From: an uncultured Candidatus Saccharibacteria bacterium
GTDB taxonomy: Bacteria > Patescibacteriota > Minisyncoccia > Phycocordibacterales > UBA2100
Direction: 5' to 3'
NCBI GenBank assembly: GCA_964462785.1
Contig: CAYWZA010000002.1
Coordinates: 1,061-65,060 of the forward strand
DNA length: 64,000 nucleotides
The position numbers were made by a program, and so were the translations under genes. Within the stretch, counting starts at the first letter, position 1; each line of letters begins with the position of its first letter. Shown here one piece after another: positions 1 to 64,000 of the stretch. A model generated the notes under the pieces. That model searched no databases. It had not been told where the DNA came from and saw nothing but the letters and a program-made list of their open reading frames with translations.

Positions 1-517
1 AACGACTTCGCAGCGGCGAAGAGAGGAGCGACGGGCGTGTGGTGGCGGCGACCAGCGTGAACGCGGGCAACTCCAGCTGCACTGAGCGCGCCGACGGTCC
101 TTTACCAATAATGATATCCAAAACTCCCGACTCCATGGCGGGGTAGAGCACCTCCTCTATGGTTTTATTGAGCCGGTGGATTTCGTCTATAAAGAACACG
201 TCTCCCGGGGAAAGGTTGGTGAGGATGGAAGCGAGGTCGCCGACACGCTCAATTGCCGGACCGGATGTAGATTTAAGCTGTGCACTAAGCTCCTTTGCCA
301 TCAGATGGGCGAGAGTAGTCTTTCCGAGCCCAGGCGGACCATACAAAAGCACATGCTCAGGCTGTTCTTTGCGTTCTTGTGCGGCGGTAAGCAGCACGCG
401 GAGGTTCTTTTTGATAGTTTCCTGTCCGACATATTCACTCCACACACTTGGTCGGAGTGCTTGATCGAGGGAAGCGAGTGTTTGCGACCCACCCGGCACA
501 TGTTTTTTCGATGACAT
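1..517 (-). CDS. ruvB: Holliday junction branch-migration helicase RuvB, partial (C-terminus runs off the window start)
   Basis: Reverse-strand translation from the ATG at 517 reads [10 protein letters not shown]...[21 protein letters not shown]...FFIDEIHRL. This gives Walker A and Walker B motifs with the typical RuvB N-terminus. It is absent from the ORF track because there is no stop codon inside the window. Confidence 0.85.
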
Positions 518-852
518 AAGGGTATTGACAAAGGGAGTCATGAGTGATATACTCCCTATGGTTATTCTATCACAAACGAAGTTGGTTCAGAGTCAAAAAT
601 CTCTCAACGATCGAGAGTTTTCCCGAGGATGGTGGCGGTACTTCGCCACGGCGGAGCCTTGCGGCCCCTCTCCTTAGGTGTTAGCTCGTCTTTCGATACC
701 TCATTGAAAGCATCGTTGAGAGATTTTTGATCCCGAACATTCAGGCACCACTACATTGAACGGTAGCACCCCGTTTAGAAAAAGAAACTCTTGACTTTTG
801 ATGTGCAACAAAAAAGAACCCTCGCGCAAACGAGGGTTTTGTTGCACTGTAC

Positions 853-2571
853 CTATGACGAGTACATCTTTACGTCGGCGTCCAAGTTTACTGTGCGCTC
901 CACCTCATCAAAAGAAGTAATACCGCGCAACACTTTCACCATGCCGTCTTGTGACATACGGCGGATCTGTTGCCGTTCTGCAGAGCGCCATATCTCACGC
1001 TCGCTCGATGTGGAACGAACAACCTTTTCCAGCTCCTCATCCATAAATATCGCTTCAACAATACCGATGCGTTTCTTGTAACCCATATTTCCGCACTCAG
1101 GGCATCCTTTTGGAAGCCACATCGTCTCCCGATTCTCCGGCATGTCGTCCGGGTGCGGCACGTTTTTCAGTAATTTATCCATAATCTCCTTTGCGCGCCC
1201 TGTGATTGGCACCGCCTCTCTGCAGTGCTCGCACAAAATACGCACGAGACGCTGTGCCATCGCCACGTTTACCGATGAGCCGAGGATTTCCGGTTGAATA
1301 CCCATGTCGATCAAACGGGGGAATGTGCCCGCAGCGTTGTTGGTGTGGAGTGTGGTAAACACCAAGTGACCAGTGAGTGCGGCGTGCACGGCGGTCGATG
1401 CAACTTCAGCATCACGAATTTCGCCCACCATGATGATATCGGGATCTTGGCGCAACGTGCTGCGCAAACCCTGCGCGAACGAGTACGTTTTTGATACCTG
1501 TGTTTGCACAACACCGGGGAGATGATATTCAATCGGGTCTTCAATAGTAACAATCTTCACCCCCGGCTTGTGCACCGCCTTCAAAAACGCATACAGCGTG
1601 GTGGTTTTACCGGATCCAGTGGGACCGGTGTTGAGAATCATGCCATTAGGGCGCTCGATTTCCTTCAAGAAAATATCCATCAGATACTTATCAAAACCCA
1701 AATTATCGAGAGAAAGACCGATCGTCGATGGATCAAGAATACGCATCACGATCGTCTCGGCGTAGTTGCCGGGGAGCACTGACACGCGAATCTCAATTTC
1801 CTTTTGGTTCACCACAATACTAAAACGACCGTCCTGCGCTATGTTTTTGAGATTCAATTTAAGACCAGAAAGGAGTTTGATGCGCGACGACACCAACGCA
1901 TAGGTGGTGTGATCAAAGGTGAGGATCTCACTCAGCACGCCGTCGAGGCGGTAGCGCATACGCACCAACCCTTCTTCGGGCTCGAGGTGCACATCGGACG
2001 CGCGCAGCGAAAGAGCGCCCGCCATGATGATTTCAAGTACGCGCGAAATGCGGTGTGCATCTTTACTACCCACATTCTCTCCGATGTGGCTGCTCACATC
2101 CTGGGTTGTTTTAAGTTCGGAGAGCATTTTCTGAATTGCCTCGTTTGAGATAGTGAGCACACCAGCCTCTGTTTCCGTTGCGAGAGAAAGATCACCATAG
2201 CGATCCCAGGCGTGTTCGAGGGAGGCGCTCGATACCATAAAGCGGCGCACCTGATAGCCAAGGCGTTCAAGATTTTGGACGCTTTGCAGGGAATTAGCGC
2301 GTTCGGGGGCGCGCATAGCGACAAACAGGCGCTTGCCGATCTTGCGAAATGCTGCCACCTCCGCTTCGCGCGCGTCTTTTTCCGGCACCAACTGCAGTGC
2401 GTCGGTGTCTATGGATTTGCTGGTGAGATCGGTGTATTCGACGTTGTATTTTCCCGCGAGTGCCTTTGCGAGCTCCTCTTCCTCGCGTTTGCGGAGCTGC
2501 TCGACGCGCTCGGTACTTTTCTGGTCATGGAACTGCGTAGTCATTGCTGATATTTTAGCACGTGCTATCAC
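853..2571 (-). CDS. pilB: Type IV pilus assembly ATPase, PilB/GspE family
   Basis: The 572-aa ORF carries the Walker A motif GPTGSGKTTTL and the GspE-family motifs IIMVGEIRD and TGHLVFTTLHTN. The true start may be an internal Met (MTTQFHDQ). Confidence 0.85.
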   Translation of the reverse strand: MIARAKISAMTTQFHDQKSTERVEQLRKREEEELAKALAGKYNVEYTDLTSKSIDTDALQLVPEKDAREAEVAAFRKIGKRLFVAMRAPERANSLQSVQNLERLGYQVRRFMVSSASLEHAWDRYGDLSLATETEAGVLTISNEAIQKMLSELKTTQDVSSHIGENVGSKDAHRISRVLEIIMAGALSLRASDVHLEPEEGLVRMRYRLDGVLSEILTFDHTTYALVSSRIKLLSGLKLNLKNIAQDGRFSIVVNQKEIEIRVSVLPGNYAETIVMRILDPSTIGLSLDNLGFDKYLMDIFLKEIERPNGMILNTGPTGSGKTTTLYAFLKAVHKPGVKIVTIEDPIEYHLPGVVQTQVSKTYSFAQGLRSTLRQDPDIIMVGEIRDAEVASTAVHAALTGHLVFTTLHTNNAAGTFPRLIDMGIQPEILGSSVNVAMAQRLVRILCEHCREAVPITGRAKEIMDKLLKNVPHPDDMPENRETMWLPKGCPECGNMGYKKRIGIVEAIFMDEELEKVVRSTSSEREIWRSAERQQIRRMSQDGMVKVLRGITSFDEVERTVNLDADVKMYSS

Positions 2572-2577
2572 TTCTGT

Positions 2578-3009
2578 ATGGAAACCCTACACGGCGTTGA
2601 AGAAATGAACCAACAAGCGGAAAAACTCGTTGCCTCACTACACCCACAAACGCACGGGGCTACAGTGATTACTCTTTCGGGGGATTTGGGAGCGGGGAAA
2701 ACCACGTTTGTGCAAGGGATAGCTCGTGCGCTGGGAATACATGAACCAATCACCAGCCCGACATTTGTCATTATGAAAAAATATCCCATCGATGTACGCG
2801 GATATCACACCCTCGTACACATTGATGCCTACCGACTCAAAAGCGCAGCAGAGTTGACCGTGCTTGGCTGGGGTGATGTGTGTGCAGATGCTGGGTGTAT
2901 TATGTGCGTCGAATGGCCGGAACGGGTGAGGGAAGTACTGCCCGCCAACCACACACCCGTAGTGCTCACTTATATAGACGAACAAACACGCACGGTAGCG
3001 ATTTCTTAA
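2578..3009 (+). CDS. tsaE: tRNA threonylcarbamoyladenosine biosynthesis ATPase TsaE (YjeE)
   Basis: 143 aa with the P-loop LSGDLGAGKTTFVQG and the TsaE-like size and layout. It is divergent from pilB with only a 6-bp gap. Confidence 0.75.
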   Translation: METLHGVEEMNQQAEKLVASLHPQTHGATVITLSGDLGAGKTTFVQGIARALGIHEPITSPTFVIMKKYPIDVRGYHTLVHIDAYRLKSAAELTVLGWGDVCADAGCIMCVEWPERVREVLPANHTPVVLTYIDEQTRTVAIS

Positions 3010-3051
3010 CACACACCCCCAAGAGGGGGGGGAAACAAAACTCATGCAATA

Positions 3052-6000
3052 ATGAGTGCATTAGTATTTTTATATTTGGCACAACATATGTTTAAAAAGT
3101 GGGCGGTGATTGGTGTGGTGCTGGCGTTTCTGGTTCCGCTCGCCACCTCAGCAAGTGTATTGAGTGAAATGCGTGCTCGTTTAGAACAGCAAAGAGCAGC
3201 GCAAGCCGCACAAGCAGTAGGTGGGGTTGGTGGAAACACCAGCACATTCTCCAATTTTCAAAATCCGCAACCCGTTCCTGTCCCTCCTGTAAACCCCAGC
3301 AAACCAAACACCCCCAACACACTTCCTGATGACTACCCCACAGCAGGAGAGGAGAAACCAGCATGTCCAACACTGACCGTACTCCTGAAACGAGGATCAC
3401 GAGACGCAACAAGTAAAAACCAAGTCACCGAGCTCCAGCTGTTCCTCGCGGAGCACTTTGGGCTAAACGAAGAGGATGTGGTGACCGGCTATTTTGGAAA
3501 GACAACCGCAAGCTATGTGGTGAGGTTCCAACAAGAACAAGGCTTGCCCGCATTCGGCATCGCCGGATCGATGACCCGCGCCGCGATTGCGCGTGTGTGT
3601 GGTGGTCAGGCGACACCAACACCATCTGGTGGAGCACACATCACGCTCGTATCTCCTAATGGGGGAGAAACGTATAACATCGGAGACTCGCTCCAGCTTG
3701 TGTGGAGCGGAAAGAATTTTCCTGCGGGCTCGCAGGTGTGCGGTACGCTGACGACAGCCGCAGGCGGCAGCTTCGCATTTCCACCAACTGGCTCTTGCCG
3801 CGATGTGGGAGGTGGATCAGGAGGCAGTACGCACAAAGGCATTCTTGCAGGCACACTTATCCAAAACCCGGGATACAATCTTGCCACCGGAAGATACACA
3901 GCGAAAATCACACTACTCGGACCATCCACCAACCCAGAAAGAGATCGTCCGACACTCGCGGTTGATACCAGCGACACGCCGATTGTTATTGGCGGCGGAC
4001 AAACAACCCCGTCCCCAAACAACACGATCTTCATACCATCCACAACCCTCGGGGTAGCGCCGCTACAAGTAAAATTCCACATACCGAGCTCTGAAGGTAG
4101 TTTTGTCGACTTTGGCGACGGCACGGACAATGTTATCTGCACCGACAAAGCAGGCGAGTCATGTTCGGTCTCTGGAATAACTCACACATACAACAACCCC
4201 GGAGTGTACACAGCGAAGTTGTATCAATCTGTATATCGATGCACGACTGGCGGCGTGGGGAAAGATGGTTTGCCCGACTCAGGCTGTGGCTACCAAAAAA
4301 CAAGTGTCATTCTGTCCACAGCACAGATCACCGTGACATCATCCACCCAAGGGCCCGGCTTGACCGTAAAAGCCACACTTGAAGATCCTACTGGTAATGG
4401 TAAGGAAGCCTTTGCGTTTGGTGATCAGCTGGTAATAAAATGGTCAGTCGATCCGATATCCGACCTCGAATTAGTTGGTTGGAATGGGTATGCTCCGGAT
4501 ACTGGTATTGAATTGCGACCCTACAACAACCCAACAGCTGCAGGGATCCGAATCGCGCGCGTTAAAGAGAGTGGTGTTTTTCCACACACATTTACATGGA
4601 ATGTGGCGAAAGAAGGGCTCTATGGGGATGTAGTTACATCTGGTAAATATTATGTGTATGTAACTGTTGCATCAAAACAACAAGGAGGGTATCGGGTTGG
4701 TGTCGCGGGGGCAGTGTGGCTTGGGGTAATCCCACCCACGCCACCGAGCACCGGCATCACCGTCACGGCACCAAATGGCGGGGAGCGGTGGGAGCAGGGG
4801 GTGATGAATACAGTTACATGGGCTCCATATAGCTACACACCCACAGTGCAAAACCCATCAAGCGATGTGACGGCGTACCTCGAGCGATGGTCGCTTCTGA
4901 GGGGCTATACCACCGTAGGAAAAGTTGAGGCAAGCGGCAAGGCATCGATTCATTGGATAACCGGAGAGCTTGATTCAGCAACTATGGGCGGCAACTTCGT
5001 GCCACCCGGCGAGTACTACATTCGTGTAGTGAACAATGTGACTGGTGCGACAGATCGTAGCGACAAATCTTTCACCATTGCTCCAAAACCAATCGACTTA
5101 AAAATAAACGGATCTGACGGACCGGTGGTCATCAATAGCGCCACTGATCCGGTCACTGTGTCATGGTCGTCCCCGAGCACGAGCGGTGTGCACACCTGCC
5201 AACTCACCAGTGTTGATCAGCTTCCTTGGTCAAATGTAGTTGCAAGTAGTGGATCAATCAGCAGCCGCCTCAGCTTTGGCACAAACACCAGCACAACAGT
5301 ATATATCCAGTGCATCGTCACCAACACATCAGGTATGGGTGCGCAAGTAACTGATTATGTACAAGTGACCGCAGGCACACCGCAAGCCCCCGTACTCCAA
5401 GTAATAAGCCCCAACGGGGGAGAGCAGCTCGTGGTGGACAAACCATTCACACTTAAATTTAAAACTGCAGGTATTAGCCAGATGTCGATTGCGCTCTACA
5501 AAAATGAGCAGTGGATAAAGTGGATTGGAGAAGCGGCTGGCTTTAACGGAACCGAAGGGGAGGTAAATGGGTATCGCCAGTGGGAATTTAATCCGTCCGT
5601 CACGCTCGGTCCCGCCGAAGCTAGCTCGCTGCCCAGTGCTGGAAATGTCTACAAAATATATGTCACCGGTCAAAAGGCAGATGGCACTGGCTACATTGAT
5701 GACAAAAGTGATGCGCCATTTTCGTTTGTTTCCGGAACGCAAAGTTCATGCACACTCGACGGGGTGACTCTTTCGAATGGAGAACAGGCGATGTTTTACT
5801 CACAAAAAACAGTCGCTGTAGGCAAGATGTGCGGTGACTTTGGGCAGGTGCGCACATGCAACAACGGAGTGTTGTCAGGATCGGCAACGTACCAATACGC
5901 AACCTGTACTGAGCAGACAGTGACTGCACGATCACCGTGGGGCAAGAAGCTTGCTGTCGCTGCCGCCGATATCCCCGATGGTCGCTTCCGCCTGCACGTC

Positions 6001-7221
6001 TTCAAGCGCGACACTACGGGCGCACCATCCACCGCACTTCGTTCCCCGATCGTGCTCGATCAGCCGTACTTGACCTACATAAATTTTGAGGGAGGGTATC
6101 AACAGCCGCTCAGCAAACAAATCGGAGGATATTTTGTCGGAAGATTTGCGTACCCAGCAAACCAATCAATTCCTGTTACATTTGATTTCTCGAATCCGCA
6201 ATGGGATATAGCCCGCCTCTATATAGACGGAGTGCTGGCACACACGTATGGCAACAACACCGGATCACCTACATTCACCAAGACATTTACCGGTGGTACA
6301 CACATTATTGAAATCGAATACGATAGCAGGTGGCACGCGGGGACATTCGCGCTTCGCATGGGGCTATTAATCAATCCGGGATACACAACAAGCGCGAATG
6401 TCACTACGGCGCTTAAGGCACTCAAAACGCAATATCCGGATCTAAAAGTTCTCGCCGCTGCGGCATATATCTCTAACGATCAGGTAAACGGAGATATTAC
6501 CGTCAATCTCCCCACGATAAATTCTCCCGCGGTGTTGGTGCTATCTTCATACGATCCGGTGCGCTGGCGATGGGTGCACAATCAGGCGGCGGTTAATCAA
6601 ATAAAAGCGATAGTGGTGCATTCACTTGCAGGAGCGGCTGTACCCGATTTTGTCGGATCAATTCCCACGTACCTAGTACGCGAATACATTTCGCGCGATG
6701 CGGGCAATCAGGGTATTACTGCAAAAATCGGTCTCCCTATTGATTCGTATTCAAGTGAATATTCGGGGTCAACAATTACTCTCCCTGCAATTTTGCCACC
6801 ACCAACGGCGTTACCTGAGATTGTCACATTCACCACTTCGTCAAACTCTATTCCGCTTGGAGGCAGTGTGACGGTAAGTTGGCAAAGTAAAAATGCCGTA
6901 CGATGCGTTTTCTACAGCCCGGCTTCAGTAGAAAGAAACGTTCCAGACGATGTCCCTCTATCAGGATCGAAGACACTTGTTTTCGGACAAACAACATCGG
7001 ATTTTAATCAGGGCAAAGTAGCCTCACTGAATCTTACATGCCTTGGTTCAACATTAAACAGCGCGGGGAATACAGTATCTGCTTCGAAAGATTTAACCAT
7101 CACACTTACAGCACCCACTGCTACAACCACAGCATCCAATACATCACCAAGCTCTCAGTTTGCAAACGTTCTGACACCGTTCTTTTCGGCGATACAGGCG
7201 ATTTTTGGATTCAACCGATAG
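3052..7221 (+). CDS. Large secreted surface protein with a PG_binding_1-like domain, a PKD domain and Ig-like repeats (1389 aa)
   Basis: There is an N-terminal signal/TM segment. The PG-binding-like segment reads TELQLFLAEHFGL...TGYFGKTTASYVVRFQQEQGLPAFGIAG. A PKD-like segment reads FVDFGDGTDNVICTD...THTYNNPGVYTAKL. The rest is long and Thr/Ser/Gly-rich and beta-rich. Confidence 0.7.
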   Translation: MSALVFLYLAQHMFKKWAVIGVVLAFLVPLATSASVLSEMRARLEQQRAAQAAQAVGGVGGNTSTFSNFQNPQPVPVPPVNPSKPNTPNTLPDDYPTAGEEKPACPTLTVLLKRGSRDATSKNQVTELQLFLAEHFGLNEEDVVTGYFGKTTASYVVRFQQEQGLPAFGIAGSMTRAAIARVCGGQATPTPSGGAHITLVSPNGGETYNIGDSLQLVWSGKNFPAGSQVCGTLTTAAGGSFAFPPTGSCRDVGGGSGGSTHKGILAGTLIQNPGYNLATGRYTAKITLLGPSTNPERDRPTLAVDTSDTPIVIGGGQTTPSPNNTIFIPSTTLGVAPLQVKFHIPSSEGSFVDFGDGTDNVICTDKAGESCSVSGITHTYNNPGVYTAKLYQSVYRCTTGGVGKDGLPDSGCGYQKTSVILSTAQITVTSSTQGPGLTVKATLEDPTGNGKEAFAFGDQLVIKWSVDPISDLELVGWNGYAPDTGIELRPYNNPTAAGIRIARVKESGVFPHTFTWNVAKEGLYGDVVTSGKYYVYVTVASKQQGGYRVGVAGAVWLGVIPPTPPSTGITVTAPNGGERWEQGVMNTVTWAPYSYTPTVQNPSSDVTAYLERWSLLRGYTTVGKVEASGKASIHWITGELDSATMGGNFVPPGEYYIRVVNNVTGATDRSDKSFTIAPKPIDLKINGSDGPVVINSATDPVTVSWSSPSTSGVHTCQLTSVDQLPWSNVVASSGSISSRLSFGTNTSTTVYIQCIVTNTSGMGAQVTDYVQVTAGTPQAPVLQVISPNGGEQLVVDKPFTLKFKTAGISQMSIALYKNEQWIKWIGEAAGFNGTEGEVNGYRQWEFNPSVTLGPAEASSLPSAGNVYKIYVTGQKADGTGYIDDKSDAPFSFVSGTQSSCTLDGVTLSNGEQAMFYSQKTVAVGKMCGDFGQVRTCNNGVLSGSATYQYATCTEQTVTARSPWGKKLAVAAADIPDGRFRLHVFKRDTTGAPSTALRSPIVLDQPYLTYINFEGGYQQPLSKQIGGYFVGRFAYPANQSIPVTFDFSNPQWDIARLYIDGVLAHTYGNNTGSPTFTKTFTGGTHIIEIEYDSRWHAGTFALRMGLLINPGYTTSANVTTALKALKTQYPDLKVLAAAAYISNDQVNGDITVNLPTINSPAVLVLSSYDPVRWRWVHNQAAVNQIKAIVVHSLAGAAVPDFVGSIPTYLVREYISRDAGNQGITAKIGLPIDSYSSEYSGSTITLPAILPPPTALPEIVTFTTSSNSIPLGGSVTVSWQSKNAVRCVFYSPASVERNVPDDVPLSGSKTLVFGQTTSDFNQGKVASLNLTCLGSTLNSAGNTVSASKDLTITLTAPTATTTASNTSPSSQFANVLTPFFSAIQAIFGFNR

Positions 7222-7245
7222 GCTTCGCTGTGATACATTAGTGGG

Positions 7246-9639
7246 GTGTCAACAGCAGTAAAAAAGAACAACAGAAAGCGCCTAGTCCTGCTTGATTCGC
7301 ACGCTATCATTCATCGCGCATACCACGCGCTGCCGGATTTCACCTCAAGCAAGGGCGAGCCTACCGGTGGGCTCTATGGGCTCTCCAGTATGCTCCTGAA
7401 GCTCATCGATGAGCTTAAACCAGATTACATCGCGGCATGTTTCGATCTTGCGGGTCCCACACACCGACACGAAGTGTTTGACGGATACAAAGCGGGGCGG
7501 GTGAAGACGGAAGATGCTCTCGTGATGCAAATTGATCGCGCGCGAGATGTGCTCAAAGCGTTTGGTATTCCGCTCTACGAAGCGCAGGGTTTCGAGGCGG
7601 ATGATTGCCTCGGCACTATCGTGGAGCAACTCAAGGATCGTGATGATGTTGAAATTATTATCGCTTCCGGCGATATGGATACACTCCAGCTCGTCGACAA
7701 CGATCGGGTGAAAGTGTTTACGCTGCGCAAAGGGCTTTCCGATACGGTGACGTATGACGAAGATGCAGTGCGTACGCGATTTGGTTTCGGTCCCGAGCTC
7801 ATTCCCGATTACAAAGGGCTGCGTGGTGATCCTTCAGACAACATTCCGGGGATTAAAGGCATCGGAGAGAAAGCGGCAACCGACCTCATCCTCGCGTTTG
7901 GTGGCATGCCCGATATATACGAAACACTCAAAAAGCATCCAGAACAATTTGAAAAGAAAGGCATCAAAGCGCGCGTGATGAAGCTGGTGCAAGAAGGGGA
8001 GGATGACGCGGCGTTTTCCATGATGCTCGCGACCATTCGGCGCGACGCCCCTATTACCTTCACCCTTCCAAAAGAACCGTGGGAAGCGCCGGTAGATGAC
8101 ATGCTCACACTCTTTGATGAGCTTGAGTTTCGCTCGCTTGGCGCGCGGGCACGCGCACTTTTCGGTGGCGAGCAGCCCGCCGAAACGCCGGAGGAAAAAG
8201 AAGATGAGACGCCAATAGACCCCAACACCGCGCGCGAAGCGGCAGTCGCGCTTTGGCTGCTTTCATCAGATATGACCAACCCAACAGTCGAAGACGTATT
8301 GCGTTATACAAAAGAAAGTAGTGTCGAGCGCGCACACGCAGCACTCATGCAGAAACTGAAAGACACCGGTCGCCTGTGGGACGTGTTTGAAAAAATTGAG
8401 CGACCACTCATTTCCATCGTCGAGCGTATGCATACAGATGGCATCGCGCTCGACACCGCGTATCTTAAAAAATTATCGCGCGAGTATCACACTGAATTAA
8501 GTGCACTTGAAAAACGCATCTTTCAACACGCGGGGAAGGAATTCAATATCAACTCTCCCGCACAGCTTTCCGTGGTGTTGTTTACCGACCTCAAACTCAG
8601 TATTCCGCGGCACAAAAAAACAGGCACCGGCAAGCCATCGACGCGCGAATCGGAAATTGAAAAGTTGCGCGACGCACACCCGATCATCAATGACATTCTT
8701 GCGTATCGCGAGCTGCAAAAACTGCTCTCCACCTATATCGACAACATGCCGGAGATGGTGGGGGAGGATGGGCGGCTGCACCCCACCTTTCTCCAAGCCG
8801 GTGCGGCGACGGGGCGCATGGCATCGCAAAACCCCGGGGTGCAAAATATTCCTATTAAAACTGAATATGGCAGGCGGATGCGCAATGCATTTGTTGCAGC
8901 GCGAGGGTATCAACTGATCGCGCTCGACTACTCACAGATCGAGCTTAGGATTGCTGCGGGTCTTTCGGGGGATAAAAAACTTATCGAGGTATTCAAAAAA
9001 GGAGGAGATATTCACACCGCGGTTGCCTCTGAAGTATTTAAAGTACCTGCTGCACAGGTGGATGCGGAGATGCGCCGTCGCGCGAAGGTCATCAATTTCG
9101 GCATCATTTATGGCATGGGGGTGAACGCGTTGCGCGCGAATCTGGGCGATCATGTGTTGCGTGATGAAGCGGCACGATTTTTGCAGGAATATTTCAACAA
9201 TTTCTCCGGTCTCGCGGCATTTCTCGAGAAAACAAAGCGCGATGCCGCGCGCAACGGCTATACGGAGACGCTCTTCGGTCGTCGCCGGTTCTTCTCAGGC
9301 TTCAAATCACCGTTACCACATATCCAAGCGCAGGCGGAGCGCATGGCGGTCAATGCCCCTATACAGGGTACGCAGGCGGATATCACTAAACTCGCCATGA
9401 TTGCCGCCGACGCTTGGATTGAGAAAGAAAAAATGCGCGATTCGGTGCGCCTGCTGCTCCAAATCCACGATGAATTGGTATTTGAAGTGAAAAAAAGTGA
9501 GATAGAACGCGTCGCACGCGAAATGGCACGCATTATGGAGACGGTCGTTGAACCAAAAGAGCTCGGAGGTGTTCCTATTGCAGTGACCGCCTCGGTCGGA
9601 GAAAACTGGGGTGAAATGGAAAAGATCAAAAAAGAATAG
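7246..9639 (+). CDS. polA: DNA polymerase I, short form (5'-3' exonuclease plus polymerase domains; the 3'-5' exonuclease region is reduced)
   Basis: Start codon is GTG. The N-terminus (LVLLDSHAIIHRAYHAL) is a 5'-nuclease domain. The C-terminus carries family A polymerase motifs (RRRAKVINFGIIYGMG and QIHDELVFEV). At 797 aa it is much shorter than the 928-aa E. coli enzyme. Confidence 0.85.
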   Translation: MSTAVKKNNRKRLVLLDSHAIIHRAYHALPDFTSSKGEPTGGLYGLSSMLLKLIDELKPDYIAACFDLAGPTHRHEVFDGYKAGRVKTEDALVMQIDRARDVLKAFGIPLYEAQGFEADDCLGTIVEQLKDRDDVEIIIASGDMDTLQLVDNDRVKVFTLRKGLSDTVTYDEDAVRTRFGFGPELIPDYKGLRGDPSDNIPGIKGIGEKAATDLILAFGGMPDIYETLKKHPEQFEKKGIKARVMKLVQEGEDDAAFSMMLATIRRDAPITFTLPKEPWEAPVDDMLTLFDELEFRSLGARARALFGGEQPAETPEEKEDETPIDPNTAREAAVALWLLSSDMTNPTVEDVLRYTKESSVERAHAALMQKLKDTGRLWDVFEKIERPLISIVERMHTDGIALDTAYLKKLSREYHTELSALEKRIFQHAGKEFNINSPAQLSVVLFTDLKLSIPRHKKTGTGKPSTRESEIEKLRDAHPIINDILAYRELQKLLSTYIDNMPEMVGEDGRLHPTFLQAGAATGRMASQNPGVQNIPIKTEYGRRMRNAFVAARGYQLIALDYSQIELRIAAGLSGDKKLIEVFKKGGDIHTAVASEVFKVPAAQVDAEMRRRAKVINFGIIYGMGVNALRANLGDHVLRDEAARFLQEYFNNFSGLAAFLEKTKRDAARNGYTETLFGRRRFFSGFKSPLPHIQAQAERMAVNAPIQGTQADITKLAMIAADAWIEKEKMRDSVRLLLQIHDELVFEVKKSEIERVAREMARIMETVVEPKELGGVPIAVTASVGENWGEMEKIKKE

Positions 9640-9644
9640 CGAAT

Positions 9645-10295
9645 ATGCTCTATGTATACGGAGGGGATTCGGTGAAATCACGCATCAAAATGCGGTCGAC
9701 GCTCGCCGCGCTCGAGAAGCGCGCGCCGCTCGCGCATCTGCTGCGGATTACTGACGAGGACGTTGCGGCGGTTTCCTATCCCGATTTACTCGCGGCGCAA
9801 GGGCTTTTTTATACGAAGCGCATTGTAGTGTTCGACAACGCGTTCAAAGAAAAAACAGCACAGGAAGTAGCAGTGGATCATCTCAAAGAGATGGCGCAAT
9901 CGGAGCACGTGTTTCTCATTCTTGAAGAAAATCCAAGCGCCACATTCAAAACCCAGCTGCTAAAACACGCGACAAAAGCTTTGATGGGGGAGAGTGATGC
10001 AAAACAAAAAGAGCAGGTGGACTGGAGCGCAACAAACGCGCTTGAGTCGCGGGATAGTGAGCGGCTCTGGAAATCGGTGTGCACGTCGCTGTTAAAAGGT
10101 GCTCCGGCTGAACAGGTGCACGGGCAGCTTTTTTGGAAAGCCAAGCAGCTGCTGCTTGAAAAACGGTTTCGCAATTGGCAGGAGCAGGAGCTTCGCGCAC
10201 TCGTGAGCACGCTCGCCGAGCTTCCCCAGCGCGCACGGCGCAAAAACATGGATATGGAATATGCGCTCGAGCTGTTTGCGTTGGGGGTGATGTAG
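9645..10295 (+). CDS. DNA polymerase III delta subunit-like protein (short HolA-like)
   Basis: The N-terminus LYVYGGDS resembles the HolA start, and the gene sits directly after polA. At 216 aa it is shorter than canonical HolA. The assignment is tentative. Confidence 0.4.
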   Translation: MLYVYGGDSVKSRIKMRSTLAALEKRAPLAHLLRITDEDVAAVSYPDLLAAQGLFYTKRIVVFDNAFKEKTAQEVAVDHLKEMAQSEHVFLILEENPSATFKTQLLKHATKALMGESDAKQKEQVDWSATNALESRDSERLWKSVCTSLLKGAPAEQVHGQLFWKAKQLLLEKRFRNWQEQELRALVSTLAELPQRARRKNMDMEYALELFALGVM

Positions 10296-10298
10296 TCC

Positions 10299-10431
10299 GC
10301 TAGCTCCCTAGCGCAGGTTTTCGCGAGCACGATAGCAGTGGTTGTTTGTATGAACATCACCACTGCGACATTGTTACACGCACGTGTACGCGCTGCGCGA
10401 TGCTCGCTTAAATCTGCGCTAGGGAGCTAGC
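10299..10431. repeat. Hairpin-enclosed intergenic element, copy A: a perfect 18-bp inverted repeat flanking a 97-nt interior with a conserved core
   Basis: The left arm gctagctccctagcgcag (10299-10316) is the exact reverse complement of the right arm 10414-10431. The interior contains atcaccactgcg, then 22 nt, then gcgctgcgcgatgctc. The same spacing is seen at 53049-53175. Confidence 0.7.
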
Positions 10432-10488
10432 CCACGACTATGCACACTATCTGTTTGCGCGGCAACATAAACCACGTAGCATGATGGT

Positions 10489-11940
10489 ATGAATGTCTCT
10501 TTTACGGGCTGGCGAACACAGCTCATTGTAGCCATCTCCTCACTTTTTATTCTATGTATTGTTGGAATGAGCACGCCGGCACATGCGCAGCAGGTGGATG
10601 CTGGGGCTAATGCGCAGTGTCAAGCTTCGTGGACCGGATATTACAGTGCGTGTATGGCGAGGCCGGGTGCAAGTGCTGCCGCATGTCAGCAAGAAGCTAA
10701 CGGGAAAAACCTAGCCACAGCATGCAGTGGAAAGTGTAGCGGTCTATGTAATTTCCCCATGGGAGGCGGAGCAATTGCAAATGTCTGTGGAGGGTTGAAG
10801 TGTGGTGACCAGCCCGAGGGGGCATCCGATGCGGGGGCACAAAAAGCCATGGAAATGGCGAAGCAGCTCATGGACGCCCTTAAAAGCAAATCTGGTGGGG
10901 GAGGGGGTGGCGCAGGAGGTGAAACACCGCCGTTTGAAAATACTCCTCCGCCTCCTCCTGATGCCGCAAACTTCAATACCAATAGCGCAACAAGCACGTT
11001 CGGGAGCATTTTTAATACGGGGACGAATAGCACCGCGAGCTTTACCCAAACCGCCGCGCAGCGTATTACCAACGCGGCTGCGGACATCTTCTCATCCATT
11101 GTGGGTGGTGCAGCCAGCGAGCAAGCGAATAATGCAAACAACACAGACGCGTCCGCCCTCAAAGGTTCACAACCCGTGGTCGGGAGCACGCAAGCAGAAC
11201 GCAACAAAAACAGCAAACGAGATCCAAAGGATGACATCATCACGCGGGGAAAAGATGACGCTGTTGCAATGAATCTCACATCGTTTTTCGATAGATTTTT
11301 CGGTCGGGATGAGCAGATGAATAATGGCGTATCATTTTTCGGGCGCCTGTGCACAGCACGACCATGGCAAGCGTCTCTAGTTGCGCGGGTACTTTCTGAA
11401 AACTTCTTTGATTCATTGTGTGCACGGCAGGGTTTTGCACTCGAGAATGGTCGCTCAGATGTTTTCAATGCACGTTTTGGCAGCGCCCTTGGCGGTGCTG
11501 AGCTTACGTGCCCGCATAAAGCGAAAATTGGAGACACGGTGAACATTGCATGGAACTGTGGCGCAACGCAGAGTGTTGGTCTTGGTTTTGATACGGGCGG
11601 GAGCCCGTCCGGCAGTGTTGCGCTGCAGCCAGAAGACACCGCAGAATACCAATTGCGTTGTGGGAATGGTGGTCGCGCCCGATGTCTCATTGAGATTGAA
11701 CGACCGCGTGCAGAAATTACCGCCTATCCAGCACTGGTGCGCCTTGGTGCGCGCACTGAAATTTTCTGGACGAGTGAGCACGTCGCCTCATGTGTCATCG
11801 AGGGCCCTGGGCTCAAAGAGCTAGGTGTTCGCGGCGCAGCGACTACTCCAGTTATTCTCACCGGCGTTACCTATACTATTGTGTGTCACGATGAGGCAGG
11901 CAGGGAAGCGCGAGACAGTGTGACCGTTGAAGCGAATTAA
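10489..11940 (+). CDS. Secreted paralog-family protein P1 (483 aa): signal peptide, Cys-rich N-terminal module, Gly-rich motif, C-terminal twin beta-domain
   Basis: Signal peptide ends ...TPAHA. The N-terminal motif is CQASWTGYYSAC and the Gly run is GGGGGGAGGETPP. The GRLCTARPW...FFDSLC motif is shared with P2. The C-terminal twin domain aligns with the C-termini of the 476-, 819- and 2785-aa proteins. Confidence 0.7.
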   Translation: MNVSFTGWRTQLIVAISSLFILCIVGMSTPAHAQQVDAGANAQCQASWTGYYSACMARPGASAAACQQEANGKNLATACSGKCSGLCNFPMGGGAIANVCGGLKCGDQPEGASDAGAQKAMEMAKQLMDALKSKSGGGGGGAGGETPPFENTPPPPPDAANFNTNSATSTFGSIFNTGTNSTASFTQTAAQRITNAAADIFSSIVGGAASEQANNANNTDASALKGSQPVVGSTQAERNKNSKRDPKDDIITRGKDDAVAMNLTSFFDRFFGRDEQMNNGVSFFGRLCTARPWQASLVARVLSENFFDSLCARQGFALENGRSDVFNARFGSALGGAELTCPHKAKIGDTVNIAWNCGATQSVGLGFDTGGSPSGSVALQPEDTAEYQLRCGNGGRARCLIEIERPRAEITAYPALVRLGARTEIFWTSEHVASCVIEGPGLKELGVRGAATTPVILTGVTYTIVCHDEAGREARDSVTVEAN

Positions 11941-11948
11941 TAGCCGGT

Positions 11949-13379
11949 ATGTACGCAATGCGAATACCACTCAGCATTCTACTCAGCGTGATTGTTGCGG
12001 GAGCTTTCGCTGTGCATCATGCAGCCGCGCAAGAGACCGCGGGACAGGTGGATAGCTCGAATAAAATTTGCGCCAGCTGGTGGAAGCAGTGTGAGGGGAA
12101 ACCTTGTGCATCAAACCCGCCCGCATGCTCTCAGCAAATAACAGGGGGTTCCGCATCCGGTCATTGCAAAGGACCATTATGCAATGCGGAATCATACACC
12201 GACGCACAAGGTGATACGAAGTCAATCCAAGATGCCATGGGCTTCTTTCAGCAGGCGATGGGCATGATTCAGGGTCTTTTGGGTAAGGGAGGGGGCGCGG
12301 GCGCAGGTGGTGGCGAGGTTCCGCCACCGACGGGCAGCTCAGGATCACTTCCCAACGTGGCTCCTTCACCGGCAGATTTCTTTTCGGGCGCGTCAGGGAG
12401 TGCATCCACTAATCAGAACACTGATACAGAAACGCAAAAAGCCGCTGAAGAACCAAGTGCGACTTTTTTAAACGCAGTCTCCAAAGGATTCAACACTATC
12501 ACTGACAAAATTACTGAAGTGACGGTTGGTATTACCGAAAAGGCGCCTACGAAAACGGATGAAAGTACAAAGACAATAGACGCGACGCGCCCAGACACCG
12601 AGAAAGGCACCGGCACCAGCGCGACGACCCCCAAAAAAGAAAGCAGCGGCGTATCTGGTTTTTATAATGCAAATACATTTGGTCCGAATGCCGATCTTTC
12701 GCTTATCGGTCGTGTGTGCGAGACGCGCCCGTGGGCAGCAGGACTCATCGCACGTTTCGTCGCACCATCATTTTTTGACAGCATGTGTAGCAAAGGGGGA
12801 TACCACGTTGGACCGTATGATCCAGCGACCCAAGTGCCGGTGAATGCCACCGAGATGGTGCAGTCGGCGAGAGAGCGCGCCGCTGCAGAGCAGGCGCTTA
12901 ATGCGCGCGGAGAGATGCAAAAAGGTATTCGCTGCGCACCGGTCATTATCCGCCAAGGGGCGGAGGCGGCGCTGGAATTTTCCTGCGGCACTGGTGAGCG
13001 TTTACTGCGCGCTGTCGGCTTCAGAGCGGGGGTCAACGATAGTAGGGTGATTGTCCGCCCGGAGAAGACCACGGTATATGGCATACAGTGCTCGAATAAT
13101 TTTGAGGCAGCATGTGAAGTGAAGGTTGTGAACCCGCGCGTGGTGGTGTGGTCAGAACCAAAAACAGTTCGCCTCGGGTCGCGCGCGGTCATTCGCTGGA
13201 ATACGCAGGATGTTGAAAAAGGATCATGCACCGTGAAAGGAAATAGCTTCTCGCAAACAGGCGAGCGTGGTGGTGCATCCACCGTCCCCATCACTGGAGC
13301 CACTCCCTTCACTGCAACTTGCACCGCACTCGACGGGCAGCCGATCACCGAAACTCTCACTGTCGATTTGGCGCTATAG
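11949..13379 (+). CDS. Secreted paralog-family protein P2 (476 aa)
   Basis: It has a signal peptide, the motif CASWWKQCEGKPC, the segment MGMIQGLLGKGGGAGAGGG, the GRVCETRPW...FFDSMC motif and a C-terminal twin domain. The architecture is the same as P1. Confidence 0.7.
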   Translation: MYAMRIPLSILLSVIVAGAFAVHHAAAQETAGQVDSSNKICASWWKQCEGKPCASNPPACSQQITGGSASGHCKGPLCNAESYTDAQGDTKSIQDAMGFFQQAMGMIQGLLGKGGGAGAGGGEVPPPTGSSGSLPNVAPSPADFFSGASGSASTNQNTDTETQKAAEEPSATFLNAVSKGFNTITDKITEVTVGITEKAPTKTDESTKTIDATRPDTEKGTGTSATTPKKESSGVSGFYNANTFGPNADLSLIGRVCETRPWAAGLIARFVAPSFFDSMCSKGGYHVGPYDPATQVPVNATEMVQSARERAAAEQALNARGEMQKGIRCAPVIIRQGAEAALEFSCGTGERLLRAVGFRAGVNDSRVIVRPEKTTVYGIQCSNNFEAACEVKVVNPRVVVWSEPKTVRLGSRAVIRWNTQDVEKGSCTVKGNSFSQTGERGGASTVPITGATPFTATCTALDGQPITETLTVDLAL

Positions 13380-13405
13380 AAAATAGTGGTATATTATGGG
13401 CGCAT

Positions 13406-13478
13406 CCGCCCTTAGCTCAGTTGGTAGAGCAGCTCCCTTTTAAGGAGTTGGTCGTTGGTTCGAATCCAACAGGGCGGA
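13406..13478 (+). tRNA. tRNA-Lys (anticodon TTT)
   Basis: A manual cloverleaf fits. The acceptor stem CCGCCCT pairs with AGGGCGG. The D-arm is GCTCAGTTGGTAGAGC, the anticodon loop is CTTTTAA and the T-arm is GTTGGTTCGAATCCAAC. Confidence 0.8.
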
Positions 13479-13486
13479 CATGACAG

Positions 13487-13513
13487 AAAAACCTGCACTG
13501 ATGCAGGTTTTTC
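13487..13513 (+). terminator. Rho-independent terminator after tRNA-Lys
   Basis: The hairpin is aaaacctgca, loop ctga, then tgcaggtttt, followed by a T-run. Confidence 0.7.
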
Positions 13514-13584
13514 GGTACATGTCCGAGCCGCAGCGCGACCAAAGTTTCTTCGAGTGAAGCGAGTTAGAAACTGGGAGTACTCCT

Positions 13585-13705
13585 GTGGTGATGTTTTTGT
13601 TTGCCGGAGCGAAGCGCAGGCAAGGCAAAAACCGCGAGGCGGGTGAGCTGCGAATACTTGCAGCAGCGCAAGACCTTTTGAGCGATTTTGGAGTGCGCCA
13701 GCACG
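13585..13705 (+). repeat. tRNA-linked structured repeat element, copy E1 (degenerate, downstream of tRNA-Lys)
   Basis: The core gatgtttttgtttgccggagcgaagcgcaggcaaggcaaaaaccgcgag is about 94% identical to the core downstream of tRNA-Arg-TCT at 42107. A second hairpin (gcgattttg...caaaatcgc) follows. Confidence 0.6.
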
Positions 13706-13776
13706 AACAAAATCGCCAAAAGGTGTACAGGTCATGTAATGACCGCGACCGAGCGCGCGAGAGTTGTGACAACAAA

Positions 13777-14163
13777 CTATAACGGCAAATCAAACGCAAA
13801 CGCACCCGGACCGGTGATCATGACTGAGAAAGACATTACCAAAAGAAGGAGTGTGGTGCTCAAAGGGAAAGGTCGAGCGGGGCGACCGAGTATGAGCCAT
13901 GCGAGAGTGAGCAGTACACCCAAAAGAGCGCCAAGCTGTGCGTAAGAGCCGAGCATAAGGGAGAGGGCGCATGCGCACTCAAGCAACGCCATGATGTACG
14001 CGAGGGGAGATCGAATACCGCGCGCGTGGATGTATGCCGCGAGTGCAAATACCACCGCCGCTGCAGCGCGGATGATAAGCGCGGAGAGTGGGGTAAGAAA
14101 CAAGAGCTCAGGAAACATGCTCAACATGCACATATCGTAGCATGATGATAAGGTGGGGTGCAT
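13777..14163 (-). CDS. Hypothetical small integral membrane protein (128 aa)
   Basis: The ORF is strongly hydrophobic with several predicted TM segments. No recognisable family was found. It overlaps the start of the next gene by 11 nt. Confidence 0.3.
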   Translation of the reverse strand: MHPTLSSCYDMCMLSMFPELLFLTPLSALIIRAAAAVVFALAAYIHARGIRSPLAYIMALLECACALSLMLGSYAQLGALLGVLLTLAWLILGRPARPFPLSTTLLLLVMSFSVMITGPGAFAFDLPL

Positions 14164-14629
14164 GAGAGATCGGCATACAGTGGTATTGCTTCACAACATT
14201 CGCAGTGCGCACAATGTGGGTTCGATATTTCGCACGAGCGACGCGGCGGGGGTGGAGCGGATAATTCTGAGCGGCTATACACCGCGCCCTGTGGATCGAT
14301 TTGGGCGGGGTCAAAAGGATATTGCGAAAACAGCGCTTGGTGCCGAAAAGAGCGTGCCGTGGGAGTATGTGAAAACACCACAAGAGATCATCAACAAACT
14401 ACATGCGAACGGTTGGAGTATTATCGGCGTTGAACAAGATGCGCGGGCAAAAAACTATCGCGAACCGCTTCCTCTAAAGCGTGTGTTTGTGCTCGGCAAC
14501 GAAGTACGTGGACTCTCGCACACAATGCGTGCGCAGTGCGATATGTTGATTGAAATCCCCATGCGTGGCAAAAAGGAGTCGCTCAATGTGTCTGTCGCTG
14601 CAGGAATCATTCTGTTTGGGTGCAGGTAA
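14153..14629 (+). CDS. SpoU-family RNA 2'-O-methyltransferase (TrmH/TrmL-like)
   Basis: 158 aa with the SPOUT motifs HNVGSIFRTSDAAG, LGNEVRGLS and IPMRG..ESLNVSVAAGIILF. Confidence 0.75.
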   Translation: MGCMRDRHTVVLLHNIRSAHNVGSIFRTSDAAGVERIILSGYTPRPVDRFGRGQKDIAKTALGAEKSVPWEYVKTPQEIINKLHANGWSIIGVEQDARAKNYREPLPLKRVFVLGNEVRGLSHTMRAQCDMLIEIPMRGKKESLNVSVAAGIILFGCR

Positions 14630-14637
14630 CACAGTTT

Positions 14638-15660
14638 CTAATATGTCCACACATCTATGGTGCGACCCTGCGCATCCAAAAGACGTATCACTTCATGATC
14701 GTTGCTCCACAATTCTCCCGCTGCTCCCAAAAAAATACGCCACGTATCTCCGTCGAATGACGGGCGCCATTTGTGGCGGGCGAGGCAGCCGTTATAGGTG
14801 AGGGCATTGCGCATGAATGAGGAACAGGTATCGCTCACAGGTGGCGGCTCGCCAAAAATAAAGCGACAGATAGGCAATGAGCGCGCATATGCAACGCACG
14901 CGGGATCAGCAGTGCGGCTGGTCGCCGGCTCAGTCAAGACCTCATTTTCAGGGCTGGGGCAGCGCTCATCCAAGCTCGGTACGAACGTTTGGAATTGCCC
15001 TAAATAGCCAGTGCACGCATTTTCCTTGAATGATGTCCCCACAGGCGAGCGCCCCGAGACGATGAGCGCCTGATCACCAGCATCGAGCGATATCGCTGCT
15101 GTCTGTGGCACTTCACCCATCACAAAATGGCGCGTGCCACTGGGGATGGTATAGCGCCCGCGCGAATACACGCTCTGCAGCGTCCACCCGGTAATCTGCA
15201 CGGGCGCGGTGTTTTCGCTATCGGCGATGAGCGTTATGTATTCGAGTGAAGGGTCATCTGATGTTGCGCCGGAATATGATTCACCGATGCGCACGAGCCC
15301 GCGATAGGGCGAAGGGCTGCCAAATTGTTTTGCATCCACGATGCGAGCAGAGAGTTCGTCGTATTGTCGCTCGATTGAGAGCAGTTCATCCCTCGGCGAT
15401 TGTTCAAATGAACCCGAATCGCCGATATCATCAAAACTCAATGCCGGGTAATCAGTAGGAATATCAGGTACGGCAGGAAAGGGAAATGGCGCATCGGTTG
15501 TTGATGTGGCATTACGGCTCTCAAAAATGAGTGTAAATGGATTGGTGAAAAATTGTTTGCGTCGTTCAATCTCCTCTCCCGAGTCGTTGAGGCGGAATAT
15601 GAGAATGCCGATTGCGGCGATGATGAGGAAGAGTAATAAAAGGCGCTGAAGCATATCCAC
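14638..15660 (-). CDS. Hypothetical membrane-anchored or secreted protein (340 aa)
   Basis: There is an N-terminal TM helix and several Cys residues. No confident family assignment was possible. Confidence 0.4.
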   Translation of the reverse strand: MDMLQRLLLLFLIIAAIGILIFRLNDSGEEIERRKQFFTNPFTLIFESRNATSTTDAPFPFPAVPDIPTDYPALSFDDIGDSGSFEQSPRDELLSIERQYDELSARIVDAKQFGSPSPYRGLVRIGESYSGATSDDPSLEYITLIADSENTAPVQITGWTLQSVYSRGRYTIPSGTRHFVMGEVPQTAAISLDAGDQALIVSGRSPVGTSFKENACTGYLGQFQTFVPSLDERCPSPENEVLTEPATSRTADPACVAYARSLPICRFIFGEPPPVSDTCSSFMRNALTYNGCLARHKWRPSFDGDTWRIFLGAAGELWSNDHEVIRLLDAQGRTIDVWTY

Positions 15661-15663
15661 TGA

Positions 15664-16923
15664 TTATACCTTCCGCGCAGACATAAGCGCCTTTAATTCC
15701 TCGCGCACCACGACCTCATCGCTCCATGCAGTGTTGCGCCCACCCGCGCCATGAATGGATGGCTCGCTGCCTTTGCCGGTGATGAGCACCGCGTCATTGC
15801 CGAGCGCGCGCGAAAGCGCTTCGCGAATCGCGAGGCGACGATCGAGGATAATAGTGGGCGGCTTTTTCATATCACGCGCGATCATATCCGCGATAGATCG
15901 GGGATCTTCGTCATAGGGGTCCTCGGTGGTGAGAATCACTTCAGCACAGCGCTCATCGGCAATCGCTCCCATCACCGGGCGCTTCCAAAGATCGCGCCCG
16001 CCGCCGGTGCCACCCAATACACAGATGAGGCGCTTACCCTTGTATGCGTCATAGAGTGCAGTGAGTGAATCGGGCGTGTGCGCGTAATCAACAATGACGG
16101 AGAATGGCTGCCCCTCGGTAATCGATTGGGCGCGCCCGCGAATTTCGGTGACGCGCGCAAGCCCGCGTGCGATAACCGGCTCTTGAATATCGAAAGTGCG
16201 CGCGGTGATGGCCGCTGCGAGCGCGTTATAGAGAGAGAATAAGCCGGGGAGTGTTATGCGCATGTCGGTATCACCGAGATGAAATGACCCGCCGGTGTGA
16301 TCTGCATGATAGGGCTCCACTTGCTTGAGTGAAAAAGGAATGCGTTCATCAGCGTCGAGCGCAAGGAAGCGCCCCCCGAGCGCGTCGTCAGCGTTCGCTA
16401 CGATAACGCGGCGCGGCTTTTTCGAGCGGGCGAGCTGCTCGCCGAGCGAGAGTTTTGCGGCGATGTAAGCCTCAAGCGAACCATGCGAATCGATATGCTC
16501 GGGAGCGAGATTGGTAAACACGAGGCAATCCATATGGAGGAAGCGGTGGCGGAATTGTGCGGCACCCTCGGAGGTCATTTCAATGATGGCGACCGTGCAA
16601 TCATGATCAATTGCGCGCGCGAGGAAACGCTGAATGCCGAAGCGCCCGGGCATGCTCATGCGCAATGTATTTGGCTTGGTCTTCTCTCCCGTCTTTATGC
16701 GCAGCGAATTCAGCACTGCCGTTGTGTAGCCCGCTTCTTCAAAAATAGCGTTCAATAATTCGGTCGTGCTCGTTTTTCCTTTTGTGCCAGTAACGCCGAT
16801 GAGCGTAATCCGACGCGACGGCATAAAAAACACAAGCGATGCAAACCACGCCCAGAGAAAGTGATACACGGAAAGCAGTGGAGAGGGGACAGCTTCGCGC
16901 ACTGAAGATTTTACTCCCGCCAT
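15664..16923 (-). CDS. Mur ligase family protein (MurE-like, lacking the usual N-terminal domain; N-terminal TM segment)
   Basis: The ATP-binding loop reads LIGVTGTKGKTSTT. EMTSEG and NLAPEHIDSHGSLEAYIAAK match Mur ligase central-domain motifs. Confidence 0.6.
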   Translation of the reverse strand: MAGVKSSVREAVPSPLLSVYHFLWAWFASLVFFMPSRRITLIGVTGTKGKTSTTELLNAIFEEAGYTTAVLNSLRIKTGEKTKPNTLRMSMPGRFGIQRFLARAIDHDCTVAIIEMTSEGAAQFRHRFLHMDCLVFTNLAPEHIDSHGSLEAYIAAKLSLGEQLARSKKPRRVIVANADDALGGRFLALDADERIPFSLKQVEPYHADHTGGSFHLGDTDMRITLPGLFSLYNALAAAITARTFDIQEPVIARGLARVTEIRGRAQSITEGQPFSVIVDYAHTPDSLTALYDAYKGKRLICVLGGTGGGRDLWKRPVMGAIADERCAEVILTTEDPYDEDPRSIADMIARDMKKPPTIILDRRLAIREALSRALGNDAVLITGKGSEPSIHGAGGRNTAWSDEVVVREELKALMSARKV

Positions 16924-16924
16924 A

Positions 16925-17500
16925 TTATTTTTTCTTGCCCCCTAATGAGCGCAGCGCCGCGGTGAGCCGCGCACCTTCGCCCACGACATCGTCGTCCACC
17001 TGCGCGAGCGCATCGCGCGCCTCTTTGAGCGAGTATCCCAGGCCGCGCAGTGCCTCGAGCGTTCCCTCGTCGCCCTCGTGCCCTGTGGCAATGATGCCCA
17101 ATGATTCGATTTTATCTTTCAACTCAAGGACGATTTTTTCTGCAGTTTTTTTACCGATGCCGGAGACATTCGTGAGGTATGTCGCTTTGCCCGCGCCAAT
17201 CGCTGACGCGAGTGTATCAATGCCCGCTAGTGAGAGAATCGAGAGCGCCGATTTCGGACCAATACCGGAAACACTCAAAAGCAGCTCAAACATCCGGCGC
17301 TCCTGATCCTCCAAAAATCCATACAAATCGAGCGCATCCTCGCGCACGGCGGTATATATATTGAGTGTCGTAGACGCCCCCTCCTTGAGAGTGGCACGTG
17401 TTGCCGGTGTGGCAAAGATGCGATAGCCCACACCCGAGACATCGAGCACCACGTCGTGCTCGCGTATCGCTGCCACAGTGCCCCGAAGCCGTGCAATCAT
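16925..17500 (-). CDS. ruvA: Holliday junction DNA helicase subunit RuvA
   Basis: The N-terminus MIARLRGTV...GVGYRI is typical of RuvA. Helix-hairpin-helix motifs (GIGPKSA and GIGKKTAEKI) and the C-terminal RuvB-interaction domain are present. Confidence 0.85.
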   Translation of the reverse strand: MIARLRGTVAAIREHDVVLDVSGVGYRIFATPATRATLKEGASTTLNIYTAVREDALDLYGFLEDQERRMFELLLSVSGIGPKSALSILSLAGIDTLASAIGAGKATYLTNVSGIGKKTAEKIVLELKDKIESLGIIATGHEGDEGTLEALRGLGYSLKEARDALAQVDDDVVGEGARLTAALRSLGGKKK

Positions 17501-17574
17501 ATACCCATCATAGCAAAGCTCCACAGATCAGACGCATTGCAAAATATCCATATATTGTGTACAGTGCACGAACT

Positions 17575-17829
17575 ATGGCAATCATAAAATCAGCCAAGAA
17601 AGCCCATCGGCAAGCGAAGCGTCGCCGGATATTTAACCTGCGCCGCACACGCGCCATGAAAGACGCCGTTGGCGAATTCAAAAAGACCATTACTGCAAAG
17701 GGGACGCCAAATGTCTCTACGCTCTATCAAACGATAGATAAGGCAGTAAAGCGCGGGGTGATCAAGGCTAATACCGCCGCGCGCATGAAATCAAGATTGA
17801 CGCGGAGGATGTCCACAGGGGCGAAGTAG
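17575..17829 (+). CDS. rpsT: 30S ribosomal protein S20
   Basis: The ORF reads MAIIKSAKKAHRQAKRRRIFNLRRTRAMK..., the canonical S20 N-terminus. It is about 84 aa. Confidence 0.85.
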   Translation: MAIIKSAKKAHRQAKRRRIFNLRRTRAMKDAVGEFKKTITAKGTPNVSTLYQTIDKAVKRGVIKANTAARMKSRLTRRMSTGAK

Positions 17830-17859
17830 GCTTTCTCCAACAACCCCTATACTTACCTT

Positions 17860-18849
17860 ATGCGTAAAGCGCGTAAGTCTGCGAACGTTGAAGTCATCGC
17901 TTTTTCTATTTTTATAGTTGCACTGGTTGGCTATAACATTTTGGGCACATTCTCAATTCTTCCGCAGAGCATGGGGGCGGCAGCAGGATCTTCAAATATA
18001 GATTGTGGCGCATCTTGGAAAGGTTTCTATCAGAAAGCACAGGCTGATTATCCGCCACCCCAAGGGAATGATGCAAAATGGAAACAAGAGGCCGACACAA
18101 AAAATCAGACCCAGCCATGTAGCGAGCCTGGCGGTTCGGGTAAATGCGGATTTGGGATGGCCCCAAACATAACTCCAAATGCGACCGTATGTAGTGCGGA
18201 CAAGGACGATGCTGGTAATAAAGCCACCGATGAGGGGGCAAAACAAGCAATGGATGCTGCTAAAAAGGCAGCAGAAGATCTTGCAAAGAAGGCAGGTGAA
18301 AAAAAGGGAGGAGAGGGGGGAGGTATGCCACAGATGCCACAACCAAAAGAGAAGCCGCCAAAACAACCAGAAGATAATAAGGGATGCCCAGAAGGACAGG
18401 AGAAAACAGCAACCGGCTGCCAAGAGAAGAACCCGGCGGCAAACTTTGGAAGCGGCACGCTCTCAAATTTCCTCGAATCTTTTAAGAAAACTTTCGGGTT
18501 GACTGGCGGAAGTGGCAGTGGTGGCGAGACTCCGGAAGAAGCACTGGCGCGCATCGCTGGGGAGATAGATAAAGATCCAACCGTCCCTGCGCAAAGCAAG
18601 CCCGCCATTCAGGGATACGTAAAAGCATTTATTGACGAACATGGCGCAGCTCCTACAAGCGCGCAGATCAAGCAGGTCGTTGGCATGCCAGTGAATGAAA
18701 TTCCGCAAACCCGCGATGCTCTGCGCGAAGCTGCGCAAGGGCTGAATACTCTCGCACCATCCTCGGGTCTCTTCGGCAGCGGCAATAGCTCACCCGAAGA
18801 AACCAACGTTCTCAATCGAGTATTCAATTGGCTCAAGAATTTGATTTAA
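17860..18849 (+). CDS. Secreted paralog-family protein P3 (329 aa, short form with no C-terminal twin domain)
   Basis: It has an N-terminal TM/signal segment, the motif CGASWKGFY (compare CQASWTGYY in P1) and the Gly run KKGGEGGG. The protein is Lys/Glu/Pro-rich and low-complexity. Confidence 0.6.
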   Translation: MRKARKSANVEVIAFSIFIVALVGYNILGTFSILPQSMGAAAGSSNIDCGASWKGFYQKAQADYPPPQGNDAKWKQEADTKNQTQPCSEPGGSGKCGFGMAPNITPNATVCSADKDDAGNKATDEGAKQAMDAAKKAAEDLAKKAGEKKGGEGGGMPQMPQPKEKPPKQPEDNKGCPEGQEKTATGCQEKNPAANFGSGTLSNFLESFKKTFGLTGGSGSGGETPEEALARIAGEIDKDPTVPAQSKPAIQGYVKAFIDEHGAAPTSAQIKQVVGMPVNEIPQTRDALREAAQGLNTLAPSSGLFGSGNSSPEETNVLNRVFNWLKNLI

Positions 18850-18861
18850 TAGCTCGCTCAA

Positions 18862-18896
18862 AGAGAAAGCCGCCCCCAAGGGGCGGCTTTCTCTTT
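18862..18896 (+). terminator. Rho-independent terminator
   Basis: The hairpin is agagaaagccgcccc, loop caag, then gggcggctttctct, followed by Ts. Confidence 0.75.
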
Positions 18897-18953
18897 GACG
18901 GAGTTTGCGAATTGTTTATGGTCACAACTCGCGCCGGCTTCCGCCGGCTCGTT

Positions 18954-19142
18954 CGTGTCCCCTCGGCCGGAATCGGTCACGAATAAATCGCCTGACGGCG
19001 ATTTTTCGCTACCCCGGCTCGCGGTTTTTGTCTCCCCCTCATTTCATTCGGGGAAACAAAAACATCGCTGCGCCTTTCGATTCCGGACGCACAGTGCTCA
19101 AGCGCTATGCTCCGAGGGGACAGTTTTCGCTTCGCTCACGTG
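18954..19142 (-). repeat. tRNA-linked structured repeat element, copy E2, with a perfect 22-bp duplicate of the tRNA-Arg 3' end at its distal border
   Basis: The 22-mer cgtgtcccctcggccggaatcg occurs at 18954-18975 and again at 19139-19160. The second copy is the 3' end of the minus-strand tRNA plus 4 trailer nt. On the minus strand the interior holds the core gcagcgatgtttttgttt, hairpin 1, aaaaaccgcgagccgggg, hairpin 2 (aaatcgccgtcaggcgattt) and tcgtgacc. Confidence 0.7.
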
Positions 19143-19214
19143 TCCCCTCGGCCGGAATCGAACCGACATTACAACCTCCGCAAGGTCGCGTCCTATCCAT
19201 TGAACGACGAGGGG
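19143..19214 (-). tRNA. tRNA-Arg (predicted anticodon GCG, an unusual isoacceptor)
   Basis: The reverse complement folds as a cloverleaf. The acceptor CCCCTCG pairs with CGAGGGG. The D-arm is GTTCAATGGATAGGAC, the anticodon stem is CGACC/GGTTG, the loop is TTGCGGA and the T-arm is GTCGGTTCGATTCCGGC. Confidence 0.55.
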
Positions 19215-19287
19215 CTATTCGACGACTCTAACACGAAATTGCTTTTACGAAAACAAAATCTTTTGCACACTCGCCGCAGGTGGGTGA

Positions 19288-21747
19288 GTGCGGGCAAGGT
19301 ATAGTAGAGGTATGTATGTCATGAGCAGGGCAGTGGCTGCGTTGTTGGTAATTGCAGGTGCATCTGCGGCAGTGTTTTTCACGATACCTTTTGGAGCGGC
19401 AGCAGCGGAAACGTCCTGCAAAGTCTCTAGCGCTGTCGCGGTGCAGCAAACAAAAGATGCTCAGGGGAATATTGTCTCCACCACCAAAGATCTTGATGTA
19501 AAAGCAACAGAAGATGCGTGCGATGACGGGAAGATATACACCATCGAACCCATCGAACAAACAACGACGTGCGCGTATGCATACAAAATAACAGTAACTG
19601 TAAACCCAGTAACGACAGCAGGCGCTCCACTGCCGCCAGGATATTATCGATACAAAAAACCAGAAGGAACCGATTACATCGCGGTTCCTTGCGTTGCAGG
19701 AAAAGCCGCCATTCCGACGGGGGCAGCGGGGGCTGCGGTAAGAAATGGATTGGGAGATAAAGTTGCGTCGCTCGCGAAAGCGTATGCAGCCAATGATAAG
19801 AACGCTATAAACGCCGCAACGCAAAGCTTGGCGACAGCGGGGCTTAACAAAAATAGCGCGGTCTTAGCGGCTTTTGGCGAGACAAGTAACCAACTCACGG
19901 CAGAAAACAAAGAAAAACTCGCGGGTGCGGATCAGCTCGCTACGCAACTCAGTTTACTTGAGAAGACCGCAGCAGGGGAAACTGCAGGAGTGCAGGCGGC
20001 ACTCGACTCCGTCAAAGATCAGCAATCGGGATTGCGAGAAGTGCTTCAGAGAAAGTTTGCTTTTGATGCTGTCCAAATGTATGAAAAACCAACAGTAACT
20101 TCCGCTGATCCAATAGTTACCGGCACGTTCGTGAACGATGAAAGACAGTGGAAAGAAAGTACGGGATTCAATACTCCAACAGAAAGTAACAAAAACGCGT
20201 ATCAAGAAGCACAAGCCGCCTATGAAAAATGTGCCGCGGGCTTATGGGTTCCTCGAGTAACCTGCAGTGCTGAGCTGGCGGAGCGTGATCGAGCTGCAGA
20301 GCGCGCAGGGTGCACGTGGGGGTTAAAGAACACATGGTCGATAAGTGGTGGGTGGCAGTGTTCAGAAACCAAAACCAGCACAGTGCCTTCCCCCGAGAGA
20401 AAACCACCGGCAGACGTGCCCGATGATCCGGCTCTCGCGCGCGAAAAACGCGCTCTTGAAGCTCAGATTGAGCTGTGCAGGCAATCTGGCTATGGAGCAG
20501 ATCCACTCACTGGGAAATGCACGCACGTTCGAGTGGATTCACAAGAAGAAGCGAACAGATGGGCGGCGGAAGAGGTACGCCGGTCGAGAGATACTCACTG
20601 TGCAATGCTGGAAGCGCAGTGTCAGAATGGCAATCAGCTTTGTCTTAGAGAATACGCAGGAACATGCCAAGGAGGCAATCCATACTCAGGCGTTGGTTCG
20701 GGTGTTGGCTCGGGTGGCGGTGGCGGCGGACTTGGAGGATTAGGAAATTTGTTTGGCGGTCAGCAGAACCCGGGGCAGGGGGGATTATCGCCGGGCGAGC
20801 AGCGAGCGCTTGAGCGCGAGTGTTTTGATTACGGCAATTCGACTGCGTGCAAAGCCCTGCAGCGGAATTGCCAAAGCTCACAGCAGCAGGGAGGTAGCGG
20901 CATCATGCAGATTATTCCCATGATCACTTCGCTCATCGGCGGGCAAAGCGGCGGGCTGGGCGGGCTCAACAAAGAGCAGTGCGCATCGCTCGACAAATCA
21001 ATCAGCAACAGCATGTGCCGCCAATATGCAGGCACGCAATTCCAAAATGGTCGTTGCGAATGCCCTAATGATAAAGAATGGAGCGGGACGGAATGCCGTA
21101 CTAAAAATACCTGCGCGCAATATCCCGGCACCGAGCTAAAGAACGGGCGCTGCGAATGCCCGGCAGATAAGCAGTGGGATGGTGCGCGGTGTGTGGGCAG
21201 CGATGGCAGTACTCAGAACCCAAATGATAATCGCGAGCCTGAGCTTGCATGCTCGCCGCCGATTGCCGACATTGATGAAACGCCGATTGCAATCTCATGG
21301 CAATGTTTTGGCGCTGATGTGTCGAGTGGCGATGGTTTTAATACCGATGGCAAGACATCTGGATCAGCAACCACCAAGCTGAAATCCGCGGATCTGAATG
21401 CGGATGCGACAAACGTCGATCTCACCCTCACCTGCAGCAAGGGAACAACTCAGAAAAAAGCGCTGTGCCCGATCGAGATCAACCGCCCGCTCATCGTGGC
21501 AGTGGTCAATCCGAGTGTTGTTGAAAAACGCGGAGACACAGCAAACATCGGCTGGATTGTGAAAGGTATGAAAGAAGGGAATGAGGTCTGCGAGCTCACG
21601 AGCAACAAACATGCTGACTTTTCGAAAAAGGGACGCAATGGGGTGTTTGCCACACCGCCGATAGAAGAAACGACAACGTTCACCATCAGATGCACGACCC
21701 GCGCTGGAGCGACAAAGAAAGTCGATCTTGAGGTCAGAATCAAATAG
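19288..21747 (+). CDS. Secreted paralog-family protein P4 (819 aa) with EGF-like Cys repeats and a C-terminal twin beta-domain
   Basis: It has a signal peptide and a Gly run (GVGSGVGSGGGGGGLGGLG). A Cys motif NGRCECP.DK.W.G..C is repeated twice. The C-terminal 170 aa align with the C-termini of P1, P2 and P5. Confidence 0.7.
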   Translation: MRARYSRGMYVMSRAVAALLVIAGASAAVFFTIPFGAAAAETSCKVSSAVAVQQTKDAQGNIVSTTKDLDVKATEDACDDGKIYTIEPIEQTTTCAYAYKITVTVNPVTTAGAPLPPGYYRYKKPEGTDYIAVPCVAGKAAIPTGAAGAAVRNGLGDKVASLAKAYAANDKNAINAATQSLATAGLNKNSAVLAAFGETSNQLTAENKEKLAGADQLATQLSLLEKTAAGETAGVQAALDSVKDQQSGLREVLQRKFAFDAVQMYEKPTVTSADPIVTGTFVNDERQWKESTGFNTPTESNKNAYQEAQAAYEKCAAGLWVPRVTCSAELAERDRAAERAGCTWGLKNTWSISGGWQCSETKTSTVPSPERKPPADVPDDPALAREKRALEAQIELCRQSGYGADPLTGKCTHVRVDSQEEANRWAAEEVRRSRDTHCAMLEAQCQNGNQLCLREYAGTCQGGNPYSGVGSGVGSGGGGGGLGGLGNLFGGQQNPGQGGLSPGEQRALERECFDYGNSTACKALQRNCQSSQQQGGSGIMQIIPMITSLIGGQSGGLGGLNKEQCASLDKSISNSMCRQYAGTQFQNGRCECPNDKEWSGTECRTKNTCAQYPGTELKNGRCECPADKQWDGARCVGSDGSTQNPNDNREPELACSPPIADIDETPIAISWQCFGADVSSGDGFNTDGKTSGSATTKLKSADLNADATNVDLTLTCSKGTTQKKALCPIEINRPLIVAVVNPSVVEKRGDTANIGWIVKGMKEGNEVCELTSNKHADFSKKGRNGVFATPPIEETTTFTIRCTTRAGATKKVDLEVRIK

Positions 21748-21768
21748 GAGCATTTCTGCGATACTGAT

Positions 21769-21793
21769 AAAAACCCTTTATACACAGGGTTTT
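21769..21793 (+). terminator. Putative weak terminator after P4
   Basis: The stem aaaccc pairs with gggttt and is followed by a T. Confidence 0.4.
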
Positions 21794-21969
21794 AGAGCTT
21801 GTTGAAAAACCCGGGTTCCCTAGCCGAGCGGTGCGGTTTCCGTCGCGAGACACTTCGGCGGAGGGCGAAATGTGCTGGTGGCACATTGAGACCGAGCCGA
21901 ATGTGTCGCAGCAGGAAACCGTACCGCGCAGGCAGGCAGGGAGGGGTTTTGAGACATGCTCTGGCCCCA

Positions 21970-21998
21970 TTGATTTTTCACGATACTTGGTGTATAAT
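21970..21998 (+). promoter_or_regulatory. Sigma70-type promoter (TTGATT, 17-bp spacer, TATAAT), copy 1 of a duplicated promoter
   Basis: The promoter region gccccattgatttttcacgatacttggtgtataatta shares about 40 bp of identity with 25583-25620 (2 mismatches). Confidence 0.65.
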
Positions 21999-22046
21999 TA
22001 AAACAGGCTGCGAGGGGACGCAGCGAATTTTGGAAAGGGAAAAAAG

Positions 22047-22367
22047 ATGAAAACCTTTGGTTTTATCGCGGCACTTCTGCTCGGGCTGGGCACCGCTCAG
22101 GCTTCCGCTGAAGAATCCACGTTTGCAAATCTGACCGCGGGCGACCGCGTCTTGATCGGCGACTGGATGCCGAAGCAGATCAACGAGGAGGAGCTCAACG
22201 CACTCTGGACTGAGCCTGCTGAGCTGCCAACAGCGAACACGGAAGATGAGGAGAAATCCTCCCTCGACCGATTCGAGTTTTGCGGCGAGGTATGCCGCAC
22301 CGCCTTTGCTGGCGAAGAAAATTCGGCAGCAAAAAAGTTCAGGTTCACACCGGCGTCTGCGCTTTAA
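22047..22367 (+). CDS. Small secreted protein (106 aa, signal peptide MKTFGFIAALLLGLGTAQASA)
   Basis: The signal peptide is clear and the mature protein is acidic with 2 Cys. It sits downstream of duplicated promoter copy 1. Confidence 0.55.
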   Translation: MKTFGFIAALLLGLGTAQASAEESTFANLTAGDRVLIGDWMPKQINEEELNALWTEPAELPTANTEDEEKSSLDRFEFCGEVCRTAFAGEENSAAKKFRFTPASAL

Positions 22368-22535
22368 AACAGCGCAGCACAAAGTCAATCCCCCGAAATC
22401 AGCCAAAATATGGCGGGTTTCGGGGGATTTTTTAATGGCACACACTATCCCCACCTTTCAATTACACAGCGCCGCAGAGAGGCGCATAGTTATTACCAGA
22501 ACAAAGGAAGACAGAAGTATACAGGGAGGACCTTC

Positions 22536-25493
22536 ATGCGCATTGTTATCGCATGCATACTCGCGTTTGTCGTTGGGTCTTCCAGCGCAAACGCAGCGAT
22601 AAGCGAGGATGTACAACAGTTCATTCTCGATCATCTCAAGCTCGCCGTTCCTATTGAGGAGGCGCCGCAACCACCAGTATCGTTACGCGAGAAAGCGAAA
22701 ACGATCGCTGATGATTTGCAAAAAATATTCGAGTGCGAACGTCGTGGGTGTCTTGGGAAAGCCATCACCTATGGCGGAGAAAAGAATTCCATCCCCGAAC
22801 AGTACAAAGAATTGTTTGCACAGAAATTACAGCTCACGCCGCGCGATAAGGGCGGTGCTTCAGAGCCTGACGGTCGTGCCGTCCCCGGCATCATCATTGC
22901 TTTTATTGGCGCCTGTACGTGGGACGCCGCGGATTGTGACGGTGTGTACATAAATTCTGCACACCGCAACAAAAGTGGTGTCGGCAGTCGCCGGCACACG
23001 AATGATTTTGCAACGCGCGCTTTTGATCTGCTTGGATTCAAAGATATTGATCATCAGATCCGCTTCCTTACACGCATGGTGCTGGTGATAGAAGAGATGG
23101 GACTCGAGCCGAATCTTGGTCTCGGTCTTTCCACCGGCGAGGATGAAGAGGGTAGGGCAATTGCATATCAAGTAACACACATCGACGTGAATGGGCATGA
23201 GGTATCGCGCAAGAGTCGCTGCAAAACAATCTGTAGCAAATGCTCGAAAGTAAAGGGTAAGAGAAAATGCACCTGCAAAAGGCAATGCACGTCACGCGAA
23301 GGATCACATACATGGGATTATGGTCCGCGCACGGCACTGCAGATCATGTTGCAGGAAAAAATAGCAGCCGGACGACTTCCTGTGCAGTTTGCAGACAGCG
23401 TGCTCGTCACTCGCACACTCACCAGTAAATCTCTCGAGCATGAAGAGTCGAAAGATGCGCTGGCAGATGCTCAAGCCACGTCGCCGGTTTCAAGCCAAGG
23501 TAAGACACCGGCACAGCTGAAATACAATCTATGGGGCATCGAGTTTAAAAACTGGAGCCCTGGTCTTGATACGGTATATGGTCGGCAACTCTGTAAAAAG
23601 GGTGGACCGGTGCCGAATAAAGAAAACGTATTTTTCTGCGCATTCGATAATCCGATTGATGCGATGACTGCCTATTTTCTGAAAATCGATGCGTATTGTC
23701 GCAGTGGCATTTGTACGCCGCTCACGATAGCACGCGATTGGGTAGGGATGGGCGACATGGATGCCTATGGCAAAAATGCAGCGATCATCATCAAAGTAGG
23801 ACCGACAGAAGATATAGACAATCTGATAAAGCGGGTGCTTTTGATGCAGGCGCAGGCATGTCTTGAGCAAGGTTTCTGCGTATATTCCGAAGGGAAGCCG
23901 AAGGTGGTGGAACATTTGATCACGGCGTTTCCGTTTTCGCGCAACGAAATTTTTGCCGCTATTATTCGCGCACATTCCGAAAAGGTAGCAAATGAGTGGT
24001 TTGCGAGTACGGTGCCGCCGGTTGGGTTATTTGCCCCCGAGGAGCCGACACTTGCACCCATGACCCCGCTTACTTACAACGCACACTATGAGCCCGACGG
24101 GCGTTTAGTGGTTCCAGGAGTGCGCGCAGATTACAGCCTCTATAAACAAGGGGAGGCAAAATCACAGAAAGACACACTGACCATCATTCATGGCGATGTG
24201 TCGTTCAATTGCAAAGAGATTCAATCGCACTATCACGCATGCATCTCTCGTAATGGTGTGTTCAAGCAATTCCGTCCGTTCAGCGCGCGAGCGCCGCACG
24301 CGGCATACATGAACAGCTATACGACAGGTATCGTACTTCCCGGCATCGATAATTTGCCGCCGGCGCACAGTGCACTGCTGCCACCGACATTAGAACAGCT
24401 TGAAACACTCGCTCGGGTTTTGTTTGCGCGCGATGTTGCCGAAGGTCGACGAATTCCTTTTGCACGTCACCCCAATACCGAGCAGGGCAAAGGGCATAAG
24501 TGCTCCTGCGAAGCCGGCACGCCGGAAAGCGACGTATGGCTCGAGCAGCGCATACAGCAGCTGCACACTGAAAACAATACAAACTTAGAACTTCGCAAAG
24601 AAACACTGCTCAACTTGAGGGGTTCTACGGGTGGCATTGTCACCCGCAGCACATCTCAATTGCTGCAAAGCGTGGACGGCGGTGTGTTGGTGACTGATCC
24701 GCGAGGGTTGGTGCCAGGCGCACAGGCATTCTATCCGGCGGAGGAAATATCTCCGCCAGTTCTTGCTACTATTGCAGTGGTAAATGTTGCGCGACCTGCT
24801 TTATACGGGATCGACGCAACACTACTGCGCGATCCGACGTTTCGCTATCTGGTGGTGCATGAGGCGCATAGCACAGCCACAGAGGCGAGTATGCTGCGCG
24901 CGCTCGACACTGGCGTCTATGAACCAAATATTGATTGCGCACGGCTCTTTAGCGGATGCGCCATGTTTGGCTATCATGCGTTTTTGCCAAAGAAAGGCAG
25001 ACGCATACTGTGGATGGCACCTCGCGGCGCACGTGTAAACGGGATGCAACCTCCGGGGAGCATACCGCGCATGAACGGTGTCGCCGAAAACGCAGCGAAC
25101 ACCAATGCGCTTCATGTAGTACGCGAGGGCGATTCGTCAGAGCCGCTTACCGCGACTCAACAAAGCACGCTTAAGGCACTGAGTGAAGCATTTGCAATCG
25201 AGCCGTCGCACATCATTGGGCATGGCGAAGCACAACCAACAGGTGCCGAGGGGAGAGTGGATGGTATTGTTGCCGCGCGCTCCGTGCGCGGCGCCATAGC
25301 ACCCGACGCCGCTCCCTTAAACGCAGAGTCTGCGTTTAAGACATATCTCGCGCATCGTGCCAACATCTTACGCAATGCTCGTACGCCGCCGCTGCAGGAA
25401 AAAGTGCATGCGCTTGCGCGCGCATATAGCGGCACTATCAACGAAGATGCGGCGCTCGATCTGCTCGTCCCCAAACGACAGCCCGAGCACTGA
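22536..25493 (+). CDS. Secreted peptidoglycan hydrolase-like protein (about 985 aa) with a GH73 glucosaminidase-like central region and an Amidase_2 (AmpD/T7-lysozyme-like) C-terminal domain
   Basis: The start follows the RBS agggagg. The signal peptide ends ...SSSANA. The GH73-like motifs are YNLWGIEF and FCAFDNPIDAMTAYFLKI. The Amidase_2-like motifs are YLVVHEAHSTA and SHIIGHGEAQPTGAEGRVDG, matching the I.GH.E..P....DPG pattern. The ORF track extends upstream to 22410. Confidence 0.55.
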   Translation: MRIVIACILAFVVGSSSANAAISEDVQQFILDHLKLAVPIEEAPQPPVSLREKAKTIADDLQKIFECERRGCLGKAITYGGEKNSIPEQYKELFAQKLQLTPRDKGGASEPDGRAVPGIIIAFIGACTWDAADCDGVYINSAHRNKSGVGSRRHTNDFATRAFDLLGFKDIDHQIRFLTRMVLVIEEMGLEPNLGLGLSTGEDEEGRAIAYQVTHIDVNGHEVSRKSRCKTICSKCSKVKGKRKCTCKRQCTSREGSHTWDYGPRTALQIMLQEKIAAGRLPVQFADSVLVTRTLTSKSLEHEESKDALADAQATSPVSSQGKTPAQLKYNLWGIEFKNWSPGLDTVYGRQLCKKGGPVPNKENVFFCAFDNPIDAMTAYFLKIDAYCRSGICTPLTIARDWVGMGDMDAYGKNAAIIIKVGPTEDIDNLIKRVLLMQAQACLEQGFCVYSEGKPKVVEHLITAFPFSRNEIFAAIIRAHSEKVANEWFASTVPPVGLFAPEEPTLAPMTPLTYNAHYEPDGRLVVPGVRADYSLYKQGEAKSQKDTLTIIHGDVSFNCKEIQSHYHACISRNGVFKQFRPFSARAPHAAYMNSYTTGIVLPGIDNLPPAHSALLPPTLEQLETLARVLFARDVAEGRRIPFARHPNTEQGKGHKCSCEAGTPESDVWLEQRIQQLHTENNTNLELRKETLLNLRGSTGGIVTRSTSQLLQSVDGGVLVTDPRGLVPGAQAFYPAEEISPPVLATIAVVNVARPALYGIDATLLRDPTFRYLVVHEAHSTATEASMLRALDTGVYEPNIDCARLFSGCAMFGYHAFLPKKGRRILWMAPRGARVNGMQPPGSIPRMNGVAENAANTNALHVVREGDSSEPLTATQQSTLKALSEAFAIEPSHIIGHGEAQPTGAEGRVDGIVAARSVRGAIAPDAAPLNAESAFKTYLAHRANILRNARTPPLQEKVHALARAYSGTINEDAALDLLVPKRQPEH

Positions 25494-25504
25494 CGACACA
25501 ATAG

Positions 25505-25545
25505 AATGCGCCCTCGCTCCGCGAGGGCGCATTTTCGGTTTTGCC
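25505..25545 (+). terminator. Rho-independent terminator after the hydrolase gene
   Basis: The hairpin is aatgcgccctcgc, loop tccg, then gcgagggcgcatt, followed by ttcggtttt. Confidence 0.75.
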
Positions 25546-25589
25546 ACTAACGCAGAGAATTCCTTTTATCAACAGGGTTTTTAGCCCCA

Positions 25590-25618
25590 TTGATTTTTCA
25601 CGATGTTTGGGGTATAAT
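25590..25618 (+). promoter_or_regulatory. Sigma70-type promoter, copy 2 of the duplicated promoter
   Basis: The promoter region gccccattgatttttcacgatgtttggggtataatta has TTGATT, a 17-bp spacer and TATAAT. Confidence 0.65.
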
Positions 25619-25667
25619 TAACATGGTGCCCTGGAAAGGAATGGGGCGGAAACAGAAGGTAAAACAG

Positions 25668-25982
25668 ATGAGAGCAATGTTGGTAGCCGTCATCACGCTA
25701 TGGAGCACAGCAAGTGCTTATGCGTGGCAGGAGGAAAACCCAGGGAGCAGGGTTGAAATTCGACAGGAAACAGGGGTCTTTTGTGTGGACGAGCAGTCTG
25801 CACAAGAGTATCTCAAACAAAACATGCTCCTGAAATCGGCAGCAATGAGGGACGACCTCCTTGCAACAAAGTGCTGGGTGGACGCTCGCACGGTCGCTGG
25901 TGATTTTTCTTCGGGAGCGCGCATAGTTCAAGTGCTCATTCTCGAAGATGGAAGACAGCTCACACGGTTTCTCGTTTGGTGA
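25668..25982 (+). CDS. Small secreted protein (about 104 aa, signal peptide MRAMLVAVITLWSTASAYA)
   Basis: The ATG at 25668 follows the RBS gaaggt. The track ORF 25590-25982 would begin inside the promoter. The mature protein has 2 Cys. Confidence 0.5.
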   Translation: MRAMLVAVITLWSTASAYAWQEENPGSRVEIRQETGVFCVDEQSAQEYLKQNMLLKSAAMRDDLLATKCWVDARTVAGDFSSGARIVQVLILEDGRQLTRFLVW

Positions 25983-26089
25983 ACTGGTGAGTGAGAAGCG
26001 CTGACCCCGGTCTATGACCGGGGTCTTATGTTTCCACATATGCGCACACAATAAAGCAGAAATGCAGTAAAACATGCCATAATTTCTCC

Positions 26090-29000
26090 ATGGTACGCGT
26101 TTTATGCGGGTTAATCTTTGTATGCACACTCGCATCTTTTGTCCACACAACCTCAGCACAAGCTCAAAGTAAAAATTGTACGCCCGGGGGTACCTGCAGC
26201 ACCGAATTGGAAGGGGATACTACCACCACCGTTAGTGCCGGAGAAGACAAGGGTACCGCCACACAAGATACGCAACAGACAGGAAGCTGCACAAAAGAGC
26301 TGCAAGCGGCAGGAAAATGTAAGCCGGAGTGTCCAAAAGTAAACTATTCGAGTGTAACCGGTGGGATTGTCACCTGCTACAGCGAGGTGAGCGACAGCTG
26401 CTATATGAATGATAACGCCGGCACTGCTGAGTGTTCGAGTGACGAGATGCAAAAAATTATTGACGGGAAAACTCCTCCGCAAACTACCGATTACGTAGGT
26501 ACGCCGGGGTCACAGAGTGGCTCCTCTAGTGGGGTTCAAAGTCCTGAGATCGAAGCACAGAAGGCATTGCGCGACGCGGAATATAAGTTGGCACAGGCAC
26601 AAAAAAATTATGATCAGTGCTGGTGGGGTTGTGCTGATGAAAAAGCGGCGCTTGAGCAAGCTCAACAAACACGCGATGCAGTGCAAGATTCTGCAGATTA
26701 TCTTAACGAAATTGCCAATAAACCACCCGGTACCTACATACCCGAAACCCCATTGAATACAGCGTTGCAAAATAGTTGGGCTAACAATGTATTGCAACAG
26801 CCCGCACCGGCAGTAACAGAGAGTCGCTTGGGCGATTTCGGTAGCGGATTACGCGAAGCGCTCAGTCCTGATTCTTTTTCGAACTCAGCCTTTCGAGATC
26901 AGTGGAACGGGTGGAATCCAAACGTAACACCGAGCGACGGGGCGTTCAATCGTTTTGATTTTGGAAATAATAGCGGATTCAACTCATTTGGGCAGTCGGT
27001 CGGCAGTGATATTTCTGGAGGGCTGAGTGCTGGTCCGAGCTCATTCACTCCTTTTTCTTTTGACAGTGGCTTAACTGGGAGCCCGTACGATGGGTCCGCC
27101 CCGTTCGAGCCATTCGACTATGAAACTTCCCCCATCGGACCGGGTTGGGGGAATGACGACCTCGGAAAACTATCAAATTTCGATTTCTCGAATGCGCCGC
27201 TGCAGCCAAGCACTCTGCAAGATCTATCGAATTTAAATAACGGGTTATTACCCACACTCCCCAGTGTTTCAGATCCACTTGGTGCCCTGAAAAGTTTGGA
27301 TTCGGAGCAACTTCCTACGGTGTCAGATGCTCAATCACCGAATGATTTTCTTGGACTCAAGGCTATCGCAGAGCAACAACCGCCTGAAGGCAGCGGATTG
27401 AGTGCCGAGGATTTCAGCGAGCGCCTCGAAGTGTTTAAAAAAGGATTCGGCAATGTGGTGGACAGCCTCACTGAGGGGGTGCAGGGTATTTTTGCGGGAG
27501 ACATCAGCGCACCTGATTTTTGGGATAAAACACTTAAAAATATCGGCGTTGGTGTCAACGCTGGTTTGGGTGAAGGGGGAGTACGCCTCGGCGGCATCCT
27601 CGACTACTCTCCGCTAAGCGATGGCGGGCTATTGCCTGGTCTGCGGCAGACGGTCAAAGACGTGTTTGGGTGGGGAAGTGATGTCGCGACACCACCCGAG
27701 ATACCATCGGGGATACAAGGCGGCGGAGCGCTGACCGCAGGTGAGTCATATCGGCGAGAGCTCGATGCTGCGAAACAAGCATCCGCAGCTGCGGGCGAGC
27801 GCGCACGGCGAGCAGACGAAAACGCTCGCAGCACGGGATCCTATGATCCAGACAATGCCTTTGAAGTGGAAAGATACAATGCGGCGCAGGCAGAAATAAA
27901 AGCCGCACGTGAGGAGCAAGCAGCTGCGCAAGCGCGGCTTGCGGCAGCACAGGCGGATGTTGATCGTATCCGCGCGCGCGACAACCAAGTCCCCGGGCAG
28001 GGGAGCATTGCGAATACGGGCGTGAATGAAGCTAAGGTGGTGGCAGATTCGGGCGTACGCGATACACAGGGAACAGAAAGTCTTGCGTACCAGCGTGCAG
28101 CAAAAGACTACCAGGCATTATTACCCCTCGCGGCTCCGGTTACCAACGCTCTGCAAGACGCGAATAGCGCCTGGATAAAACGAGCTGAAGAAATAGGGCT
28201 CATTGAAAATATCGGAACAGCTGATAAGCCGCAATATCGAATACGCCCTGAACTCACGGAAACGCAACGGATCAATAAAATGGGAATGCTGCGCGACGAG
28301 ACCGATCGTCTCAATTTGGCAAAAGATCAATACAAGACATATGCAGAGACGCTCAAAGATGCTCGCGACAAAACTCTGTATGCGGCAGGTGCAGATCCGT
28401 TGTTTTCGGACGCCGCGCGGGCAAATGCACTTTTGGGCGATATGCGTCTAAGACCTGAACAAGAAATACCCATTGATGAATATTGGCAAGACAAAAATGG
28501 ACTGGCAATGGGAGTGGGCGCAGCGGGAGCTATGGGAAGATATGTTCTTAGAATGGATCCTTATCAACCAGTCATCAACTCAAATGCGCAAGAAATTGCA
28601 TTTAATGAACTGCAGGCAAAACAAGAAGCACTCATTCAATCATTAGCGGGATGTACCGACTGTCAAAATGTTATTGAAGCGATTGAACGCAACAATGAAC
28701 TTGCAAAACAATTTGAAAGCGGACAGTTTGAGGGAGCGCAAAAAGACTATCTCATAAAACTTTCAGACCAAAACCCTATTCAAAGGGATCTTCCAGTAGG
28801 GGATTTAACCACACAAGAATTAGCTTCGCGGGCAAGCAATGAATGGGGAAGGCTGCTCCGCGGTACGCAAGAATATCTTGGCGCGGAAATGGGTAAGGCG
28901 TGGGAGGAGGGAGAATATGGCAAAGCAACAGCTCTTTTCTTGCTACAAACCCCAGGGCAGATCACACAAGGCTTGCTCGGGGCTGAGTCGCTCCAAGGAC

Positions 29001-32000
29001 TTGGGCAAACACTATATGGTGCTGACACCAGTATTCTCGGGCTGACAATTCCCGGAGGGGAAGCGGGCTATAATATTGTAAGAAATGTCACCGATGCAGG
29101 GACTTTATCTGTAGTTACGGGTGCCTACTTATTTCCAGGACCGGCAGGGTTAGCACTAAGGGGAGCTGATAGCCTTGCCGCCAGCGCGGGGCGCTTTGCG
29201 GGTAACATTGCGGACGTCAGATCCGCCTTGAATGTTGCCGATAGTGGAGCGGGCTTTGGGTATGATTTTTCAGGGCGACCATCGGCGGATGCAATCATTC
29301 GTGATGGGGGCTTAGCAGTGGTACCCGAGAACAACATATCTACTGCGCCCGCGCGTGATGGTGGCTCAAGTCCTCCGCCTCAATTAACCTCGAACGCACC
29401 ATCTCCCACATCACGCTCCGTCACTCAACCCCCTCCATTGCGTAATGAATTCTCACCCACAGGTGGTGCGCGCACCAGTGGCAATGCGGTGCAAGGAGCG
29501 CCCCCCTCCGCCTCATTTATTCCAGGGACTTCGCCGCTCGGCGATCTTGCAGACGCAATGCGTCGAGGATCACCGACACTGATCACCCCGTCTAATTTCG
29601 GTCGGACCGGCGACGACGTTCTCTTCGGTGGTGCGGCGAATGACAATCTAATGGGCTCTACTCCTGCCGGAGGTCCGCCTTTGGAAAATAGGTGGTTTGC
29701 ATTTGCGCGCGCTCCCGAGGATGGAGGGGGAGCGGGGCGTGGAGGCACGATCATACCGTTTACTCCACGAGCGTCCGAGCTCCCAAGTGTCGGCGGTGGG
29801 GACACTATTGTATTTAGAGAAGGTTTTGGCAGTGATGCACCACCAGCTCGCGTGGACGCAGGTGCTATTGATGACGCGACACTGCGTGAGCTCGAAAACA
29901 TTCTCGCGAACGAGCCGGATCAATTTGTGTTTCGTACTGTTGATGATGCCGTCACACCCGATGGCGTGACAGATCTGTTGCAGCGCCGATACGGAGGAGC
30001 ATCTCTAGAGGAAATCGCAAAAGCACGGGAGGCAATACGGCTGAATGAAGCTGCCCGTCGTCTTGATTCTCAAAACACTTCGCAGGCAACCGCGGATGCA
30101 AGCACTTTGCGTGCCCGCGCTGCACAAATCGCAACCGACATCAATGATCCTGCTTTGGGTAGATTGGCTGAATCGTGGGGAGGGGAAAGAGCGCCGAGCG
30201 CAGCAGGTGCTGGCGTTCCAGATAGTGTCGTTGCAGCAGAGGCGGCACAGCCAAAACCCGCTTCTGGAATTTTATCCCCCATTACCAACACTCCATTCGC
30301 AAGAGCGTTGTGCGTTATAGGTGGCTTGTTCTGTGGGTCGCAAGCTGTTCCTGGGCAGTTGGTAAACGATCTCAATCCGTTGGGTATAAGTTCGGCAAAT
30401 GCAAAGCCGGCAGCGCTTCCGGTCCAATTAGTGCATGACGGTGTCTTGGGGGTTGAGACAGGTGCGGCGTCGACATACAACCCGAATGTGGTCGGGTGGA
30501 GAACGGGTGGGGAAAAACTTGCAACAGGCGGAAGATACAATCCCGATGAATTTGAAGCTGCGCTACAGACAGGATTGGCGGAACAGTATCGAATGGGGCA
30601 CAGCAGATACCCCAATGTCGGGTACGCGCTTGTGGAAGCGGAAGGCAGAAAACTTATTGTACGCATTAATGACAACGGTCCATTAGTTCGCAATCGCATC
30701 ATCGATCTCAACGAAGCCTCGATGCGCTATTTAAGTGGTGGTAGATATGGCAACAATTCGGGAGTATTGCAAAATACACGAGTAACTGTTTTGGCAGGAC
30801 AAAACTATACGCCGGGACCGCTTGCGAATGATGCCACTCTTCTCGCTCGGGCTGAAATACCGCCCGCAAGTCCAACAGCACCTCGCATAGAAACAGGATC
30901 ACTGAGCGCCCCTAAGTCAGCGGTGGATTCCGCAGTTGATGAAATTACAAAAAGGGCGGAGCAGGTGGGTGACGCTGTTAGAAAAGCAGGCGATGATCTT
31001 GCGAAAGCACTCGATATACGCCCCGGCACTCCGGAAACTGACTTCATGAAAAACGTGCAAGGGAAATTAGTGGAAACACCACCACCAGCGGCATTGATCA
31101 AAAATTTTGACGTTAACAATCACACTTCCGCAGAAGCAAGAGCGGTCCAGGAGGCGCTTAGAGCCCAGGGGTATGACACAGCTGTTGATGGAGTTATCGG
31201 TCCGCAGACAATACGCGCGCTCGAAAGCGCGAGAGTGGATATTGATGGTGCGTTGCGCAATATTTTCACAGACCAAGCTGACTATCAGCAAGCGCGCAGG
31301 ATATTCCTCGAAAGATTTAAAGGTATGCCCAAAAATTTTGAGCAACCACTGCTCACCATGTTGCGAAAGATGCAAGAGGCTGGTCAGGCGCTGCCCGGCG
31401 ATAATCAGCCGATCGTGCTGGTTAACGTAAGCGGAAGCAGAGAGGGGGTTGCCATTATGTCGCTCACACACAACGACGGGCTCCTTCTTTGGGAGGGAAG
31501 TCCGACACTCAGAGTCGGCGTAGCAGCTAATGGCCCGATTGATTGGGCAAAAGATTTTATTGGCTCGAACAAAACGATAGTGGGCTCAGTAGCAAAAATT
31601 ATTGGTGGGGAACATCGTGGAGACAAGGCTTGGGCAGTGGGCGCGCTTTATCGGGAGTCAATAGATGGGGGATTACAGAACGAGAGAGTCACATGGTATC
31701 ACGGAGTTTCTAATCGCGCCGTTACACCAGGCCAGCGCCCCAACGCAACATCGGGGTGTGTTTCAATGTGTTCTCTAGTGATGCAAAATTTGTATGATCA
31801 AGTGCTGGGAACCCCTGGTGTGGGGGAACCGGGGTGGCAACTCGCAGGTAGAGATGGGGCAGTGCGGGGAGCAAATAAGATTAACGGGGGATATACGTAT
31901 GAATTTTCTGAGCAAGTGACAAACAGCGTTGGTGTTGCAGAAAATAAGGCAATTGCCCAGAAAGAGCCGGTGATGGTTGCTGATGCTGCGCCAGGTGGTG

Positions 32001-34447
32001 GTGCGACTCAGGGTCTTACTCCTGAAACCGCCGAAATCGCTCGGGTGTATGAGATATCCGGAGAGACTGGAACGATACCAAAGGGAGCGATCCTTGAGGT
32101 GAGCCCGGATGGAAAAACATTAACCTATGGCGAGACCGTGTACCAAGCAAAACAGATTTCTGGAGAACCGATTCCGCTAGAACCCGCATCAGCACTTTCA
32201 ATTATAGATTTGAAACCTTTACAAGTGGACTGGCTAGACAGAATACAGATTGAAGGCGTTCCGAAGCTGGGACTAGAACTTCAGGTGTGGCGACCAGATT
32301 TCAACGCCGCGGTTGAAAATGTGATGCGGGGGGTCAATGATGGCATCTCTGAATTCAAACAAATCGTCAGTGGCGTACCCGGCGACATATCAAAATGGGT
32401 TTCTAGAAACAGCTTTAATGTCAGTGTTAGTCTTGAACCGAATCCGGCATGGCTTAAAGCGGTTGGAGATAGTGCTAATACTGCTGCAGAGCGAATAACA
32501 ATAATGTATCGGGACGCATATGCTGCTTTGGACGACTTCCCGTCAGCACCTCCCACGCCAGGTGACCCATTATTCGGTCTATTCGCCTTGGGTAGCACGC
32601 GACGCACATCAAATGCACCATCCCAAACACCAATACCCGAGGGGGTAGACACTCCGCCCGCAGGACTTGGGTTGCAGGCACCACCTTCAAAAATAGCAGG
32701 CACGGGTGATACACAGAAATTTGTACCTACCTCGCGCAACATTAATCCAGCACCGGTACGCGCGATTGATGATATTCCCGCACCGACAGATGGCGTAACT
32801 CCGCCATTGTCACGGACTCAACCTGATGTTACTGAGGGTATGAGTAAATCTGGTCGCACGGGAGGAGCTTCGATCACTGATGACACTGCCACAAACGGGA
32901 CAGTGCCCGCGAAACAAGACACTCCGCCCGCAGGACTTGGGTTGCAGGCACCACCTTCAAAAATAGCAGGCACGGGTGATACACAGAAATTTGTACCTAC
33001 CTCGCGCAACATTAATCCAGCACCGGTACGCGCGATTGATGATATTCCCGCACCGACAGATGGCGTAACTCCGCCATTGTCACGGACTCAACCAGTTGGT
33101 GATTCCGCTGCGAACATGACAGAACTCATGAGCCGAAGCGCACAGCAAAGTGCGCCAGCCACAGCCGCTTCAGTGGGTGCCATGAAGAAAGTTTCAAATA
33201 CAATCCGCGCTTGTGTAAATGGGGGATGGACGACGGCGAAGTGTGCGGGTGTTGCAATAGTCGCAACGTGGGCTGGGACATGCGCACTAACGGGGTACGA
33301 CGGTGTTCCATGCAATTGGCAAGGGACAAGGACAGGCACATGCATATCGGACGGAGGGAGGAAATGTGTTACAGGAGCATCCCCAGGAGCGGATGCAACA
33401 AAAGATGGTACAGAAAAAACACCACCTGCGGATACAGATAAAGACAGAACTGGCGCAGGCGCACCTCCACCAGATGATACAGGCGCAGGGAGGAGACCGC
33501 CTCCAAGTGCCCAGACGCCACCCAATAGTGGCACTGCAGCACCTACACGCACCACACAAGGAGGATCGGGTGGAAGTGGTCTTGGTGGATTGATGGGAAT
33601 GCTCGGGCAATTTATGCAGATGCTTACCGGGCAGGGAGCGCAAGAGCCAGATGCATCACCAACAGGATCGCCTAAGGCACCGACAACAGTGACTCTCTCC
33701 TGCGATCCGTCAATTATTCTCAATCGTGGCACGACAACGATTCGCTGGGCGTGCTCAGGTAATGAGCGCAGTACGGGAGTGAATTTCGATACACGCGGCG
33801 CGCCGTCGGGATCGGTGGAGCGGGGTATTGATACCATCGAGCAGAGCATGCAATTTGGCGTTTCGTGTGGCGGCAGCGCGCCGCGCAGCTGCTCAGTGCG
33901 CGTACTGCACCCGCGCATCACACTCACCGCATCTCCGGGCGAAGTGGAAAGCGGCACGCACGCACGACTCAATTGGGCTGGAGTGGGCGTGCGATCATGC
34001 GGAGTGCTCGCGCCTACCTCAAATGAAATTGCGCGCGGGACGGCGACAGGATTTGTCGACACGCCCGATCTCACACGCTCACAGCGCTTTGCGGTGGTCT
34101 GCTCTACTGATGCAGGCAAGCCTGTGCATGAATTCATTACCGTGCGCGTCGCAGGCGATGACACGGATCCGGAAGTAGTGGAGATTCCTGAAGCGTATAT
34201 GCGCACCACGCCTTCCTCCGCGGCGTCAGCGCTGCCCACCGCAGTGAGCGATCTGCCCTCAGAAGAGGGGAGTAGTTTCTTCGATGGTTCTGCAAATACT
34301 CCATCGCCCAGCGCACCACAAGAGCCGATCACACCGCCCCCCGGCACGTTCACCGCAACTGATGCTCAAGGCAACGCCGTCTTCCTCTGTGATCCTGAAG
34401 CAGGTATTGATACCTATATTTCGTGCATATCCGGAGGAAGGTGGTAG
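26090..34447 (+). CDS. Giant secreted multidomain protein P5 (2785 aa) with coiled-coil regions, a PG_binding_1 domain, a YkuD-like L,D-transpeptidase fold, an RlpA-like double-psi beta-barrel, an internal exact repeat and the family C-terminal twin beta-domain
   Basis: Signal peptide is MVRVLCGLIFVCTLASFVHTTSAQA. The RlpA/DPBB-like segment is TGGRYNPDEFEAA...LIVRINDNGPLVRNRIIDLNEASMRYL. The PG_binding_1 segment is TSAEARAVQEALRAQGYDTAVDGVIGPQTIRALE. The YkuD-like segment is WYHGVSNRAVTPGQRPNATSGCVSMCSLVMQNLYD. The Gly/Met motif is GGSGGSGLGGLMGMLGQFMQMLTGQG. The C-terminal 200 aa align with P1, P2 and P4. Confidence 0.8.
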   Translation: MVRVLCGLIFVCTLASFVHTTSAQAQSKNCTPGGTCSTELEGDTTTTVSAGEDKGTATQDTQQTGSCTKELQAAGKCKPECPKVNYSSVTGGIVTCYSEVSDSCYMNDNAGTAECSSDEMQKIIDGKTPPQTTDYVGTPGSQSGSSSGVQSPEIEAQKALRDAEYKLAQAQKNYDQCWWGCADEKAALEQAQQTRDAVQDSADYLNEIANKPPGTYIPETPLNTALQNSWANNVLQQPAPAVTESRLGDFGSGLREALSPDSFSNSAFRDQWNGWNPNVTPSDGAFNRFDFGNNSGFNSFGQSVGSDISGGLSAGPSSFTPFSFDSGLTGSPYDGSAPFEPFDYETSPIGPGWGNDDLGKLSNFDFSNAPLQPSTLQDLSNLNNGLLPTLPSVSDPLGALKSLDSEQLPTVSDAQSPNDFLGLKAIAEQQPPEGSGLSAEDFSERLEVFKKGFGNVVDSLTEGVQGIFAGDISAPDFWDKTLKNIGVGVNAGLGEGGVRLGGILDYSPLSDGGLLPGLRQTVKDVFGWGSDVATPPEIPSGIQGGGALTAGESYRRELDAAKQASAAAGERARRADENARSTGSYDPDNAFEVERYNAAQAEIKAAREEQAAAQARLAAAQADVDRIRARDNQVPGQGSIANTGVNEAKVVADSGVRDTQGTESLAYQRAAKDYQALLPLAAPVTNALQDANSAWIKRAEEIGLIENIGTADKPQYRIRPELTETQRINKMGMLRDETDRLNLAKDQYKTYAETLKDARDKTLYAAGADPLFSDAARANALLGDMRLRPEQEIPIDEYWQDKNGLAMGVGAAGAMGRYVLRMDPYQPVINSNAQEIAFNELQAKQEALIQSLAGCTDCQNVIEAIERNNELAKQFESGQFEGAQKDYLIKLSDQNPIQRDLPVGDLTTQELASRASNEWGRLLRGTQEYLGAEMGKAWEEGEYGKATALFLLQTPGQITQGLLGAESLQGLGQTLYGADTSILGLTIPGGEAGYNIVRNVTDAGTLSVVTGAYLFPGPAGLALRGADSLAASAGRFAGNIADVRSALNVADSGAGFGYDFSGRPSADAIIRDGGLAVVPENNISTAPARDGGSSPPPQLTSNAPSPTSRSVTQPPPLRNEFSPTGGARTSGNAVQGAPPSASFIPGTSPLGDLADAMRRGSPTLITPSNFGRTGDDVLFGGAANDNLMGSTPAGGPPLENRWFAFARAPEDGGGAGRGGTIIPFTPRASELPSVGGGDTIVFREGFGSDAPPARVDAGAIDDATLRELENILANEPDQFVFRTVDDAVTPDGVTDLLQRRYGGASLEEIAKAREAIRLNEAARRLDSQNTSQATADASTLRARAAQIATDINDPALGRLAESWGGERAPSAAGAGVPDSVVAAEAAQPKPASGILSPITNTPFARALCVIGGLFCGSQAVPGQLVNDLNPLGISSANAKPAALPVQLVHDGVLGVETGAASTYNPNVVGWRTGGEKLATGGRYNPDEFEAALQTGLAEQYRMGHSRYPNVGYALVEAEGRKLIVRINDNGPLVRNRIIDLNEASMRYLSGGRYGNNSGVLQNTRVTVLAGQNYTPGPLANDATLLARAEIPPASPTAPRIETGSLSAPKSAVDSAVDEITKRAEQVGDAVRKAGDDLAKALDIRPGTPETDFMKNVQGKLVETPPPAALIKNFDVNNHTSAEARAVQEALRAQGYDTAVDGVIGPQTIRALESARVDIDGALRNIFTDQADYQQARRIFLERFKGMPKNFEQPLLTMLRKMQEAGQALPGDNQPIVLVNVSGSREGVAIMSLTHNDGLLLWEGSPTLRVGVAANGPIDWAKDFIGSNKTIVGSVAKIIGGEHRGDKAWAVGALYRESIDGGLQNERVTWYHGVSNRAVTPGQRPNATSGCVSMCSLVMQNLYDQVLGTPGVGEPGWQLAGRDGAVRGANKINGGYTYEFSEQVTNSVGVAENKAIAQKEPVMVADAAPGGGATQGLTPETAEIARVYEISGETGTIPKGAILEVSPDGKTLTYGETVYQAKQISGEPIPLEPASALSIIDLKPLQVDWLDRIQIEGVPKLGLELQVWRPDFNAAVENVMRGVNDGISEFKQIVSGVPGDISKWVSRNSFNVSVSLEPNPAWLKAVGDSANTAAERITIMYRDAYAALDDFPSAPPTPGDPLFGLFALGSTRRTSNAPSQTPIPEGVDTPPAGLGLQAPPSKIAGTGDTQKFVPTSRNINPAPVRAIDDIPAPTDGVTPPLSRTQPDVTEGMSKSGRTGGASITDDTATNGTVPAKQDTPPAGLGLQAPPSKIAGTGDTQKFVPTSRNINPAPVRAIDDIPAPTDGVTPPLSRTQPVGDSAANMTELMSRSAQQSAPATAASVGAMKKVSNTIRACVNGGWTTAKCAGVAIVATWAGTCALTGYDGVPCNWQGTRTGTCISDGGRKCVTGASPGADATKDGTEKTPPADTDKDRTGAGAPPPDDTGAGRRPPPSAQTPPNSGTAAPTRTTQGGSGGSGLGGLMGMLGQFMQMLTGQGAQEPDASPTGSPKAPTTVTLSCDPSIILNRGTTTIRWACSGNERSTGVNFDTRGAPSGSVERGIDTIEQSMQFGVSCGGSAPRSCSVRVLHPRITLTASPGEVESGTHARLNWAGVGVRSCGVLAPTSNEIARGTATGFVDTPDLTRSQRFAVVCSTDAGKPVHEFITVRVAGDDTDPEVVEIPEAYMRTTPSSAASALPTAVSDLPSEEGSSFFDGSANTPSPSAPQEPITPPPGTFTATDAQGNAVFLCDPEAGIDTYISCISGGRW
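32648..33093 (+). repeat. Exact 176-bp direct repeat (period 270 bp) inside the giant gene
   Basis: The segment 32648-32823 matches 32918-33093 with no visible mismatch. Each encodes DTPPAGLGLQAPPSKIAGTGDTQKFVPTSRNINPAPVRAIDDIPAPTDGVTPPLSRTQP. The ORF track shows identical antisense ORFs over both copies. Confidence 0.85.
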
Positions 34448-34506
34448 TGGAGTTTGATGAAAATCGCGCACTGCGAGTTGCGAATTGCCCCAAAAAGGCA
34501 ATGAGT

Positions 34507-34547
34507 GCAGAAATCTCGAAGCGACGCAGTCGCTTCGAGATTTCTGC
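34507..34547. terminator. Bidirectional terminator hairpin between convergent genes
   Basis: A 19-bp perfect stem (gcagaaatctcgaagcgac pairing with gtcgcttcgagatttctgc) encloses a 3-nt loop. Confidence 0.7.
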
Positions 34548-34563
34548 CGGGCTCCGCTCAGCT

Positions 34564-35040
34564 TCAAAATCCAAAAAACTCTGCGAGGGTGTATATAAAT
34601 GACTGATGCAATTCTATTTCCGGCACGCGCTCTGCGAGAAATGCGCGCACCATATTCGGATCAACATCAGTAAGGGGAATGATCAGATCGGGATTCATAA
34701 TACGGGGCGTGTCAATTAATAGTGTCGGCTCGTCATCCTCGCTCACCCAGAATGCGCGCATTTCTTCATAGGGGTAGAACGTATCTCCCACAGCAAGCCC
34801 GCGCTCACCGAGCGCGAATTCAACAACGGCGGGCGGGCGCTTTGCCAGCATGCCGAGCGTGACCCCTCCGAGCACGATAAGCAGTGCGAAGAGCACATTA
34901 TTCAGCAGCACCGCAGTCAGTGCGGAGGACATGATGATAATACCGAGCGCCCAGTACCAATCACTGCCGCGCTCTATGTGTTGGTGTTCTTGACCAGACC
35001 ATGTGATCGTTTCGTTCATGGAGTGATGGTATTCCCGCAC
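34564..35040 (-). CDS. Hypothetical membrane protein (158 aa)
   Basis: There are two hydrophobic helices near the N-terminus and no recognisable family. The ORF overlaps the pilin gene's stop by 25 nt, so the true start may be the internal MNETITW. Confidence 0.4.
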   Translation of the reverse strand: MREYHHSMNETITWSGQEHQHIERGSDWYWALGIIIMSSALTAVLLNNVLFALLIVLGGVTLGMLAKRPPAVVEFALGERGLAVGDTFYPYEEMRAFWVSEDDEPTLLIDTPRIMNPDLIIPLTDVDPNMVRAFLAERVPEIELHQSFIYTLAEFFGF

Positions 35041-35432
35041 CCTTCCGAATATCCTTTGATGGTATCCGTCTCAAGACAAAATGAAATAGTAAATGAAGAT
35101 CCGTTTGCGGGTGTTACATACGTATAATCCTGCACGGGGGAAGCCGGATCATGCGGGACGGCATTAATGACTCCGGCATTTTCGAGCACCGTTGAAAGAC
35201 CGTCTTCGCCAGTGATATCAATCGGGGTGGTCGTGATGGGGAAAACACCGCCGCTTGTCACGGCATACGATGCAAGTGATTTTGCAATCGTGTTTACATC
35301 AGATATGCGTCGCGCGTCGCGTCCGCGTTTTTGTACCGCGCCAAAAGATGCCATGGCTACGGCGCTCAAAAGCCCGATGATGGCGATCACCACTAAAAGC
35401 TCAATCATCGTAAATCCACGTCGGGGTTCCAT
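35016..35432 (-). CDS. Type IV pilin / pseudopilin (prepilin with N-terminal methylation motif)
   Basis: The N-terminus MEPRRGFTMIELLVVIAIIGLLSAVA is the class III signal, with Gly-Phe-Thr-Met-Ile-Glu and a hydrophobic helix. A C-terminal Cys pair is present. Confidence 0.8.
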   Translation of the reverse strand: MEPRRGFTMIELLVVIAIIGLLSAVAMASFGAVQKRGRDARRISDVNTIAKSLASYAVTSGGVFPITTTPIDITGEDGLSTVLENAGVINAVPHDPASPVQDYTYVTPANGSSFTISFCLETDTIKGYSEGCGNTITP

Positions 35433-35484
35433 AGTAAATAAATAGGGTAAAAAACGAGCATTCGAATAGTATTTTTATTGTAGT

Positions 35485-36573
35485 ATGATTTACACTACGG
35501 GCAATGGGATCTGGTCGAACAGGTCGCAAAATAGTATGCAAACAACACCAGAACAACCTGAAATAGGGCGCCGCCCACTGGTGGTCACCATCGGCGGGGG
35601 TACTGGTCAATACACCATTCTCACGGGGCTCAAGGAATATCCCATTGATATCGCTGCGATTGTCTCTATGGCAGATGACAGCGGCTCGACGGGTGCTCTG
35701 CGCGATGAATTGGGCGTATTGCCGCCGGGGGATGTGCGGCAGTGCCTTGCGGCGCTCTCAAAGGAAACGCCCACTATGCGGGCGTTATTTTCGTATCGTT
35801 TTTCGGCGGGTTCGGTGAAAGGGCACGCCTTTGGCAATCTGTTTCTTTCAGCGCTTGAGAAGATTACCGGCAGCTTCGCTGCGGCGGTTGCCGAGGCATG
35901 TCGCATTCTCGCCGTGTCTGGTGAAGTGATTCCTGTCACTGAGGGCAATATGCGTCTGCTCATCGAGCTTAAAGATGGCACACAAGTGAGTGGCGAACAT
36001 TTTCTTGATGGTGATGAGCGCGTGCGAACAGTAGGGGTGAAGCGTGTGGCGCTGCAGACTCCTGTCGTGGGGCATTCGCGCGCAGTGGAATGCATTAAAC
36101 ACGCCGATCTCATCGTGATTGGACCAGGAGATTTGTACGGAAGTGTGCTGCCGCCGCTTTTGGTGCCGGAAATTGCGCAGGCGGTGCGCGATACGGCTGC
36201 TCCGCTTATGTATGTGGCGAATCTTACGAACAAGAAAGGGCAGACTGACGGTTTTACGGCGCACGATTATGCACATGTCATTCATGAATATCTTGGCACA
36301 CATTGCATTGATGTATTGCTCTGCAACACGACGCCGCCCGCACCACATTTGCTCGAGCGCTACATCGAGCAAGAAGGAAAAGGCATGATTGTGGAATGTG
36401 TGGAGGGAACAGATGAGCCGTACCGTGTTATTGCCCGTGATTTTATTTCAACCGACAGCCAGATGATCCATCCACACGATGAGCTCGGACACACACGCTC
36501 ATACATCCGTCACGATCCCATCAAGCTCGCCGCCGCTGTCATTGAAGTCCTCTCCCAAACAGCGCGGGTGTAA
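35485..36573 (+). CDS. YvcK/UPF0052 family protein (gluconeogenesis factor, CofD-like)
   Basis: The motifs VTIGGGTGQYTILTGL and LPPGDVRQCLAAL are family hallmarks. The real start may be the internal MQTTPEQ. Confidence 0.7.
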   Translation: MIYTTGNGIWSNRSQNSMQTTPEQPEIGRRPLVVTIGGGTGQYTILTGLKEYPIDIAAIVSMADDSGSTGALRDELGVLPPGDVRQCLAALSKETPTMRALFSYRFSAGSVKGHAFGNLFLSALEKITGSFAAAVAEACRILAVSGEVIPVTEGNMRLLIELKDGTQVSGEHFLDGDERVRTVGVKRVALQTPVVGHSRAVECIKHADLIVIGPGDLYGSVLPPLLVPEIAQAVRDTAAPLMYVANLTNKKGQTDGFTAHDYAHVIHEYLGTHCIDVLLCNTTPPAPHLLERYIEQEGKGMIVECVEGTDEPYRVIARDFISTDSQMIHPHDELGHTRSYIRHDPIKLAAAVIEVLSQTARV

Positions 36574-36642
36574 CGCATGCCTCCAAAAGCTGTCAAAAAG
36601 CAAAAAAGATTGTATAGTGATGAGCGGCAGGGTGTGCAAGAG

Positions 36643-36727
36643 GGAGGGGTGGCAGAGTGGTCTAACGCACCGCACTTGAAATGCGGCGTGGGGCAACCCA
36701 CCGTGAGTTCGAATCTCACCCCCTCCG
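36643..36727 (+). tRNA. tRNA-Ser (anticodon TGA), type II with a long variable arm
   Basis: The acceptor GGAGGGG pairs with CCCCTCC. The anticodon stem-loop is CCGCA CTTGAAA TGCGG. The variable arm is about 16 nt and the T-arm is GTGAGTTCGAATCTCAC. Confidence 0.8.
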
Positions 36728-36790
36728 CAGCTGATCTTTACCCCAAAAAGTGGAGACGGAATACGGGTTTCGGGGGAATTATTAAAAGAA

Positions 36791-37231
36791 ATGTATAAAG
36801 GAATTATGGCATCAATCAATCCGCACATTAATTTCAACGGAAATGCCGAAGAGGCATTCAATTTTTACAAATCAGTATTTGGTGGAGAGTTTACGAAAAT
36901 TATTCGGCTCAAAGATTTGGAAAGTCCCGAATTTCCCGTAGCAGGAAAAGATGAAAATAAGATACTACACATTGCCTTGCCAATAGGGAAAAACTTTTTG
37001 ATAGCGAACGACGTCCCAGAAAGCATGGGGCGAGTAAACGAAGATGAAAACAGATCTAAAATTGCAATCAGTGCGGAAAGCAGGGAAGAAGCAGACTTGT
37101 TATTCAACGGACTTTCAGCAGGCGGGGCTATTGAAATGCCTATTGGAGATAGCCCCTGGGGTTCCTATTTTGGAATGTTTAGGGACAAATATGGAATTGA
37201 GTGGACGGTAGAATTTGTGTCCCAAGGGTAA
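36791..37231 (+). CDS. VOC-family protein (PhnB-like, glyoxalase/bleomycin-resistance fold)
   Basis: INPHINFNGNAEEAFNFYKSVFGGEF and the C-terminal YFGMFRDKYGIEW are typical of PhnB-like proteins. Confidence 0.6.
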   Translation: MYKGIMASINPHINFNGNAEEAFNFYKSVFGGEFTKIIRLKDLESPEFPVAGKDENKILHIALPIGKNFLIANDVPESMGRVNEDENRSKIAISAESREEADLLFNGLSAGGAIEMPIGDSPWGSYFGMFRDKYGIEWTVEFVSQG

Positions 37232-37246
37232 ATCTCGAGAAGAACA

Positions 37247-37720
37247 ATGCTCATGTATATGAAAAATAAACACGAACGGGGATTTGTAAAAATTTTATTG
37301 GCGGTGGTGATGCTGTTTCTGGCGGTGGGGACGATATATTCAATGCGGACGGCAGTGCCGCCTATGGATGAGGCTGCGATTGATGATGCGATGCTGGCGG
37401 AGCGCGCGGGCGTGCGCTTCGCGTGGGTGATTACCGCACTCGAGCCGGATGAGTTTGGCATGCCGAAAGCGCGGATCTCACTTGTTGCAGGCGGCAAGGA
37501 GCACGCACTTGGCGAGTTTGATGGTACGTGTGCGCAGCAAAAAACAGATCTGCTCGAAGGCGAACAGGAAAAAGTTATTTGCTGGTGGGCGGGTGGTGGA
37601 AAAGAAATCGGCGTGTTTGAAGAGGGGGGCGATCTGGTCGTTAAAGTGGGTGATGTGGATGAGGGCGGTGCAGAGACCGGCGGATTCCGCGGCAATTTTA
37701 AGAAGGTTTTGGAGATATAA
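37247..37720 (+). CDS. Hypothetical membrane-anchored protein (157 aa)
   Basis: One N-terminal TM helix is followed by a Gly/Glu-rich C-terminus. Confidence 0.4.
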   Translation: MLMYMKNKHERGFVKILLAVVMLFLAVGTIYSMRTAVPPMDEAAIDDAMLAERAGVRFAWVITALEPDEFGMPKARISLVAGGKEHALGEFDGTCAQQKTDLLEGEQEKVICWWAGGGKEIGVFEEGGDLVVKVGDVDEGGAETGGFRGNFKKVLEI

Positions 37721-37765
37721 TTTTTGCAAGAAACGCCCCGTCGATGATGACGGGGTGTTGTGGTG

Positions 37766-38506
37766 TTACCTTTCTGCGCGCCAGAGCAGAATGGTCGTGT
37801 TGTCGTGGAGAATGCCACGGCGTTGGCGCCACTCAAGGATTGTTTTCGCATGTGTGGCTCCCTGCATGATTTCTGCGATTCCCGTGTGCGTTTCCGTGTC
37901 ATACGGGTCGACATCAATGCCATCCGTTGCCACCACCACCGCGCGCGGAGATTTCAGCGTAAAAATTTCAGGCACATCAGAGATGACCGAACGAAGTTCG
38001 GCATCACCCAGCGCACGCGAAAGTTGAAGCATCGGATTTGAATTCGGCGCACCGATATATCCGCACGAATAAGCAGCACCGCGCTCGATGCATGCATAGC
38101 GTTCTACGATATTGGTGTGCACGTTGTGCTGCGGAGCGATCAACACTGAACCGTTTTCTTTACACACAAGGACCGGTGAATCACCGAGGACCGCCACGGT
38201 CACGGTGTCATTGCTTTCGCACACAAAAGCGGCAGAGAGTGTTGAGCCACATTGATAGTGAGCCGTCTCCTGCGCAATACGCGCAGTAGCTTCAGCAAGT
38301 GCCGTGGCGATGCTTTTTGTAAGGAGTGCGATAAAAAATGTTTGGAAATGCTTCCGGCAATACTCAGATACCGCATCTCCGCCGTGTCCGTCGAAAACGG
38401 CAAGAAGGTACCCTTCGATGTGTGCTGTGCGCACCGGAGTGATACAGTAACGGTCTTCCTGATGGTCGCGCTCACCAAGAGCGCGAATGCTGGTCAAGTG
38501 ACTCAT
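37766..38506 (-). CDS. PP2C-family Ser/Thr protein phosphatase
   Basis: The motif DRYCI..........LLAVFDGHGGD, GSTLSAAFV and the C-terminal VVATDGIDV are PP2C metal-binding motifs. Confidence 0.75.
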   Translation of the reverse strand: MSHLTSIRALGERDHQEDRYCITPVRTAHIEGYLLAVFDGHGGDAVSEYCRKHFQTFFIALLTKSIATALAEATARIAQETAHYQCGSTLSAAFVCESNDTVTVAVLGDSPVLVCKENGSVLIAPQHNVHTNIVERYACIERGAAYSCGYIGAPNSNPMLQLSRALGDAELRSVISDVPEIFTLKSPRAVVVATDGIDVDPYDTETHTGIAEIMQGATHAKTILEWRQRRGILHDNTTILLWRAER

Positions 38507-38587
38507 GCACGGGTCTCCTCATCCTGTGTACTGTTGGTATTTTCGCACGAAAAGCGGAGTGGCGCGCGCGTGTGCTACCATCAGGGG

Positions 38588-39016
38588 GTGAAATACATCG
38601 GCATTGATTATGGAGCAAAAAAGATCGGCATTGCGCTGTCGGATGCCGGTGGCACGATAGCGTTTCCGAGTGATGTGATCCCGAATGACGAACACGCCAT
38701 AGGTGCCATTGTGAGCATCATGCTGCGCGAGGGAGCAGAAGGGATTGTGGTGGGCGATACACGCACCGAGAGCGGAGCGGCAAATGATATAACCGTGGCG
38801 CTTGAAACTTTTATCAGCACTCTTGAGCGCGTTGCGGGAGTTTCTGCCGTGCGGATAGCCGAGGCGGGCACGAGTGGTGCCGCGCGCGCCCCACGCGGGG
38901 AGGGGGAGGCGCGGGGGGTGGTGAGCTCAGCGCGCGCTGCGAGTGATGAGGGGGTGGATGCGCGCGCGGCAGCACTCATTCTGCAGCGCTTTCTCGATGT
39001 GCAGCCGCAAGCATGA
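38588..39016 (+). CDS. ruvX: Holliday junction resolvase-like protein YqgF/RuvX
   Basis: A GTG start follows the RBS aggggg. The N-terminus VKYIGIDYGAKKIGIALSD is the RuvX/RNase H-like motif. The longer track ORF from 38252 is a likely artefact. Confidence 0.7.
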   Translation: MKYIGIDYGAKKIGIALSDAGGTIAFPSDVIPNDEHAIGAIVSIMLREGAEGIVVGDTRTESGAANDITVALETFISTLERVAGVSAVRIAEAGTSGAARAPRGEGEARGVVSSARAASDEGVDARAAALILQRFLDVQPQA

Positions 39017-39028
39017 TAGTGTCTTTGT

Positions 39029-39361
39029 ATGGACCAAATTTCATACGATGATTTCGCCAAACTCGACATTCGCATCGGGCGGGTTGTTGCCGCTGAGCGC
39101 GTACCGGAAACCGACAAGCTCATCAAATGCACTGTTGATTTCGGTGAGTTGGGCACACGAACGATTGTTTCGGGCATCGCTCTCTATCGCGCGCCGGAGG
39201 ATATTGTCGGCAAAACATTACCATACATCGTGAATCTCGCGCCGCGCATGCTCAAGGGTATTGAAAGCCAGGGTATGTTATTGGCACTTTCGTTTGGGGA
39301 GGATGGATTTTCATTACTGGTGCCGGACGCCGATGTGCCAGCGGGATCCAGGATTAAGTAA
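39029..39361 (+). CDS. tRNA-binding protein (CsaA/Trbp111-like OB-fold domain)
   Basis: FAKLDIRIGRVVAAERVPETDKL...VDFGELGTRTIVSGI is an EMAP/MetRS C-terminal-like tRNA-binding domain. Confidence 0.65.
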   Translation: MDQISYDDFAKLDIRIGRVVAAERVPETDKLIKCTVDFGELGTRTIVSGIALYRAPEDIVGKTLPYIVNLAPRMLKGIESQGMLLALSFGEDGFSLLVPDADVPAGSRIK

Positions 39362-39366
39362 ATTGA

Positions 39367-40542
39367 ATGACAGTGGATTATGCCGCATATCCGGCATATT
39401 TTGCCTATATAATTGTATGTATGAACGACTTCTCGTGTCGCTGTGAACTGCCGCCACTCAAATCGCGCGGTTTCCTCGACCGGTGGTTTCCACTTCCCAA
39501 CGTGCTGTTTCCCCGCGCAGCGGGGGTGGATATATCTGACAGCTCAGTCAAATGGCTTTCGCTGGAACAAACCCCGCGAGGCTTTCATGTGCGCGCATTC
39601 ACTCAGGTAGCTCTTGAACCGGGGATTGTGGTAGAGGGCATTGTGCGCGATGAGGAAAAACTGGCGCAAGCCATACGCACACTACACGCGCAAGCGCGGA
39701 CGGGGTCATATGTACATGCGGCACTTCCCGAAGAAACCGGCTTTGTATTTACGATGCACGTTGTTGGTCTCGGCAGCAGAGAACAAGTATTGCGCATGAT
39801 CGAATTTGAGATTGAAGATCACGTGCCATTGCCGATTGATAGCATTGTCTACGATTACGATGTCATCAGCCTGCATTCGGGCGATGAGGGGGCTGAAATT
39901 AGCGTGACCGCGTTTCCGAAGTCGATCGTCGAAAGTTATGTTCAGGCGTTCGATCGCGCGGGAATGAAGCTCCTTTCGCTTGAATCTGAGGCAAGCTCAA
40001 TCGTGCGCTCGGTGTTGCCCGCGCACAGCAAGGATGTTGTCCTCATCGCAGACTTTGGACGCGCCCGCACGGGCATCATTATCGTGAACCGCGGTGTCCC
40101 CATTTTCACCTCAACCGTGAGTGTGGGGGGAGATGCCATGACGAAAGTCATCATGGAAACCATGTCGGTTGATGCCGATAAAGCGGAAGAGTTTAAGAAT
40201 GAACATGGTATTGCGCGCGATGGAGACAAGCGCGTTGTCGAGGCGATTGCTGGCACTGCCGGTGCGCTTGCTGATGAAATTGCGAGACACTTTTCATATT
40301 GGGACACGCGGCGCGATGAGCATGGTCGGCGGGTGACGCCAGTTGCGCGCGTGATTTTAACCGGCGGGAGTTCGAATCTAAAAGGACTCGATGAGTATGT
40401 TGCGGGCAGAGTGCGCGCGCCGGCAGGGCATGCACACGTATGGCAGAACGTGTGCTCATTTGATGAATACATTCCGCCGATTGATTCGCATCATGCTCTC
40501 GGGCTTTCAACGGGCATCGGGCTTGCTCTGCGCGGTATCTGA
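39367..40542 (+). CDS. pilM: Type IV pilus assembly protein PilM (actin-like ATPase fold)
   Basis: GVDISDSSVKWLSLE near the N-terminus, GGDAMTKVIM and VILTGGSSNLKGL match PilM/FtsA-like motifs. The gene is followed directly by pilN- and pilO-like genes. Confidence 0.75.
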   Translation: MTVDYAAYPAYFAYIIVCMNDFSCRCELPPLKSRGFLDRWFPLPNVLFPRAAGVDISDSSVKWLSLEQTPRGFHVRAFTQVALEPGIVVEGIVRDEEKLAQAIRTLHAQARTGSYVHAALPEETGFVFTMHVVGLGSREQVLRMIEFEIEDHVPLPIDSIVYDYDVISLHSGDEGAEISVTAFPKSIVESYVQAFDRAGMKLLSLESEASSIVRSVLPAHSKDVVLIADFGRARTGIIIVNRGVPIFTSTVSVGGDAMTKVIMETMSVDADKAEEFKNEHGIARDGDKRVVEAIAGTAGALADEIARHFSYWDTRRDEHGRRVTPVARVILTGGSSNLKGLDEYVAGRVRAPAGHAHVWQNVCSFDEYIPPIDSHHALGLSTGIGLALRGI

Positions 40543-40547
40543 AATAT

Positions 40548-41075
40548 ATGGCAAATCTTCTCACGCATAGCAGCACTCATGGTTACGGCAGTATCGGTCG
40601 GGTGCTTTTGGTCGGCAGTATTGCCGTGATATGTATGGCAGGGAGTATTACACTCGCGCTGCTCCCCACATATTTTGAAATGCGCGCTGAGCGCACAGCG
40701 CGCGAGTCGGTGCTCGGCGCACTGAATGTTAGTGATGCTGACAGCGCGCGCAGCGAACGCGAGAAATTGAGCAGCACGAAAAAACGCTCGACCGCATTAC
40801 TTGAGGTAGGCACAAAGCAACAGGTGAGCGACGCCATACTGCTTGCTGTTTCGGAGAAGCCAAAGGGGGTTACGATTCGGTCGTTTGTGTATGACCGGAA
40901 AGGGACAAAGCCGACATTGGTAGTCTCAGGCAAAGCCTCTGATGGAGCACTGTTTAAAACGTACACCGATATTTTGAAATCAAAAGCGCTGTACGAAAAA
41001 GTGTCTGTCCCGCTTGCGGCACTGGCAAATCTTGAGGGAGGAGACTTCGCTATCACCATGACCGGCGCTTTTTAA
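40548..41075 (+). CDS. PilN-like type IV pilus inner-membrane component
   Basis: 175 aa with one N-terminal TM helix and a coiled-coil. It immediately follows pilM. Confidence 0.5.
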   Translation: MANLLTHSSTHGYGSIGRVLLVGSIAVICMAGSITLALLPTYFEMRAERTARESVLGALNVSDADSARSEREKLSSTKKRSTALLEVGTKQQVSDAILLAVSEKPKGVTIRSFVYDRKGTKPTLVVSGKASDGALFKTYTDILKSKALYEKVSVPLAALANLEGGDFAITMTGAF

Positions 41076-41082
41076 ATCAACT

Positions 41083-41607
41083 ATGCACTATTCGAAATTT
41101 CTTACGTTTATATGCTGCATCGCGGCGTGTGCGGCACTCGGGGGATTAGGGTGGATAGTGCTCACTGTGCGCGCCGATATGGCTGCGCTCGCCGATCTCG
41201 AATTTGCCTACAGTGAGGCGCAGCAAAAATATAGCTATTCGGCTTCCATAAAATCGCTACTCCGCGATATTGCGGGAGAGCGCGAGCAACTATACATGCT
41301 TACCCAGCATCTCGATCCGGTTAAGGTGATTCATGATATTGAAAGTGCAGCACAGGCGGCGAAAATAAAAATGACGGTGCAAGCGGTAAAAGTGGGCAGT
41401 GCGCCGGCGAGTGATCCCACCCTCGAGCCGTTTATTGTTTCTCTGGAGGCGACGGGCACCTTTGAGCAATTACAGCATTTCATCACTTTGATTGAGTTAT
41501 TGCCGTTTCCATCGCGCGTTGAGCAGATTCGTCTTGAGAGGCGTGAAAAAAATTGGCATCTCGAAGCGGTGATTCATGTATACGCAGAGCAGGCGAATGA
41601 TCTATGA
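41083..41607 (+). CDS. PilO-like type IV pilus inner-membrane component
   Basis: 174 aa with an N-terminal TM helix and a coiled-coil. It follows the pilN-like gene. Confidence 0.5.
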   Translation: MHYSKFLTFICCIAACAALGGLGWIVLTVRADMAALADLEFAYSEAQQKYSYSASIKSLLRDIAGEREQLYMLTQHLDPVKVIHDIESAAQAAKIKMTVQAVKVGSAPASDPTLEPFIVSLEATGTFEQLQHFITLIELLPFPSRVEQIRLERREKNWHLEAVIHVYAEQANDL

Positions 41608-41933
41608 AAATTGCTACACACATAAAGACAGCACGCTTCGAGTGGCATACACGGCATGATCCCGGGTGTTTCAGGGCGCTCGCGGTGCGTTTTTGGAAAA
41701 TAGTACTCGTGGCGTGTATGTCAGTTGCAGCACTTTCGCTTGGTTTTGTTGCATGGAGCATGCTCGGGTCGGTCGCGGGCATAGAGGCGCCGACGCCGCG
41801 CGTCGGTAAGGATTCCACAGAGGCGCTCTCGCGCGAGCAAATTAGATCCACGCTCGAGCTCTATGAGAAACGCGCGGTAGATTTTGAGGCAAAGAAAAGT
41901 GCAGCGCAAAAAATCCCTGACCCATCGCTGTAA
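41604..41933 (+). CDS. Hypothetical small membrane protein (109 aa), possibly PilP-like
   Basis: It has one TM helix and a 4-nt overlap with the preceding gene, which suggests operon membership. Confidence 0.35.
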   Translation: MKIATHIKTARFEWHTRHDPGCFRALAVRFWKIVLVACMSVAALSLGFVAWSMLGSVAGIEAPTPRVGKDSTEALSREQIRSTLELYEKRAVDFEAKKSAAQKIPDPSL

Positions 41934-41969
41934 TGTGTGCGTAGAAATGTGTCGAGTCGCGTGATATTC

Positions 41970-42041
41970 TGCGTACATTGCCCTCGTAGTTTAATGGATA
42001 AAACTCCGGACTTCTAAGCCGGCTATCGAGGTTCGATTCCT
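41970..42041 (+). tRNA. tRNA-Arg (anticodon TCT)
   Basis: The acceptor GCCCTCG pairs with CGAGGGC. The D-arm is GTTTAATGGATAAAAC, the anticodon loop is CTTCTAA and the T-arm is CGAGGTTCGATTCCTCG. Confidence 0.75.
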
Positions 42042-42095
42042 CGCGAGGGCACACAAGCACAAAACCTGCCCTGCGGCAGGTTTTGTGCTTGTGTG
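42042..42095 (+). terminator. Strong hairpin terminator after tRNA-Arg-TCT
   Basis: The stem is cacaagcacaaaacctgcc, the loop is ctgc and the return strand is ggcaggttttgtgcttgtg. Confidence 0.7.
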
Positions 42096-42285
42096 CCGGG
42101 CGCAGCGATGTTTTTGTTTGCCGACGCGAAGCGAGGCAAGGCAAAAACCGCGAGCCGGGGTCGCGAGATTTTTCCGTCAGGAAAAATACTCGTGACCACA
42201 AAAAGCGCTTAGTGACCGTCAGGTTGATTCCTACCGAGGGCACACACAAACATCCCGCCTGCGCGTGATGTTTGTGTGTGCCAGC
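42096..42285 (+). repeat. tRNA-linked structured repeat element, copy E3, with a degenerate duplicate of the tRNA-Arg-TCT 3' end and a terminal hairpin
   Basis: The core gcagcgatgtttttgtttgccgacgcgaagcgaggcaaggcaaaaaccgcgagccggggtcgcga is followed by hairpin 2 (gatttttcc, gtca, ggaaaaatac), then tcgtgacc, then ggttgattcctaccgagggcaca at 42222-42244. The matching tRNA 3' end is ggttcgattcctcgcgagggcaca. The perfect inverted repeat cacacacaaacatc...gatgtttgtgtgtg closes the element. Confidence 0.7.
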
Positions 42286-42313
42286 AGGAATGAGCTACTC
42301 GCCTATAGGCGGA

Positions 42314-43819
42314 TCATCCTTTCGAGGTCGATGTCAAGAAACCGCTTCCAACCAAATTGAAAGACGCGTCGTATATGAGAATGTGGTAGTACCCTTCAGA
42401 AAGTCCACCGAATAAAGTTGACCAATTTCCTCCCGAAATAGAAGCGGAATTCGATACTGCAAGATAGCCGCTTCCACCCTTCACAATGTTTCCAACAGAG
42501 CTCCAATCCTTACCGCCTGCGTATTTTATCTCAACGAGAGCCACTGTAAGTGGTCCGCTTACAGATGCCGTGCCAGAGAGCGTGAAGGAGTTGCCAGGCG
42601 CAACGTTTACTGCCGCCATGTACGCTGCGGCGTTTGAGCCAGAATTGATCTGTACTCCTGTCCCATTAAATACATGGGTCGGGTTTGTAACGTAGACTGT
42701 CACTGTTTTTTCTGCCGAAGGTCCATCCTTACCGGTTCCCGGATCATTGGTGCAACCCAATTTATAGGATGTCGTTTGGGAAGGCGAGACAGTCTTTGAA
42801 CCGTTCATTGAAACAATTTCTGTCCACGGCTCGTACAATGAACCGCTCTGTACGAAGCACCGATTTGCATTACTGGAGCTCCACGAGAGTGTTGCAACCT
42901 GTCCTACTAAGATCGTGCTCGGGGATGCTTGGAAAGTTGTGGTGGGTGTTGGCGGTGGGACATATGCATTCGCGACAGTAACAGTTACTTGTCGAATGGC
43001 ATATGCTCCCCCTATGCCCGTATGCGGCGCACAGCGTAATTCGTAGGTCGCGTTTTGAGTGAGGGGGCCGATGACCACCGATGTGACACCGGTTGAGTAA
43101 TTTATCGTTGCTTTACTTAGGTCCACATCCGGAGCCCCCGTAGAGATGGAGCTGATCCCGCATGCTCCAGTATTTGAGGCAGACCATGAGAGCGTGACTG
43201 AGTCCCCGGAAGAAACGCTCGCAGGAGAAGCGTAAAATGTTGTGATTGTAGGACTAGATGAATTTGCTGCGGGCTGAGGTTGTACGCTAGGAGTTGGAGG
43301 GACTACTGTCTGTGCACTGCCACCACACGCCATCGCTGCGCGGGTTTTTGGTCCGGCGTATCCATATCCGGTCGTATCAGCATCTCCAGAGGAAACAACA
43401 CCGCGTGCTGCTTGCCAACGCTGCAGGGCGCGCTCGGTCGCCGGCCCAAAGTATCCCGTAATGCGACCTTCGGGATAAATTGATGAGTTTTGGGCAAGAA
43501 ATTTTTGGAGTTTGGTCACTTCTCCATTCGTCTGCGCATCTGCACGATCGAGATACAAATCAAAGGAAAGAGATATGCAAGATGACGCTGAAGTAGAAGT
43601 TCCTCCGGCACTGGATGAACTTGAGCCGGTAGGGGCGTGTCCACGCAATGATGCTCCCACATTTTGTACTGTAGCGGCATCAGCACCAAATGAAGCCACG
43701 AGGGAAATGATGGCTTGTATCTGACTTTCGGAAAGTGCAGCCTGCGCTGATGCGGGCACAGTTACAAATCCTGATATAAAAAGAGATAGAGCGACGAACG
43801 AGGAAAGCACGAAACGCAT
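42314..43819 (-). CDS. Secreted protein with a PG_binding_1-like domain and Ig-like beta repeats (501 aa), paralogous to the N-terminal part of the 1389-aa protein
   Basis: It has a signal peptide. The segment TKLQKFLAQNSSIYPEGRITGYFGPATERALQRWQAARGVVSSGD aligns with the matching segment of the 3052-7221 protein. The remainder is Ser/Thr/Gly-rich. Confidence 0.65.
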   Translation of the reverse strand: MRFVLSSFVALSLFISGFVTVPASAQAALSESQIQAIISLVASFGADAATVQNVGASLRGHAPTGSSSSSAGGTSTSASSCISLSFDLYLDRADAQTNGEVTKLQKFLAQNSSIYPEGRITGYFGPATERALQRWQAARGVVSSGDADTTGYGYAGPKTRAAMACGGSAQTVVPPTPSVQPQPAANSSSPTITTFYASPASVSSGDSVTLSWSASNTGACGISSISTGAPDVDLSKATINYSTGVTSVVIGPLTQNATYELRCAPHTGIGGAYAIRQVTVTVANAYVPPPTPTTTFQASPSTILVGQVATLSWSSSNANRCFVQSGSLYEPWTEIVSMNGSKTVSPSQTTSYKLGCTNDPGTGKDGPSAEKTVTVYVTNPTHVFNGTGVQINSGSNAAAYMAAVNVAPGNSFTLSGTASVSGPLTVALVEIKYAGGKDWSSVGNIVKGGSGYLAVSNSASISGGNWSTLFGGLSEGYYHILIYDASFNLVGSGFLTSTSKG

Positions 43820-43948
43820 AATAATTAAAGTTATACATTAGCCCAAAATAATAAAACGTACGCTCATAGTAGCATGTGCGGTGAGTTATCGGGGGGGGTG
43901 GGGATTGCCGGCATTTCTGCACAAAACAACGGTCGGGCAATCCTATTT

Positions 43949-44125
43949 GGCGCGCGCTAAGGGACTCGGTCACGGATAATTTTTGTTGCACAAAATTTCC
44001 GCGACCCAGCCTCGGCGTTCCCACTTCGCTCCGCTGCGGGGGACCCTGCGCCTCCGGCTTTCTCGTCCCGTATCACCGCACAAAATAAAATCGCCGAATG
44101 CTGGCGCATCCGGCTTCTTATTTTG
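43949..44125 (-). repeat. tRNA-linked structured repeat element, copy E4 (diverged), with a partial duplicate of the tRNA-Val 3' end
   Basis: Read on the minus strand, hairpin 2 is aattttgt, gcaa, caaaaatt, followed by atccgtgacc, then cgagtcccttagcgc (plus 43953-43968). This matches the tRNA-Val T-arm and acceptor 3' strand for 15 nt. Confidence 0.6.
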
Positions 44126-44198
44126 TGGGCGCTAAGGGACTCGAACCCCTGACCTTCTCAGTGTAAATGAGTTGCTCTACCAACTGAGCTAAGCGCCC
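44126..44198 (-). tRNA. tRNA-Val (anticodon TAC)
   Basis: The reverse complement reads GGGCGCTTAGCTCAGTTGGTAGAGCAACTCATTTACACTGAGAAGGTCAGGGGTTCGAGTCCCTTAGCGCCCA and fits a cloverleaf. There is one A-A mismatch in the anticodon stem. Confidence 0.7.
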
Positions 44199-44220
44199 GT
44201 CTCGCGAGTATACTATATCG

Positions 44221-44493
44221 ATGCAAGAAATTCACTGCATCGTAAAGGGTAGGGTACAGATGGTTATGTACCGCGATTTTGTGAAGCGCGGGGCGCGGGC
44301 GCTGGAGATTGTGGGTTGGGTGAAGAATCTTTCTGATGGAACGGTGGAGGTAGTGGCGCAGGGAGAGAAAACGCAGCTTGAGATGCTCATCGAACGATTG
44401 AAAAGAGGATCGATTCTATCGCACGTGGACGACGTGCATGCAGAATGGCGCCCGTCGAGCGAACACTTTGACTCATTTGAGATAGTACTCTAG
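44221..44493 (+). CDS. acyP: Acylphosphatase
   Basis: 90 aa. VKGRVQMVMYRDFV and GWVKNLSDGTVEV are the acylphosphatase signatures. Confidence 0.75.
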   Translation: MQEIHCIVKGRVQMVMYRDFVKRGARALEIVGWVKNLSDGTVEVVAQGEKTQLEMLIERLKRGSILSHVDDVHAEWRPSSEHFDSFEIVL

Positions 44494-44502
44494 TGTCCCT
44501 CT

Positions 44503-45174
44503 ATGATTACAAAACCGCCGCAATGCATAGGCATCATTCTTGATGGCAATCGCCGATGGGCGAAAGGAAAAGGGCTGCCGAGTTTGGAAGGGCATCGGCA
44601 GGGCGCGGAGCGACTGCGTGACACCGCGCGTTTAGTGCGCGATCGCGGCATCAGGCATCTCGCGGTGTATGCATTTTCGACGGAAAATTGGAATCGCGAT
44701 GAAAAGGAGGTGTCCTATTTGATGGGACTGTTCCGTGACATTGTAGAAACGCATTTTGCGGAACTTGCGAAAGAGGGAATACGTATTCGCTTTGTCGGGC
44801 AGCGTGACCGGTTCGCATCCGATATGCAGGAGCTCATGGCGCGTGTTGAAAAAGATAGCGAGAGCAACGAATCACTCACGCTATGGGTGTGTTTCTCGTA
44901 CGGCGGGCGGGCGGAAATTGCTGCCGCGGCGCAGACGATCTCCGGAGATATTACAGAGGAGTCGATCGCTACCCATCTGTGGACCGCGGGCATGCCCGAT
45001 CCCGATATTGTCATCCGCACCGGCGGTGAAAAACGGCTCTCGGGGTTTCTCACCTGGCAATCTATATATAGTGAGCTGTTCTTTGTGGATGAATATTGGC
45101 CCGATTTTAGCGAGGCGATACTCGATTCCATACTTTCTGAATATGCGCAACGTGAAAGACGTCATGGTAAATAA
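44503..45174 (+). CDS. uppS: Undecaprenyl diphosphate synthase (isoprenyl transferase)
   Basis: IGIILDGNRRWAKGKGLP and ENWNR and the RTGGEKRLSGFLTWQ motifs are UppS hallmarks. Confidence 0.85.
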   Translation: MITKPPQCIGIILDGNRRWAKGKGLPSLEGHRQGAERLRDTARLVRDRGIRHLAVYAFSTENWNRDEKEVSYLMGLFRDIVETHFAELAKEGIRIRFVGQRDRFASDMQELMARVEKDSESNESLTLWVCFSYGGRAEIAAAAQTISGDITEESIATHLWTAGMPDPDIVIRTGGEKRLSGFLTWQSIYSELFFVDEYWPDFSEAILDSILSEYAQRERRHGK

Positions 45175-45916
45175 CACACCAGCAATTCTTTACGAAGACG
45201 ACAGCGTCCTCGTCATCAATAAGCCTGCGGGGCTCATCGTGCATTCCGATGGGCGCACCGAGGAACCATCGGTTGCCGAGTGGATACTCGCACACTATCC
45301 GGCGCTCAAAGACGTCGGCGAGCCGTGGACTTCGCCACAGGGAGAGATCATTCCGCGCCCAGGTATTGTGCACCGCCTCGATCGCACCACTTCGGGTGTG
45401 ATGATTATCGCGAAAACGCAGGAAGCGCATGCGTTTTTAAAAAAACAATTTCACGAACGGACGACAGAAAAAATATATGATGCGATCGTCTACGGGCATC
45501 CGAAAGCGGATGGGGGAGTGATTGAGATGGAGATCGGTCGCACCAAGACAGATCCGCCGCGCTGGTCGGCGATGCGCGGGAAAAAAGGAAAGCTGCGCGC
45601 GGCAATTACCGAGTGGCGCGTCATCACGCGCGGCACGGATCCTGAAACAGGAGAAAGCATCACTCACCTTGAAGCCAGTCCTAAAACAGGTCGCACCCAT
45701 CAAATCCGCGTGCACCTCAAAGCGATTCATCACCCCATCGTGTGCGATCATATCTATGCTGAGGGGAGACCCTGCTTCCTCGGGTTCACACGTCCTGCGC
45801 TCCATGCGCGTTCGCTTTCAATCACGCTTCCTTCAGGCGAACGGCATACCTTTGTCACTGAAATACCCGAGGAGTTTGAACGCATACAAAAAACCGTCCC
45901 CGGAGGGACGGTCTAG
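45164..45916 (+). CDS. RluA-family pseudouridine synthase
   Basis: HRLDRTTSGVMIIAK carries the catalytic Asp motif. ILYEDDSVLVINKPAGL is also present. The start is placed at MVNNTPAIL or at the ATG at 45143. The longer upstream frame overlaps uppS and is unlikely to be real. Confidence 0.7.
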   Translation: MVNNTPAILYEDDSVLVINKPAGLIVHSDGRTEEPSVAEWILAHYPALKDVGEPWTSPQGEIIPRPGIVHRLDRTTSGVMIIAKTQEAHAFLKKQFHERTTEKIYDAIVYGHPKADGGVIEMEIGRTKTDPPRWSAMRGKKGKLRAAITEWRVITRGTDPETGESITHLEASPKTGRTHQIRVHLKAIHHPIVCDHIYAEGRPCFLGFTRPALHARSLSITLPSGERHTFVTEIPEEFERIQKTVPGGTV

Positions 45917-45917
45917 G

Positions 45918-47021
45918 TCATGCCATGCGGGCGAGTTGTGAATTGGTGTATGTGGGATCGTCGGTGACTTCCCGAACAATGGGGATGAAGTCAGGTAAGA
46001 TGAGTGTGTCTTGCAGGTCAGTCAACTCCGCTTCAAGCAAGACGAGCCCTCCGCGCGGCTCCACAAAGACATCGAGCTCAAAGTACTGATTTTCCCACAC
46101 AAAAGCATAGCGCTTTTTTTCGATTGCGTACTTATGCAGATTTCGCTCACGAATGTACGACAAGTACTCGTGCTTGGAGATGGTGCGCTCCTCTTCGGTA
46201 CGAATACCCATACGAACGAAACGTTTTGTCGTGTGCGTGTATGTTATATGTCCTTCATGTGTGGTTGCGCGGACTCGAGATTCGGCGCCATCTGGCTTCA
46301 CGGCGAGATACGTTTGCGTAATGTGTAAGCACACCGAAGGGACAGGAAGTGATTCGAAGCGTGATGAGTCCACCAAAAATTTTCGTTCTATCTCCAGTGG
46401 CTCAGGTATACCGAGCGCGTGGGCGACACATTTTTTGACGCGCGAAAGCTTCTCCTCAAAATTCGCACAGCGTTCATTGCCGATGACCTGTAGATGAGGG
46501 TGGCCGAGCCATGCATGAAGCGTGCGCTCGTCTGCCGCGATAGCTTCCTCAGGTGTTTCCAGACGCGCTGCATTATTTGCGAGTGTGTAATGCTCAGGGG
46601 CGCCGATCGCGGACGTGCGCAAATGAATTACCGACTTATAGGATTGCATCATGGAGGATTCACTCCAGCCAAACTCTTTCAGAAGCTCAACGAATTCGTT
46701 CGGCTTAGTGTATGCCTTCGCGTCAAGCCGACCTCGATCGCATATCACGACCACCCTGCGTTCTCTTGGAAAGGAAAGAGCGATCTCATGGACATGTTTC
46801 TCGAGCTGTGCTTGCAGTGACAACACCGCGCGCTGGAAGTCTTTTGAGCGTACACCTTTATCTCTTGGGCTGAATCCGTTTTGCATGAGGAGTGTCGCTG
46901 TCTCAGGGATGGTGAGTGGGGTGTATCCACGCTCAACGAGCCACTGCGTTACGTGTGAAAGTGCAGTCGTTTTACCTGCGCACGGACCGCCGGTCAATAC
47001 AATAGTGGGGATGGCATGCAT
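45918..47021 (-). CDS. P-loop ATPase (AAA_28/NadR-like kinase fold) fused to a C-terminal CYTH domain
   Basis: The N-terminus reads IVLTGGPCAGKTTAL. The C-terminus EIERKFLV...Y.....E.R....Y.E..FE.D.F fits the EXEXK CYTH signature (CyaB/ThTPase family). Confidence 0.6.
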   Translation of the reverse strand: MHAIPTIVLTGGPCAGKTTALSHVTQWLVERGYTPLTIPETATLLMQNGFSPRDKGVRSKDFQRAVLSLQAQLEKHVHEIALSFPRERRVVVICDRGRLDAKAYTKPNEFVELLKEFGWSESSMMQSYKSVIHLRTSAIGAPEHYTLANNAARLETPEEAIAADERTLHAWLGHPHLQVIGNERCANFEEKLSRVKKCVAHALGIPEPLEIERKFLVDSSRFESLPVPSVCLHITQTYLAVKPDGAESRVRATTHEGHITYTHTTKRFVRMGIRTEEERTISKHEYLSYIRERNLHKYAIEKKRYAFVWENQYFELDVFVEPRGGLVLLEAELTDLQDTLILPDFIPIVREVTDDPTYTNSQLARMA

Positions 47022-47131
47022 AGCTTTCTCCTATGATCTGCACAAAGTATCTCTGTGTAGCGCCATGGGCACAAGTCAAGACGAGTTGCGTCTTTTTACA
47101 CACTCTGGTACAGTGCGACAACAACAAATAT

Positions 47132-47581
47132 ATGAAAGGAGTCGTTATTTCGCCAGTAAACATGAAAAACCGAGCCGAGCTCGGTATTCGTGCCGGAGAC
47201 ATGGTGCGCGTATCTCAGAAAATTCAAGAAAAGGGTAAGACCCGCCTGCAGGCATTTGAGGGATTGGTGCTCTCGGTGAAGCATGGCACGGAAGCAGGCG
47301 CCACATTCACAGTGCGCAAGGTGGCAAGCGGGGTGGGCGTCGAGCGCACGTTCCCGCTATATTCGCCGATGATCGATGCGATTGAAATCACGCGCCGCTC
47401 AAAAGTCCGCCGCGCAAAGCTCTATCACGTCCGCGAGCAGGTCGCCCGCGAAGCAAAGCGCACGCTCCGCCGTATGAGCATGGCCAGCATCTCAACTTCA
47501 AATGACGCGGGCGAGGTAGCAGCAGAAGCAGCGCCAGCCGGCGAAGATGTGGCAATTGGTACAGAAGAAAAAAAGGAGTAA
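47132..47581 (+). CDS. rplS: 50S ribosomal protein L19
   Basis: GDMVRVSQKIQEKGKTRLQAFEGLVL matches the L19 core. There is a Lys/Glu-rich C-terminal tail. Confidence 0.8.
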   Translation: MKGVVISPVNMKNRAELGIRAGDMVRVSQKIQEKGKTRLQAFEGLVLSVKHGTEAGATFTVRKVASGVGVERTFPLYSPMIDAIEITRRSKVRRAKLYHVREQVAREAKRTLRRMSMASISTSNDAGEVAAEAAPAGEDVAIGTEEKKE

Positions 47582-47617
47582 TAAAAGCTTCGGACATTTC
47601 AATTTTTTTACCCACAA

Positions 47618-48319
47618 TTGGTAGACGCTATTACCTTGAGGATATGCTACCATGTAGCGATGGGGAAGAGGGGACCAAAGCCGAAAGGCAAAGTAAAAAT
47701 TCGATGGTCGGCTGATTTTGCATACGCAATAGGGCTACTGGTGGCAGATGGGTGTTTATCTCCGAGTGGGAGGCATATCATTCTAGTTTCGAAAGACGAG
47801 GAGCAGCTACATAATTTTAAAAAAGCTTTGGCAATAGATGCACATATAACAAACTCATACCCACTCGCGACCAAAATACGTCGGATCCAGTTTGGGGATG
47901 TTCTGTTCTACCAGTTTTTACTAAGTATTGGGCTCATACCAAACAAATCGAAGGTTATCGGAAAGATACAGATTCCCAAAAAATACTTTTTCGATTTTCT
48001 TCGAGGATCCTTTGATGGTGATGGTTCTAGTTATTCATATTTTGACCCACGGTGGCAATCAAGTTTTATGTTTTACACCTGTTTTGTTTCTGCAAGCAAG
48101 ACGCATTTAGATTGGTTGCAGGAGGAAATCTTCAGCAGACTTGGAGTTAGTGGTCACATCACTCACACAAAAAGTAATACCTTCCACCAGTTAAAATATG
48201 CAAAAAAAGACTCACTTAAAGTATTGAGGAAAATGTACCACTCAAATAAAGTCACATGCCTTTCTCGCAAACGATTGAAAATTGATAAGATGTTAGATAT
48301 AGTTGGTGAACGTCTGTAG
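47618..48319 (+). CDS. LAGLIDADG-family homing endonuclease (double-motif, free-standing)
   Basis: Two LAGLIDADG-like motifs are present: AIGLLVADGCLS and FLRGSFDGDGSS. Local GC is lower than the surroundings. Confidence 0.7.
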   Translation: MVDAITLRICYHVAMGKRGPKPKGKVKIRWSADFAYAIGLLVADGCLSPSGRHIILVSKDEEQLHNFKKALAIDAHITNSYPLATKIRRIQFGDVLFYQFLLSIGLIPNKSKVIGKIQIPKKYFFDFLRGSFDGDGSSYSYFDPRWQSSFMFYTCFVSASKTHLDWLQEEIFSRLGVSGHITHTKSNTFHQLKYAKKDSLKVLRKMYHSNKVTCLSRKRLKIDKMLDIVGERL

Positions 48320-48343
48320 CATTGGAAGCTATCGACAAAGAAA

Positions 48344-48429
48344 GCCCGGGTGGCGAAACTGGCTAGACGTACCACCTTGAGGTGGTGGCGCCCGTTAAGG
48401 GCATGGAGGTTCGAGTCCTCTCCCGGGCA
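48344..48429 (+). tRNA. tRNA-Leu (anticodon GAG), type II
   Basis: The acceptor GCCCGGG pairs with CCCGGGC. The anticodon stem-loop is CCACC TTGAGGT GGTGG. There is a long variable arm, and the T-arm is GGAGGTTCGAGTCCTCT. Confidence 0.75.
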
Positions 48430-48483
48430 CAAAAAACAAAGACGTGGAATGCGAAGCATTCCACGTCTTTGTTTTTTGTGCCC
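48430..48483 (+). terminator. Hairpin terminator after tRNA-Leu
   Basis: The stem caaaaaacaaagacgtggaatgc has loop gaag and return strand gcattccacgtctttgttttttg. Confidence 0.7.
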
Positions 48484-48528
48484 TGTATATATATGTGATA
48501 AAATAATCGCATTAATATTTATTTACAT

Positions 48529-48813
48529 ATGTTAGAAAAACCAAGTCAAGGAGTTGTCGCCAACGAGCCAGTTCCAGGACAAGAGAAATTTAACAGCATC
48601 GAAGGGAGCATGCTGGAGCAGGATATTTATACGAAAACATTGCAGTCAATCAAGGATTTGACCAGTGTAAGCCGGCAACTCGAAATGGAAATTGATAAGA
48701 GTAATAATCGTAATCAAACGATCACTTCTGATGAAGTGAATAGGCTCAAGGAATATAAAAGACGAGTACTCGGTTTTTATCTGGATCTACTAAAGGCAGA
48801 GGGTCATTACTGA
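48529..48813 (+). CDS. Hypothetical coiled-coil protein (94 aa), AT-rich
   Basis: The ORF lies in a low-GC islet next to the homing endonuclease and tRNA-Leu. No family was recognised. Confidence 0.35.
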   Translation: MLEKPSQGVVANEPVPGQEKFNSIEGSMLEQDIYTKTLQSIKDLTSVSRQLEMEIDKSNNRNQTITSDEVNRLKEYKRRVLGFYLDLLKAEGHY

Positions 48814-48839
48814 TATAAAAACCCCGCACGTATGCGGGG

Positions 48840-49487
48840 TTAATGGTGGTGCTCATGCGGCGTCTTTCCAAACACCTTTTTGAGCAGCGAAAGAACATAG
48901 AGGAACAGCAAGCCGACGATGATGCACGAAACAACTGTGTCCCATAGCGAGTTTCCGGTGCTTGCGACCAAGATGCCGCCGCTCACAACTGCAATGCTCG
49001 ACGCAAGATCGGCAACAGCATGTCCGCGCGCACCTTGTGCAGTGAGGTCGGTAAGTTCACCGAGCAGCCATAACTGCAGCACATTACCAAAGCAGCCGAT
49101 ACTTGCAGTGACCATAAGCGGCAGCGATGCCACTTGCGGCGGGTTGAGTGCGCGCTCGTATGCTTCGATAGCAATCCAAACGGTCGCTAGCGTAATGAGT
49201 ATCATCTGGATCACAAAACCGCCCTTTTCCACGCGATGATGTTCCTGCGCGGGTCGATAATGTGCATGGATGCTAATACTGAGTGCAAACGCAAATCCTA
49301 CAGCATCACCAATCACATGACCGGTGTCACCCAAGAGCGCAAGGCTGTTTGAATGATGCCAGCCAAATGTCTGCACGACGGCAATGATAATCGCGATGAG
49401 CAGTGCGAGGGTATATGTGTTTGGTTTGCACCAGCACGGCCCTGCGCGCGAGCAGTATGAGAAGTGGTAGTTTCCATGTTCATGCAC
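48840..49487 (-). CDS. Cation diffusion facilitator (CDF) family transporter, membrane domain only
   Basis: The motif HSNSLALLGDTGHVIGD is on TM2, with six predicted TM helices and His-rich termini. At 215 aa it lacks the usual cytoplasmic C-terminal domain. Confidence 0.6.
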   Translation of the reverse strand: MHEHGNYHFSYCSRAGPCWCKPNTYTLALLIAIIIAVVQTFGWHHSNSLALLGDTGHVIGDAVGFAFALSISIHAHYRPAQEHHRVEKGGFVIQMILITLATVWIAIEAYERALNPPQVASLPLMVTASIGCFGNVLQLWLLGELTDLTAQGARGHAVADLASSIAVVSGGILVASTGNSLWDTVVSCIIVGLLFLYVLSLLKKVFGKTPHEHHH

Positions 49488-49556
49488 GGTTCATACTCCT
49501 GTTATCCACCTTCACTCAAGCACGGAAGGCGTATCGCAACAAGATATAATAATCAC

Positions 49557-50111
49557 ATGGCGCTGTTTACGCGGAAGGGTGATGGCGGTACGACCGGATT
49601 ATTTGGCTGCAATCAGAAGATGTCGAAAAGCTCGGCGATTGCCGAGGCGCTTGGCTCGCTCGATGAATGTAATTCATTTCTGGGATTGTGTAAGGCTCGT
49701 GCAAAGCAAGAATCATTCACGAGAGGGGAACGGGCAGTCGCTGATATCGTGCATGATGTGCAAAATCATCTCTTCACGTTGCAGGCTGAAGTCGCCGGTG
49801 CTGATAAACACATTCCAACGGAAAGTGTCATTGCAGTGGAAGAGATGATCAATGCGATAGAAAAAGAATTGCCGCCGATCAAGAGTTTTTTAATTTCAGG
49901 AGCGACAGAGCTTTCAGCGTGGTTTGATGTCGCGCGCACGCTCGCACGCCGCGCCGAGCGCCGCGTTGTCGCAGTACACGAAGAAGGGAAGCGGCCAATT
50001 AATGAGCACACGCGCAGCTACCTCAATCGTCTTTCATCGCTCCTCTACGCGCTCGCGCGCTTGGCGAATCAGCGTGCAGGCATCTCGGAAACGTCGCCAG
50101 AGTATAAGTAG
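49557..50111 (+). CDS. ATP:cob(I)alamin adenosyltransferase, PduO type
   Basis: MALFTRKGDGGTTGLFGCNQKMSKSSAIAEALGSLDECNSFLGL matches the PduO-type N-terminus. Confidence 0.75.
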   Translation: MALFTRKGDGGTTGLFGCNQKMSKSSAIAEALGSLDECNSFLGLCKARAKQESFTRGERAVADIVHDVQNHLFTLQAEVAGADKHIPTESVIAVEEMINAIEKELPPIKSFLISGATELSAWFDVARTLARRAERRVVAVHEEGKRPINEHTRSYLNRLSSLLYALARLANQRAGISETSPEYK

Positions 50112-50164
50112 CCTCGCCAAAGCGCCATAATCTGGTATAACATCAAGGTTGTAAGAGACCGTAT

Positions 50165-50237
50165 GGTGCCTATGGTGTAGCGGTTAACACTGGAGCTTGT
50201 GGAGCTCTCAACTCGGGTTCGAGTCCCGATAGGCACC
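50165..50237 (+). tRNA. tRNA-His (anticodon GTG) with the extra 5' G(-1)
   Basis: G(-1) precedes GTGCCTA, which pairs with TAGGCAC. The anticodon stem-loop is GGAGC TTGTGGA GCTCT. The T-arm is CGGGTTCGAGTCCCG. Confidence 0.75.
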
Positions 50238-50303
50238 CAAAATCAAGAAGCCCGAAGCGATAGCTTTGTTATCCACGTCGCATCAGAAAACGATCTTGCA
50301 AGG

Positions 50304-50714
50304 ATGTATACTAGTATGTATATGGACACATCCGTATACATTGCGCAACTAGTTGGTCCGGTGTTGCTCACGGTGGGTATTGCCATGTTTATTCGCCCAC
50401 AGGCAGTTCCGAATATGATTCAGACACTTGTCGCGGGACAAGGGGAGTTGCTCACATTTTTCCTTGGCATGTGCGCGATGCTCGCGGGTATTGCGATTGT
50501 GCTTTCGCACAATATATGGGAGGCGAGCTGGCGGGGAATTATAACCATCTTGGGATGGGGGATGATCATTAAAGGCATTGTTCGCATTCTGGTTCCCGAG
50601 TGGGCGCTGCGCACAAGTGGCATGGTCTCGAGCAACACGTTCATCATGAAGTGCACTGCGTTCGTGCTCTTTTTGATCGGGCTCTATCTCTCATATCGCG
50701 GTTTTGTGGTGTAA
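50304..50714 (+). CDS. Hypothetical small integral membrane protein (about 136 aa)
   Basis: Four predicted TM helices. The start is the MYTSMYMD Met downstream of tRNA-His. The track ORF from 50199 overlaps the tRNA. Confidence 0.4.
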   Translation: MYTSMYMDTSVYIAQLVGPVLLTVGIAMFIRPQAVPNMIQTLVAGQGELLTFFLGMCAMLAGIAIVLSHNIWEASWRGIITILGWGMIIKGIVRILVPEWALRTSGMVSSNTFIMKCTAFVLFLIGLYLSYRGFVV

Positions 50715-50770
50715 GAAAGTGAGGATGCCCACGTCTTTATTCATACGCATTTAATAATTAGTTTTTCAGT

Positions 50771-51598
50771 ATGGACATACAAAAACACGAACTGCATCTC
50801 GTTCCGCCGGACATGATCATGAAAGCTGCTACTATTGCGCTCGCAGCGCTTGCTATTTGGGGGGCGGCGAGTGCATTCAAGACGTTTAAGGAATTTAAAT
50901 TTGTCGGCTCGGGAACCACCGCCACTAACACCATCACCGTCTCGGGCGAGGGAGAGGTGTTTGCGGTGCCGGATCTCGCGACATTTTCAGTGACAGTCAC
51001 TGAAGAGGCGAAAGAGGTGAAAGACGCACAGAAGGTGGCGACGAAGAAAATCAACGACATCATTGCGTATCTCAAAGCACAAGGTATCGAAGAGAAAGAC
51101 ATAAAGACCACCTCATACAATGTGTATCCAAAATACGAATGGGTTGAGACGCAGGTAGAATGCATCCGCTATCCATGTCCGCCACATGGCGAACAGCAAA
51201 TGACTGGGTTTGAAGTCTCGCAATCAGTGGAGGTGAAAGTGCGCGATACAGAAAAAGCGGGCGATATCCTCTCGGGGGTGGGCAATCTTGGAGTAAACAC
51301 CGTGAGTGGTCTATCGTTCACCATCGATGAAGAAGATAAACTTAACGCTGAGGCGCGTGCGGAAGCAATTGATGATGCGCGCGGCAAGGCAGAAGAGCTT
51401 GCGGCGCAACTCGGTGTTTCGCTCGTGCGAATCGTTGGCTTCAACGAAAACGGGGGTGGATATCCTATGTACGCCAAGCGCGAAATGGCAGTAATGGCTA
51501 TGGATGCGGGTGGGTTTGGGGGCGCCCCTGCTCCAGAGCTGCCGGTAGGAGAAAACAAAATTGTCTCAAACGTGAGCGTTACCTACGAAATTCGGTAA
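50771..51598 (+). CDS. SIMPL-domain protein (DUF541, 26-kDa periplasmic immunogenic protein family)
   Basis: There is an N-terminal TM helix. ITVSGEGEVFAVPDLATFSVTV and the C-terminal VSNVSVTYEI fit the SIMPL domain pattern. Confidence 0.65.
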   Translation: MDIQKHELHLVPPDMIMKAATIALAALAIWGAASAFKTFKEFKFVGSGTTATNTITVSGEGEVFAVPDLATFSVTVTEEAKEVKDAQKVATKKINDIIAYLKAQGIEEKDIKTTSYNVYPKYEWVETQVECIRYPCPPHGEQQMTGFEVSQSVEVKVRDTEKAGDILSGVGNLGVNTVSGLSFTIDEEDKLNAEARAEAIDDARGKAEELAAQLGVSLVRIVGFNENGGGYPMYAKREMAVMAMDAGGFGGAPAPELPVGENKIVSNVSVTYEIR

Positions 51599-51624
51599 AA
51601 CCCTTAAAAGGTGGCATGAAACAA

Positions 51625-51652
51625 GCACGCCGCCCCTTCGGGGCGGCGTGCT
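51625..51652 (+). terminator. Rho-independent terminator overlapping the -35 box of the secE promoter
   Basis: The stem gcacgccgcccc, loop ttcg and return strand ggggcggcgtgc are followed by ttgact. Confidence 0.7.
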
Positions 51653-51679
51653 TGACTTTGAGTGCTGTGGGAGTATAAT
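51652..51679 (+). promoter_or_regulatory. Sigma70 promoter for secE-nusG-rplK (TTGACT, 16-bp spacer, TATAAT)
   Basis: The promoter reads cttgactttgagtgctgtgggagtataatt. Confidence 0.65.
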
Positions 51680-51740
51680 TACCTTTACGTGAGCGCCCGA
51701 AAGGGCGTTTTAAAATGGGGAAATATAGAAATAATTTTTT

Positions 51741-52061
51741 ATGTCATTCAATCAATACCTTAAAGACACGCGTGTTGAGCTCAAACACGTCGCATGGCCG
51801 ACGCAGCTGCAAACGCTTGTATACACGACGCTCGTGATTGGTATTTCAATTGCCATCGGGCTCTACATCGGCTTTTTCGACTTCTTCTTCACACGCGGGC
51901 TGGAAGAGTTCCTTCACCGCATGGGTGCCACCACTGCACCGATTGAGATCAATCAGCAGCCGGTTGATACAAACACCCCCGTGAATTTTGATGTGCTCCC
52001 TGGTGGTGCAAAAGACAGCGTGGCACCGATTACCAACGAAGCGGCTCCAAAGGCAAACTAA
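51741..52061 (+). CDS. secE: Preprotein translocase subunit SecE
   Basis: A single C-terminal TM helix (LVYTTLVIGISIAIGLYIGFFDFFF) sits upstream of nusG with a 2-nt gap, in the conserved secE-nusG-rplK order. Confidence 0.75.
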   Translation: MSFNQYLKDTRVELKHVAWPTQLQTLVYTTLVIGISIAIGLYIGFFDFFFTRGLEEFLHRMGATTAPIEINQQPVDTNTPVNFDVLPGGAKDSVAPITNEAAPKAN

Positions 52062-52063
52062 GT

Positions 52064-52609
52064 ATGGCAAAACAAGTACACAGTGCGCAGCGCGGATGGT
52101 ATGCGGTGCATACGTATTCAGGCTACGAAGACGCCGTGGCGCGCAATTTGCGCCAGCGTGTTGATTCGTTCGGCATGAAAGAGAAAATTTTTGACGTGGT
52201 TGTTCCCGCAGAGAAGAAAATTAAAGTAAAGGGCGGACGCAAGACGGAGGTGCGTGAAAAAATCCTCTCCGGGTATGTGCTTGTTGATATGATTCCAACT
52301 GACGATGCGTGGAGCGTGGTGCGCAACACACCGCAGGTAACGGGTTTTGTGGGCACGGCAAATCAGGCTGTGCCGCTTACAAAAGCTGAGGTGGATGGCA
52401 TCTTCTCGCAAATGAATGAAGGTGAGCCGAAACATACTATCGACCTCTCGACTGACGATGCCGTGCTCATCATCGACGGTCCGTTCAAGGATCTCGAGGG
52501 CAAGGTGGGGGAAATTGACGAAGCGCGTGGAAAGGTTAAAGTCATGGTGCCGATGTTTGGTCGCGAAACGCCGGTGGAGCTTGAGGCGGATCAGGTGCAG
52601 AGAATATAA
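52064..52609 (+). CDS. nusG: Transcription termination/antitermination factor NusG
   Basis: [14 protein letters not shown] marks the NGN domain. The C-terminal KOW region reads [24 protein letters not shown]. Confidence 0.85.
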
Positions 52610-52620
52610 TCAAAAAATCT

Positions 52621-53043
52621 ATGGCAAAGAAAATAACAAAAATGGTGAAGATACAGCTGCCGGCAGGGAAGGCAACTCCTGCGCCGCCCGTGGGTACGGC
52701 GCTTGGTCCGACCGGTATCAATATCGGTGAATTTGTGAACCAATTTAACACCAAGACCCGCGATCAGATGGGTTCTATTATTCCTGCAATCATCACGATT
52801 TTCGAAGATCGAAGCTTCACGTTTATCATGAAGAAGCCGCCAGCTTCCCAGCTGTTGCTCAAAGCAGCCGGCAAGGAAAAGGGCTCGGGCAAGGTACCGA
52901 CGGAGAAGGCGGGGAAAATCACCAAAGCTCAGCTCGCAGAAATTGCGGCGCACAAAATGGAAGATTTGAATGCAAACTCACAAGCCGCAGCCGAGCGCAT
53001 CATTGCAGGGACAGCGCGGAGTATGGGGATCGATGTGGCATAA
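52621..53043 (+). CDS. rplK: 50S ribosomal protein L11
   Basis: [35 protein letters not shown] is the canonical L11 N-terminus. Confidence 0.9.
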
Positions 53044-53048
53044 GCGGC

Positions 53049-53175
53049 GCGGGCAAGTTTGAGGTCTTCGCTCGCACCACACTCGGGGTAGCTTAAACGT
53101 ATATCACCACTGCGCTGTTTCAGCACGCATGATAGCGCGCTGCGCGATGCTCTCGAAGACCTCAAACTTGCCCGC
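53049..53175. repeat. Hairpin-enclosed intergenic element, copy B: a perfect 22-bp inverted repeat flanking an 83-nt interior with the conserved core
   Basis: gcgggcaagtttgaggtcttcg (53049-53070) is the exact reverse complement of 53154-53175. The interior contains atcaccactgcg, then 22 nt, then gcgctgcgcgatgctc, as in 10299-10431. Confidence 0.7.
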
Positions 53176-53261
53176 ACTCCCGTCAAAACGATTCGACCTC
53201 GCTGCGTAGCGAATTTTTTGTTTTCATGAGAATATGCTCCAAGAAAAAAGGAGCGAAGGCA

Positions 53262-54158
53262 ATGAAGCAGTATCTCGATTTGCTACGACATGTGCGCACG
53301 AATGGCGTGCGCAAGGAAGATCGCACTGGCACCGGGACGCTTTCGGTGTTTGGGTACCAGATGCGTTTTGATCTCAATGAAGGATTTCCGCTGGTCACCA
53401 CCAAACGCGTGAACATGAAAGCAGTTATTCACGAGCTTTTGTGGTTCTTGAAGGGCGATACCAACATCAAATATCTCAACGACAAGGGTGTTCGTATTTG
53501 GGATGAATGGGCGGACGAACAGGGTCGGCTAGGACCGGTGTATGGCAAGCAGTGGCGGTCATGGTCATCATTTGAGTATGAAGGCGGATATTCTGTCGGA
53601 TATGAATGGATCGATAAGGAATATCACGAGAAAACGATCGATCAGATTACGAACGTGATCAATAGCATCAATAAAAAGCCACACTCACGTCGCCATATTG
53701 TGACTGCCTGGAATCCGGCAGACTTGCCCGACGAATCAATTGATCCGCAAGCGAATGTTAGACGCGGCAAAATGGCACTCGCGCCATGTCACTGCCTCTT
53801 CCAATTCTACGTGGTGGACGGTAAGTTGAGTTGCCAGCTCTATCAGCGTTCGGCGGACGTGTTCCTCGGCGTACCGTTCAATATTGCGAGCTACGCACTG
53901 CTCACCATGATGATCGCCGATCTGTGCAAGTTGCAATTGGGCGAATTCATTCACACGTTTGGTGATGTACATCTGTATCTCAATCATCTCGATCAGGCGG
54001 ATACACAGCTTGCGCGAGCTCCGCGCTCGCTACCGCGGATGTTGATCAATAGTGATACCAACGAAGATGTCTACGATATCGATGTTTTTGTGTTCGAAGA
54101 CTTTAAGTTGGTCGACTATAATCCTCTCCCCGCAATTCAAGCACTCATTTCGAAATAG
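53262..54158 (+). CDS. thyA: Thymidylate synthase ThyA (with an internal insertion relative to the 264-aa form)
   Basis: [38 protein letters not shown] is the N-terminus. The catalytic region is [12 protein letters not shown] and the C-terminus is [15 protein letters not shown]. Confidence 0.85.
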
Positions 54159-54229
54159 GTATATCAAGGTCCAAACCTTGCTATGTAAAAAGACCGGAGC
54201 ATTGCTCCGGTCTTTCATTGTTTCTAACA

Positions 54230-54730
54230 TCAAAAATGTCGTACCCACATTTCGCATGCGGTGTCGTGTTCATCGCCGGCGAAGCGCTTGCGTTCTGGCG
54301 TACTCTCGAGGCACCAATCGTGGTCGAGCTCGGGGAAGAACGTGTCTCCTTCGGGCTCTGCATAGACGCGCGTAATGACTGCGCGGTAGGCATAGGGCAT
54401 GGCTTCTTTGTAGAGCCAACCACCTCCCGCTACAATGAGATCCATTGATAAGCGCGGCATCACCATCGCTTCTTTCAGTGAATGTGCGACGCGTGCGTTG
54501 GGAATGGTGAGTTCGGTGTTGCGTGAAATGACGATGACATCACGCCCGGGCAGCTTTTTAGGCGGTAAACTTTCATACGTGTAGCGTCCCATCGCAACCG
54601 TACGCTGCATCGTGAGATTGCGAAAGCGCCGCAGGTCATGGGGTAAATGCCAGGGTAACGCTCTGTCGCATCCAATCACGCCGTTTTGCGCCACTGCTGC
54701 AAGCAGCAAGCATCGCTTTCCACTCCACAT
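54230..54730 (-). CDS. folA: Dihydrofolate reductase
   Basis: LLAAVAQNGVIGCDRALPWHLPHDLRRFRNLT followed by VAMGRYTYESL is the DHFR fold. The gene is convergent with thyA. Confidence 0.8.
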   Translation of the reverse strand: MWSGKRCLLLAAVAQNGVIGCDRALPWHLPHDLRRFRNLTMQRTVAMGRYTYESLPPKKLPGRDVIVISRNTELTIPNARVAHSLKEAMVMPRLSMDLIVAGGGWLYKEAMPYAYRAVITRVYAEPEGDTFFPELDHDWCLESTPERKRFAGDEHDTACEMWVRHF

Positions 54731-54816
54731 GTGTATTCACACCCTCTTTGTATACTGATTCAAGTCTTGCAAGACTATAGACTGCAAGATTGCGAGACAC
54801 AAGGTGAGACAGTTTC

Positions 54817-55503
54817 TTAACGCTTTTGTTTATTACGCTCGTGGTCGAGGTAGAGCCGCGGCAGCATGTCCGTGGGCTTCCAGTGTTTTTTTAGATCAGT
54901 AATATGTTTCGCGCTCTGATATTTTCCGTTTGCAGCGTAATCTTTTTTGAGGATCTCACCGGTTTCAAAGAATACTATTTGTGCAATGCGTGACCCCACG
55001 ACAAGCGGCACATGGTAATGCGTCGAATGATTGGTGATCTCCATGGTCCAGCGATTGACGTATCCCACGTCGCCCCAGCCGGCGCATTTACACACAGCGA
55101 TAAAGCTGCGCCCTAAAGATGAGCGCGCCTTCATCATTGTCGTGATATGGTTGCGCCCGCCGATGAATTCGTTGGTGTGAGCAAGAATGGTTTCACCCGG
55201 GCCAATCATGATAACGCGATCGTTTGGGCGGATGTTTGCAATGTTTTTGTGATACGGCTTAAAAATCTCTTGTGCGGTTTTTGCTCGCTCAGCTTTCGTG
55301 CCCCAGACACGCTCCATGTGTTCGCGATCATAAATATTGTACACATTCTCTAACAACGCAGGCGCTTTCTCTCGAAAGTAATACTCACCGAGGGTTACAT
55401 CATGGCTTGAGGTGGATAAATTCTTACGGACAAACGGCTCGATGACAACATCTCCCGTTTTCATCGCTGTCAGAATTCGTTTGTCGCTTAGTGCCATATT
55501 CAT
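54817..55503 (-). CDS. dCTP deaminase family protein (dUTPase superfamily)
   Basis: IMIGPGETILAHTNEFIG and CAGWGDVGYVNRWTMEITN resemble the Dcd trimeric dUTPase-fold motifs. Confidence 0.55.
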   Translation of the reverse strand: MNMALSDKRILTAMKTGDVVIEPFVRKNLSTSSHDVTLGEYYFREKAPALLENVYNIYDREHMERVWGTKAERAKTAQEIFKPYHKNIANIRPNDRVIMIGPGETILAHTNEFIGGRNHITTMMKARSSLGRSFIAVCKCAGWGDVGYVNRWTMEITNHSTHYHVPLVVGSRIAQIVFFETGEILKKDYAANGKYQSAKHITDLKKHWKPTDMLPRLYLDHERNKQKR

Positions 55504-56204
55504 GCTTGCTCAAATGCGTACTCTTCGAATACTAGGGATTGTGATGGATTTTTTGCAATGCGCAATGTTTCAAGTACGCCAGGCATGATCGGCTGGCGCA
55601 TGAGCTCTTTTTCAGAAAGCCAGCGCATGGAACCAATAGAGGATTCCGGCAGCAAATCTCCGCGCAGCTTGGTGCCGACAAACACGTGGAATAGCGTGTG
55701 AGCAATGACCTCATGCGCAGCATCGGTAACCAAAAGATACATGATACCTTTCTGTTTGAGCTGTGCAGTGAGTCCTGTTTTTTCCTGCAACTCCCGCTCG
55801 ACAGCATCGGTGATTTTTTCTCCCAGATGCACTTTTCCGAATGGAAAGCCATCCATATTGAGGAATGGCTGCTTTTTGCGCGTGTAGACGAGGTATTCGT
55901 TCTTTGTGTTTTTGCACACGATGAGTGTGGCGATGCGCGGCTGCATGCGGATAGAGAAATGCTCGAATGTCACCTGCGTTGCATGGTGGAGACCTTTGGT
56001 GGTGAGTGCGTAGCCGGCTCCTTTGCGGCATACGTATCCACGGCGTATGAGTGTTTTAAGATGGTAGCTAAACTGATTGCCTTCAATGTGTGGTGGCTTT
56101 ATCTGCGCGTAGCGTGCCACTTTATTCTCCGAGAGCTTCTTCAAAATATGCTTCTGAATAATGTGCATCTCCATCCCGTTAGAAATAGGACGCGTACGCC
56201 GCAT
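55500..56204 (-). CDS. NUDIX hydrolase with an N-terminal winged-helix domain
   Basis: The Nudix box is GKVHLGEKITDAVERELQEKTGL (GX5EX7REUXEEXGU). An N-terminal HTH-like segment is present. Confidence 0.65.
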   Translation of the reverse strand: MRRTRPISNGMEMHIIQKHILKKLSENKVARYAQIKPPHIEGNQFSYHLKTLIRRGYVCRKGAGYALTTKGLHHATQVTFEHFSIRMQPRIATLIVCKNTKNEYLVYTRKKQPFLNMDGFPFGKVHLGEKITDAVERELQEKTGLTAQLKQKGIMYLLVTDAAHEVIAHTLFHVFVGTKLRGDLLPESSIGSMRWLSEKELMRQPIMPGVLETLRIAKNPSQSLVFEEYAFEQA

Positions 56205-56411
56205 GGCTTGCGCCTACTCGGTTAATTCTTTTAACAATGACCGATGCATCCGTATAGTAGCTGAGTCGGCGTCCGCGATTTCTAACGGGATCCATACGTA
56301 CGGTGAGCATATACCACACCCGATCAAGACTTGAGTCAAGTTGTTTTGAGTCAATTGAGACTGAGGCAATACAACTTGTCTTACGCGCGTTGCGCGTGCG
56401 GGGGACACTAC

Positions 56412-56819
56412 ATGCAGGCATCAAAGGAGGATGTTATGCGCGATGTTGCAGGTTTGCTGGTGCAGAAGCGGGAAGACGTACTACGGACGTTGTTGGTCTT
56501 TAAGAAAGGATACTGGTTTTTCCCCAGTGGAAAGCGCGAGGAAGGAGAGAGTTTACATGAAACGCTTGCGCGGGAAGTGTATGAAGAGCTCGGACTCACG
56601 ATCGGGTGCATGCCGCCACGCGTGCATGTTGGGGAATTTCCGGCTATTGGTGGCACTGTGTATCGATTTCATACGTTCGTATGCAGGGCTGAACATCTCG
56701 TGGGCACGCCGCAGCTGCGTATCGGAGATAGTGTGAAAGATTGGGTGTGGGTGGATATGCCACTTGAGCTCAACCTAACGACTCACGCGCGGTTCATTAT
56801 TGATAGATTCGGGGTTTAA
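56412..56819 (+). CDS. NUDIX hydrolase (MutT-like)
   Basis: The Nudix box is SGKREEGESLHETLAREVYEELGL. Confidence 0.65.
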   Translation: MQASKEDVMRDVAGLLVQKREDVLRTLLVFKKGYWFFPSGKREEGESLHETLAREVYEELGLTIGCMPPRVHVGEFPAIGGTVYRFHTFVCRAEHLVGTPQLRIGDSVKDWVWVDMPLELNLTTHARFIIDRFGV

Positions 56820-56871
56820 TAGTGCGGGCGCTTCGCGCCCGCTTTTCATGCAGTAATATTTTTAGTAAGGT

Positions 56872-57531
56872 ATGACACAGTCTAAAAAGAGTAAGGAGCA
56901 GAAGATGCAAAGAGGAAAATTTATCGTCATTGATGGCGGTGAGGGGACGGGGACTACGACGATTTCCATGTACCTTGCCTCAGTGTTTGGCGACAACGCC
57001 ATTCGCACGCGTGAGCCGGGCGGCTCGCCGTATGCGGAAAAGATTCGAGAATTAATTTTAAGTGATTCGGCAAAAGAAACTGATGCTGAAACTCAATTCG
57101 CTTTGTTCTGGGCGGCTCGCCGCGATCATATGCGCTCGGTCATCATTCCTTCACTGGACGCCGGAAAACACGTCTTCTGCGATCGATTTGATTCATCCAC
57201 GTGGGCGTATCAGATTTGCGGTAAAGAAAATCCTCAACTGGTGAATCTCTTTTGGACGATGCGCGAACACTACATAGGTGGCTACGCGCCGGATTTGTAC
57301 ATGCTTCTCGATATTGAGCCGGAGCTTGGTATTGCGCGTGCAAAGGGGCGTGGCGGCCTACCAAATCATTTTGATCTGGCGCACATCGATTTCCACAAAC
57401 GAGTGCGTAAGGGATTCCGCGATTTCTGTGGCTATTACAAGTATGCGATCATCGACGCGAGTGCTCCGCTTGCAGAAGTAAAGTTGGAGGCGCTTCGCAT
57501 TGTGCAAGACATGATTGGTGGAGGTAGTTGA
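56872..57531 (+). CDS. tmk: Thymidylate kinase
   Basis: The P-loop is FIVIDGGEGTGTTT. The DRF motif is CDRFDSSTWAYQ. Confidence 0.8.
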   Translation: MTQSKKSKEQKMQRGKFIVIDGGEGTGTTTISMYLASVFGDNAIRTREPGGSPYAEKIRELILSDSAKETDAETQFALFWAARRDHMRSVIIPSLDAGKHVFCDRFDSSTWAYQICGKENPQLVNLFWTMREHYIGGYAPDLYMLLDIEPELGIARAKGRGGLPNHFDLAHIDFHKRVRKGFRDFCGYYKYAIIDASAPLAEVKLEALRIVQDMIGGGS

Positions 57532-57706
57532 ATGTGCCGCCGCAGCTTTAGCTGCGGCGGTTTTTAAGAGTCTGTCTGAAGTCTCGTGGTACCCATTCCT
57601 GAACATGCGGGTTTTTGAGCGAAAAACGAGTCGGAGCACGAAGTGCAGCTTAAGCTGCATTGAGTGCGAGACGAAGTTTTGCAGCCAAAAACATAGCGTG
57701 TTCAGA

Positions 57707-59410
57707 ATGGGGGAAGACTTTAGACAGGCTCTAGCGTACTATGGGGAAATGGACGTCGCAGCAAACATACTCGATGCGCTAAAAAAATCGCTGGTCAGTG
57801 CGGGGGTGGAGCATCCCGATCCCAAGATTGAGTTTCCGGCAGAGTTTGTGCATGGCGATTTTGCGACGAACGCGGGGCTGGTGTATGGCAAACAGCTCGG
57901 GAAAAACCCGAAAATGTTTGCGGATGAAATTGTTGCGGCACTTGGCGAGATAGAGGGGGTTTCAAAAATAGAGGTAGCGGGTCCGGGTTTCATTAATTTC
58001 CACCTTGTGCCAGAGTATTTCTCCACTTTGCCGGTCTATATATCGCCACGTGAATGGGGGAAAGGTAGTGCACGGAGCGAGCAGGTGGTTGTCGAATACA
58101 CTGACCCCAACCCATTCAAAGCATTCCACATCGGGCATTTGATGAGCAATACGATTGGCGAATCGCTTGCGCGGCTTATAGAAAATACCGGAGCGAAAGT
58201 TGTGCGCGCAAACTATCAGGGCGACCTCGGTGTGCACGTGGCATCTGCGATATGGGGCATGCGCATGCTTGGCTTGGACCCCAAAAGCGCGGATGATTTC
58301 GGGCGCGCGTATGCCGCAGGCGCGACCGCATATAAGGAGGATGAGGCCGCAAAGAAAGAAATAGACGAGATCAACAAAAAACTCTACGACCGCTCCGATC
58401 TCGAACTCGGCGCTATATATGATACAGGGCGTACAGCATCACTCGATGCATTTGAGCGTATCTACGCGATGCTCGGCACGAAATTTGACCGTTACTTTTT
58501 TGAAAGCGAAACAGGATCGGTTGGAAAGGAAATAGTAACTGCTCATCCGGATATTTTTCCCGAATCAGACGGCGCGCGTGTGTTTAAAGGAGAGGAATAC
58601 GGATTGCACACGCGGGTGTTCATCAATGCACAGGGACTCCCGACGTACGAGGCAAAAGAATTGGGTCTTGAGACGATGAAAGCAAAAGAATATCCTGATG
58701 CCACGCAATTCATCGTGGTGACCGGCAACGAAATCATCGACTATTTTAAAGTCATTAGAAAAGTGTTGGAGCTTATCGAGCCCAAGACCGCCGCGCGTCT
58801 CATACATGTGCCGCATGGCATGATGCGTCTTCCTTCGGGGAAAATGAGCTCGCGTACGGGGAATGTCATCACCGGCGAATCATTGCTACATGATTTGGAG
58901 GAAGCGGCTCGCGAACGCGCGCGTGAAAGTCGCGCTGATGATATTGATACACTCGCGCGAGTGATTGCTGTTGGCGCGATCAAATATCAAATTCTACGGC
59001 AGGCAGTGAGCAGAGATATTGTGTTTGATGAGGCACAGGCACTGTCCCTCGAGGGTAACTCGGGACCATATATTCAATACGCACACGCGCGCGCATGTGC
59101 ATTGCTTGCAAGGGGAAGAGAGGCGGGGGTGTCACCAGCGGCACGAGTGGGGGAGCAGGTGAGCATCGTTGAACGGCTCATCGCGCGCTTTCCACATATT
59201 GCCGCACGCGCAGCATCAGAGCTCGCACCGCAACATATCGCCACATTTCTCATTGAGCTATCGAGCGCATTCAATGCATGGTATGCGCAAGAACAGATTC
59301 TCGACGGCACTGATAATGCCCCGCGCAAGCTCGCTATCGTTGCTGCCGTCGCCACAACACTCAAAAATGGACTGCATCTCCTCGGTATTGAAGCGCCAGA
59401 GAAAATGTAA
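57707..59410 (+). CDS. argS: Arginine--tRNA ligase
   Basis: The HIGH motif is FHIGHLMSN. The KMSK-like motif is KMSSRTG. The C-terminal DALR anticodon-binding domain is present. The start is uncertain because the track ORF begins at 57515 and overlaps tmk. Confidence 0.8.
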   Translation: MGEDFRQALAYYGEMDVAANILDALKKSLVSAGVEHPDPKIEFPAEFVHGDFATNAGLVYGKQLGKNPKMFADEIVAALGEIEGVSKIEVAGPGFINFHLVPEYFSTLPVYISPREWGKGSARSEQVVVEYTDPNPFKAFHIGHLMSNTIGESLARLIENTGAKVVRANYQGDLGVHVASAIWGMRMLGLDPKSADDFGRAYAAGATAYKEDEAAKKEIDEINKKLYDRSDLELGAIYDTGRTASLDAFERIYAMLGTKFDRYFFESETGSVGKEIVTAHPDIFPESDGARVFKGEEYGLHTRVFINAQGLPTYEAKELGLETMKAKEYPDATQFIVVTGNEIIDYFKVIRKVLELIEPKTAARLIHVPHGMMRLPSGKMSSRTGNVITGESLLHDLEEAARERARESRADDIDTLARVIAVGAIKYQILRQAVSRDIVFDEAQALSLEGNSGPYIQYAHARACALLARGREAGVSPAARVGEQVSIVERLIARFPHIAARAASELAPQHIATFLIELSSAFNAWYAQEQILDGTDNAPRKLAIVAAVATTLKNGLHLLGIEAPEKM

Positions 59411-59590
59411 AATTGGCTCAGTAGAGCCGTGTTATCCACAGCACTTGCGCTTTTCTGCAGGGATGATACAATATACACAGAGGTGAAGCAGGAGAAATGA
59501 CTCGAACTGCATGACTCACGCGGAAACGCGGTGGGTAATGGACTTCGGAGATACTCGGCTTTCATCAATGGGAAAAAGAAGGAGAGAACC

Positions 59591-59824
59591 ATGGAGCTCG
59601 TAGCATGCGCCCCGCGGGGTGATTTGGAGAAGACTCAGCAGGCGCGCAACGTGTTGCGCCAGCGTGTTGAGGGAGGACACTTTCCTTTTGTGTTGTACGT
59701 CGAAAGAGAGTGTTTCGTTATAAAAGACGCTTCCACATGGGAGCAATTCCGCAACCAGATTGCTCCCAAAATTGCAGGCGTCGAGTCTGCGTGGGCAGTC
59801 AAAAATTTGCAAGTTGCTGCATAA
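59591..59824 (+). CDS. Hypothetical small protein (about 77 aa)
   Basis: The ORF follows the RBS aaggagag and has no recognisable family. Confidence 0.3.
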   Translation: MELVACAPRGDLEKTQQARNVLRQRVEGGHFPFVLYVERECFVIKDASTWEQFRNQIAPKIAGVESAWAVKNLQVAA

Positions 59825-59906
59825 GCACTCGCAGCCCGCATCACACATTCGTGATGCGGGCGCTTTTTTTTGGCAGAAAAACTGCTGAGATGGTACGATA
59901 GAACGC

Positions 59907-62900
59907 ATGCAGGACTCCAACGTTAAAAAGAGCCAGACCGCTCAGCGGGAAGAGGCGACACTGGCGTTTTGGAAGGAACAAGACATTTTCAAAAAAACCC
60001 TCGCCCGTAAGGCGCCCAAAGGGGATTTTGTATTTTACGAGGGTCCTCCCACGGCAAACGGTCACCCTGCCATTCACCACCTCGAAGCGCGCGCGTTCAA
60101 GGATTTGATACCGCGCTATAAGGCAATGCAGGGGTATCGCGTGCGGCGCAAAGCGGGCTGGGACACCCATGGATTGCCCGTCGAGCTTGAGGTGGAGAAA
60201 GAATTGGGGCTCAAAAACAAGAAAGAGGTTGAGGGCTACGGCATCGAAAAGTTTAACCAGAAATGTAAAGAGAGTGTCCTGCGCTACATTGACGAATGGA
60301 AAGAATTTACCGATCGCATCGGTTTTTGGGTGGATCATGACGAGACGTACTTCACGTTTGCGAACGACTATATCGAATCGGTATGGAACATTCTGAAAAC
60401 CGTTGATGAGAAAGAACTCCTCTACAAAGACTATCGCGTCGTGCCCTGGTGTACGCGCTGCGGTACGCCTCTCTCATCGCACGAAGTTGCCGATGGATAC
60501 AAAGACGTCACCGACACATCTATCTATGTGCTGTTTAAATTGGCAGATCGAGATGAATATATCGCTGCGTGGACGACAACGCCATGGACGCTGCCAGGGA
60601 ATGTCGCGCTCGCGATCAATGAAGATCTCACCTATGGATTGGTTGCCATAAACGGAAAACGCGTATGGATGGCGAAAGATCGTGCACAGGCGCTGTTCCC
60701 TGATGCTTCAGTGGAGCAAACCAAGCAGGGGAAAGAGTTGTTGCAGCTCTCATACGAACCACTGTTCCCATACCTGCGCGATAGTGCGCCTGAAAGCCAG
60801 CGGGAATCATTTGAGCATGCATACAAAATTTTCTCCGCCGCGTTTGTGGGAGCGGAAGATGGCACCGGTGTTGTGCACATAGCGCCCATGTATGGTGCAG
60901 ACGACTTTGAGCTCGGCACAAAACACAAGCTTCCAAAACATCACGTGGTGAATGAAGAAGGGAAGTTTATCGATGCCGCAGGTCCGCTTGCGGGCATGTA
61001 TGTGAAAAAGGCAGACAAAGAAATCATCACGCTGCTCGGGGAAAAAGTGTTGCGCATCGAAGAGGTCGTGCACTCGTATCCGCATTGCTGGCGCTGTAAG
61101 AGCCCGCTCATCTACTATGCGCGCGATTCGTGGTACATCCGCATGTCGGAAGTGCGCAGCAAGCTTGTCTCGGAGAACAAAAAAATCCACTGGGAGCCGT
61201 CGCACATTCGCGATGGCAGATTTGGCGAATGGCTCAAGGAGGTGAAGGACTGGGCGATCAGCCGCAATCGTTTCTGGGGGACGCCGCTTCCTATATGGCG
61301 ATCAGAAAGCGGCAAGACGCTCGTCGTCGGGTCGCTCGACGAATTGAAAAAGCTTTCCAAAAAGTCGGGCAACTCATATTTCATGATGCGGCACGGTGAA
61401 TCCGAAGGTAACGTAACGCGCACTATCAACTCAGACCCGCATAAGCAGGTACCGCTTACCCAAAAGGGCAGAGAGCAAGTAGAAGAAGCTGCGAAGCAGA
61501 TGCAGCGCCCCGACTACATCTATGTGTCACCGCTTACGCGGGCACAACAAACTGCGCAGATTGTCGCGCAGGCATTCGGCATACCGGATGACCGCGTGAT
61601 TACCGATGCTCGTCTGCAAGAAATCGGCGTCGGTGTGTATGAGGGGCGATCACTCGATGAATACAATGCCGAGTTTCCAAATACGATGGAAGAATTTACG
61701 CGCAAGCCCGAAGGTGGAGAGAATTGGATGGATGTAAAGCGCCGCGCAGGTAATTTTCTGTATGATATTGAAACAAAACATCAGAACAGCACCATCCTGC
61801 TGATTTCACACGGCGATACGACGTGGCTCATGCAGGCTGCAGCATGCGGCGCCGACAAAACAGAAACACTTGCCACGGTGGGTGAAATGAAAAACGCGGA
61901 AGTGCGCGCGCTCGATTTCACACCACTCCCCGTGAATGGCGACTACGAGCTTGATGTGCACCGACCATACATAGATACGATTACGTTGGAGCACGATGGG
62001 GAAACATACGTACGCGTGCCGGAAGTGTTGGATGTGTGGTTTGACTCCGGGGCGATGCCGTTTGCGCAGGATCACTATCCGTTTGAGAACAAAAAGTGGA
62101 TTGACGGCGCGGGGTATCCGGCGGATTTCATATCCGAAGCGATTGATCAAACACGCGGGTGGTTTTACACACTGCACGCGATTGGCGTTTTGATGGGGCG
62201 CGGCGCAGCATACAAGAATGTGATTTGTTTGGGGCATTTGCTCGATGACAAAGGAAAGAAGATGTCCAAATCGCAGGGAAATGTCATCAATCCATGGAAC
62301 GTGCTGCCGAAATATGGCGCGGATGCGCTGCGGTATTGGATGTATGCGGTGAATGAGGCGGGAGCGTCAAAAAATTTCGACGAACGCACCGTCGAGGAGA
62401 TCGTAAAAAAGCACATGGGGCGGCTGCTCAACGTCCTTTCATTCTATGAATTGTACAAACAGGATGTTGTGCACACAGCGTCGCGCAAGAGCGCGCATGT
62501 GCTGGACCGCTGGATCATTGCGCGTATCGATACGCTTACGCACGACATGACTGAGCATCTCGATGCATATGAAATTGACCGCGCGGTGCGTCCTATTGCA
62601 GATTTTATCGATGATCTTTCCACATGGTACTTGCGCCGCTCACGCGATCGCATCAAAGGGGACAACGAGAAGGATAAGAAGCACGCGCTGGCGACACTGC
62701 GCTATGTACTGCTCGAGCTTTCTATATTGATCGCTCCGGCAATGCCGTTTCTTGCTGAGCATATGTATCAAGCGGTAGGCGGCAAGAAAGAGAGCGTACA
62801 CCTCGATAGCTGGCCGAAAGCAGTGGCGCTTAAAAAAGCGGAGCGTGATGTGCTCGACATGATGCAGAAAGCGCGCGATGTGGTCTCTCTCGGGCTTGAA

Positions 62901-63320
62901 GCGCGCGCCGCAGCGCAGATTAAGGTGCGCCAGCCGCTCCAGAGCGCAACGCTCAAAGATGATTTTGATGCGGAGGTACGCGCGACTATTCGGGATGAAC
63001 TTAATGTGAAAGAGATACGCGCAGACAAAGAACAGGATGCGCCAATTGTATTTGATCTGGTGATTACCGATGCGCTGAAGCGGGAGGGGGAGCTGCGTGA
63101 TATTTTGCGCGCCGTGCAGGAGTTGCGAAAAAAGAAAGGGCTGCAGCCGGGAGAGCCCACCATACTTATTGTCGGCACAGGAGTTGAGGGGCGCACGCGC
63201 ATTGAGGAGTGGAAAGAAGTCATTATGAAAGCTGCGGCGATCGAACACATCGAATATGATGCCAATAGCGGTGACCCGCTCGAGTTTGATGACTACGAAG
63301 TGAGGATGGCGCTAAAATAG
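59907..63320 (+). CDS. ileS: Isoleucine--tRNA ligase (type 2) with an inserted histidine-phosphatase (PGAM-like) domain
   Basis: The N-terminus GPPTANGHPAIHH...WDTHGLPVELEVEK matches the Thermus-type IleS, and KMSKS is present. The segment NSYFMMRHGESEGN....LLISHGDTT (about nt 61370-61950) has the RHG and H motifs of histidine phosphatases. It lies where the related IleS has only a short zinc-finger segment. Confidence 0.8.
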   Translation: MQDSNVKKSQTAQREEATLAFWKEQDIFKKTLARKAPKGDFVFYEGPPTANGHPAIHHLEARAFKDLIPRYKAMQGYRVRRKAGWDTHGLPVELEVEKELGLKNKKEVEGYGIEKFNQKCKESVLRYIDEWKEFTDRIGFWVDHDETYFTFANDYIESVWNILKTVDEKELLYKDYRVVPWCTRCGTPLSSHEVADGYKDVTDTSIYVLFKLADRDEYIAAWTTTPWTLPGNVALAINEDLTYGLVAINGKRVWMAKDRAQALFPDASVEQTKQGKELLQLSYEPLFPYLRDSAPESQRESFEHAYKIFSAAFVGAEDGTGVVHIAPMYGADDFELGTKHKLPKHHVVNEEGKFIDAAGPLAGMYVKKADKEIITLLGEKVLRIEEVVHSYPHCWRCKSPLIYYARDSWYIRMSEVRSKLVSENKKIHWEPSHIRDGRFGEWLKEVKDWAISRNRFWGTPLPIWRSESGKTLVVGSLDELKKLSKKSGNSYFMMRHGESEGNVTRTINSDPHKQVPLTQKGREQVEEAAKQMQRPDYIYVSPLTRAQQTAQIVAQAFGIPDDRVITDARLQEIGVGVYEGRSLDEYNAEFPNTMEEFTRKPEGGENWMDVKRRAGNFLYDIETKHQNSTILLISHGDTTWLMQAAACGADKTETLATVGEMKNAEVRALDFTPLPVNGDYELDVHRPYIDTITLEHDGETYVRVPEVLDVWFDSGAMPFAQDHYPFENKKWIDGAGYPADFISEAIDQTRGWFYTLHAIGVLMGRGAAYKNVICLGHLLDDKGKKMSKSQGNVINPWNVLPKYGADALRYWMYAVNEAGASKNFDERTVEEIVKKHMGRLLNVLSFYELYKQDVVHTASRKSAHVLDRWIIARIDTLTHDMTEHLDAYEIDRAVRPIADFIDDLSTWYLRRSRDRIKGDNEKDKKHALATLRYVLLELSILIAPAMPFLAEHMYQAVGGKKESVHLDSWPKAVALKKAERDVLDMMQKARDVVSLGLEARAAAQIKVRQPLQSATLKDDFDAEVRATIRDELNVKEIRADKEQDAPIVFDLVITDALKREGELRDILRAVQELRKKKGLQPGEPTILIVGTGVEGRTRIEEWKEVIMKAAAIEHIEYDANSGDPLEFDDYEVRMALK

Positions 63321-63344
63321 CTCACCCGGTAGTAGAAATTCAGC

Positions 63345-63614
63345 TTGATTATGTTCTACACTTACGTACTCGAGGGCAACAAACAAAAGGACCTTTACAT
63401 CGGGTTCACGCACGATTTGCGCAAACGTATTTCAGAACATAATCAGGGTCTTACCAAAACCACCAAAGGTGACACATGGCGATGTATTTACTACGAAGCA
63501 TGTCGTGAGGAAAAAGATGCTCGTCGCAGAGAACGTTATTTTAAAACCAGCCAAGGTCGGCGGCTTTTGAAACGTAGATTACAAGACTATTTCAGAGTGC
63601 GACGAGCAAGCTGA
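63345..63614 (+). CDS. GIY-YIG nuclease family small protein
   Basis: YTYVLEGNKQKDLYIGFTHDLRKRISEHNQG is the GIY-YIG motif. The protein is 89 aa. Confidence 0.65.
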   Translation: MIMFYTYVLEGNKQKDLYIGFTHDLRKRISEHNQGLTKTTKGDTWRCIYYEACREEKDARRRERYFKTSQGRRLLKRRLQDYFRVRRAS

Positions 63615-63621
63615 ATTCTCA

Positions 63622-64000
63622 CTACCGGGGCATGTACGAAAAGTACACCACAGACGCAGTGATACTTACTGAGCGTGAGCAAGGCGAGCGCGACAAGGTG
63701 TTTGCGCTCTACACGCATGATTTTGGATTGGTGTATGCGCGAGCGAGCGCAGTGCGCACCATGAGCTCGCGCATGCGCTCGGCGCTTACGTTGTTTGCCC
63801 CCGTCTCGGTTTCATTAGTGCGCGGCACCCGCGGCTGGCGTGTCACGGGTGCGCGACCAGCTTTATATACGAAACTGGTTCCGGAAGGGGCGCATACGTT
63901 TGCGCGCATTGCGCGGCTCTGCCTGCGCCTCGTGCGGGGCGAGGAACGAAATGAATATTTATTCAATACACTGCGGGGTGCTCGTGAGGCGTGTGCGGAG
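63622..64000 (+). CDS. recO: DNA repair protein RecO, partial (N-terminal, runs off the window end)
   Basis: MYEKYTTDAVILTEREQGERDKVFALYTHDFGLVYARASAVR resembles the RecO N-terminal OB-fold start. There is no stop codon in the window. Confidence 0.5.

What the first reader, a model, noticed from the sequence alone, without database searches (positions are those of the whole stretch)
18954..19214. Miniature tRNA-targeting element with an exact 22-bp duplication of the tRNA-Arg 3' end (archetype copy E2)
On the minus strand a full cloverleaf tRNA-Arg (19143-19214) is followed by a 164-nt element. The element ends at a second, perfect copy of the tRNA 3' segment: the T-loop 3' half, the acceptor 3' strand, the discriminator and 4 trailer nt (cgtgtcccctcggccggaatcg at 18954-18975 and 19139-19160). 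The interior has a two-hairpin organisation. The first is gtttttgtt...acaaaaac enclosing a variable hairpin, followed by ccgcgagccgggg. The second hairpin has a GTCA loop, followed by TCGTGACC. This organisation recurs 3' of three other tRNAs in the window. The junction falls right after GGTTC of the T-loop in every copy. This is the signature of site-specific insertion into tRNA genes. The insert is only about 165 bp with no coding capacity. It is therefore either a non-autonomous element mobilised in trans or a structured ncRNA gene exploiting tRNA processing. I know of no described family with this architecture.
Basis: seen in the sequence. Interest (0 to 1): 0.85.

Follow-up and report, generated by a model that had tools for sequence, protein, structure and literature searches.

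The report
RtT-like mobile element behind tRNA genes
The 22-base repeat is real. It flanks one copy of an abundant, non-coding, highly structured element that sits behind tRNA and tmRNA genes in candidate-phyla-radiation bacteria, duplicates the tRNA's 3' end, and resembles the poorly understood RtT repeats of E. coli.

Summary
tRNA-Arg(GCG) lies at 19143-19214 (-). An exact 22-nt direct repeat, running from T-loop C56 to 4 nt past the discriminator, brackets a 163-nt non-coding insert.

X' pairs with the distal copy (X2) and closes a three-way junction with two conserved hairpins, P1 and P2.

The same scaffold follows three other tRNAs in the window. It also follows more than 90 tRNAs of nearly all isoacceptor types, and tmRNA, in Patescibacteria and Elusimicrobia. 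Covariation is very strong: 91% of cells are paired, and 0 of 500 shuffles reach the observed values.

Orthologous tRNA sites in related genomes are either filled or empty. L168 equals L164 plus about 150 nt and a 19-nt duplication. Identical inserts lie behind two different tRNA-Ser genes, each with its own repeat. Tandem and truncated copies are common.

No integrase, transposase or reverse transcriptase lies nearby. There were no hits in viral, phage or plasmid collections, and no Rfam family matches.

The architecture does have a precedent: E. coli RtT (RF00391) at tyrT/tyrV is built the same way, but neither covariance model detects the other family.

Verdict: a real, mobile or duplicative, RtT-like tRNA-trailer element. 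It is a new variant of a known but poorly understood kind. How it moves is unknown.

The parts
19143..19214 (-). tRNA-Arg(GCG), intact cloverleaf, no encoded CCA
   Evidence: ARAGORN; Rfam RF00005 at 53.2 bits
19139..19160 (-). X1: proximal copy of the 22-nt direct repeat (C56..A73 plus 4 trailer nt), part of the functional tRNA
   Evidence: the repeat finder D1 at 100% identity
19122..19138 (-). Linker/loop between X1 and X'a. It takes the place of the terminator-like hairpin T1 seen in most other copies.
   Evidence: Sequence; comparison with other copies
19112..19121 (-). X'a: antisense copy of the acceptor 3' strand plus discriminator (GTCCCCTCGG). It can pair with X2 or with X1.
   Evidence: Inverted repeats I4 and I6, 11 nt at 100%; MFE fold
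19087..19111 (-). Px: hairpin inserted between X'a and X'b, at the position matching the acceptor/T-stem boundary
   Evidence: MFE fold. Equivalent hairpins with RAGC..CUGC/CUUC loop..GCGU occur in many loci.
19078..19086 (-). X'b: antisense copy of C56..T-stem 3' strand (CCGGAATCG), followed by the AAA linker at 19075-19077
   Evidence: Inverted repeats I3 and I5. P0 helix: 9 pairs, all with double changes across 121 sequences.
19016..19074 (-). P1: hairpin with a conserved base GSC-GSA-G...C-GA-GSC and a variable, covarying upper stem
   Evidence: RNAalifold on the MAFFT alignment; pair counts at 97.5% paired with GSC/GSC covariation 61:53
18975..19013 (-). P2: hairpin with a conserved base GGUNGCG...CGUGACC that includes an invariant G.U pair; GTCA loop in this copy
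   Evidence: (G.U in 118 of 120 sequences)
18954..18975 (-). X2: distal copy of the 22-nt repeat, the 3' strand of closing helix P0
   Evidence: In 33 of 92 family members X2 matches the tRNA exactly for 17 nt or more, starting at C56.
18920..18951 (-). 5'-truncated remnant of a second scaffold (CGAGCC..GCGCGAGTTGTGACC)
   Evidence: Sequence comparison with P2 variants, e.g. L022. The same motif ends the Lys copy at 13755-13770.
18860..18896 (.). Bidirectional terminator-like palindrome shared with the convergent gene 17860-18849
   Evidence: Inverted repeat I1, 24 nt at 92%
43954..44124 (-). Sister copy behind tRNA-Val(TAC): T1 hairpin, X'b GGGACGAG, scaffold 43969-44069, X2 43954-43968 (15 nt identical to the tRNA from C56)
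   Evidence: CM hit at 64.2 bits
42053..42246 (+). Sister copy behind tRNA-Arg(TCT): terminator hairpin, scaffold 42098-42196 followed by CACAAAA (trailer-type junction), then a degenerate T-arm/3'-end copy at 42222-42246
   Evidence: CM hit at 42 bits
13480..13770 (+). Rearranged copy behind tRNA-Lys(TTT): P1 with a large insertion, a different 3' domain containing the type-B motif, ending GCGCGAGAGTTGTGAC; no tRNA-end copy
   Evidence: CM hit at 18.6 bits, E = 0.045; motif searches

Best explanation
**What it is.** The feature is one copy of a large family of small (about 85-190 nt), non-coding, strongly structured elements. They live in the 3' trailers of tRNA and tmRNA genes of Patescibacteria (CPR) and Elusimicrobia.

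**Layout of a copy.** From 5' to 3' a copy reads:
- optional terminator-like hairpin T1
- X', an antisense copy of the tRNA segment C56..N74, often split by hairpin Px
- an AAA linker
- hairpins P1 and P2
- X2, a sense copy of C56..N74

**Shown.** X' and X2 pair to form helix P0. The transcript is therefore a three-way junction mounted on a helix that copies the T-stem and acceptor 3' strand of the neighbouring tRNA and ends in its discriminator.

**Inferred by analogy with E. coli RtT.** The element is transcribed as part of the tRNA precursor. The tRNA end-processing machinery cuts it out, because its end looks like a tRNA end.

**Shown at the DNA level.**
- The element is an insertion. X1 (inside the tRNA) and X2 are direct repeats that flank it.
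- The left edge of the repeat is fixed at C56. The right edge lies 1-3 nt, sometimes more, past the discriminator.
- Orthologous sites are filled or empty.
- Identical inserts occur behind different tRNAs, each with its own repeat.
- New copies pile up in tandem next to the tRNA, pushing older, often 5'-truncated copies downstream.

**Inferred about movement.**
- The repeats are target-site duplications made at insertion, not sequences the element carries with it.
- The element is mobilised in trans, because it encodes nothing.
- The mechanism I think most likely, at about 0.3 on its own, is retroposition of the tRNA-trailer RNA. A nick in the T-loop of a target tRNA gene would prime on the X2 end of the RNA through the nearly universal CGAWUCC. 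This would give a precise 3' junction and a ragged 5' end.
- The alternative is an unknown nuclease or integrase that makes cuts staggered by about 19 nt.
For: **Repeat and internal antisense copies in the window**
-.

**Family size and host range**
About 78 of them are true copies, and all of those are in Patescibacteria or Elusimicrobia.
- The covariance model found 122 hits in 96 sources.

**Association with tRNA**
- 76 loci have a same-strand tRNA less than 450 nt upstream, and X2 equals that tRNA from C56.
- 109 of 213 tRNA/tmRNA genes in these loci are followed by a scaffold. Nearly all isoacceptors and tmRNA are covered.

**Structure**
- 91.1% of cells form standard pairs against 68.5% in shuffles. 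28 of 31 pairs have double changes. 0 of 500 shuffles reach the observed values, and slid controls give 30-44%.
- RNAalifold recovers P1 and P2 independently on a MAFFT alignment.
- An invariant G.U pair makes the structure strand-specific.

**Insertion**
- L168 equals L164 plus about 150 nt and the 19-nt duplication CAAGTCTCTCATCGCGCAC. The tRNA is identical and the downstream flank is about 95% identical.
- tRNA-Val(tac), Leu(gag) and Arg(tct) sites are filled in some and empty in other uppS-syntenic genomes, with unrelated scaffolds at the same tRNA.

**Target-specific repeats around identical inserts**
- L097: the inserts behind tRNA-Ser(cga) and tRNA-Ser(tga) are identical over about 135 nt. 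Each has its own 19-nt repeat. X' fits only Ser(tga).

**Boundaries**
- There is no leftward extension beyond C56 in 87 of 92 copies. Exact repeat lengths peak at 19-21 nt.
- In 5 cases X2 is followed by CCA where the tRNA copy has CA, which fits insertion after C74.

**Other observations**
- Tandem or truncated copies: L061, L103, L116, L162, and window 18920-18951.
- The 5' part is not conserved while the 3' part is.
- Scaffolds do not cluster by tRNA type. They are 90-95% identical between distant CPR classes.

**Precedent**
- RtT has the same plan, and the annotated rttR RNA ends at the CCA of the tRNA-end copy.
- RtT members next to tRNA-Asn and tRNA-Lys are detected on Northern blots in Pasteurellaceae (PMC4986893).
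Against: - No mobilising enzyme was found. The window holds only housekeeping genes, and no protein family recurs next to the elements.
- No expression data exist for the CPR family. Transcription and processing are inferred from RtT.
- The direction of the L164/L168 difference cannot be told. It could be an insertion, or a precise deletion between the 19-nt repeats.
- L097 could be gene conversion between two pre-existing elements rather than a new insertion.
- X' is matched to its own tRNA in most copies, often perfectly over 19 nt (window, L174, L104, L061). A simple 'insert plus target duplication' model does not explain this unless X' is templated from the target or is homogenised afterwards.
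- G.U versus A.C counts in the variable stems are only 88 to 63. Apart from the conserved G.U, the counts do not prove that the RNA, rather than single-stranded DNA, is the folded species.
Confidence: 0.7

Rival explanations
1. A resident functional ncRNA module that does not move. On this view the tRNA-linked RNA (RtT-like) is ancient and inherited vertically behind many tRNAs. X2 and X' are kept by selection for the closing helix. Empty sites arise by deletion between the 19-nt direct repeats, tandem copies arise by unequal crossing-over, and identical copies arise by gene conversion.
For: - Scaffold sequence and structure are strongly conserved across phyla.
- There are compensated changes in X2 and X'b, e.g. 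L013.
- X' is matched to its tRNA in most copies.
- L097 fits gene conversion.
- RtT in E. coli sits only at tyrT/tyrV and varies in tandem copy number from 1 to 10.
- Deletion between direct repeats would regenerate a perfect empty site.
Against: - Related genomes carry unrelated scaffolds, or none, at the same tRNA-Val.
- Scaffolds do not cluster by tRNA type.
- More than 40 tRNA species and tmRNA are occupied, which requires spread at some time.
- Many X2 copies are decayed or interrupted, so identity to the tRNA is not strictly maintained.
Confidence: 0.15
2. A remnant of an integrase-type integrative element: attL and attR with the interior deleted (CIME-like). The 22-nt repeat would be the attP/attB identity block that restores the tRNA 3' end, with the crossover in the T-loop.
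For: - The repeat starts in the T-loop and runs to the tRNA 3' end. tmRNA is also a target. Both are classical for tRNA- and tmRNA-targeting integrases, e.g. the ssrA islands with 20-bp repeats in Dehalococcoides (PMC3146451).
- Tandem accretion next to the tRNA.
Against: - No recombinase lies in the window or recurs next to copies.
- There were no hits in 2.9 million viral contigs, in phages or in plasmids.
- Identical inserts carry different repeats in L097. An element bringing its own repeat into a different single-copy tRNA would create a chimeric, dead tRNA.
- The sequence left of X2 (CGTGAC) does not resemble a T-stem core site.
- RNA-type covariation in P1 and P2 is not expected for arm sites.
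Confidence: 0.05
3. A guide RNA gene, like an omega RNA, crRNA or the type V-K CAST homing crRNA. The conserved scaffold would be followed by a 19-20-nt 3' guide equal to the tRNA gene downstream of a GGTT motif, which would serve as TAM/PAM for an RNA-guided nuclease, repressor or transposase acting on tRNA genes.
For: - A conserved scaffold is followed by a variable 3' segment of about 19-21 nt that matches a nearby target.
- The upstream motif is invariant and the boundary at C56 is sharp.
Against: - The 'guide' is sequestered by X' in helix P0.
- About a quarter of copies have only a trailer-type X2 (CACAAA) with no common flanking motif.
- Many X2 copies are decayed or interrupted while P0 is kept.
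- A perfect guide would target the cell's own essential tRNA gene.
- No TnpB, IscB or Cas gene is in the window or recurs nearby.
- There is no Rfam match to the IS605-orfB or HEARO families.
Confidence: 0.05
4. A chance repeat, a larger segmental duplication, or an assembly artefact.
For: L014 shows that larger duplications, more than 100 nt beyond X, do occur occasionally.
Against: - The repeat is 22 of 22 nt. Its left edge is sharp, and identity ends a few nt past the tRNA.
- An independent assembly gives the same sequence.
- The same pattern recurs at more than 90 tRNAs.
Confidence: 0.01

Closest known systems
RtT RNA / rttR, the 178-bp repeats of the E. coli tyrT-tyrV locus (Rfam RF00391)
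   Same: - It sits directly 3' of a tRNA on the same strand, singly or in tandem.
- Each unit contains an antisense segment (GGGGAAGGAU) followed by GAGAAG, then a structured core with two inner hairpins, then ..ACGA(gUa)AUCCUUCCCCCACCACCA, which is a copy of the tRNA-Tyr 3' end.
- The Rfam consensus closes the structure with the antisense:sense helix.
- The motif GGAUGAGAA..(G)ACGA at the junction is shared with the CPR family (GGAUGAGAAAG..GACCGA).
- A tandem G.A motif is present (PMC7657543).
- Copy number varies between strains (PMC7542023).
- Members occur next to other tRNAs in Pasteurellaceae and are expressed (PMC4986893).
   Different: - RF00391 does not hit the CPR elements even at E = 10. 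My model scores RtT at only 8.7 bits.
- The core sequences are different.
- The RtT copy includes the encoded CCA and has 3 extra nt after CGA.
- In E. coli it is confined to one locus. The CPR family occupies up to half of all tRNAs, and tmRNA, with insertion polymorphism.
- Neither its function nor its origin is known. My recollection of the 1978-1991 primary papers (Egan & Landy; Rossi et al.; Bosl & Kersten) is from memory; they could not be read here.
Integrative elements and genomic islands that target tRNA and tmRNA genes (tyrosine or serine recombinases; T-loop sublocation class)
   Same: - Direct repeats consist of the tRNA 3' part from the T-loop to the end.
- tmRNA is also a target.
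- Elements accrete in tandem (PMC3146451 for ssrA islands with 20-bp repeats).
   Different: - No integrase is present.
- The repeat is target-derived rather than carried by the element (L097).
- The size is only 85-190 nt.
- There is an internal antisense copy and RNA-type covariation.
Casposons (Cas1-type integrase)
   Same: [quoted passage not shown]
   Different: - Casposons have terminal inverted repeats and encode casposase and PolB.
- Their duplication length is fixed within a lineage.
- None of this is seen here: the left end is not conserved and the right edge of the duplication varies.
Site-specific non-LTR retroelements and their non-autonomous derivatives (R2 and SINE logic)
   Same: - Co-transcription with the target gene.
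- A 3' end that carries downstream target sequence able to anneal to the nicked target.
- A precise 3' junction with a variable or truncated 5' end and filler nucleotides, and a variable duplication.
- Comparison with R2 rests on my own knowledge.
   Different: - No reverse transcriptase partner is identified.
- No such elements are known in bacteria.
- The antisense copy X' has no counterpart.
TnpB omega RNAs / IS200-IS605 PATEs, and type V-K CAST homing crRNAs
   Same: - A conserved scaffold is followed by a 3' segment equal to adjacent DNA.
- V-K CASTs home to tRNA genes (my own knowledge).
   Different: - IS605-type insertion makes no duplication.
- The 3' segment here is base-paired inside the RNA.
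- No TnpA, TnpB or Cas genes are present, and there is no Rfam match.

Membership tests
RtT RNA (Rfam RF00391) | Match to the RF00391 covariance model at its gathering score (45 bits) | tested here: not met
   There is no RtT hit in the window at gathering, in 18850-19250 at E <= 10, or in 10 CPR loci at E <= 1. The same search finds four RtT copies at 133-138 bits in E. coli.
RtT RNA (Rfam RF00391) | Lies in a tRNA operon, immediately 3' of a tRNA, on the same strand | tested here: met
   for the CPR family; for RtT.
RtT RNA (Rfam RF00391) | The 3' end is a copy of the tRNA's 3' part, paired with an upstream antisense segment that closes the structure | tested here: met
   CPR family. RtT consensus structure.
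RtT RNA (Rfam RF00391) | Detectable sequence/structure homology of the core (reciprocal model search) | tested here: inconclusive
   My model R1 places its three best hits in L202 inside RtT units, but at only 7.4-8.7 bits, E = 0.2-0.4. The junction motif GGAUGAGAA..ACGA is shared.
RtT RNA (Rfam RF00391) | RNA released from the tRNA primary transcript by processing | not testable with these tools
   No expression data are available for CPR. For RtT see the annotation of rttR and PMC4986893.
tRNA-targeting integrative element (att sites of a tyrosine or serine recombinase) | Direct repeats made of the 3' part of the tRNA flank the element | tested here: met
tRNA-targeting integrative element (att sites of a tyrosine or serine recombinase) | An integrase is encoded in the element or in larger relatives | tested here: not met
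   Pfam scans of about 40 window ORFs show no recombinase. No neighbour family recurs in more than 8 of 78 loci. The 2.4-kb L014 insert has only small ORFs with no obvious integrase; these were not scanned against Pfam. No viral, phage or plasmid copies were found.
tRNA-targeting integrative element (att sites of a tyrosine or serine recombinase) | The repeat is carried by the element (an attP identity block) | tested here: not met
   In L097, identical 135-nt inserts have different repeats, each native to its own tRNA. Gene conversion is an alternative reading.
MITE (derivative of a DDE transposon) | Terminal inverted repeats conserved among copies, and a short duplication of fixed length | tested here: not met
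   The left end is not conserved. The only inverted repeat (X'/X2) is target-specific. The duplication is 18-22 nt or more, with a variable right edge.
MITE (derivative of a DDE transposon) | Small, non-coding, multicopy, with presence/absence polymorphism | tested here: met
IS200/IS605 PATE with omega RNA (TnpB) | Insertion 3' of a TAM without target duplication; subterminal hairpins; TnpA/TnpB in autonomous copies | tested here: not met
   A duplication is present. No TnpA or TnpB was found in the window's Pfam scans, and no neighbour family recurs beside copies. There is no Rfam IS605-orfB or HEARO match.
Casposon | Casposase (Cas1) and PolB genes, terminal inverted repeats, duplication length fixed within a lineage | tested here: not met
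   There are no such genes in the window, no recurrent neighbour family beside copies and no constant termini. The resemblance is limited to a long duplication at the tRNA 3' end (PMC4779613).
Target-primed retroposon (SINE-like) | Precise 3' junction, variable or truncated 5' end, variable duplication, filler nucleotides | tested here: met
   The 3' junction is always ..GAC|C56. The distance from the tRNA ranges from 1 to more than 100 nt, and 5'-truncated remnants exist. L097 shows 2-3 differing nt at the 5' junction.
Target-primed retroposon (SINE-like) | A reverse transcriptase partner that recognises the shared 3' structure | not testable with these tools
   Whole genomes could not be fetched. 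None is in the window.

The most novel reading that the evidence does not exclude
RtT-like elements, both this CPR/Elusimicrobia family and perhaps E. coli RtT itself, may be bacterial counterparts of site-specific SINEs.

On this reading, tRNA-trailer RNAs are released by tRNA 3' processing and fold into a tRNA-end mimic. They are then copied back into the T-loop of other tRNA or tmRNA genes by target-primed synthesis that uses the universal CGAWUCC as the priming homology. This would duplicate C56..N74 each time.
Probability: 0.2. Interest if true: 0.9.

Novelty: new variant of a known kind. Interest (0 to 1): 0.65.

Why it matters
CPR bacteria have tiny genomes, yet up to half of their tRNA genes (4 of 7 in this window) carry this conserved structured element. 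It is absent from Rfam, and I found no mention of it in the literature searched.

- **Link to RtT.** It ties the long-unexplained E. coli RtT repeats to a much larger phenomenon, and it suggests what RtT is: a tRNA-end-mimicking element that inserts at the T-loop with a target duplication.
- **If it moves through RNA.** It would be the first SINE-like retroposon of bacteria.
- **If a nuclease or integrase moves it.** That enzyme recognises the T-loop of any tRNA gene and could be useful as a site-specific insertion tool.
- **Annotation.** The element creates pseudo-tRNA 3' ends, long palindromes and assembly breakpoints next to tRNAs in thousands of metagenome-assembled genomes.

Tried and rejected
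1. **Rfam.** The whole window at gathering, the locus at E <= 10 and ten CPR loci at E <= 1 gave only tRNA or tmRNA plus chance hits such as RNAI at 22 bits.
2. **Group I intron idea.** It was prompted by papers on Patescibacteria tRNA introns. Those introns sit at position 35/36 in the anticodon loop, and the tRNA here is uninterrupted, so I dropped it.
3. **Self-cleaving ribozyme, box C/D and K-turn readings of the junction.** The conserved loops (GSA/GA, and GAG/CGA tandem G.A) do not fit the hammerhead core or the K-turn bulge rule. This was judged by eye only.
4. **Search for an associated gene.**
   - Clustering of all ORFs within 3.5 kb of 78 copies found no family in more than 8 loci. 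The top clusters look by eye like housekeeping genes (PilM, RluA-type, L19, CCA-adding enzyme, RecG, FtsH) and were not scanned.
   - Pfam scans of about 40 window ORFs found no recombinase, transposase, RT or Cas gene.
5. **Homologues of the flanking 329-aa protein**, sought for an empty-site test. Only the protein itself was found, so that search was wasted. uppS next to tRNA-Val worked instead.
6. **Viral contigs, phage records and plasmid records.** No copies.
7. **Mature-tRNA origin of X2 (PBS-like, tRNA-primed).** Rejected because X2 and X' match the genomic trailer, not CCA, when CCA is not encoded.
8. **G.U versus A.C asymmetry as a test of RNA against DNA.** The result was 88 to 63, which is not decisive.
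9. **Promoter and terminator scan of the locus.** Uninformative.
10. **Primary RtT paper (PMC329039).** It is not held in the library.
Full report
**1. The observation**

tRNA-Arg(GCG) lies on the minus strand at 19143-19214 (ARAGORN; Rfam). The repeat finder reports a single direct repeat in 18850-19250. It is 22 nt at 100% identity, at 18954-18975 and 19139-19160. Read on the tRNA strand it is CGATTCCGGCCGAGGGGACACG. That covers T-loop C56 to discriminator A73 plus four trailer bases. An independent Logan assembly of another run contains the identical locus.

The 192-nt RNA folds far better than shuffles, with z = -8.1.

- The element contains the reverse complement of the repeat, split in two: X'a at 19112-19121 and X'b at 19078-19086 (inverted repeats I3-I6). 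In the minimum-energy fold these pair with the distal repeat X2 over 19 bp. P1 and P2 therefore sit on a long closing helix, P0.
- A truncated second scaffold follows at 18920-18951.

**2. It is a family**

A pattern taken from the conserved core was scanned against one genome per species. About 78 are true copies, and all of them are in Patescibacteria (Saccharibacteria, Paceibacterota, Kaiser-, Nomura-, Zambryski-, Taylorbacteria and others) or Elusimicrobia. The rest are chance hits in GC-rich genomes.

In 76 loci a tRNA lies on the same strand less than 450 nt upstream. The sequence after ..CGTGAC is a copy of that tRNA starting at C56.

I built a covariance model from 29 short copies.
- In the window it finds the Val, Arg(TCT) and Arg(GCG) copies and a partial Lys copy.
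- Across 96 sources it finds 122 copies.
- Of 213 tRNA or tmRNA genes in those sources, 109 are followed by a scaffold. These cover nearly every isoacceptor, and also tmRNA in L038, L065 and L009.

**3. Structure**

On the 122-sequence alignment the pairing statistics are as follows.

| Measure | Observed | Control |
|---|---|---|
| Cells forming standard pairs | 91.1% | 68.5% in shuffles |
| Pairs with changes on both sides | 28 of 31 | about 21 in shuffles |
| Shuffles reaching the observed values | 0 of 500 | n/a |
| Pairing with partners slid by 1-3 columns | n/a | 30-44% |

Because that alignment was fitted to the model, I also ran RNAalifold on the plain MAFFT alignment. It recovers P1 and P2, with 13 covarying pairs.

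Conserved features are:
- the P1 base, GSC-GSA-G...C-GA-GSC, with GGC/GCC against GCC/GGC covariation;
- a GG linker;
- the P2 base, GGUNGCG...CGUGACC, with a G.U pair kept in 118 of 120 sequences;
- a junction in which X'b ends in UCG or GAG opposite C56-G57-A58. The GAG form gives a tandem G.A.

Longer copies add two features. One is a terminator-like hairpin T1 directly after the tRNA. The other is a hairpin Px (RAGC..CUGC/CUUC..GCGU) inserted between X'a and X'b, exactly where the acceptor helix meets the T-stem. The RNA therefore looks like the acceptor/T-arm helix of the neighbouring tRNA with the scaffold in place of the T-loop.

**4. It is an insertion, and it varies between relatives**

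I used uppS, which flanks tRNA-Val in the window, to fetch 80 syntenic loci from metagenomes. tRNA-Val(tac), tRNA-Leu(gag) and tRNA-Arg(tct) sit in the same neighbourhood across these loci. Each is followed by a scaffold in some genomes and not in others.

The cleanest pair is L164 (empty) and L168 (filled).
- The tRNA-Val genes are identical.
- The sequence that follows the tRNA in L164 follows X2 in L168, at about 95% identity.
- L168 has an extra 150 nt or so, plus a second copy of CAAGTCTCTCATCGCGCAC, which is C56 to C74.

Related genomes carry unrelated scaffolds at the same tRNA-Val. That argues for independent events.

In L097 the inserts behind tRNA-Ser(cga) and tRNA-Ser(tga) are identical over about 135 nt. 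Each is flanked by the 19 nt of its own tRNA, and X' fits only Ser(tga).

Across 92 tRNA/element pairs:
- identity never extends left of C56 beyond chance (87 with zero bases, 5 with one base);
- exact lengths peak at 19-21 nt;
- in five cases X2 reads N73-CCA where the tRNA copy reads N73-CA, as expected for insertion after C74 of an encoded CCA.

Tandem and nested arrangements are common, with older, often 5'-truncated copies lying distal (L061, L103, L116, L162 and window 18920-18951). About a quarter of copies have a different junction, in which X2 is only CACAAA.. (the last tRNA bases plus trailer). The window's Arg(TCT) copy is one of these.

Other scaffold types use the same X'/X2 plan and the same C56 junction.

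**5. What is not there**

- No recombinase, transposase, reverse transcriptase, TnpB or Cas gene is in the window.
- No protein family recurs next to the copies.
- There are no copies in 2.9 million viral contigs, in phage records or in plasmid records.
- No Rfam family matches.
- Literature searches for such an element in CPR found nothing.

**6. The known precedent**

The plan is that of the E. coli RtT repeats. At tyrT-tyrV each roughly 178-bp unit contains, in order:
- GGGGAAGGAU, which is antisense to the tRNA-Tyr T-stem/acceptor strand;
- GAGAAG;
- a structured core;
- ..ACGA(gUa)AUCCUUCCCCCACCACCA, the tRNA-Tyr 3' end.

Rfam RF00391 closes its consensus with exactly this antisense:sense helix. 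The annotated rttR RNA ends at the CCA of the copy.

RtT members lie next to tRNA-Asn and tRNA-Lys in Pasteurellaceae and are seen on Northern blots (PMC4986893). A tandem G.A motif is supported by covariation (PMC7657543). Copy number varies from 1 to 10 among E. coli genomes and differs between Erwinia strains (PMC7542023).

Membership fails, however. RF00391 does not detect the CPR elements, and my model scores RtT at only 8.7 bits. I therefore treat the CPR family as working like RtT, possibly distantly related through the shared GGAUGAGAA..ACGA junction, but not as a member.

**7. How it most likely works**

Shown:
- a conserved, strand-specific structure;
- obligatory linkage to tRNA and tmRNA 3' ends in the tRNA's orientation;
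- flanking direct repeats with a fixed C56 edge;
- presence/absence polymorphism;
- near-identical copies at different tRNAs;
- tandem accretion.

Inferred:
- The element is co-transcribed with the tRNA. Some copies start 1 nt after one tRNA and end 5 nt before the next, as in L055.
- It is released by tRNA end-processing, as RtT is.
- The repeats are target duplications.
- Mobilisation is in trans.

The asymmetry of the element is what target-primed copying of an RNA would give. The 3' junction is invariant and the 3' structure is conserved. The 5' part is unconserved and often truncated. The duplication is variable, and L097 has 2-3 differing nucleotides at the 5' junction. In that model X2 plays the role of the primer-annealing site through the near-universal CGAWUCC. 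I rate this mechanism at about 0.3. The main alternative is an unknown enzyme that makes cuts staggered by about 19 nt, comparable to casposases, which give 14-35-nt duplications at tRNA 3' ends (PMC4779613).

One thing remains unexplained. X' matches its own tRNA in most copies, often perfectly, although scaffolds do not cluster by tRNA type.

**8. Rivals**

- **A non-mobile, vertically inherited RNA module with loss by repeat-mediated deletion (0.15).** It fits the conservation and the matched X'. It does not fit the unrelated scaffolds at orthologous sites or the occupation of more than 40 tRNA species.
- **An integrase att remnant (0.05).** It is contradicted by L097, by the absence of any recombinase and by the RNA-type covariation.
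- **A guide RNA (0.05).** It is contradicted by the sequestered, often decayed 'guide' and by the trailer-type copies.
- **Chance or artefact.** Excluded.

**9. Verdict**

It is a new variant of the RtT kind: a CPR/Elusimicrobia-wide family of tRNA-trailer elements that mimic and duplicate the tRNA 3' end. Interest is 0.65. It would be higher if the RNA-mediated mechanism, or a T-loop-specific integrase, were demonstrated.

Noticed in passing
window 59907-63320 (+): A class-I aminoacyl-tRNA synthetase (Pfam tRNA-synt_1 plus Anticodon_1, Ile/Val type) carries a complete histidine-phosphatase domain (His_Phos_1, E = 1e-37) inserted at residues 492-672.
   Followed up: no
window 47618-48319 (+): A free-standing ORF with a LAGLIDADG_3-like domain ends 25 nt upstream of tRNA-Leu(gag) at 48344-48430.
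   Followed up: no
window 19143-19214 (-) and 9 CPR loci: tRNA-Arg carries the anticodon GCG rather than the ACG usual in bacteria. This recurs across the CPR loci.
   Followed up: no
window 48425-48487 and the other tRNA trailers: tRNA terminators here are long A-tract/U-tract palindromes. Their 3' arm also pairs with the last 5-6 nt of the tRNA (e.g. GGGCAC...GTGCCC behind tRNA-Leu), even where no element is present.
   Followed up: partly
L160 and L188 behind tRNA-Leu(gag); window 13700-13745: A second scaffold type (motif GTACNGAACATGTA) uses the same X'/X2 plan at the tRNA T-loop. Part of it is present in the window's Lys element.
   Followed up: partly
L112 (tRNA-Arg(ccg), tandem x2), L099 and L059 (tRNA-Ala), L061, L045, L078: There are further scaffold variants with the same C56 junction. 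Examples are a core ending ..GAAAGGAGGGG|CGATTCC and P2 variants ..TTAGTGAG..C|CGA and GCTGCG..TGCGTAGC|CGA.
   Followed up: partly
L026, L092, L031, L072, L102, L012, L056, L094: The distal tRNA-end copy is itself interrupted right after CGA (A58) or after the T-loop part. The interruptions are small extra hairpins, e.g. AACTGTAATCAGGG or CCTGCCTG..CAGGCAGG.
   Followed up: no
L014 5080-7780: 2.4 kb containing only small ORFs (a 183-aa ORF that looks membrane-like by eye and a Cys-rich 110-aa ORF; neither was scanned) lies between tRNA-Ala and a scaffold plus X2. The duplication here extends more than 100 nt beyond the tRNA end, into a terminator and promoter-like region.
   Followed up: partly
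L123 1800-2178 (-): There is a partial tandem duplication of tRNA-Val(tac), from the anticodon arm to the trailer, at a site that lacks the element.
   Followed up: no
window 3052-7221, 22410-25493, 26090-34447 (+): Three very large ORFs (1389, 1027 and 2785 aa) have only short peptidoglycan-binding, amidase or DPBB domain matches.
   Followed up: no
L202 (E. coli NC_000913.3 1286709-1287622): A mobilome-sequencing preprint reports raised exonuclease-resistant DNA coverage of the tyrT-rttR region under stress (10.1101/2024.07.17.603846). This could bear on whether RtT units excise.
   Followed up: no

Follow-up and report, generated by a model that had tools for sequence, protein, structure and literature searches.

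Genes for small secreted proteins adjoin genes for wall-degrading enzymes in several described systems, including the Tae/Tai and Tse1/Tsi1 pairs of type VI secretion systems (T6SS) and polymorphic toxin-immunity cassettes, in which the enzyme may combine a conserved N-terminal part with a variable C-terminal catalytic part. Ivy, MliC/PliC, PliG and IseA/YoeB are likewise small and secreted, and either act on peptidoglycan hydrolases or are encoded close to them, and IseA of Bacillus subtilis is a secreted wall-hydrolase inhibitor in a single-membrane bacterium. Among the enzymes, Amidase_2 autolysins and endolysins (of the T7 lysozyme/PGRP/AmpD type) carry several wall-cleaving modules, and phage endolysins may join other modules to an M15 peptidase or an amidase.

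The locus described here, part of a 64-kb stretch of DNA (the window) assigned to an uncultivated Parcubacteria metagenome-assembled genome (GCA_016181805.1), shares features with each of these systems: a secreted, multidomain hydrolase is adjoined by genes for two small secreted proteins, small1 and small2, which are headed by near-identical promoters. The original prediction interpreted this layout as an effector-immunity or enzyme-inhibitor module affording periplasmic protection from the hydrolase. Our preferred reading, held with roughly even confidence, is that two paralogous, strong housekeeping-type promoters head single-gene units, and that the small proteins are accessory rather than cognate immunity proteins. 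All features discussed below lie on the + strand.

The central gene (22536..25493) encodes a 985-aa peptidoglycan hydrolase, read from a start that is preceded by the Shine-Dalgarno sequence GGGAGG and yields a signal peptide, and is followed by an intrinsic terminator (25503..25540; -26.9 kcal/mol, z -5.2) with a U-tract after the stem. The whole protein matches Pfam Amidase_2 (PF01510) at 37 bits (4.9e-9), against a family cut-off of 26 bits, which bears out its assignment as a secreted, Amidase_2-containing hydrolase; residues 521-700 alone score 27.3 bits. This first amidase domain (~aa 545-660; 24168..24515) also matches T7 lysozyme weakly, in the same register, and candidate zinc ligands were read by eye at H552, H645 and C655/C657. 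A second stretch (aa 721-940; 24696..25355) was reported as Amidase_2 in the whole-protein Pfam scan, and its phmmer matches (E 3.5e-5 to 8e-4 for the whole library) are to proteins with Pfam Amidase_2 there; Amidase_2 was not detected when the domain was scanned alone against Pfam, and its amidase-like nature is supported only transitively. The N-terminal domain (aa 50-290; 22683..23405), which forms the conserved core of a very small family, gives a weak LAS/M15-like fold signal, making a zinc-peptidase fold of this type possible. The middle domain (aa 312-456; 23469..23903) had been termed GH73-like, an assignment that was not sustained: searched in isolation against Pfam at E≤10, it matched nothing, Glucosaminidase included. 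Among 1.84 billion representative proteins, the hydrolase has only 15 relatives, the N-terminal domain about 10 and the middle domain two (P0006 and P0007, the latter also containing Amidase_2); neither domain has a Pfam family. The relatives' hydrolases keep the N-terminal domain and carry a different, 3D/DPBB-like (by eye) C-terminal domain.

Small1 (22047-22367; 106 aa, acidic; NCBI HYT30_01165) carries the signal peptide MKTFGFIAALLLGLGTAQA and a CxxxC motif (FCGEVCR), and small2 (25668-25982; 104 aa; NCBI HYT30_01155, 119 aa there) has the signal peptide MRAMLVAVITLWSTASAYA. Codon usage is of the coding type in both, in frame 0 alone (0.166 and 0.117, respectively; reference mean 0.162, sd 0.065), and both have conserved positional homologs; they are real secreted-protein genes. 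They are, as had been noted, unrelated in sequence (BLASTP E=14) yet alike in size and cysteine content (mature forms of 87 and 85 aa, pI 4.3 and 4.8, 2 Cys each). Neither matched a family in Pfam, NCBIfam or PHROGs. The small1 family has three members among 5.8 billion proteins; its positional counterparts in the relatives L007, L013 and L009 also contain a CxxxC motif, the sole conserved feature of variants whose homology is marginal (BLASTP E 0.05; profile E 2.8e-3). The structure model of small2 predicts a small alpha+beta fold and matched none of the solved folds. Both genes end in intrinsic terminators, that of small1 (22387..22429; -30.1 kcal/mol, z -6.2) consisting of a 14+4-bp stem followed by UUUUUU, and that of small2 (26003..26025; -21.4 kcal/mol) having a terminator hairpin as its conserved counterpart in L013 and L009. 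Transcription of the hydrolase gene from promoter copy 1 is not supported: a -30 kcal/mol terminator lies between small1 and that gene. Downstream of small2, a conserved neighbor gene (26090..34447) encodes a giant secreted protein of 2785 aa with DPBB_1 and PG_binding_3 domains.

The predicted duplication of a promoter at two sites was confirmed. Copy 1 (21964-22001; -35 TTGATT at 21970-21975, -10 TATAAT at 21993-21998) and copy 2 (25584-25621; -35 at 25590-25595, -10 at 25613-25618) are identical at 35 of 38 positions, including all of the opening 21 nt, with TTGATT, a 17-nt spacer and TATAAT in both; each element lies 42-43 nt upstream of its small ORF. At ≤3 mismatches, the shared 21-mer occurs at exactly two sites in the window, whereas none of 100 shuffled controls contained a match (0 expected by chance). 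Similarity between the copies ends directly after the -10 element, leaving coding sequence outside it, and the promoter type is kept at both positions in relatives; the repeat is thus a promoter rather than a piece of some larger duplication that takes in coding sequence. On the 5' side, similarity continues for ~22 nt once a 168-169-nt hairpin insert of copy 1 is removed: a terminator-like hairpin 3' of the gene for an 819-aa secreted protein (21770..21793; -8.7 kcal/mol) makes up the left side of the intergenic segment that was duplicated, and its counterpart at 25563..25583 is a degenerate copy of 21775-21793. The insert itself (21794..21962; 169 nt), between this hairpin and copy 1, folds into a long imperfect hairpin (+ strand: -98.5 kcal/mol, z -8.1; - strand: -80.8 kcal/mol), has no match in Rfam and is not present in the loci of relatives; it is lineage-specific.

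These data bear on the plainest alternative, in which generic near-consensus promoters have converged and the small ORFs are functionally linked neither to each other nor to the hydrolase. The shared hexamers are indeed the universal consensus, and promoter-like matches in the region (19-36 kb) number 13 overall, against 12.9 in shuffled sequences; the two copies are the top two sigma-70-type matches there (10/12). We consider convergence very unlikely, given that identity extends beyond the hexamers to the 6 nt 5' of -35 and to 14 of 17 spacer positions, that similarity runs upstream into the hairpin segment, and that the relatives share a TTTCAyG spacer motif at just these two gene positions. 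A 'CA TTGAyT TTTCAyG ... TATAAT' promoter type precedes small1-like and small2-like genes in three lineages, with TTG, TTTTCA and TATAAT invariant and the remaining spacer variable, and promoters orthologous to copy 1 stand upstream of the small1-like genes of L007, L013 and L009. A model built from seven copies and searched against 152,787 nt at E≤10 matched these sites only. Since the same type occupies both positions in syntenic relatives, with no further occurrence in 153 kb, the twin-promoter layout is ancestral in this Parcubacteria lineage and probably represents a genuine shared regulatory design, in line with the predicted co-regulation. The near-identity of the two copies in the window would have another source: copy 2 resembles the copy-1-type promoter (P1) of L013 (35/44) more closely than its positional counterpart, P2 of L013 (31/44), and it looks as though some 60 nt from the copy-1 region, reaching into the terminator hairpin upstream of it, overwrote copy 2, perhaps by gene conversion or a short duplication, so that the two copies became nearly identical.

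The locus is syntenic in L008-L011 and in L013/L007, with the order ~820-aa protein, hydrolase N-terminal domain, small gene, giant gene; amino acid identity is 76% for Mur ligase and 73% for RuvA. This comparison weighs on the effector-immunity proposal and on a related possibility, namely that small1, small2 or both are secreted in excess and shield the producer's own wall, small1 acting on the amidase or peptidase and small2 on the giant DPBB protein; the cysteines of the small1 CxxxC motif might, speculatively, cap the catalytic zinc. A strong promoter, a small gene, a terminator and then a large wall-degrading enzyme is a layout that would suit such an inhibitor: each small gene lies directly before a large wall-active gene, and its much stronger-looking promoter and its terminator would yield an excess of the small protein. 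A small1-like gene with this promoter type is found in the same cluster in three lineages, CxxxC is what its variants conserve, and secreted wall-hydrolase inhibitors do occur in single-membrane bacteria, as IseA illustrates. The small proteins nevertheless fail to follow the enzyme. Small1 has been swapped between L007 and L013 (32% identity) while their hydrolases remain 93% identical, and small2, always directly upstream of the giant gene, is conserved at 37-41% although the C-terminal catalytic domains of the hydrolases differ. In the window, L007 and L013, the hydrolase gene directly follows the small1-like gene, but L009 has a 272-aa gene between them and, on the other side of the hydrolase, a ParE toxin-antitoxin pair ahead of the small2-like gene; in the distant relative L012, a hydrolase N-domain homolog is adjoined by neither small gene. 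The small genes are separate transcription units, and no likeness to Ivy, MliC/PliC, PliG, IseA or T6SS immunity proteins was found in sequence (both proteins) or in fold (small2). Protection of a periplasm is a further difficulty, as Parcubacteria/Patescibacteria have been proposed to lack an outer membrane (PMC12102498), and this organism probably has no periplasm. Together, these observations argue against the small proteins being cognate immunity proteins for the amidase, and we regard an inhibitor or self-protection module as unlikely.

The L007/L013 swap invites another interpretation, in which promoter, small ORF and terminator form an exchangeable cassette, the conserved left end GCCCA-TTGATTTTTCA serves as a crossover site, and strains can thereby exchange or duplicate their small proteins under diversifying selection, as in host recognition or evasion. 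Identity between the two relatives falls abruptly from ~92% to ~45%, bounded exactly by the promoter interior (after TTGATTTTTCA) and the terminator end; the small1 unit stands before the 272-aa gene in L009 and after its homolog in L013, the window lacking that gene; copy-1 sequence seems to have replaced that at the P2 position in the window; and an IS200/IS605 element is inserted directly after P2 in L007. Ordinary homologous recombination between conserved flanks would, however, explain a replaced variable gene equally well, and the right-hand boundary simply coincides with conserved sequence 5' of the hydrolase gene. The swap was seen in a single pair, and the locus contains neither a recombinase nor an integrase; we therefore view a cassette mechanism as doubtful.

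We accordingly return to the twin-promoter reading, whose promoter strengths, start sites and terminator efficiencies, like the high expression of the two accessory genes in this conserved wall-active locus, are inferred from sequence. One strong housekeeping-type (sigma-70/sigma-A) promoter would be present in two paralogous copies, each at the head of a self-contained unit in which the promoter is followed by a leader of 42-43 nt with a hairpin at its 5' end, a Shine-Dalgarno sequence, a ~105-codon ORF with a Sec signal and an intrinsic terminator. Unit 1 lies just upstream of the hydrolase, with its LAS-like N-terminal domain, middle domain and two Amidase_2-type domains, and unit 2 just upstream of the giant secreted DPBB and PG-binding protein. 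The parallel output of both small proteins would far exceed that of the big wall-active proteins, whose genes lie behind strong terminators and have weaker-looking upstream elements of their own. Outside the cell, the small proteins would most likely serve this locus of wall-active and surface proteins as accessory partners, a role that we assign weakly and by default.

Compared with known systems, the promoters agree with canonical sigma-70/sigma-A promoters, and with duplicated promoters that gene conversion has homogenized, in their TTGATT and TATAAT hexamers, 17-nt spacer and correct distance to the Shine-Dalgarno sequence and start codon, as well as in having hexamers that stay fixed between lineages and a spacer that partly drifts. 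Unlike those promoters, they have an extra conserved CA before -35 and TTTCAyG at the start of the spacer, at these two genes only, which hints at an added regulatory site or at a terminator U-tract overlapping -35. The hydrolase resembles Amidase_2 autolysins and endolysins in its modular build and, through the weak LAS/M15-like fold signal of its N-terminal domain, M15-containing phage endolysins; it differs from Amidase_2 autolysins and endolysins in having two tandem amidase-type domains and no recognized wall-binding repeat. In contrast to effector-immunity pairs, the small genes each have their own promoter and terminator, and their products match no known immunity family and do not co-vary with the catalytic domains of the enzyme; unlike T6SS-type pairs, they lie in a window where the only secretion-type genes seen are those of a type IV pilus.

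The gene for a secreted 985-amino-acid hydrolase is bracketed by a 38-nt repeat, at 21964-22001 (P1) and 25584-25621 (P2), whose copies match at 35 of 38 positions and are identical over the first 21 nt. The original prediction that one promoter occurs twice around this gene is borne out: allowing up to three mismatches, the 21-mer is found exactly twice in the 64-kb window, and in none of 100 shuffled sequences. Each copy consists of TTGATT, a 17-nt spacer and TATAAT (score 10/12), a sigma-70-type arrangement (−35 and −10 hexamers at 17±1 nt spacing, placed before a gene) for which P1 and P2 are the top two matches within 19-36 kb. The copies part immediately downstream of the −10, while upstream of the repeat the likeness runs on for ∼22 nt (CCTTT(T)AT..ACAGGGTTTT) once a 168-169-nt insert (21794-21962) is taken out of copy 1. 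The duplicated segment is therefore ∼60 nt long, all intergenic and without coding sequence, and so not part of a larger duplication including coding sequence, as the original prediction had considered it might be. In a scan of a genome-contig collection, the 20-nt promoter core matched at just five sites, each isolated and unrelated to the others, as chance would give.

The insert in copy 1 is a 169-nt long hairpin lying between the terminator hairpin of the upstream gene and P1, with a fold energy of −98.5 kcal/mol on the + strand (z −8.1) versus −80.8 on the − strand, a difference that points to G-U pairs in an RNA transcribed from the + strand. This hairpin has a single copy in the window and none in relatives, and may represent a small RNA gene or a MITE-like insert; Rfam gave no matches to this hairpin or to the leaders, either at gathering thresholds or at E≤10. 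A DnaA-box reading of TTATACACA/TTATCAACA, found in hairpin loops upstream of both copies, was rejected, as near-matches of this sort show no enrichment across the window (17 vs. 12.3 expected).

P1 and P2 precede two small genes, small1 (22047-22367, 106 amino acids, NCBI HYT30_01165) and small2 (25668-25982, 104 amino acids, HYT30_01155), each with a Shine-Dalgarno sequence, a predicted Sec-type signal peptide, and 48-49 nt between the end of the −10 and the ATG. Codon usage is coding-type in the proposed frame only (0.166 for small1 and 0.117 for small2; reference mean 0.162, sd 0.065). As originally described, the two proteins are unrelated in sequence yet alike in size, charge and cysteine count (mature forms of 87 and 85 amino acids, pI 4.3 and 4.8, two cysteines each); a diverged-paralogue relationship was rejected for lack of detectable similarity between them, and no further paralogues of either were found in the window. 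PDB sequence searches gave no useful match for either protein, and no similarity to the inhibitors Ivy, MliC/PliC, PliG or IseA was seen in sequence (small1, small2) or in fold (small2 model). Because the families are extremely narrow (5 small proteins among 5.8 billion) and the organism is uncultivated, the function of the small proteins stays inferred.

Strong intrinsic terminators are predicted after small1 (−30.1 kcal/mol, followed by U6), the hydrolase gene (−26.9) and small2 (−21.4), and the three genes therefore form three transcription units rather than one operon; P1 is not simply the promoter of the hydrolase gene. Whichever gene comes before it, the hydrolase start is preceded in every lineage by two short conserved blocks, CACTATCC(C)CA and GCATAGT(T/A) (window 22440-22500; in loci of related genomes, L006 1035-1095, L007 770-790 and L013 6940-6960), which may represent the hydrolase gene's own weak promoter or an operator. 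The former resembles a DnaA box, although near-matches of this kind are not enriched in the window.

The hydrolase start at 22536 is preceded by a GGGAGG Shine-Dalgarno sequence, yields a signal peptide, and coincides with the position where homologues begin. Public annotation of GCA_016181805.1 starts this gene at 22410, inside the small1 terminator (1027 amino acids), and small2 at 25623, the predicted transcription start (119 amino acids). Starts at 22536 and 25668 are a better fit to the Shine-Dalgarno sequences, signal peptides and orthologues, and the annotated versions are probably too long.

Contig JACOYQ010000011.1 of that assembly is 100% identical to window 12047-32367, and HYT30_01165 and HYT30_01155 belong to a ‘Parcubacteria group bacterium’ MAG in NCBI. 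Its gene content marks the window as ordinary chromosome (PolA, RuvA, Mur ligase, PilB/PilM, tRNAs, aminoacyl-tRNA synthetases), and loci fetched through homologues of the hydrolase N-domain (residues 50-290) are syntenic with it. L009, like L008, L010 and L011, encodes an LTD protein, Mur ligase (76% amino acid identity), RuvA (73%) and S20, then, further along, an 833-amino-acid protein, a 71-amino-acid small1-like protein, a 272-amino-acid protein, a 444-amino-acid hydrolase homologue, a ParE-type toxin-antitoxin pair (L009 11470-11981, the same in the other three) inserted ahead of a 110-amino-acid small2-like gene, and a giant protein of at least 3272 amino acids. L013 encodes proteins of 812 and 262 amino acids, a 141-amino-acid small1-like protein, a 480-amino-acid hydrolase homologue, a 128-amino-acid small2 homologue and the giant protein; L007 is from a strain 93% identical to L013. 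In the more distant L012, the N-domain homologue (P0003, 11387-12340) is devoid of the putative zinc-ligand residues; its direct downstream neighbours encode a VanY (M15) carboxypeptidase and a PG_binding_1 protein, and small secreted genes are absent from its sides. A reading of the repeats as attL/attR sites of a newly integrated island that brought in small1 and the hydrolase gene was discarded, since the hydrolase homologue and both promoter positions occupy the same place in relatives, and no integrase is present.

The small1-like genes of L007, L013 and L009, and the small2 homologue of L013, are preceded by a promoter of the same type, CA-TTGAyT-TTTCAyG-N9-10-TATAAT. L007 has the same type at the small2 position, with an IS200/IS605-type element (Y1 transposase gene, 2413-2971) inserted directly behind it, splitting it from the expected small2 site. 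TTG, TTTTCA and TATAAT are invariant in all seven aligned sites, from three lineages, while the remaining spacer varies, and a sequence-only model of the seven matches just those sites in 152,787 nt (window plus relatives, E≤10). Conservation at both positions, together with restriction to them, is the strongest evidence for functional promoters and a putative shared regulatory design of the two small genes; it favors the co-regulation originally proposed. Two sigma-70-type sequences could resemble one another simply as coincidental generic promoters, but a type confined to these positions across the 152,787 nt makes this highly improbable. In the L009 lineage (L008-L011), the second promoter is of another type, TTGACA-17-TAACAT.

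Within the window, P1 and P2 share 37 of 44 positions, whereas P2 matches the L013 P1 type at 35 of 44 and its positional counterpart, L013 P2, at 31 of 44; in addition, the hairpin ahead of P1 has a degenerate counterpart before P2. The most economical explanation is replacement of P2 by P1 sequence in this lineage. The reading we prefer, at about an even chance, is that the locus comprises two paralogous strong promoters and two monocistronic genes for small secreted proteins, in a lineage-conserved setting of large wall-active secreted proteins, and that the near-identity of P1 and P2 would have arisen by local sequence homogenization.

The original prediction described the hydrolase as GH73-like plus Amidase_2-like; only the latter part is supported. 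Amidase_2 (PF01510) is the only Pfam match to the whole protein (37 bits vs. the gathering score of 26 that defines membership; E 4.9e-9, two stretches), and PHROG amidase and AmpD match weakly. Glucosaminidase (PF01832) gave no hit to the whole protein (E≤1) or to residues 301-520 scanned separately (E≤10), a PDB sequence search found no match, and the likeness of the middle region to GH73 (‘NLWGI...F.F..P.DA..AY’) is loose and by eye. Scanned alone, residues 521-700 score 27.3 bits for Amidase_2 (cut-off 26), while in residues 721-940 the domain is not detected; phmmer matches (E 3.5e-5 to 8e-4) to Amidase_2 regions of hydrolase relatives P0008-P0015 make this second region amidase-like only transitively. 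Candidates for the zinc triad (His, His, Cys/Asp) and the GYH-type catalytic Tyr, read by eye with a weak T7 lysozyme alignment (E 0.79) as register check, are H552 (IIHGD), Y566 (HYHACI), H645 (ARHPN) and C655/C657 (KCSC) in the first domain, and H775, H896 and E905/D909 in the second.

A word-index search with the whole hydrolase found no relatives, which surfaced only through an N-domain profile and when 1.84 billion representative proteins were searched exhaustively with HMMER (15 relatives). The N-domain has five relatives (41-57% identity), several with another C-terminal domain, 3D/DPBB-like by eye, and the middle domain (residues 312-456) has two, one of which also carries Amidase_2. 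No Pfam or NCBIfam match links the N-domain to LAS/peptidase M15, its family profile matches no PDB sequence, and Foldseek comparison of its model with the PDB returned nothing significant, although the N-domain does give a weak signal of the LAS/M15-like (Hedgehog/DD-peptidase) fold, in which His, Asp and His bind zinc; PDB sequence searches with the whole hydrolase or its domains gave nothing useful, and PADLOC nothing meaningful.

The interpretation of this arrangement as an effector-immunity module is not upheld by transcriptional coupling, covariation with the catalytic domain or gene adjacency. Each small gene has a promoter of its own, with strong predicted terminators marking its borders, and in L009 other genes (the 272-amino-acid gene and the ParE pair) sit between them and the hydrolase homologue. 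Between L007 and L013, the hydrolases are 93% identical and the small1 proteins 32%; DNA identity drops abruptly from ∼92% to ∼45% over exactly the stretch that runs from promoter core to terminator end. The flanks of the swapped segments (L007 431-753; L013 6479-6925) are ∼93% identical, one breakpoint falling within the promoter, behind TTGATTTTTCA, and the other where the terminator ends, and the alignment indicates that this is a cassette replacement that left the enzyme untouched. Promoter-bearing small-gene units as exchangeable cassettes would account for this swap, although as an explanation of the locus we consider it quite unlikely. Small2, in turn, retains 37-41% identity from the window to L013 despite different hydrolase C-terminal catalytic domains, and immediately precedes the giant gene in every case. 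These comparisons lower the claim of a cognate immunity pair for the hydrolase, and are compatible with a looser role of the small proteins as modulators. ‘Periplasmic protection’ is not applicable as stated, because an outer membrane has been proposed to be absent in Patescibacteria (PMC12102498).

The pattern of strong promoter, small secreted gene, terminator and large wall-active secreted gene occurs twice, a layout that would also place the small protein in excess over the enzyme. That the small proteins are secreted inhibitors made in excess is nonetheless doubtful, given a small1 that diverges beside a near-identical hydrolase and a small2 conserved across differing catalytic domains. 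A bolder and rather improbable proposal is that cassettes of promoter, small secreted ORF and terminator recombine at the conserved promoter core, their fast-diversifying products serving as strain-specific inhibitors or host-specificity factors that modulate the large wall-degrading and giant surface proteins. If true, these episymbionts would diversify through cassettes the wall-active weaponry that they turn on their own or their hosts' walls.

The giant gene downstream of small2 (2785-amino-acid secreted protein; DPBB_1, PG_binding_3) lacks a Shine-Dalgarno sequence, and an extended −10-like element, TGCCATAAT, ends 7 nt before its ATG (window 26074-26092; L009 12500-12525, equal spacing in both), which suggests a leaderless mRNA. 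Within this gene, a 182-nt segment is doubled (32647-32828 and 32917-33098; 99% identity, 270 nt apart), producing a repeated protein segment of ∼90 amino acids (DTPPAGLGLQAPPSKIAGTGDTQKF...). Adjoining its 3′ end is a type IV pilin-like ORF on the − strand (35016-35432; N-terminus ...GFTMIELLVVIAIIGLL); PilB (853-2571) and PilM (39367-40542) are also encoded in the window, in which no secretin was seen. Elsewhere in the window, a hairpin-forming repeat of ∼54 nt (13590-13643 and 42107-42159; 93-96% identical) sits 110-130 nt downstream of tRNA-Lys and tRNA-Arg(TCT), and a partial copy of the tRNA-Arg 3′ end at 42226-42246, 191 nt after the tRNA, is possibly the scar of an integrated element. 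An isoleucyl-tRNA synthetase-like gene (59907-63320, 1137 amino acids) contains a histidine phosphatase (His_Phos_1) domain inserted at residues 492-672, where it interrupts the catalytic domain of the class I synthetase and leaves it in two stretches.

Parcubacteria, episymbionts with minimal genomes, are still uncultivated. For the control of enzymes that cut peptidoglycan, in their own or a host wall, this locus offers a concrete and conserved case that lends itself to testing: a shared promoter type, predicted to be unusually strong, heads the genes of two small secreted proteins specific to the lineage, each ahead of a large wall-active secreted protein, and near-identical strains differ by a swap of one of the two. 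Should the small proteins act as modulators of the large ones, they would constitute a new class of hydrolase regulators; if not, two new domain families attached to amidases would still have been found. The locus is also a rare case of a promoter recognizable by comparative genomics in Parcubacteria, and corrects two likely over-long gene starts in public annotation. The arrangement is real, conserved and testable, and none of the findings contradicts established biology; it brings together an Amidase_2 autolysin, two domain families that are as yet unclassified, and twin promoters whose placement is conserved.

What the first reader, a model, noticed from the sequence alone, without database searches (positions are those of the whole stretch)
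32648..33093. Recent exact 176-bp duplication inside the giant surface-protein gene
Two nucleotide-identical 176-bp segments lie 270 bp apart in frame. Each encodes a 58-aa Pro-rich unit (DTPPAGLGLQAPPSK...PPLSRTQP). Perfect identity at the DNA level implies a very recent duplication or ongoing gene conversion. Such repeats are typical of contingency or surface-variation loci. They can also cause assembly collapse.
Basis: seen in the sequence. Interest (0 to 1): 0.5.

Follow-up and report, generated by a model that had tools for sequence, protein, structure and literature searches.

The report
Recent in-frame duplication in giant gene
A 177-base stretch really does occur twice, letter for letter and in frame, inside the proline-rich linker of a 2,785-residue secreted cell-wall-targeting protein of a groundwater Parcubacteria bacterium. 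It is an ordinary young duplication, and its main practical effect is that it breaks the public short-read assembly of this genome exactly at the repeat.

Summary
The exact repeat is 177 nt (32647-32823 = 32917-33093). The copies are separated by a unique 93-nt spacer, giving a 270-nt period (90 codons) in ORF 26090-34447. Each copy encodes an identical 59-aa unit with 20% proline.

The window belongs to the same population as public MAG GCA_016181805.1 (Parcubacteria, agricultural groundwater). One public contig stops 99 nt into copy A. Another starts 99 nt before the end of copy B. A k=31 Logan contig starts 30 nt before the end of copy B. These are the break points expected in de Bruijn graphs at a true repeat, so both repeat edges have two contexts in the reads. 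The 249 nt between the two public contigs are not in the public assembly.

No sequence similarity extends beyond the 177 nt, and no homologue carries the unit. It lies in a non-conserved linker, predicted as coil, between two conserved modules.

Best reading: a young, lineage-specific, in-frame, non-tandem duplication that lengthens a flexible tether. Copy number (1, 2 or more, or a mixture) cannot be fixed without reads. The "contingency locus" reading has no support. A DGR is excluded and an artefact is unlikely. The finding is ordinary and of low interest.

The parts
26090..34447 (+). Giant ORF of 2785 aa encoding a secreted multidomain protein. Publicly annotated only as a partial protein (HYT30_01150, aa 106-2218).
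26090..26167 (+). N-terminal signal-peptide-like hydrophobic segment (MVRVLCGLIFVCTLASFVHTTSAQAQ). It is the only strongly hydrophobic stretch apart from a weak one at aa 1407-1425.
   Evidence: Kyte-Doolittle maximum 1.97; the cleavage site is inferred
30461..30733 (+). DPBB_1 (RlpA-like lytic transglycosylase fold), aa 1458-1548.
   Evidence: 29.8 bits against a cut-off of 28.8 on the sub-sequence; 27.8 on the whole protein
31139..31237 (+). Peptidoglycan-binding domain (PG_binding_3 / PG_binding_1), aa 1684-1716.
31226..32209 (+). Conserved uncharacterised domain (aa ~1713-2040), 41-52% identical to P0002, P0003 and P0005. Invariant His1871, Cys1890 and Cys1894. No Pfam or PDB sequence match.
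32647..32823 (+). Repeat copy A, 177 nt, encoding aa 2187-2245.
32824..32916 (+). Unique 93-nt spacer S (31 codons, DVTEGMSKSGRTGGASITDDTATNGTVPAKQ). No match elsewhere in the window.
32917..33093 (+). Repeat copy B, 177 nt, identical to copy A, encoding aa 2277-2335.
32746..32994 (+). The 249 nt absent from public assembly GCA_016181805.1. Contig JACOYQ010000011 ends at 32745 and contig JACOYQ010000012 begins at 32995.
33530..34444 (+). Conserved C-terminal module: two Cys-containing beta-rich units plus the terminal motif ATDAQGNxVxLCDPxxGIxxFxxCL. More than 300 Patescibacteria-type proteins share it.
25584..25621 (+). Promoter-like 38-mer (TTGATT-17-TATAAT) upstream of the operon. A 92%-identical copy lies at 21964-22001, upstream of the preceding giant gene.
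   Evidence: family D3; function is inferred

Best explanation
This is a real, evolutionarily young, lineage-specific segmental duplication inside a giant secreted gene. A 177-nt segment (59 codons) is present twice, 93 nt (31 codons) apart. The protein therefore carries 90 extra residues in an otherwise non-conserved linker rich in Pro, Thr and Gly.

That linker joins the N-terminal cell-wall-binding and lytic part of the protein (DPBB, PG-binding and a conserved His/Cys domain) to a conserved C-terminal module.

Shown:
- The repeat is exact and in frame.
- Its edges are branch points in two independent short-read assemblies.
- No similarity extends beyond its edges.
- No homologue carries the unit.

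Inferred:
- The duplication simply lengthens a flexible extracellular tether, and is nearly neutral or modestly changes reach.
- Being 270 nt per step, any later loss or gain by recombination or slippage between the two copies would stay in frame.
- It arose as one non-tandem event (a copy of A placed 93 nt downstream, or a 270-nt A+S / S+A insertion), not as a plain tandem duplication.
For: - Exactness, frame and uniqueness of the repeat.
- Public contig 11 ends at 32745, exactly 99 nt into copy A. Public contig 12 begins at 32995, exactly 99 nt before the end of copy B. A node-centric k=100 graph, or MEGAHIT's k=99 step, breaks in exactly these places when a repeat has two predecessors and two successors. 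The genome was assembled with MEGAHIT defaults plus IDBA-UD scaffolding (PMC7906910).
- I predicted that a k=31 Logan contig would start 30 nt before the end of copy B, at 33064. The predicted partial protein was found on contig SRR12113430_114546.
- Because A[1..99] and A[79..177] are both shared graph nodes, the whole 177 nt must be identical in both contexts in the reads (inference).
- The window matches contig 11 at 16341/16341 positions. It matches contig 12 except for one SNP and one homopolymer indel, so it is an independent assembly of the same population.
- The flanks are unrelated.
- The unit is absent from all 150 best family members and from 1.84 billion representative proteins.
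- The region is 20% Pro and 39-46% P/G/S/T. AlphaFold predicts no secondary structure over aa ~2164-2339.
Against: - No reads were available. Copy number, and whether every cell carries two copies, are therefore not shown. The same assembly graph fits one copy plus two copies mixed, or three or more copies.
- The source assembly of the window is unknown. A loop-resolving assembler emits both copies from one graph node.
- The origin of the spacer S is unexplained.
- Low AlphaFold confidence is not diagnostic here. The conserved domain aa 1710-1990 also scored pLDDT 34 in single-sequence mode.
- The functional consequence is pure inference.
Confidence: 0.66

Rival explanations
1. The duplication is real but polymorphic. 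The 270-nt step is gained and lost by recombination or slippage between the identical copies, so the population holds a mixture of alleles with one, two or more copies. On this reading it is a length-variation module of the tether, and the window shows only one allele.
For: - The graph implied by the contig breaks is identical for a mixture of alleles and for a fixed two-copy allele.
- 177-nt direct repeats only 93 nt apart are known substrates for RecA-independent deletion in E. coli (my knowledge, not tested here).
- Any copy change is in frame.
- The sample does hold minor polymorphisms elsewhere.
Against: - No sequence with another copy number was found in any collection.
- The population is otherwise nearly clonal, with 2 differences in about 47 kb.
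- There are only two copies and no array.
- Among the 150 best relatives of the C-terminal 1035 aa, long near-identical repeats are uncommon and none lies in the equivalent linker. The closest relatives have none, apart from a 20-aa repeat in P0016. More distant C-terminal-module proteins (P0058, P0111, P0144) do repeat whole folded domains.
Confidence: 0.2
2. An old tandem repeat of a ~90-aa unit whose core is kept identical by ongoing gene conversion, while the rest of the unit diverged.
For: A faint motif resemblance follows each copy (TEGMSKS after A, TELMSRS after B). The nearest homologue P0004 has a doubled AAKM(S/G)QSA motif in the equivalent place.
Against: - Spacer S and the sequence flanking the two copies on either side are no more similar than shuffled sequence, at the DNA level (p = 0.85 and 0.59) and the protein level (p = 0.29 and 0.96).
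- A and S show no significant similarity to P0004 (p = 0.38-0.95).
- No homologue has an A-like unit.
- The drop from 100% identity to background is abrupt at both ends.
Confidence: 0.07
3. Assembly artefact. The genome has only one copy of A, and the spacer with the second copy was introduced by a wrong path through the assembly graph or by gap filling.
For: - The public assembly does not contain 32746-32994.
- The full-length protein is in no public collection.
- The window's assembler is unknown.
- MAG coverage is low, about 16x judging from the bin name (my reading of the naming convention).
Against: - With one copy there would be no branch, and k=99/100 and k=31 assemblers would run straight through. 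Instead three contig ends sit exactly k-1 bases inside the repeat edges.
- The inserted 270 nt keep the frame, and S has no stop codon.
- S is flanked by A on both sides, which needs reads for both the A-to-S and S-to-A junctions.
Confidence: 0.06
4. Template and variable repeat pair of a diversity-generating retroelement, or another programmed variation system.
For: DGRs are common in CPR bacteria (my knowledge). The two repeats are about the right length.
Against: - The copies are identical, with no adenine-specific differences.
- Both copies lie inside the same ORF, far from its 3' end.
- No reverse transcriptase appears among the Pfam hits of the genes in the window.
- There is no Rfam hit.
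Confidence: 0.01

Closest known systems
Intragenic repeats that fragment giant genes in short-read metagenome assemblies (West-Roberts et al., bioRxiv 10.1101/2023.11.21.568195)
   Same: A giant secreted gene linked to cell-wall degradation in an uncultured bacterium, where a repeat longer than the assembler's k-mer ends the contigs and leaves the gene annotated as partial.
   Different: The gene is ten times smaller than those giant genes. There is a single two-copy repeat rather than a repeat-rich region. The organism is a Parcubacteria, not Omnitrophota.
DNA-identical repeat surface proteins of Gram-positive cocci (alpha C/Rib of group B streptococci, SasG/Aap, Esp). This comparison rests on my own knowledge.
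   Same: In-frame, nucleotide-identical repeats in a secreted or surface protein. Recombination between the copies could change protein length without frameshift.
   Different: Those are head-to-tail arrays of many copies encoding folded domains in LPXTG-anchored proteins, with documented copy-number variation. Here there are two copies separated by a unique spacer and no folded domain is predicted. There is also no LPXTG motif and no variation data.
Proline-rich interdomain linkers of cell-wall hydrolases and adhesins
   Same: Composition is 20% Pro, with low hydrophobicity. The region lies between conserved modules, is not conserved, and varies in length among homologues.
   Different: Such linkers usually show low-complexity short repeats, not one long exact duplication.
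Simple-sequence contingency loci (phase-variable genes of Haemophilus, Neisseria and Campylobacter)
   Same: Only the general idea that repeats in surface genes generate variation.
   Different: Contingency loci use 1-9-nt tracts whose length changes shift the frame or the promoter spacing. Here the unit is 270 nt, always in frame, and present twice.

Membership tests
Tandem DNA-identical repeat surface proteins (Rib/alpha C, SasG/Aap type) | Head-to-tail array of two or more identical units | tested here: not met
   The copies are separated by a 93-nt unique spacer. The 270-nt period holds over only 177 positions. TRF finds no array.
Tandem DNA-identical repeat surface proteins (Rib/alpha C, SasG/Aap type) | The repeat encodes a recognisable folded domain | tested here: not met
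   No Pfam family reaches its cut-off; there is only a sub-threshold DUF7208 hit at 17.6 against 27 bits. No predicted secondary structure. No homologue of the unit.
Tandem DNA-identical repeat surface proteins (Rib/alpha C, SasG/Aap type) | C-terminal LPXTG sortase anchor | tested here: not met
   No LPXTG motif and no C-terminal hydrophobic segment.
Tandem DNA-identical repeat surface proteins (Rib/alpha C, SasG/Aap type) | Copy number differs between strains | not testable with these tools
Simple-sequence contingency locus | Short-unit (1-9 nt) tract whose length change switches expression | tested here: not met
   The unit is 270 nt (90 codons), and there is no simple-sequence tract in or near the repeat.
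Diversity-generating retroelement (TR/VR pair) | Reverse transcriptase gene nearby | tested here: not met
   No RVT family among the Pfam hits of the genes across the window.
Diversity-generating retroelement (TR/VR pair) | The repeats differ at adenines of the template, with the variable repeat at the 3' end of the target gene and the template outside it | tested here: not met
   177/177 positions are identical. Both copies lie inside the ORF, about 1.4 kb from its end.
Recent intragenic segmental duplication | Two copies with (near-)zero divergence, sharp edges and no similarity beyond them | tested here: met
   177/177 identity. The flanks are indistinguishable from shuffled sequence.
Recent intragenic segmental duplication | Both junctions present in sequencing reads, so it is not an assembler product | tested here: inconclusive
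   The support is indirect but specific. Contig ends sit exactly k-1 nt inside both repeat edges in a k~99/100 assembly, and at one edge in a k=31 assembly. The reads themselves were not available.
Recent intragenic segmental duplication | Single-copy state in related lineages | tested here: inconclusive
   Homologues P0002-P0006 lack the unit altogether, because the linker is not conserved. No close relative was found.

The most novel reading that the evidence does not exclude
The two identical copies act as a built-in, always-in-frame recombination module. On this reading the Parcubacteria population keeps a mixture of tether lengths (one, two, three or more units) for a giant enzyme that attacks the host cell wall. 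The reach of that enzyme would then be tuned to different host envelopes, giving a length-variation system in an episymbiont.
Probability: 0.08. Interest if true: 0.4.

Novelty: new member of a known kind. Interest (0 to 1): 0.15.

Why it matters
Biologically it matters little. Young in-frame duplications in disordered linkers of large secreted proteins are common and usually close to neutral.

The practical value is for curation:
- The repeat explains why public MAG GCA_016181805.1 has two contigs that stop inside this gene.
- It shows that contigs JACOYQ010000011 and JACOYQ010000012 are neighbours.
- It supplies the missing 249 nt.
- It turns a "partial" 2113-aa annotation into a complete 2785-aa gene.

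It is also a clean worked example of reading the k-1 overhang of contig ends as evidence that a repeat exists in the reads.

If copy number proved to vary in the population, this would be a small, testable case of tether-length variation in a CPR protein directed at a host cell wall.

Tried and rejected
- Tandem Repeats Finder on the whole window returned nothing, because this is not an array.
- A simple 270-nt tandem duplication is rejected. It would give 270 identical positions, and only 177 are identical.
- Older similarity around the copies was tested by shuffle tests on DNA and protein. Nothing was significant. The same holds for comparisons with the nearest homologue P0004. My initial impression of a shared TEGMSKS/TELMSRS motif does not survive the test.
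- Searches for other copies, strains or relatives:
  - The exact full-length protein is not on record.
  - The word-based protein search finds only the public partial protein.
  - The C-terminal part finds nothing.
  - An exact 42-mer of the repeat in GTDB species genomes gives 0 matches.
  - JGI metagenomes searched with peptide patterns from A, S and the flanks give 0 matches.
  - GTDB genomes searched with the C-terminal module give one distant locus, L008, with no repeats.
- An exact-sequence look-up of the predicted Logan partial products of the S loop, the A unitig and the upstream contig found none of them. The positive control (the product found) was also "not in the collection", so the test is uninformative.
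- Rfam and tRNA scans found nothing in the repeat.
- A DGR is rejected (see the membership test).
- For the conserved domain at aa 1713-2040, a profile search of PDB sequences found nothing. The single-sequence AlphaFold model was too poor (pLDDT 34) to use in a fold search. My guess of a YkuD-like His/Cys fold therefore remains untested.
- I first read the consecutive accession numbers of contigs 11 and 12 as meaning they came from one split scaffold. I rejected this, because their order and orientation do not fit and the numbering follows contig length (33,948 then 31,354).
Full report
**1. The observation**

The stated region holds two letter-identical direct copies. Extending the match base by base gives 177 nt: 32647-32823 and 32917-33093. 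The repeat finder reports 182 nt at 99%.

The copies start 270 nt apart. Between them lies a 93-nt unique spacer S (32824-32916). Since 177 = 59 codons, 93 = 31 codons and 270 = 90 codons, the frame is kept. Both copies lie in ORF 26090-34447 (2785 aa). Each encodes the same 59 residues, DTPPAGLGLQAPPSKIAGTGDTQKFVPTSRNINPAPVRAIDDIPAPTDGVTPPLSRTQP, at aa 2187-2245 and 2277-2335.

Nothing comparable exists elsewhere in the window. The next-longest direct repeat is 38 nt at 92%. Neither A nor S has a third copy at the DNA or protein level. Tandem Repeats Finder is silent, because this is not a head-to-tail array. Chance is not a candidate explanation.

**2. Where the window comes from, and an independent check on the repeat**

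The flanking genes are chromosomal: PolA, ArgRS, IleRS, PilM, CofD, a PilB-type ATPase, TsaE and tRNAs.

The only protein in a 5.8-billion-sequence collection that matches the giant ORF is P0001. It is 100% identical to aa 106-2218 and is annotated "hypothetical protein HYT30_01150, partial", from a Parcubacteria group bacterium, on contig JACOYQ010000011.1 of GCA_016181805.1. That accession is bin GD2017-2_S1_QB3_180125_Parcubacteria_53_16 from agricultural groundwater at Modesto, California (He et al. 2021, PMC7906910, supplementary file 25). It was assembled with MEGAHIT defaults and scaffolded with IDBA-UD.

Contig 11, reverse-complemented, matches the window at 16341 of 16341 positions and ends at window 32745, exactly 99 nt into copy A. 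Contig JACOYQ010000012.1, reverse-complemented, begins at window 32995, exactly 99 nt before the end of copy B. It then matches the window except for one SNP and one homopolymer indel. The 249 nt at 32746-32994 are therefore missing from the public assembly.

A de Bruijn graph with k of about 99-100 would end unitigs at exactly these points if the 177-mer has two different predecessors and two different successors. These k values correspond to MEGAHIT's default k=99 step or IDBA-UD's default maximum k=100 (defaults from my own knowledge).

I then predicted that a k=31 Logan contig would begin 30 nt before the end of copy B, at 33064. I looked up the product that such a contig would encode (33065-34447). 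It is on record, on contig SRR12113430_114546, gene at positions 2-1384.

So three contig ends from two assemblers sit exactly k-1 bases inside the repeat edges defined from the window. A[1..99] and A[79..177] each behave as shared graph nodes, and together they cover the whole unit. The identity of the two copies is therefore supported by the read graph, not only by the window's assembler (inference).

The window differs from contig 12 at two sites:
- C/A at 36694, inside tRNA-Ser.
- T5/T4 at 57612-57616.

Two of the four Logan contigs recovered begin within five bases downstream of these sites, and a third ends four bases upstream of the SNP. The window is thus a separate assembly of the same, nearly clonal population. 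I could not identify which assembly it is.

**3. What the repeat is not**

- It is not a simple tandem duplication. Duplicating any 270-nt segment would give 270 identical positions, and only 177 are identical.
- It is not the homogenised core of an older, diverged repeat, as far as I can tell. S and the sequences before copy A and after copy B are no more similar than shuffled controls, at the DNA level (p = 0.85 and 0.59) and the protein level (p = 0.29 and 0.96). A, S and the downstream segment show no convincing similarity to the N-terminal part of the nearest homologue P0004 (p = 0.04-0.95). A motif resemblance I noticed by eye (TEGMSKS / TELMSRS) fails these tests.
- It is not a DGR template/variable pair. 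The copies are identical, both lie inside the ORF, and no reverse transcriptase appears among the Pfam hits across the window.
- It is not an RNA element known to Rfam.
- It is not a simple-sequence contingency tract.

**4. The gene and the place of the repeat in it**

The protein starts with a signal-like hydrophobic segment and has no other strongly hydrophobic stretch and no LPXTG motif. It carries:
- A DPBB_1 (RlpA-like lytic transglycosylase) domain at aa 1458-1548.
- A peptidoglycan-binding domain at aa 1684-1716.

An exhaustive HMMER search of 1.84 billion representative proteins with aa 1751-2785 found 322 relatives. Giant proteins P0002 (3651 aa), P0003 (2335 aa) and P0005 share a conserved domain at aa ~1713-2040. 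This domain is 41-52% identical and has invariant His1871, Cys1890 and Cys1894. It has no Pfam or PDB sequence match. Hundreds of proteins share the C-terminal module at aa ~2480-2785.

Nothing aligns to aa ~2040-2331. A direct phmmer search with the 59-aa unit, the spacer and the whole linker against the 150 best relatives gave only the self hit. The repeat therefore lies in a lineage-specific linker between two conserved modules.

That stretch is 13-14% Pro and 39-46% P/G/S/T per 100-aa block, and the unit itself is 20% Pro. A single-sequence AlphaFold model shows no secondary structure at all over aa ~2164-2339.

One caveat applies. The same method gave pLDDT 34 for the clearly conserved domain aa 1710-1990, although it did predict helices and strands there. 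Low confidence alone therefore says nothing. Only the complete lack of predicted elements, the composition and the lack of conservation count toward a flexible linker.

**5. Most likely explanation**

A young, lineage-specific, in-frame, non-tandem duplication adds 90 residues to a flexible extracellular tether. Zero differences in 177 sites gives a 95% upper bound of roughly 1.7% divergence (my arithmetic).

The protein appears to be a secreted enzyme that binds and cleaves cell wall, in an episymbiotic Parcubacteria. The functional effect is inferred to be small. Identical 177-nt copies 93 nt apart are a plausible substrate for deletion or further amplification, and both would stay in frame. 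This last point rests on established E. coli work that I recall and did not test here.

How the 93-nt spacer arose is unexplained. Three routes are possible:
- A copy of A was placed downstream of S.
- A 270-nt A+S or S+A insertion occurred.
- Parts were lost from a larger structure.

**6. What remains open**

The assembly graph implied by the contig ends fits three cases equally well:
- A fixed two-copy allele.
- A mixture of one-copy and two-copy alleles.
- More than two copies.

No read data, no other strain and no close relative could be reached. An attempt to find the short Logan unitigs by exact product failed its own positive control.

Among the relatives recovered, long near-identical repeats are uncommon and none falls in the equivalent linker. 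The close full-length relatives have none apart from a 20-aa repeat in P0016. A few more distant C-terminal-module proteins (P0058, P0111, P0144) repeat whole folded domains. There is therefore no sign that this linker is generally a duplication hot spot.

A one-copy artefact is unlikely. A single copy would not create branch points. The extra 270 nt also keep the frame and contain no stop codon.

**7. Comparison with known systems, and verdict**

The nearest known phenomenon is the repeat-driven fragmentation of giant secreted genes in short-read metagenomes (bioRxiv 10.1101/2023.11.21.568195).

The resemblance to the DNA-identical repeat surface proteins of Gram-positive cocci is superficial. 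It fails the tests for a tandem array, a folded repeat domain and an LPXTG anchor.

This is a new instance of a well-known kind of event. Its value is mainly for curation. It links two public contigs, supplies 249 missing bases and completes a gene annotated as partial. Interest is low.

Noticed in passing
window 59907-63320 (+): The isoleucyl-tRNA synthetase (1137 aa) carries a full histidine-phosphatase (His_Phos_1) domain at aa 492-672, inserted between two stretches of the class I catalytic domain (E = 1.2e-37). The same architecture appears in the NCBI and Logan copies. This is an unusual fusion or insertion.
   Followed up: no
window 21964-22001 and 25584-25621: Two 38-nt promoter-like sequences (TTGATT-17 nt-TATAAT), 92% identical. 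One lies upstream of the small ORF that precedes the Amidase_2 gene (22410-25493). The other lies upstream of the small ORF that precedes the giant gene studied here (family D3). The two small ORFs (106 and 119 aa) are not homologous.
   Followed up: partly
window 33530-34444; proteins P0002-P0150; locus L008 7469-10744: More than 300 proteins share a conserved C-terminal module, many of them giant and with varied cell-wall-related N-terminal parts. It consists of two Cys-containing beta-rich units plus the terminal motif (F/Y)xATDxxGNxVxLCDPxxGIxxFxxCL. It could be a sorting, secretion or attachment signal of Patescibacteria, and it has no Pfam match.
   Followed up: partly
window 31226-32209 (aa ~1713-2040 of the giant protein): A conserved uncharacterised domain shared with giant proteins P0002, P0003 and P0005 (41-52% identity). 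His1871, Cys1890 and Cys1894 are invariant, in a WxHG...GC motif reminiscent of L,D-transpeptidase (YkuD) catalytic sites. There is no Pfam or PDB sequence hit, and the single-sequence AlphaFold model is unusable.
   Followed up: partly
window 3052-7221, 22410-25493, 26090-34447, 42314-43819: Four secreted proteins with peptidoglycan-related domains sit within 45 kb: PG_binding_1 (1389 aa), Amidase_2 (1027 aa), DPBB plus PG_binding_3 (2785 aa) and PG_binding_1 (501 aa). They lie next to type IV pilus genes: a PilB-like ATPase at 853-2571, a prepilin at 35016-35432 and PilM at 39367-40542.
   Followed up: no
window 13590-13648, 18975-19066, 42107-42197: A dispersed element of ~55-60 nt (76-96% identity, in both orientations) lies next to three tRNA genes: tRNA-Lys 13406-13479, tRNA-Arg 19142-19214 and tRNA-Arg 41980-42052. 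It contains a hairpin followed by a T-run (families D5, D8, I2, I3).
   Followed up: no
window 36694 and 57612-57616: These are the only differences between the window and the public MAG over about 47 kb: C/A in the variable region of tRNA-Ser(tga), and a T5/T4 homopolymer upstream of argS. Two of the four Logan contigs recovered begin within five bases downstream of these sites, and a third ends four bases upstream of the SNP. This suggests within-sample polymorphism.
   Followed up: partly
window 47618-48483: An ORF with a faint LAGLIDADG_3 hit (219-233 aa) lies immediately upstream of tRNA-Leu(gag) at 48344-48430. A perfect 28-nt inverted repeat at 48425-48483 overlaps the 3' end of the tRNA (pair I5).
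   Followed up: no
window 32648-33190 (aa 2292-2319): A sub-threshold Pfam hit of the repeat unit to DUF7208 (17.6 bits against a cut-off of 27, E = 0.0019). It is probably compositional.
   Followed up: no
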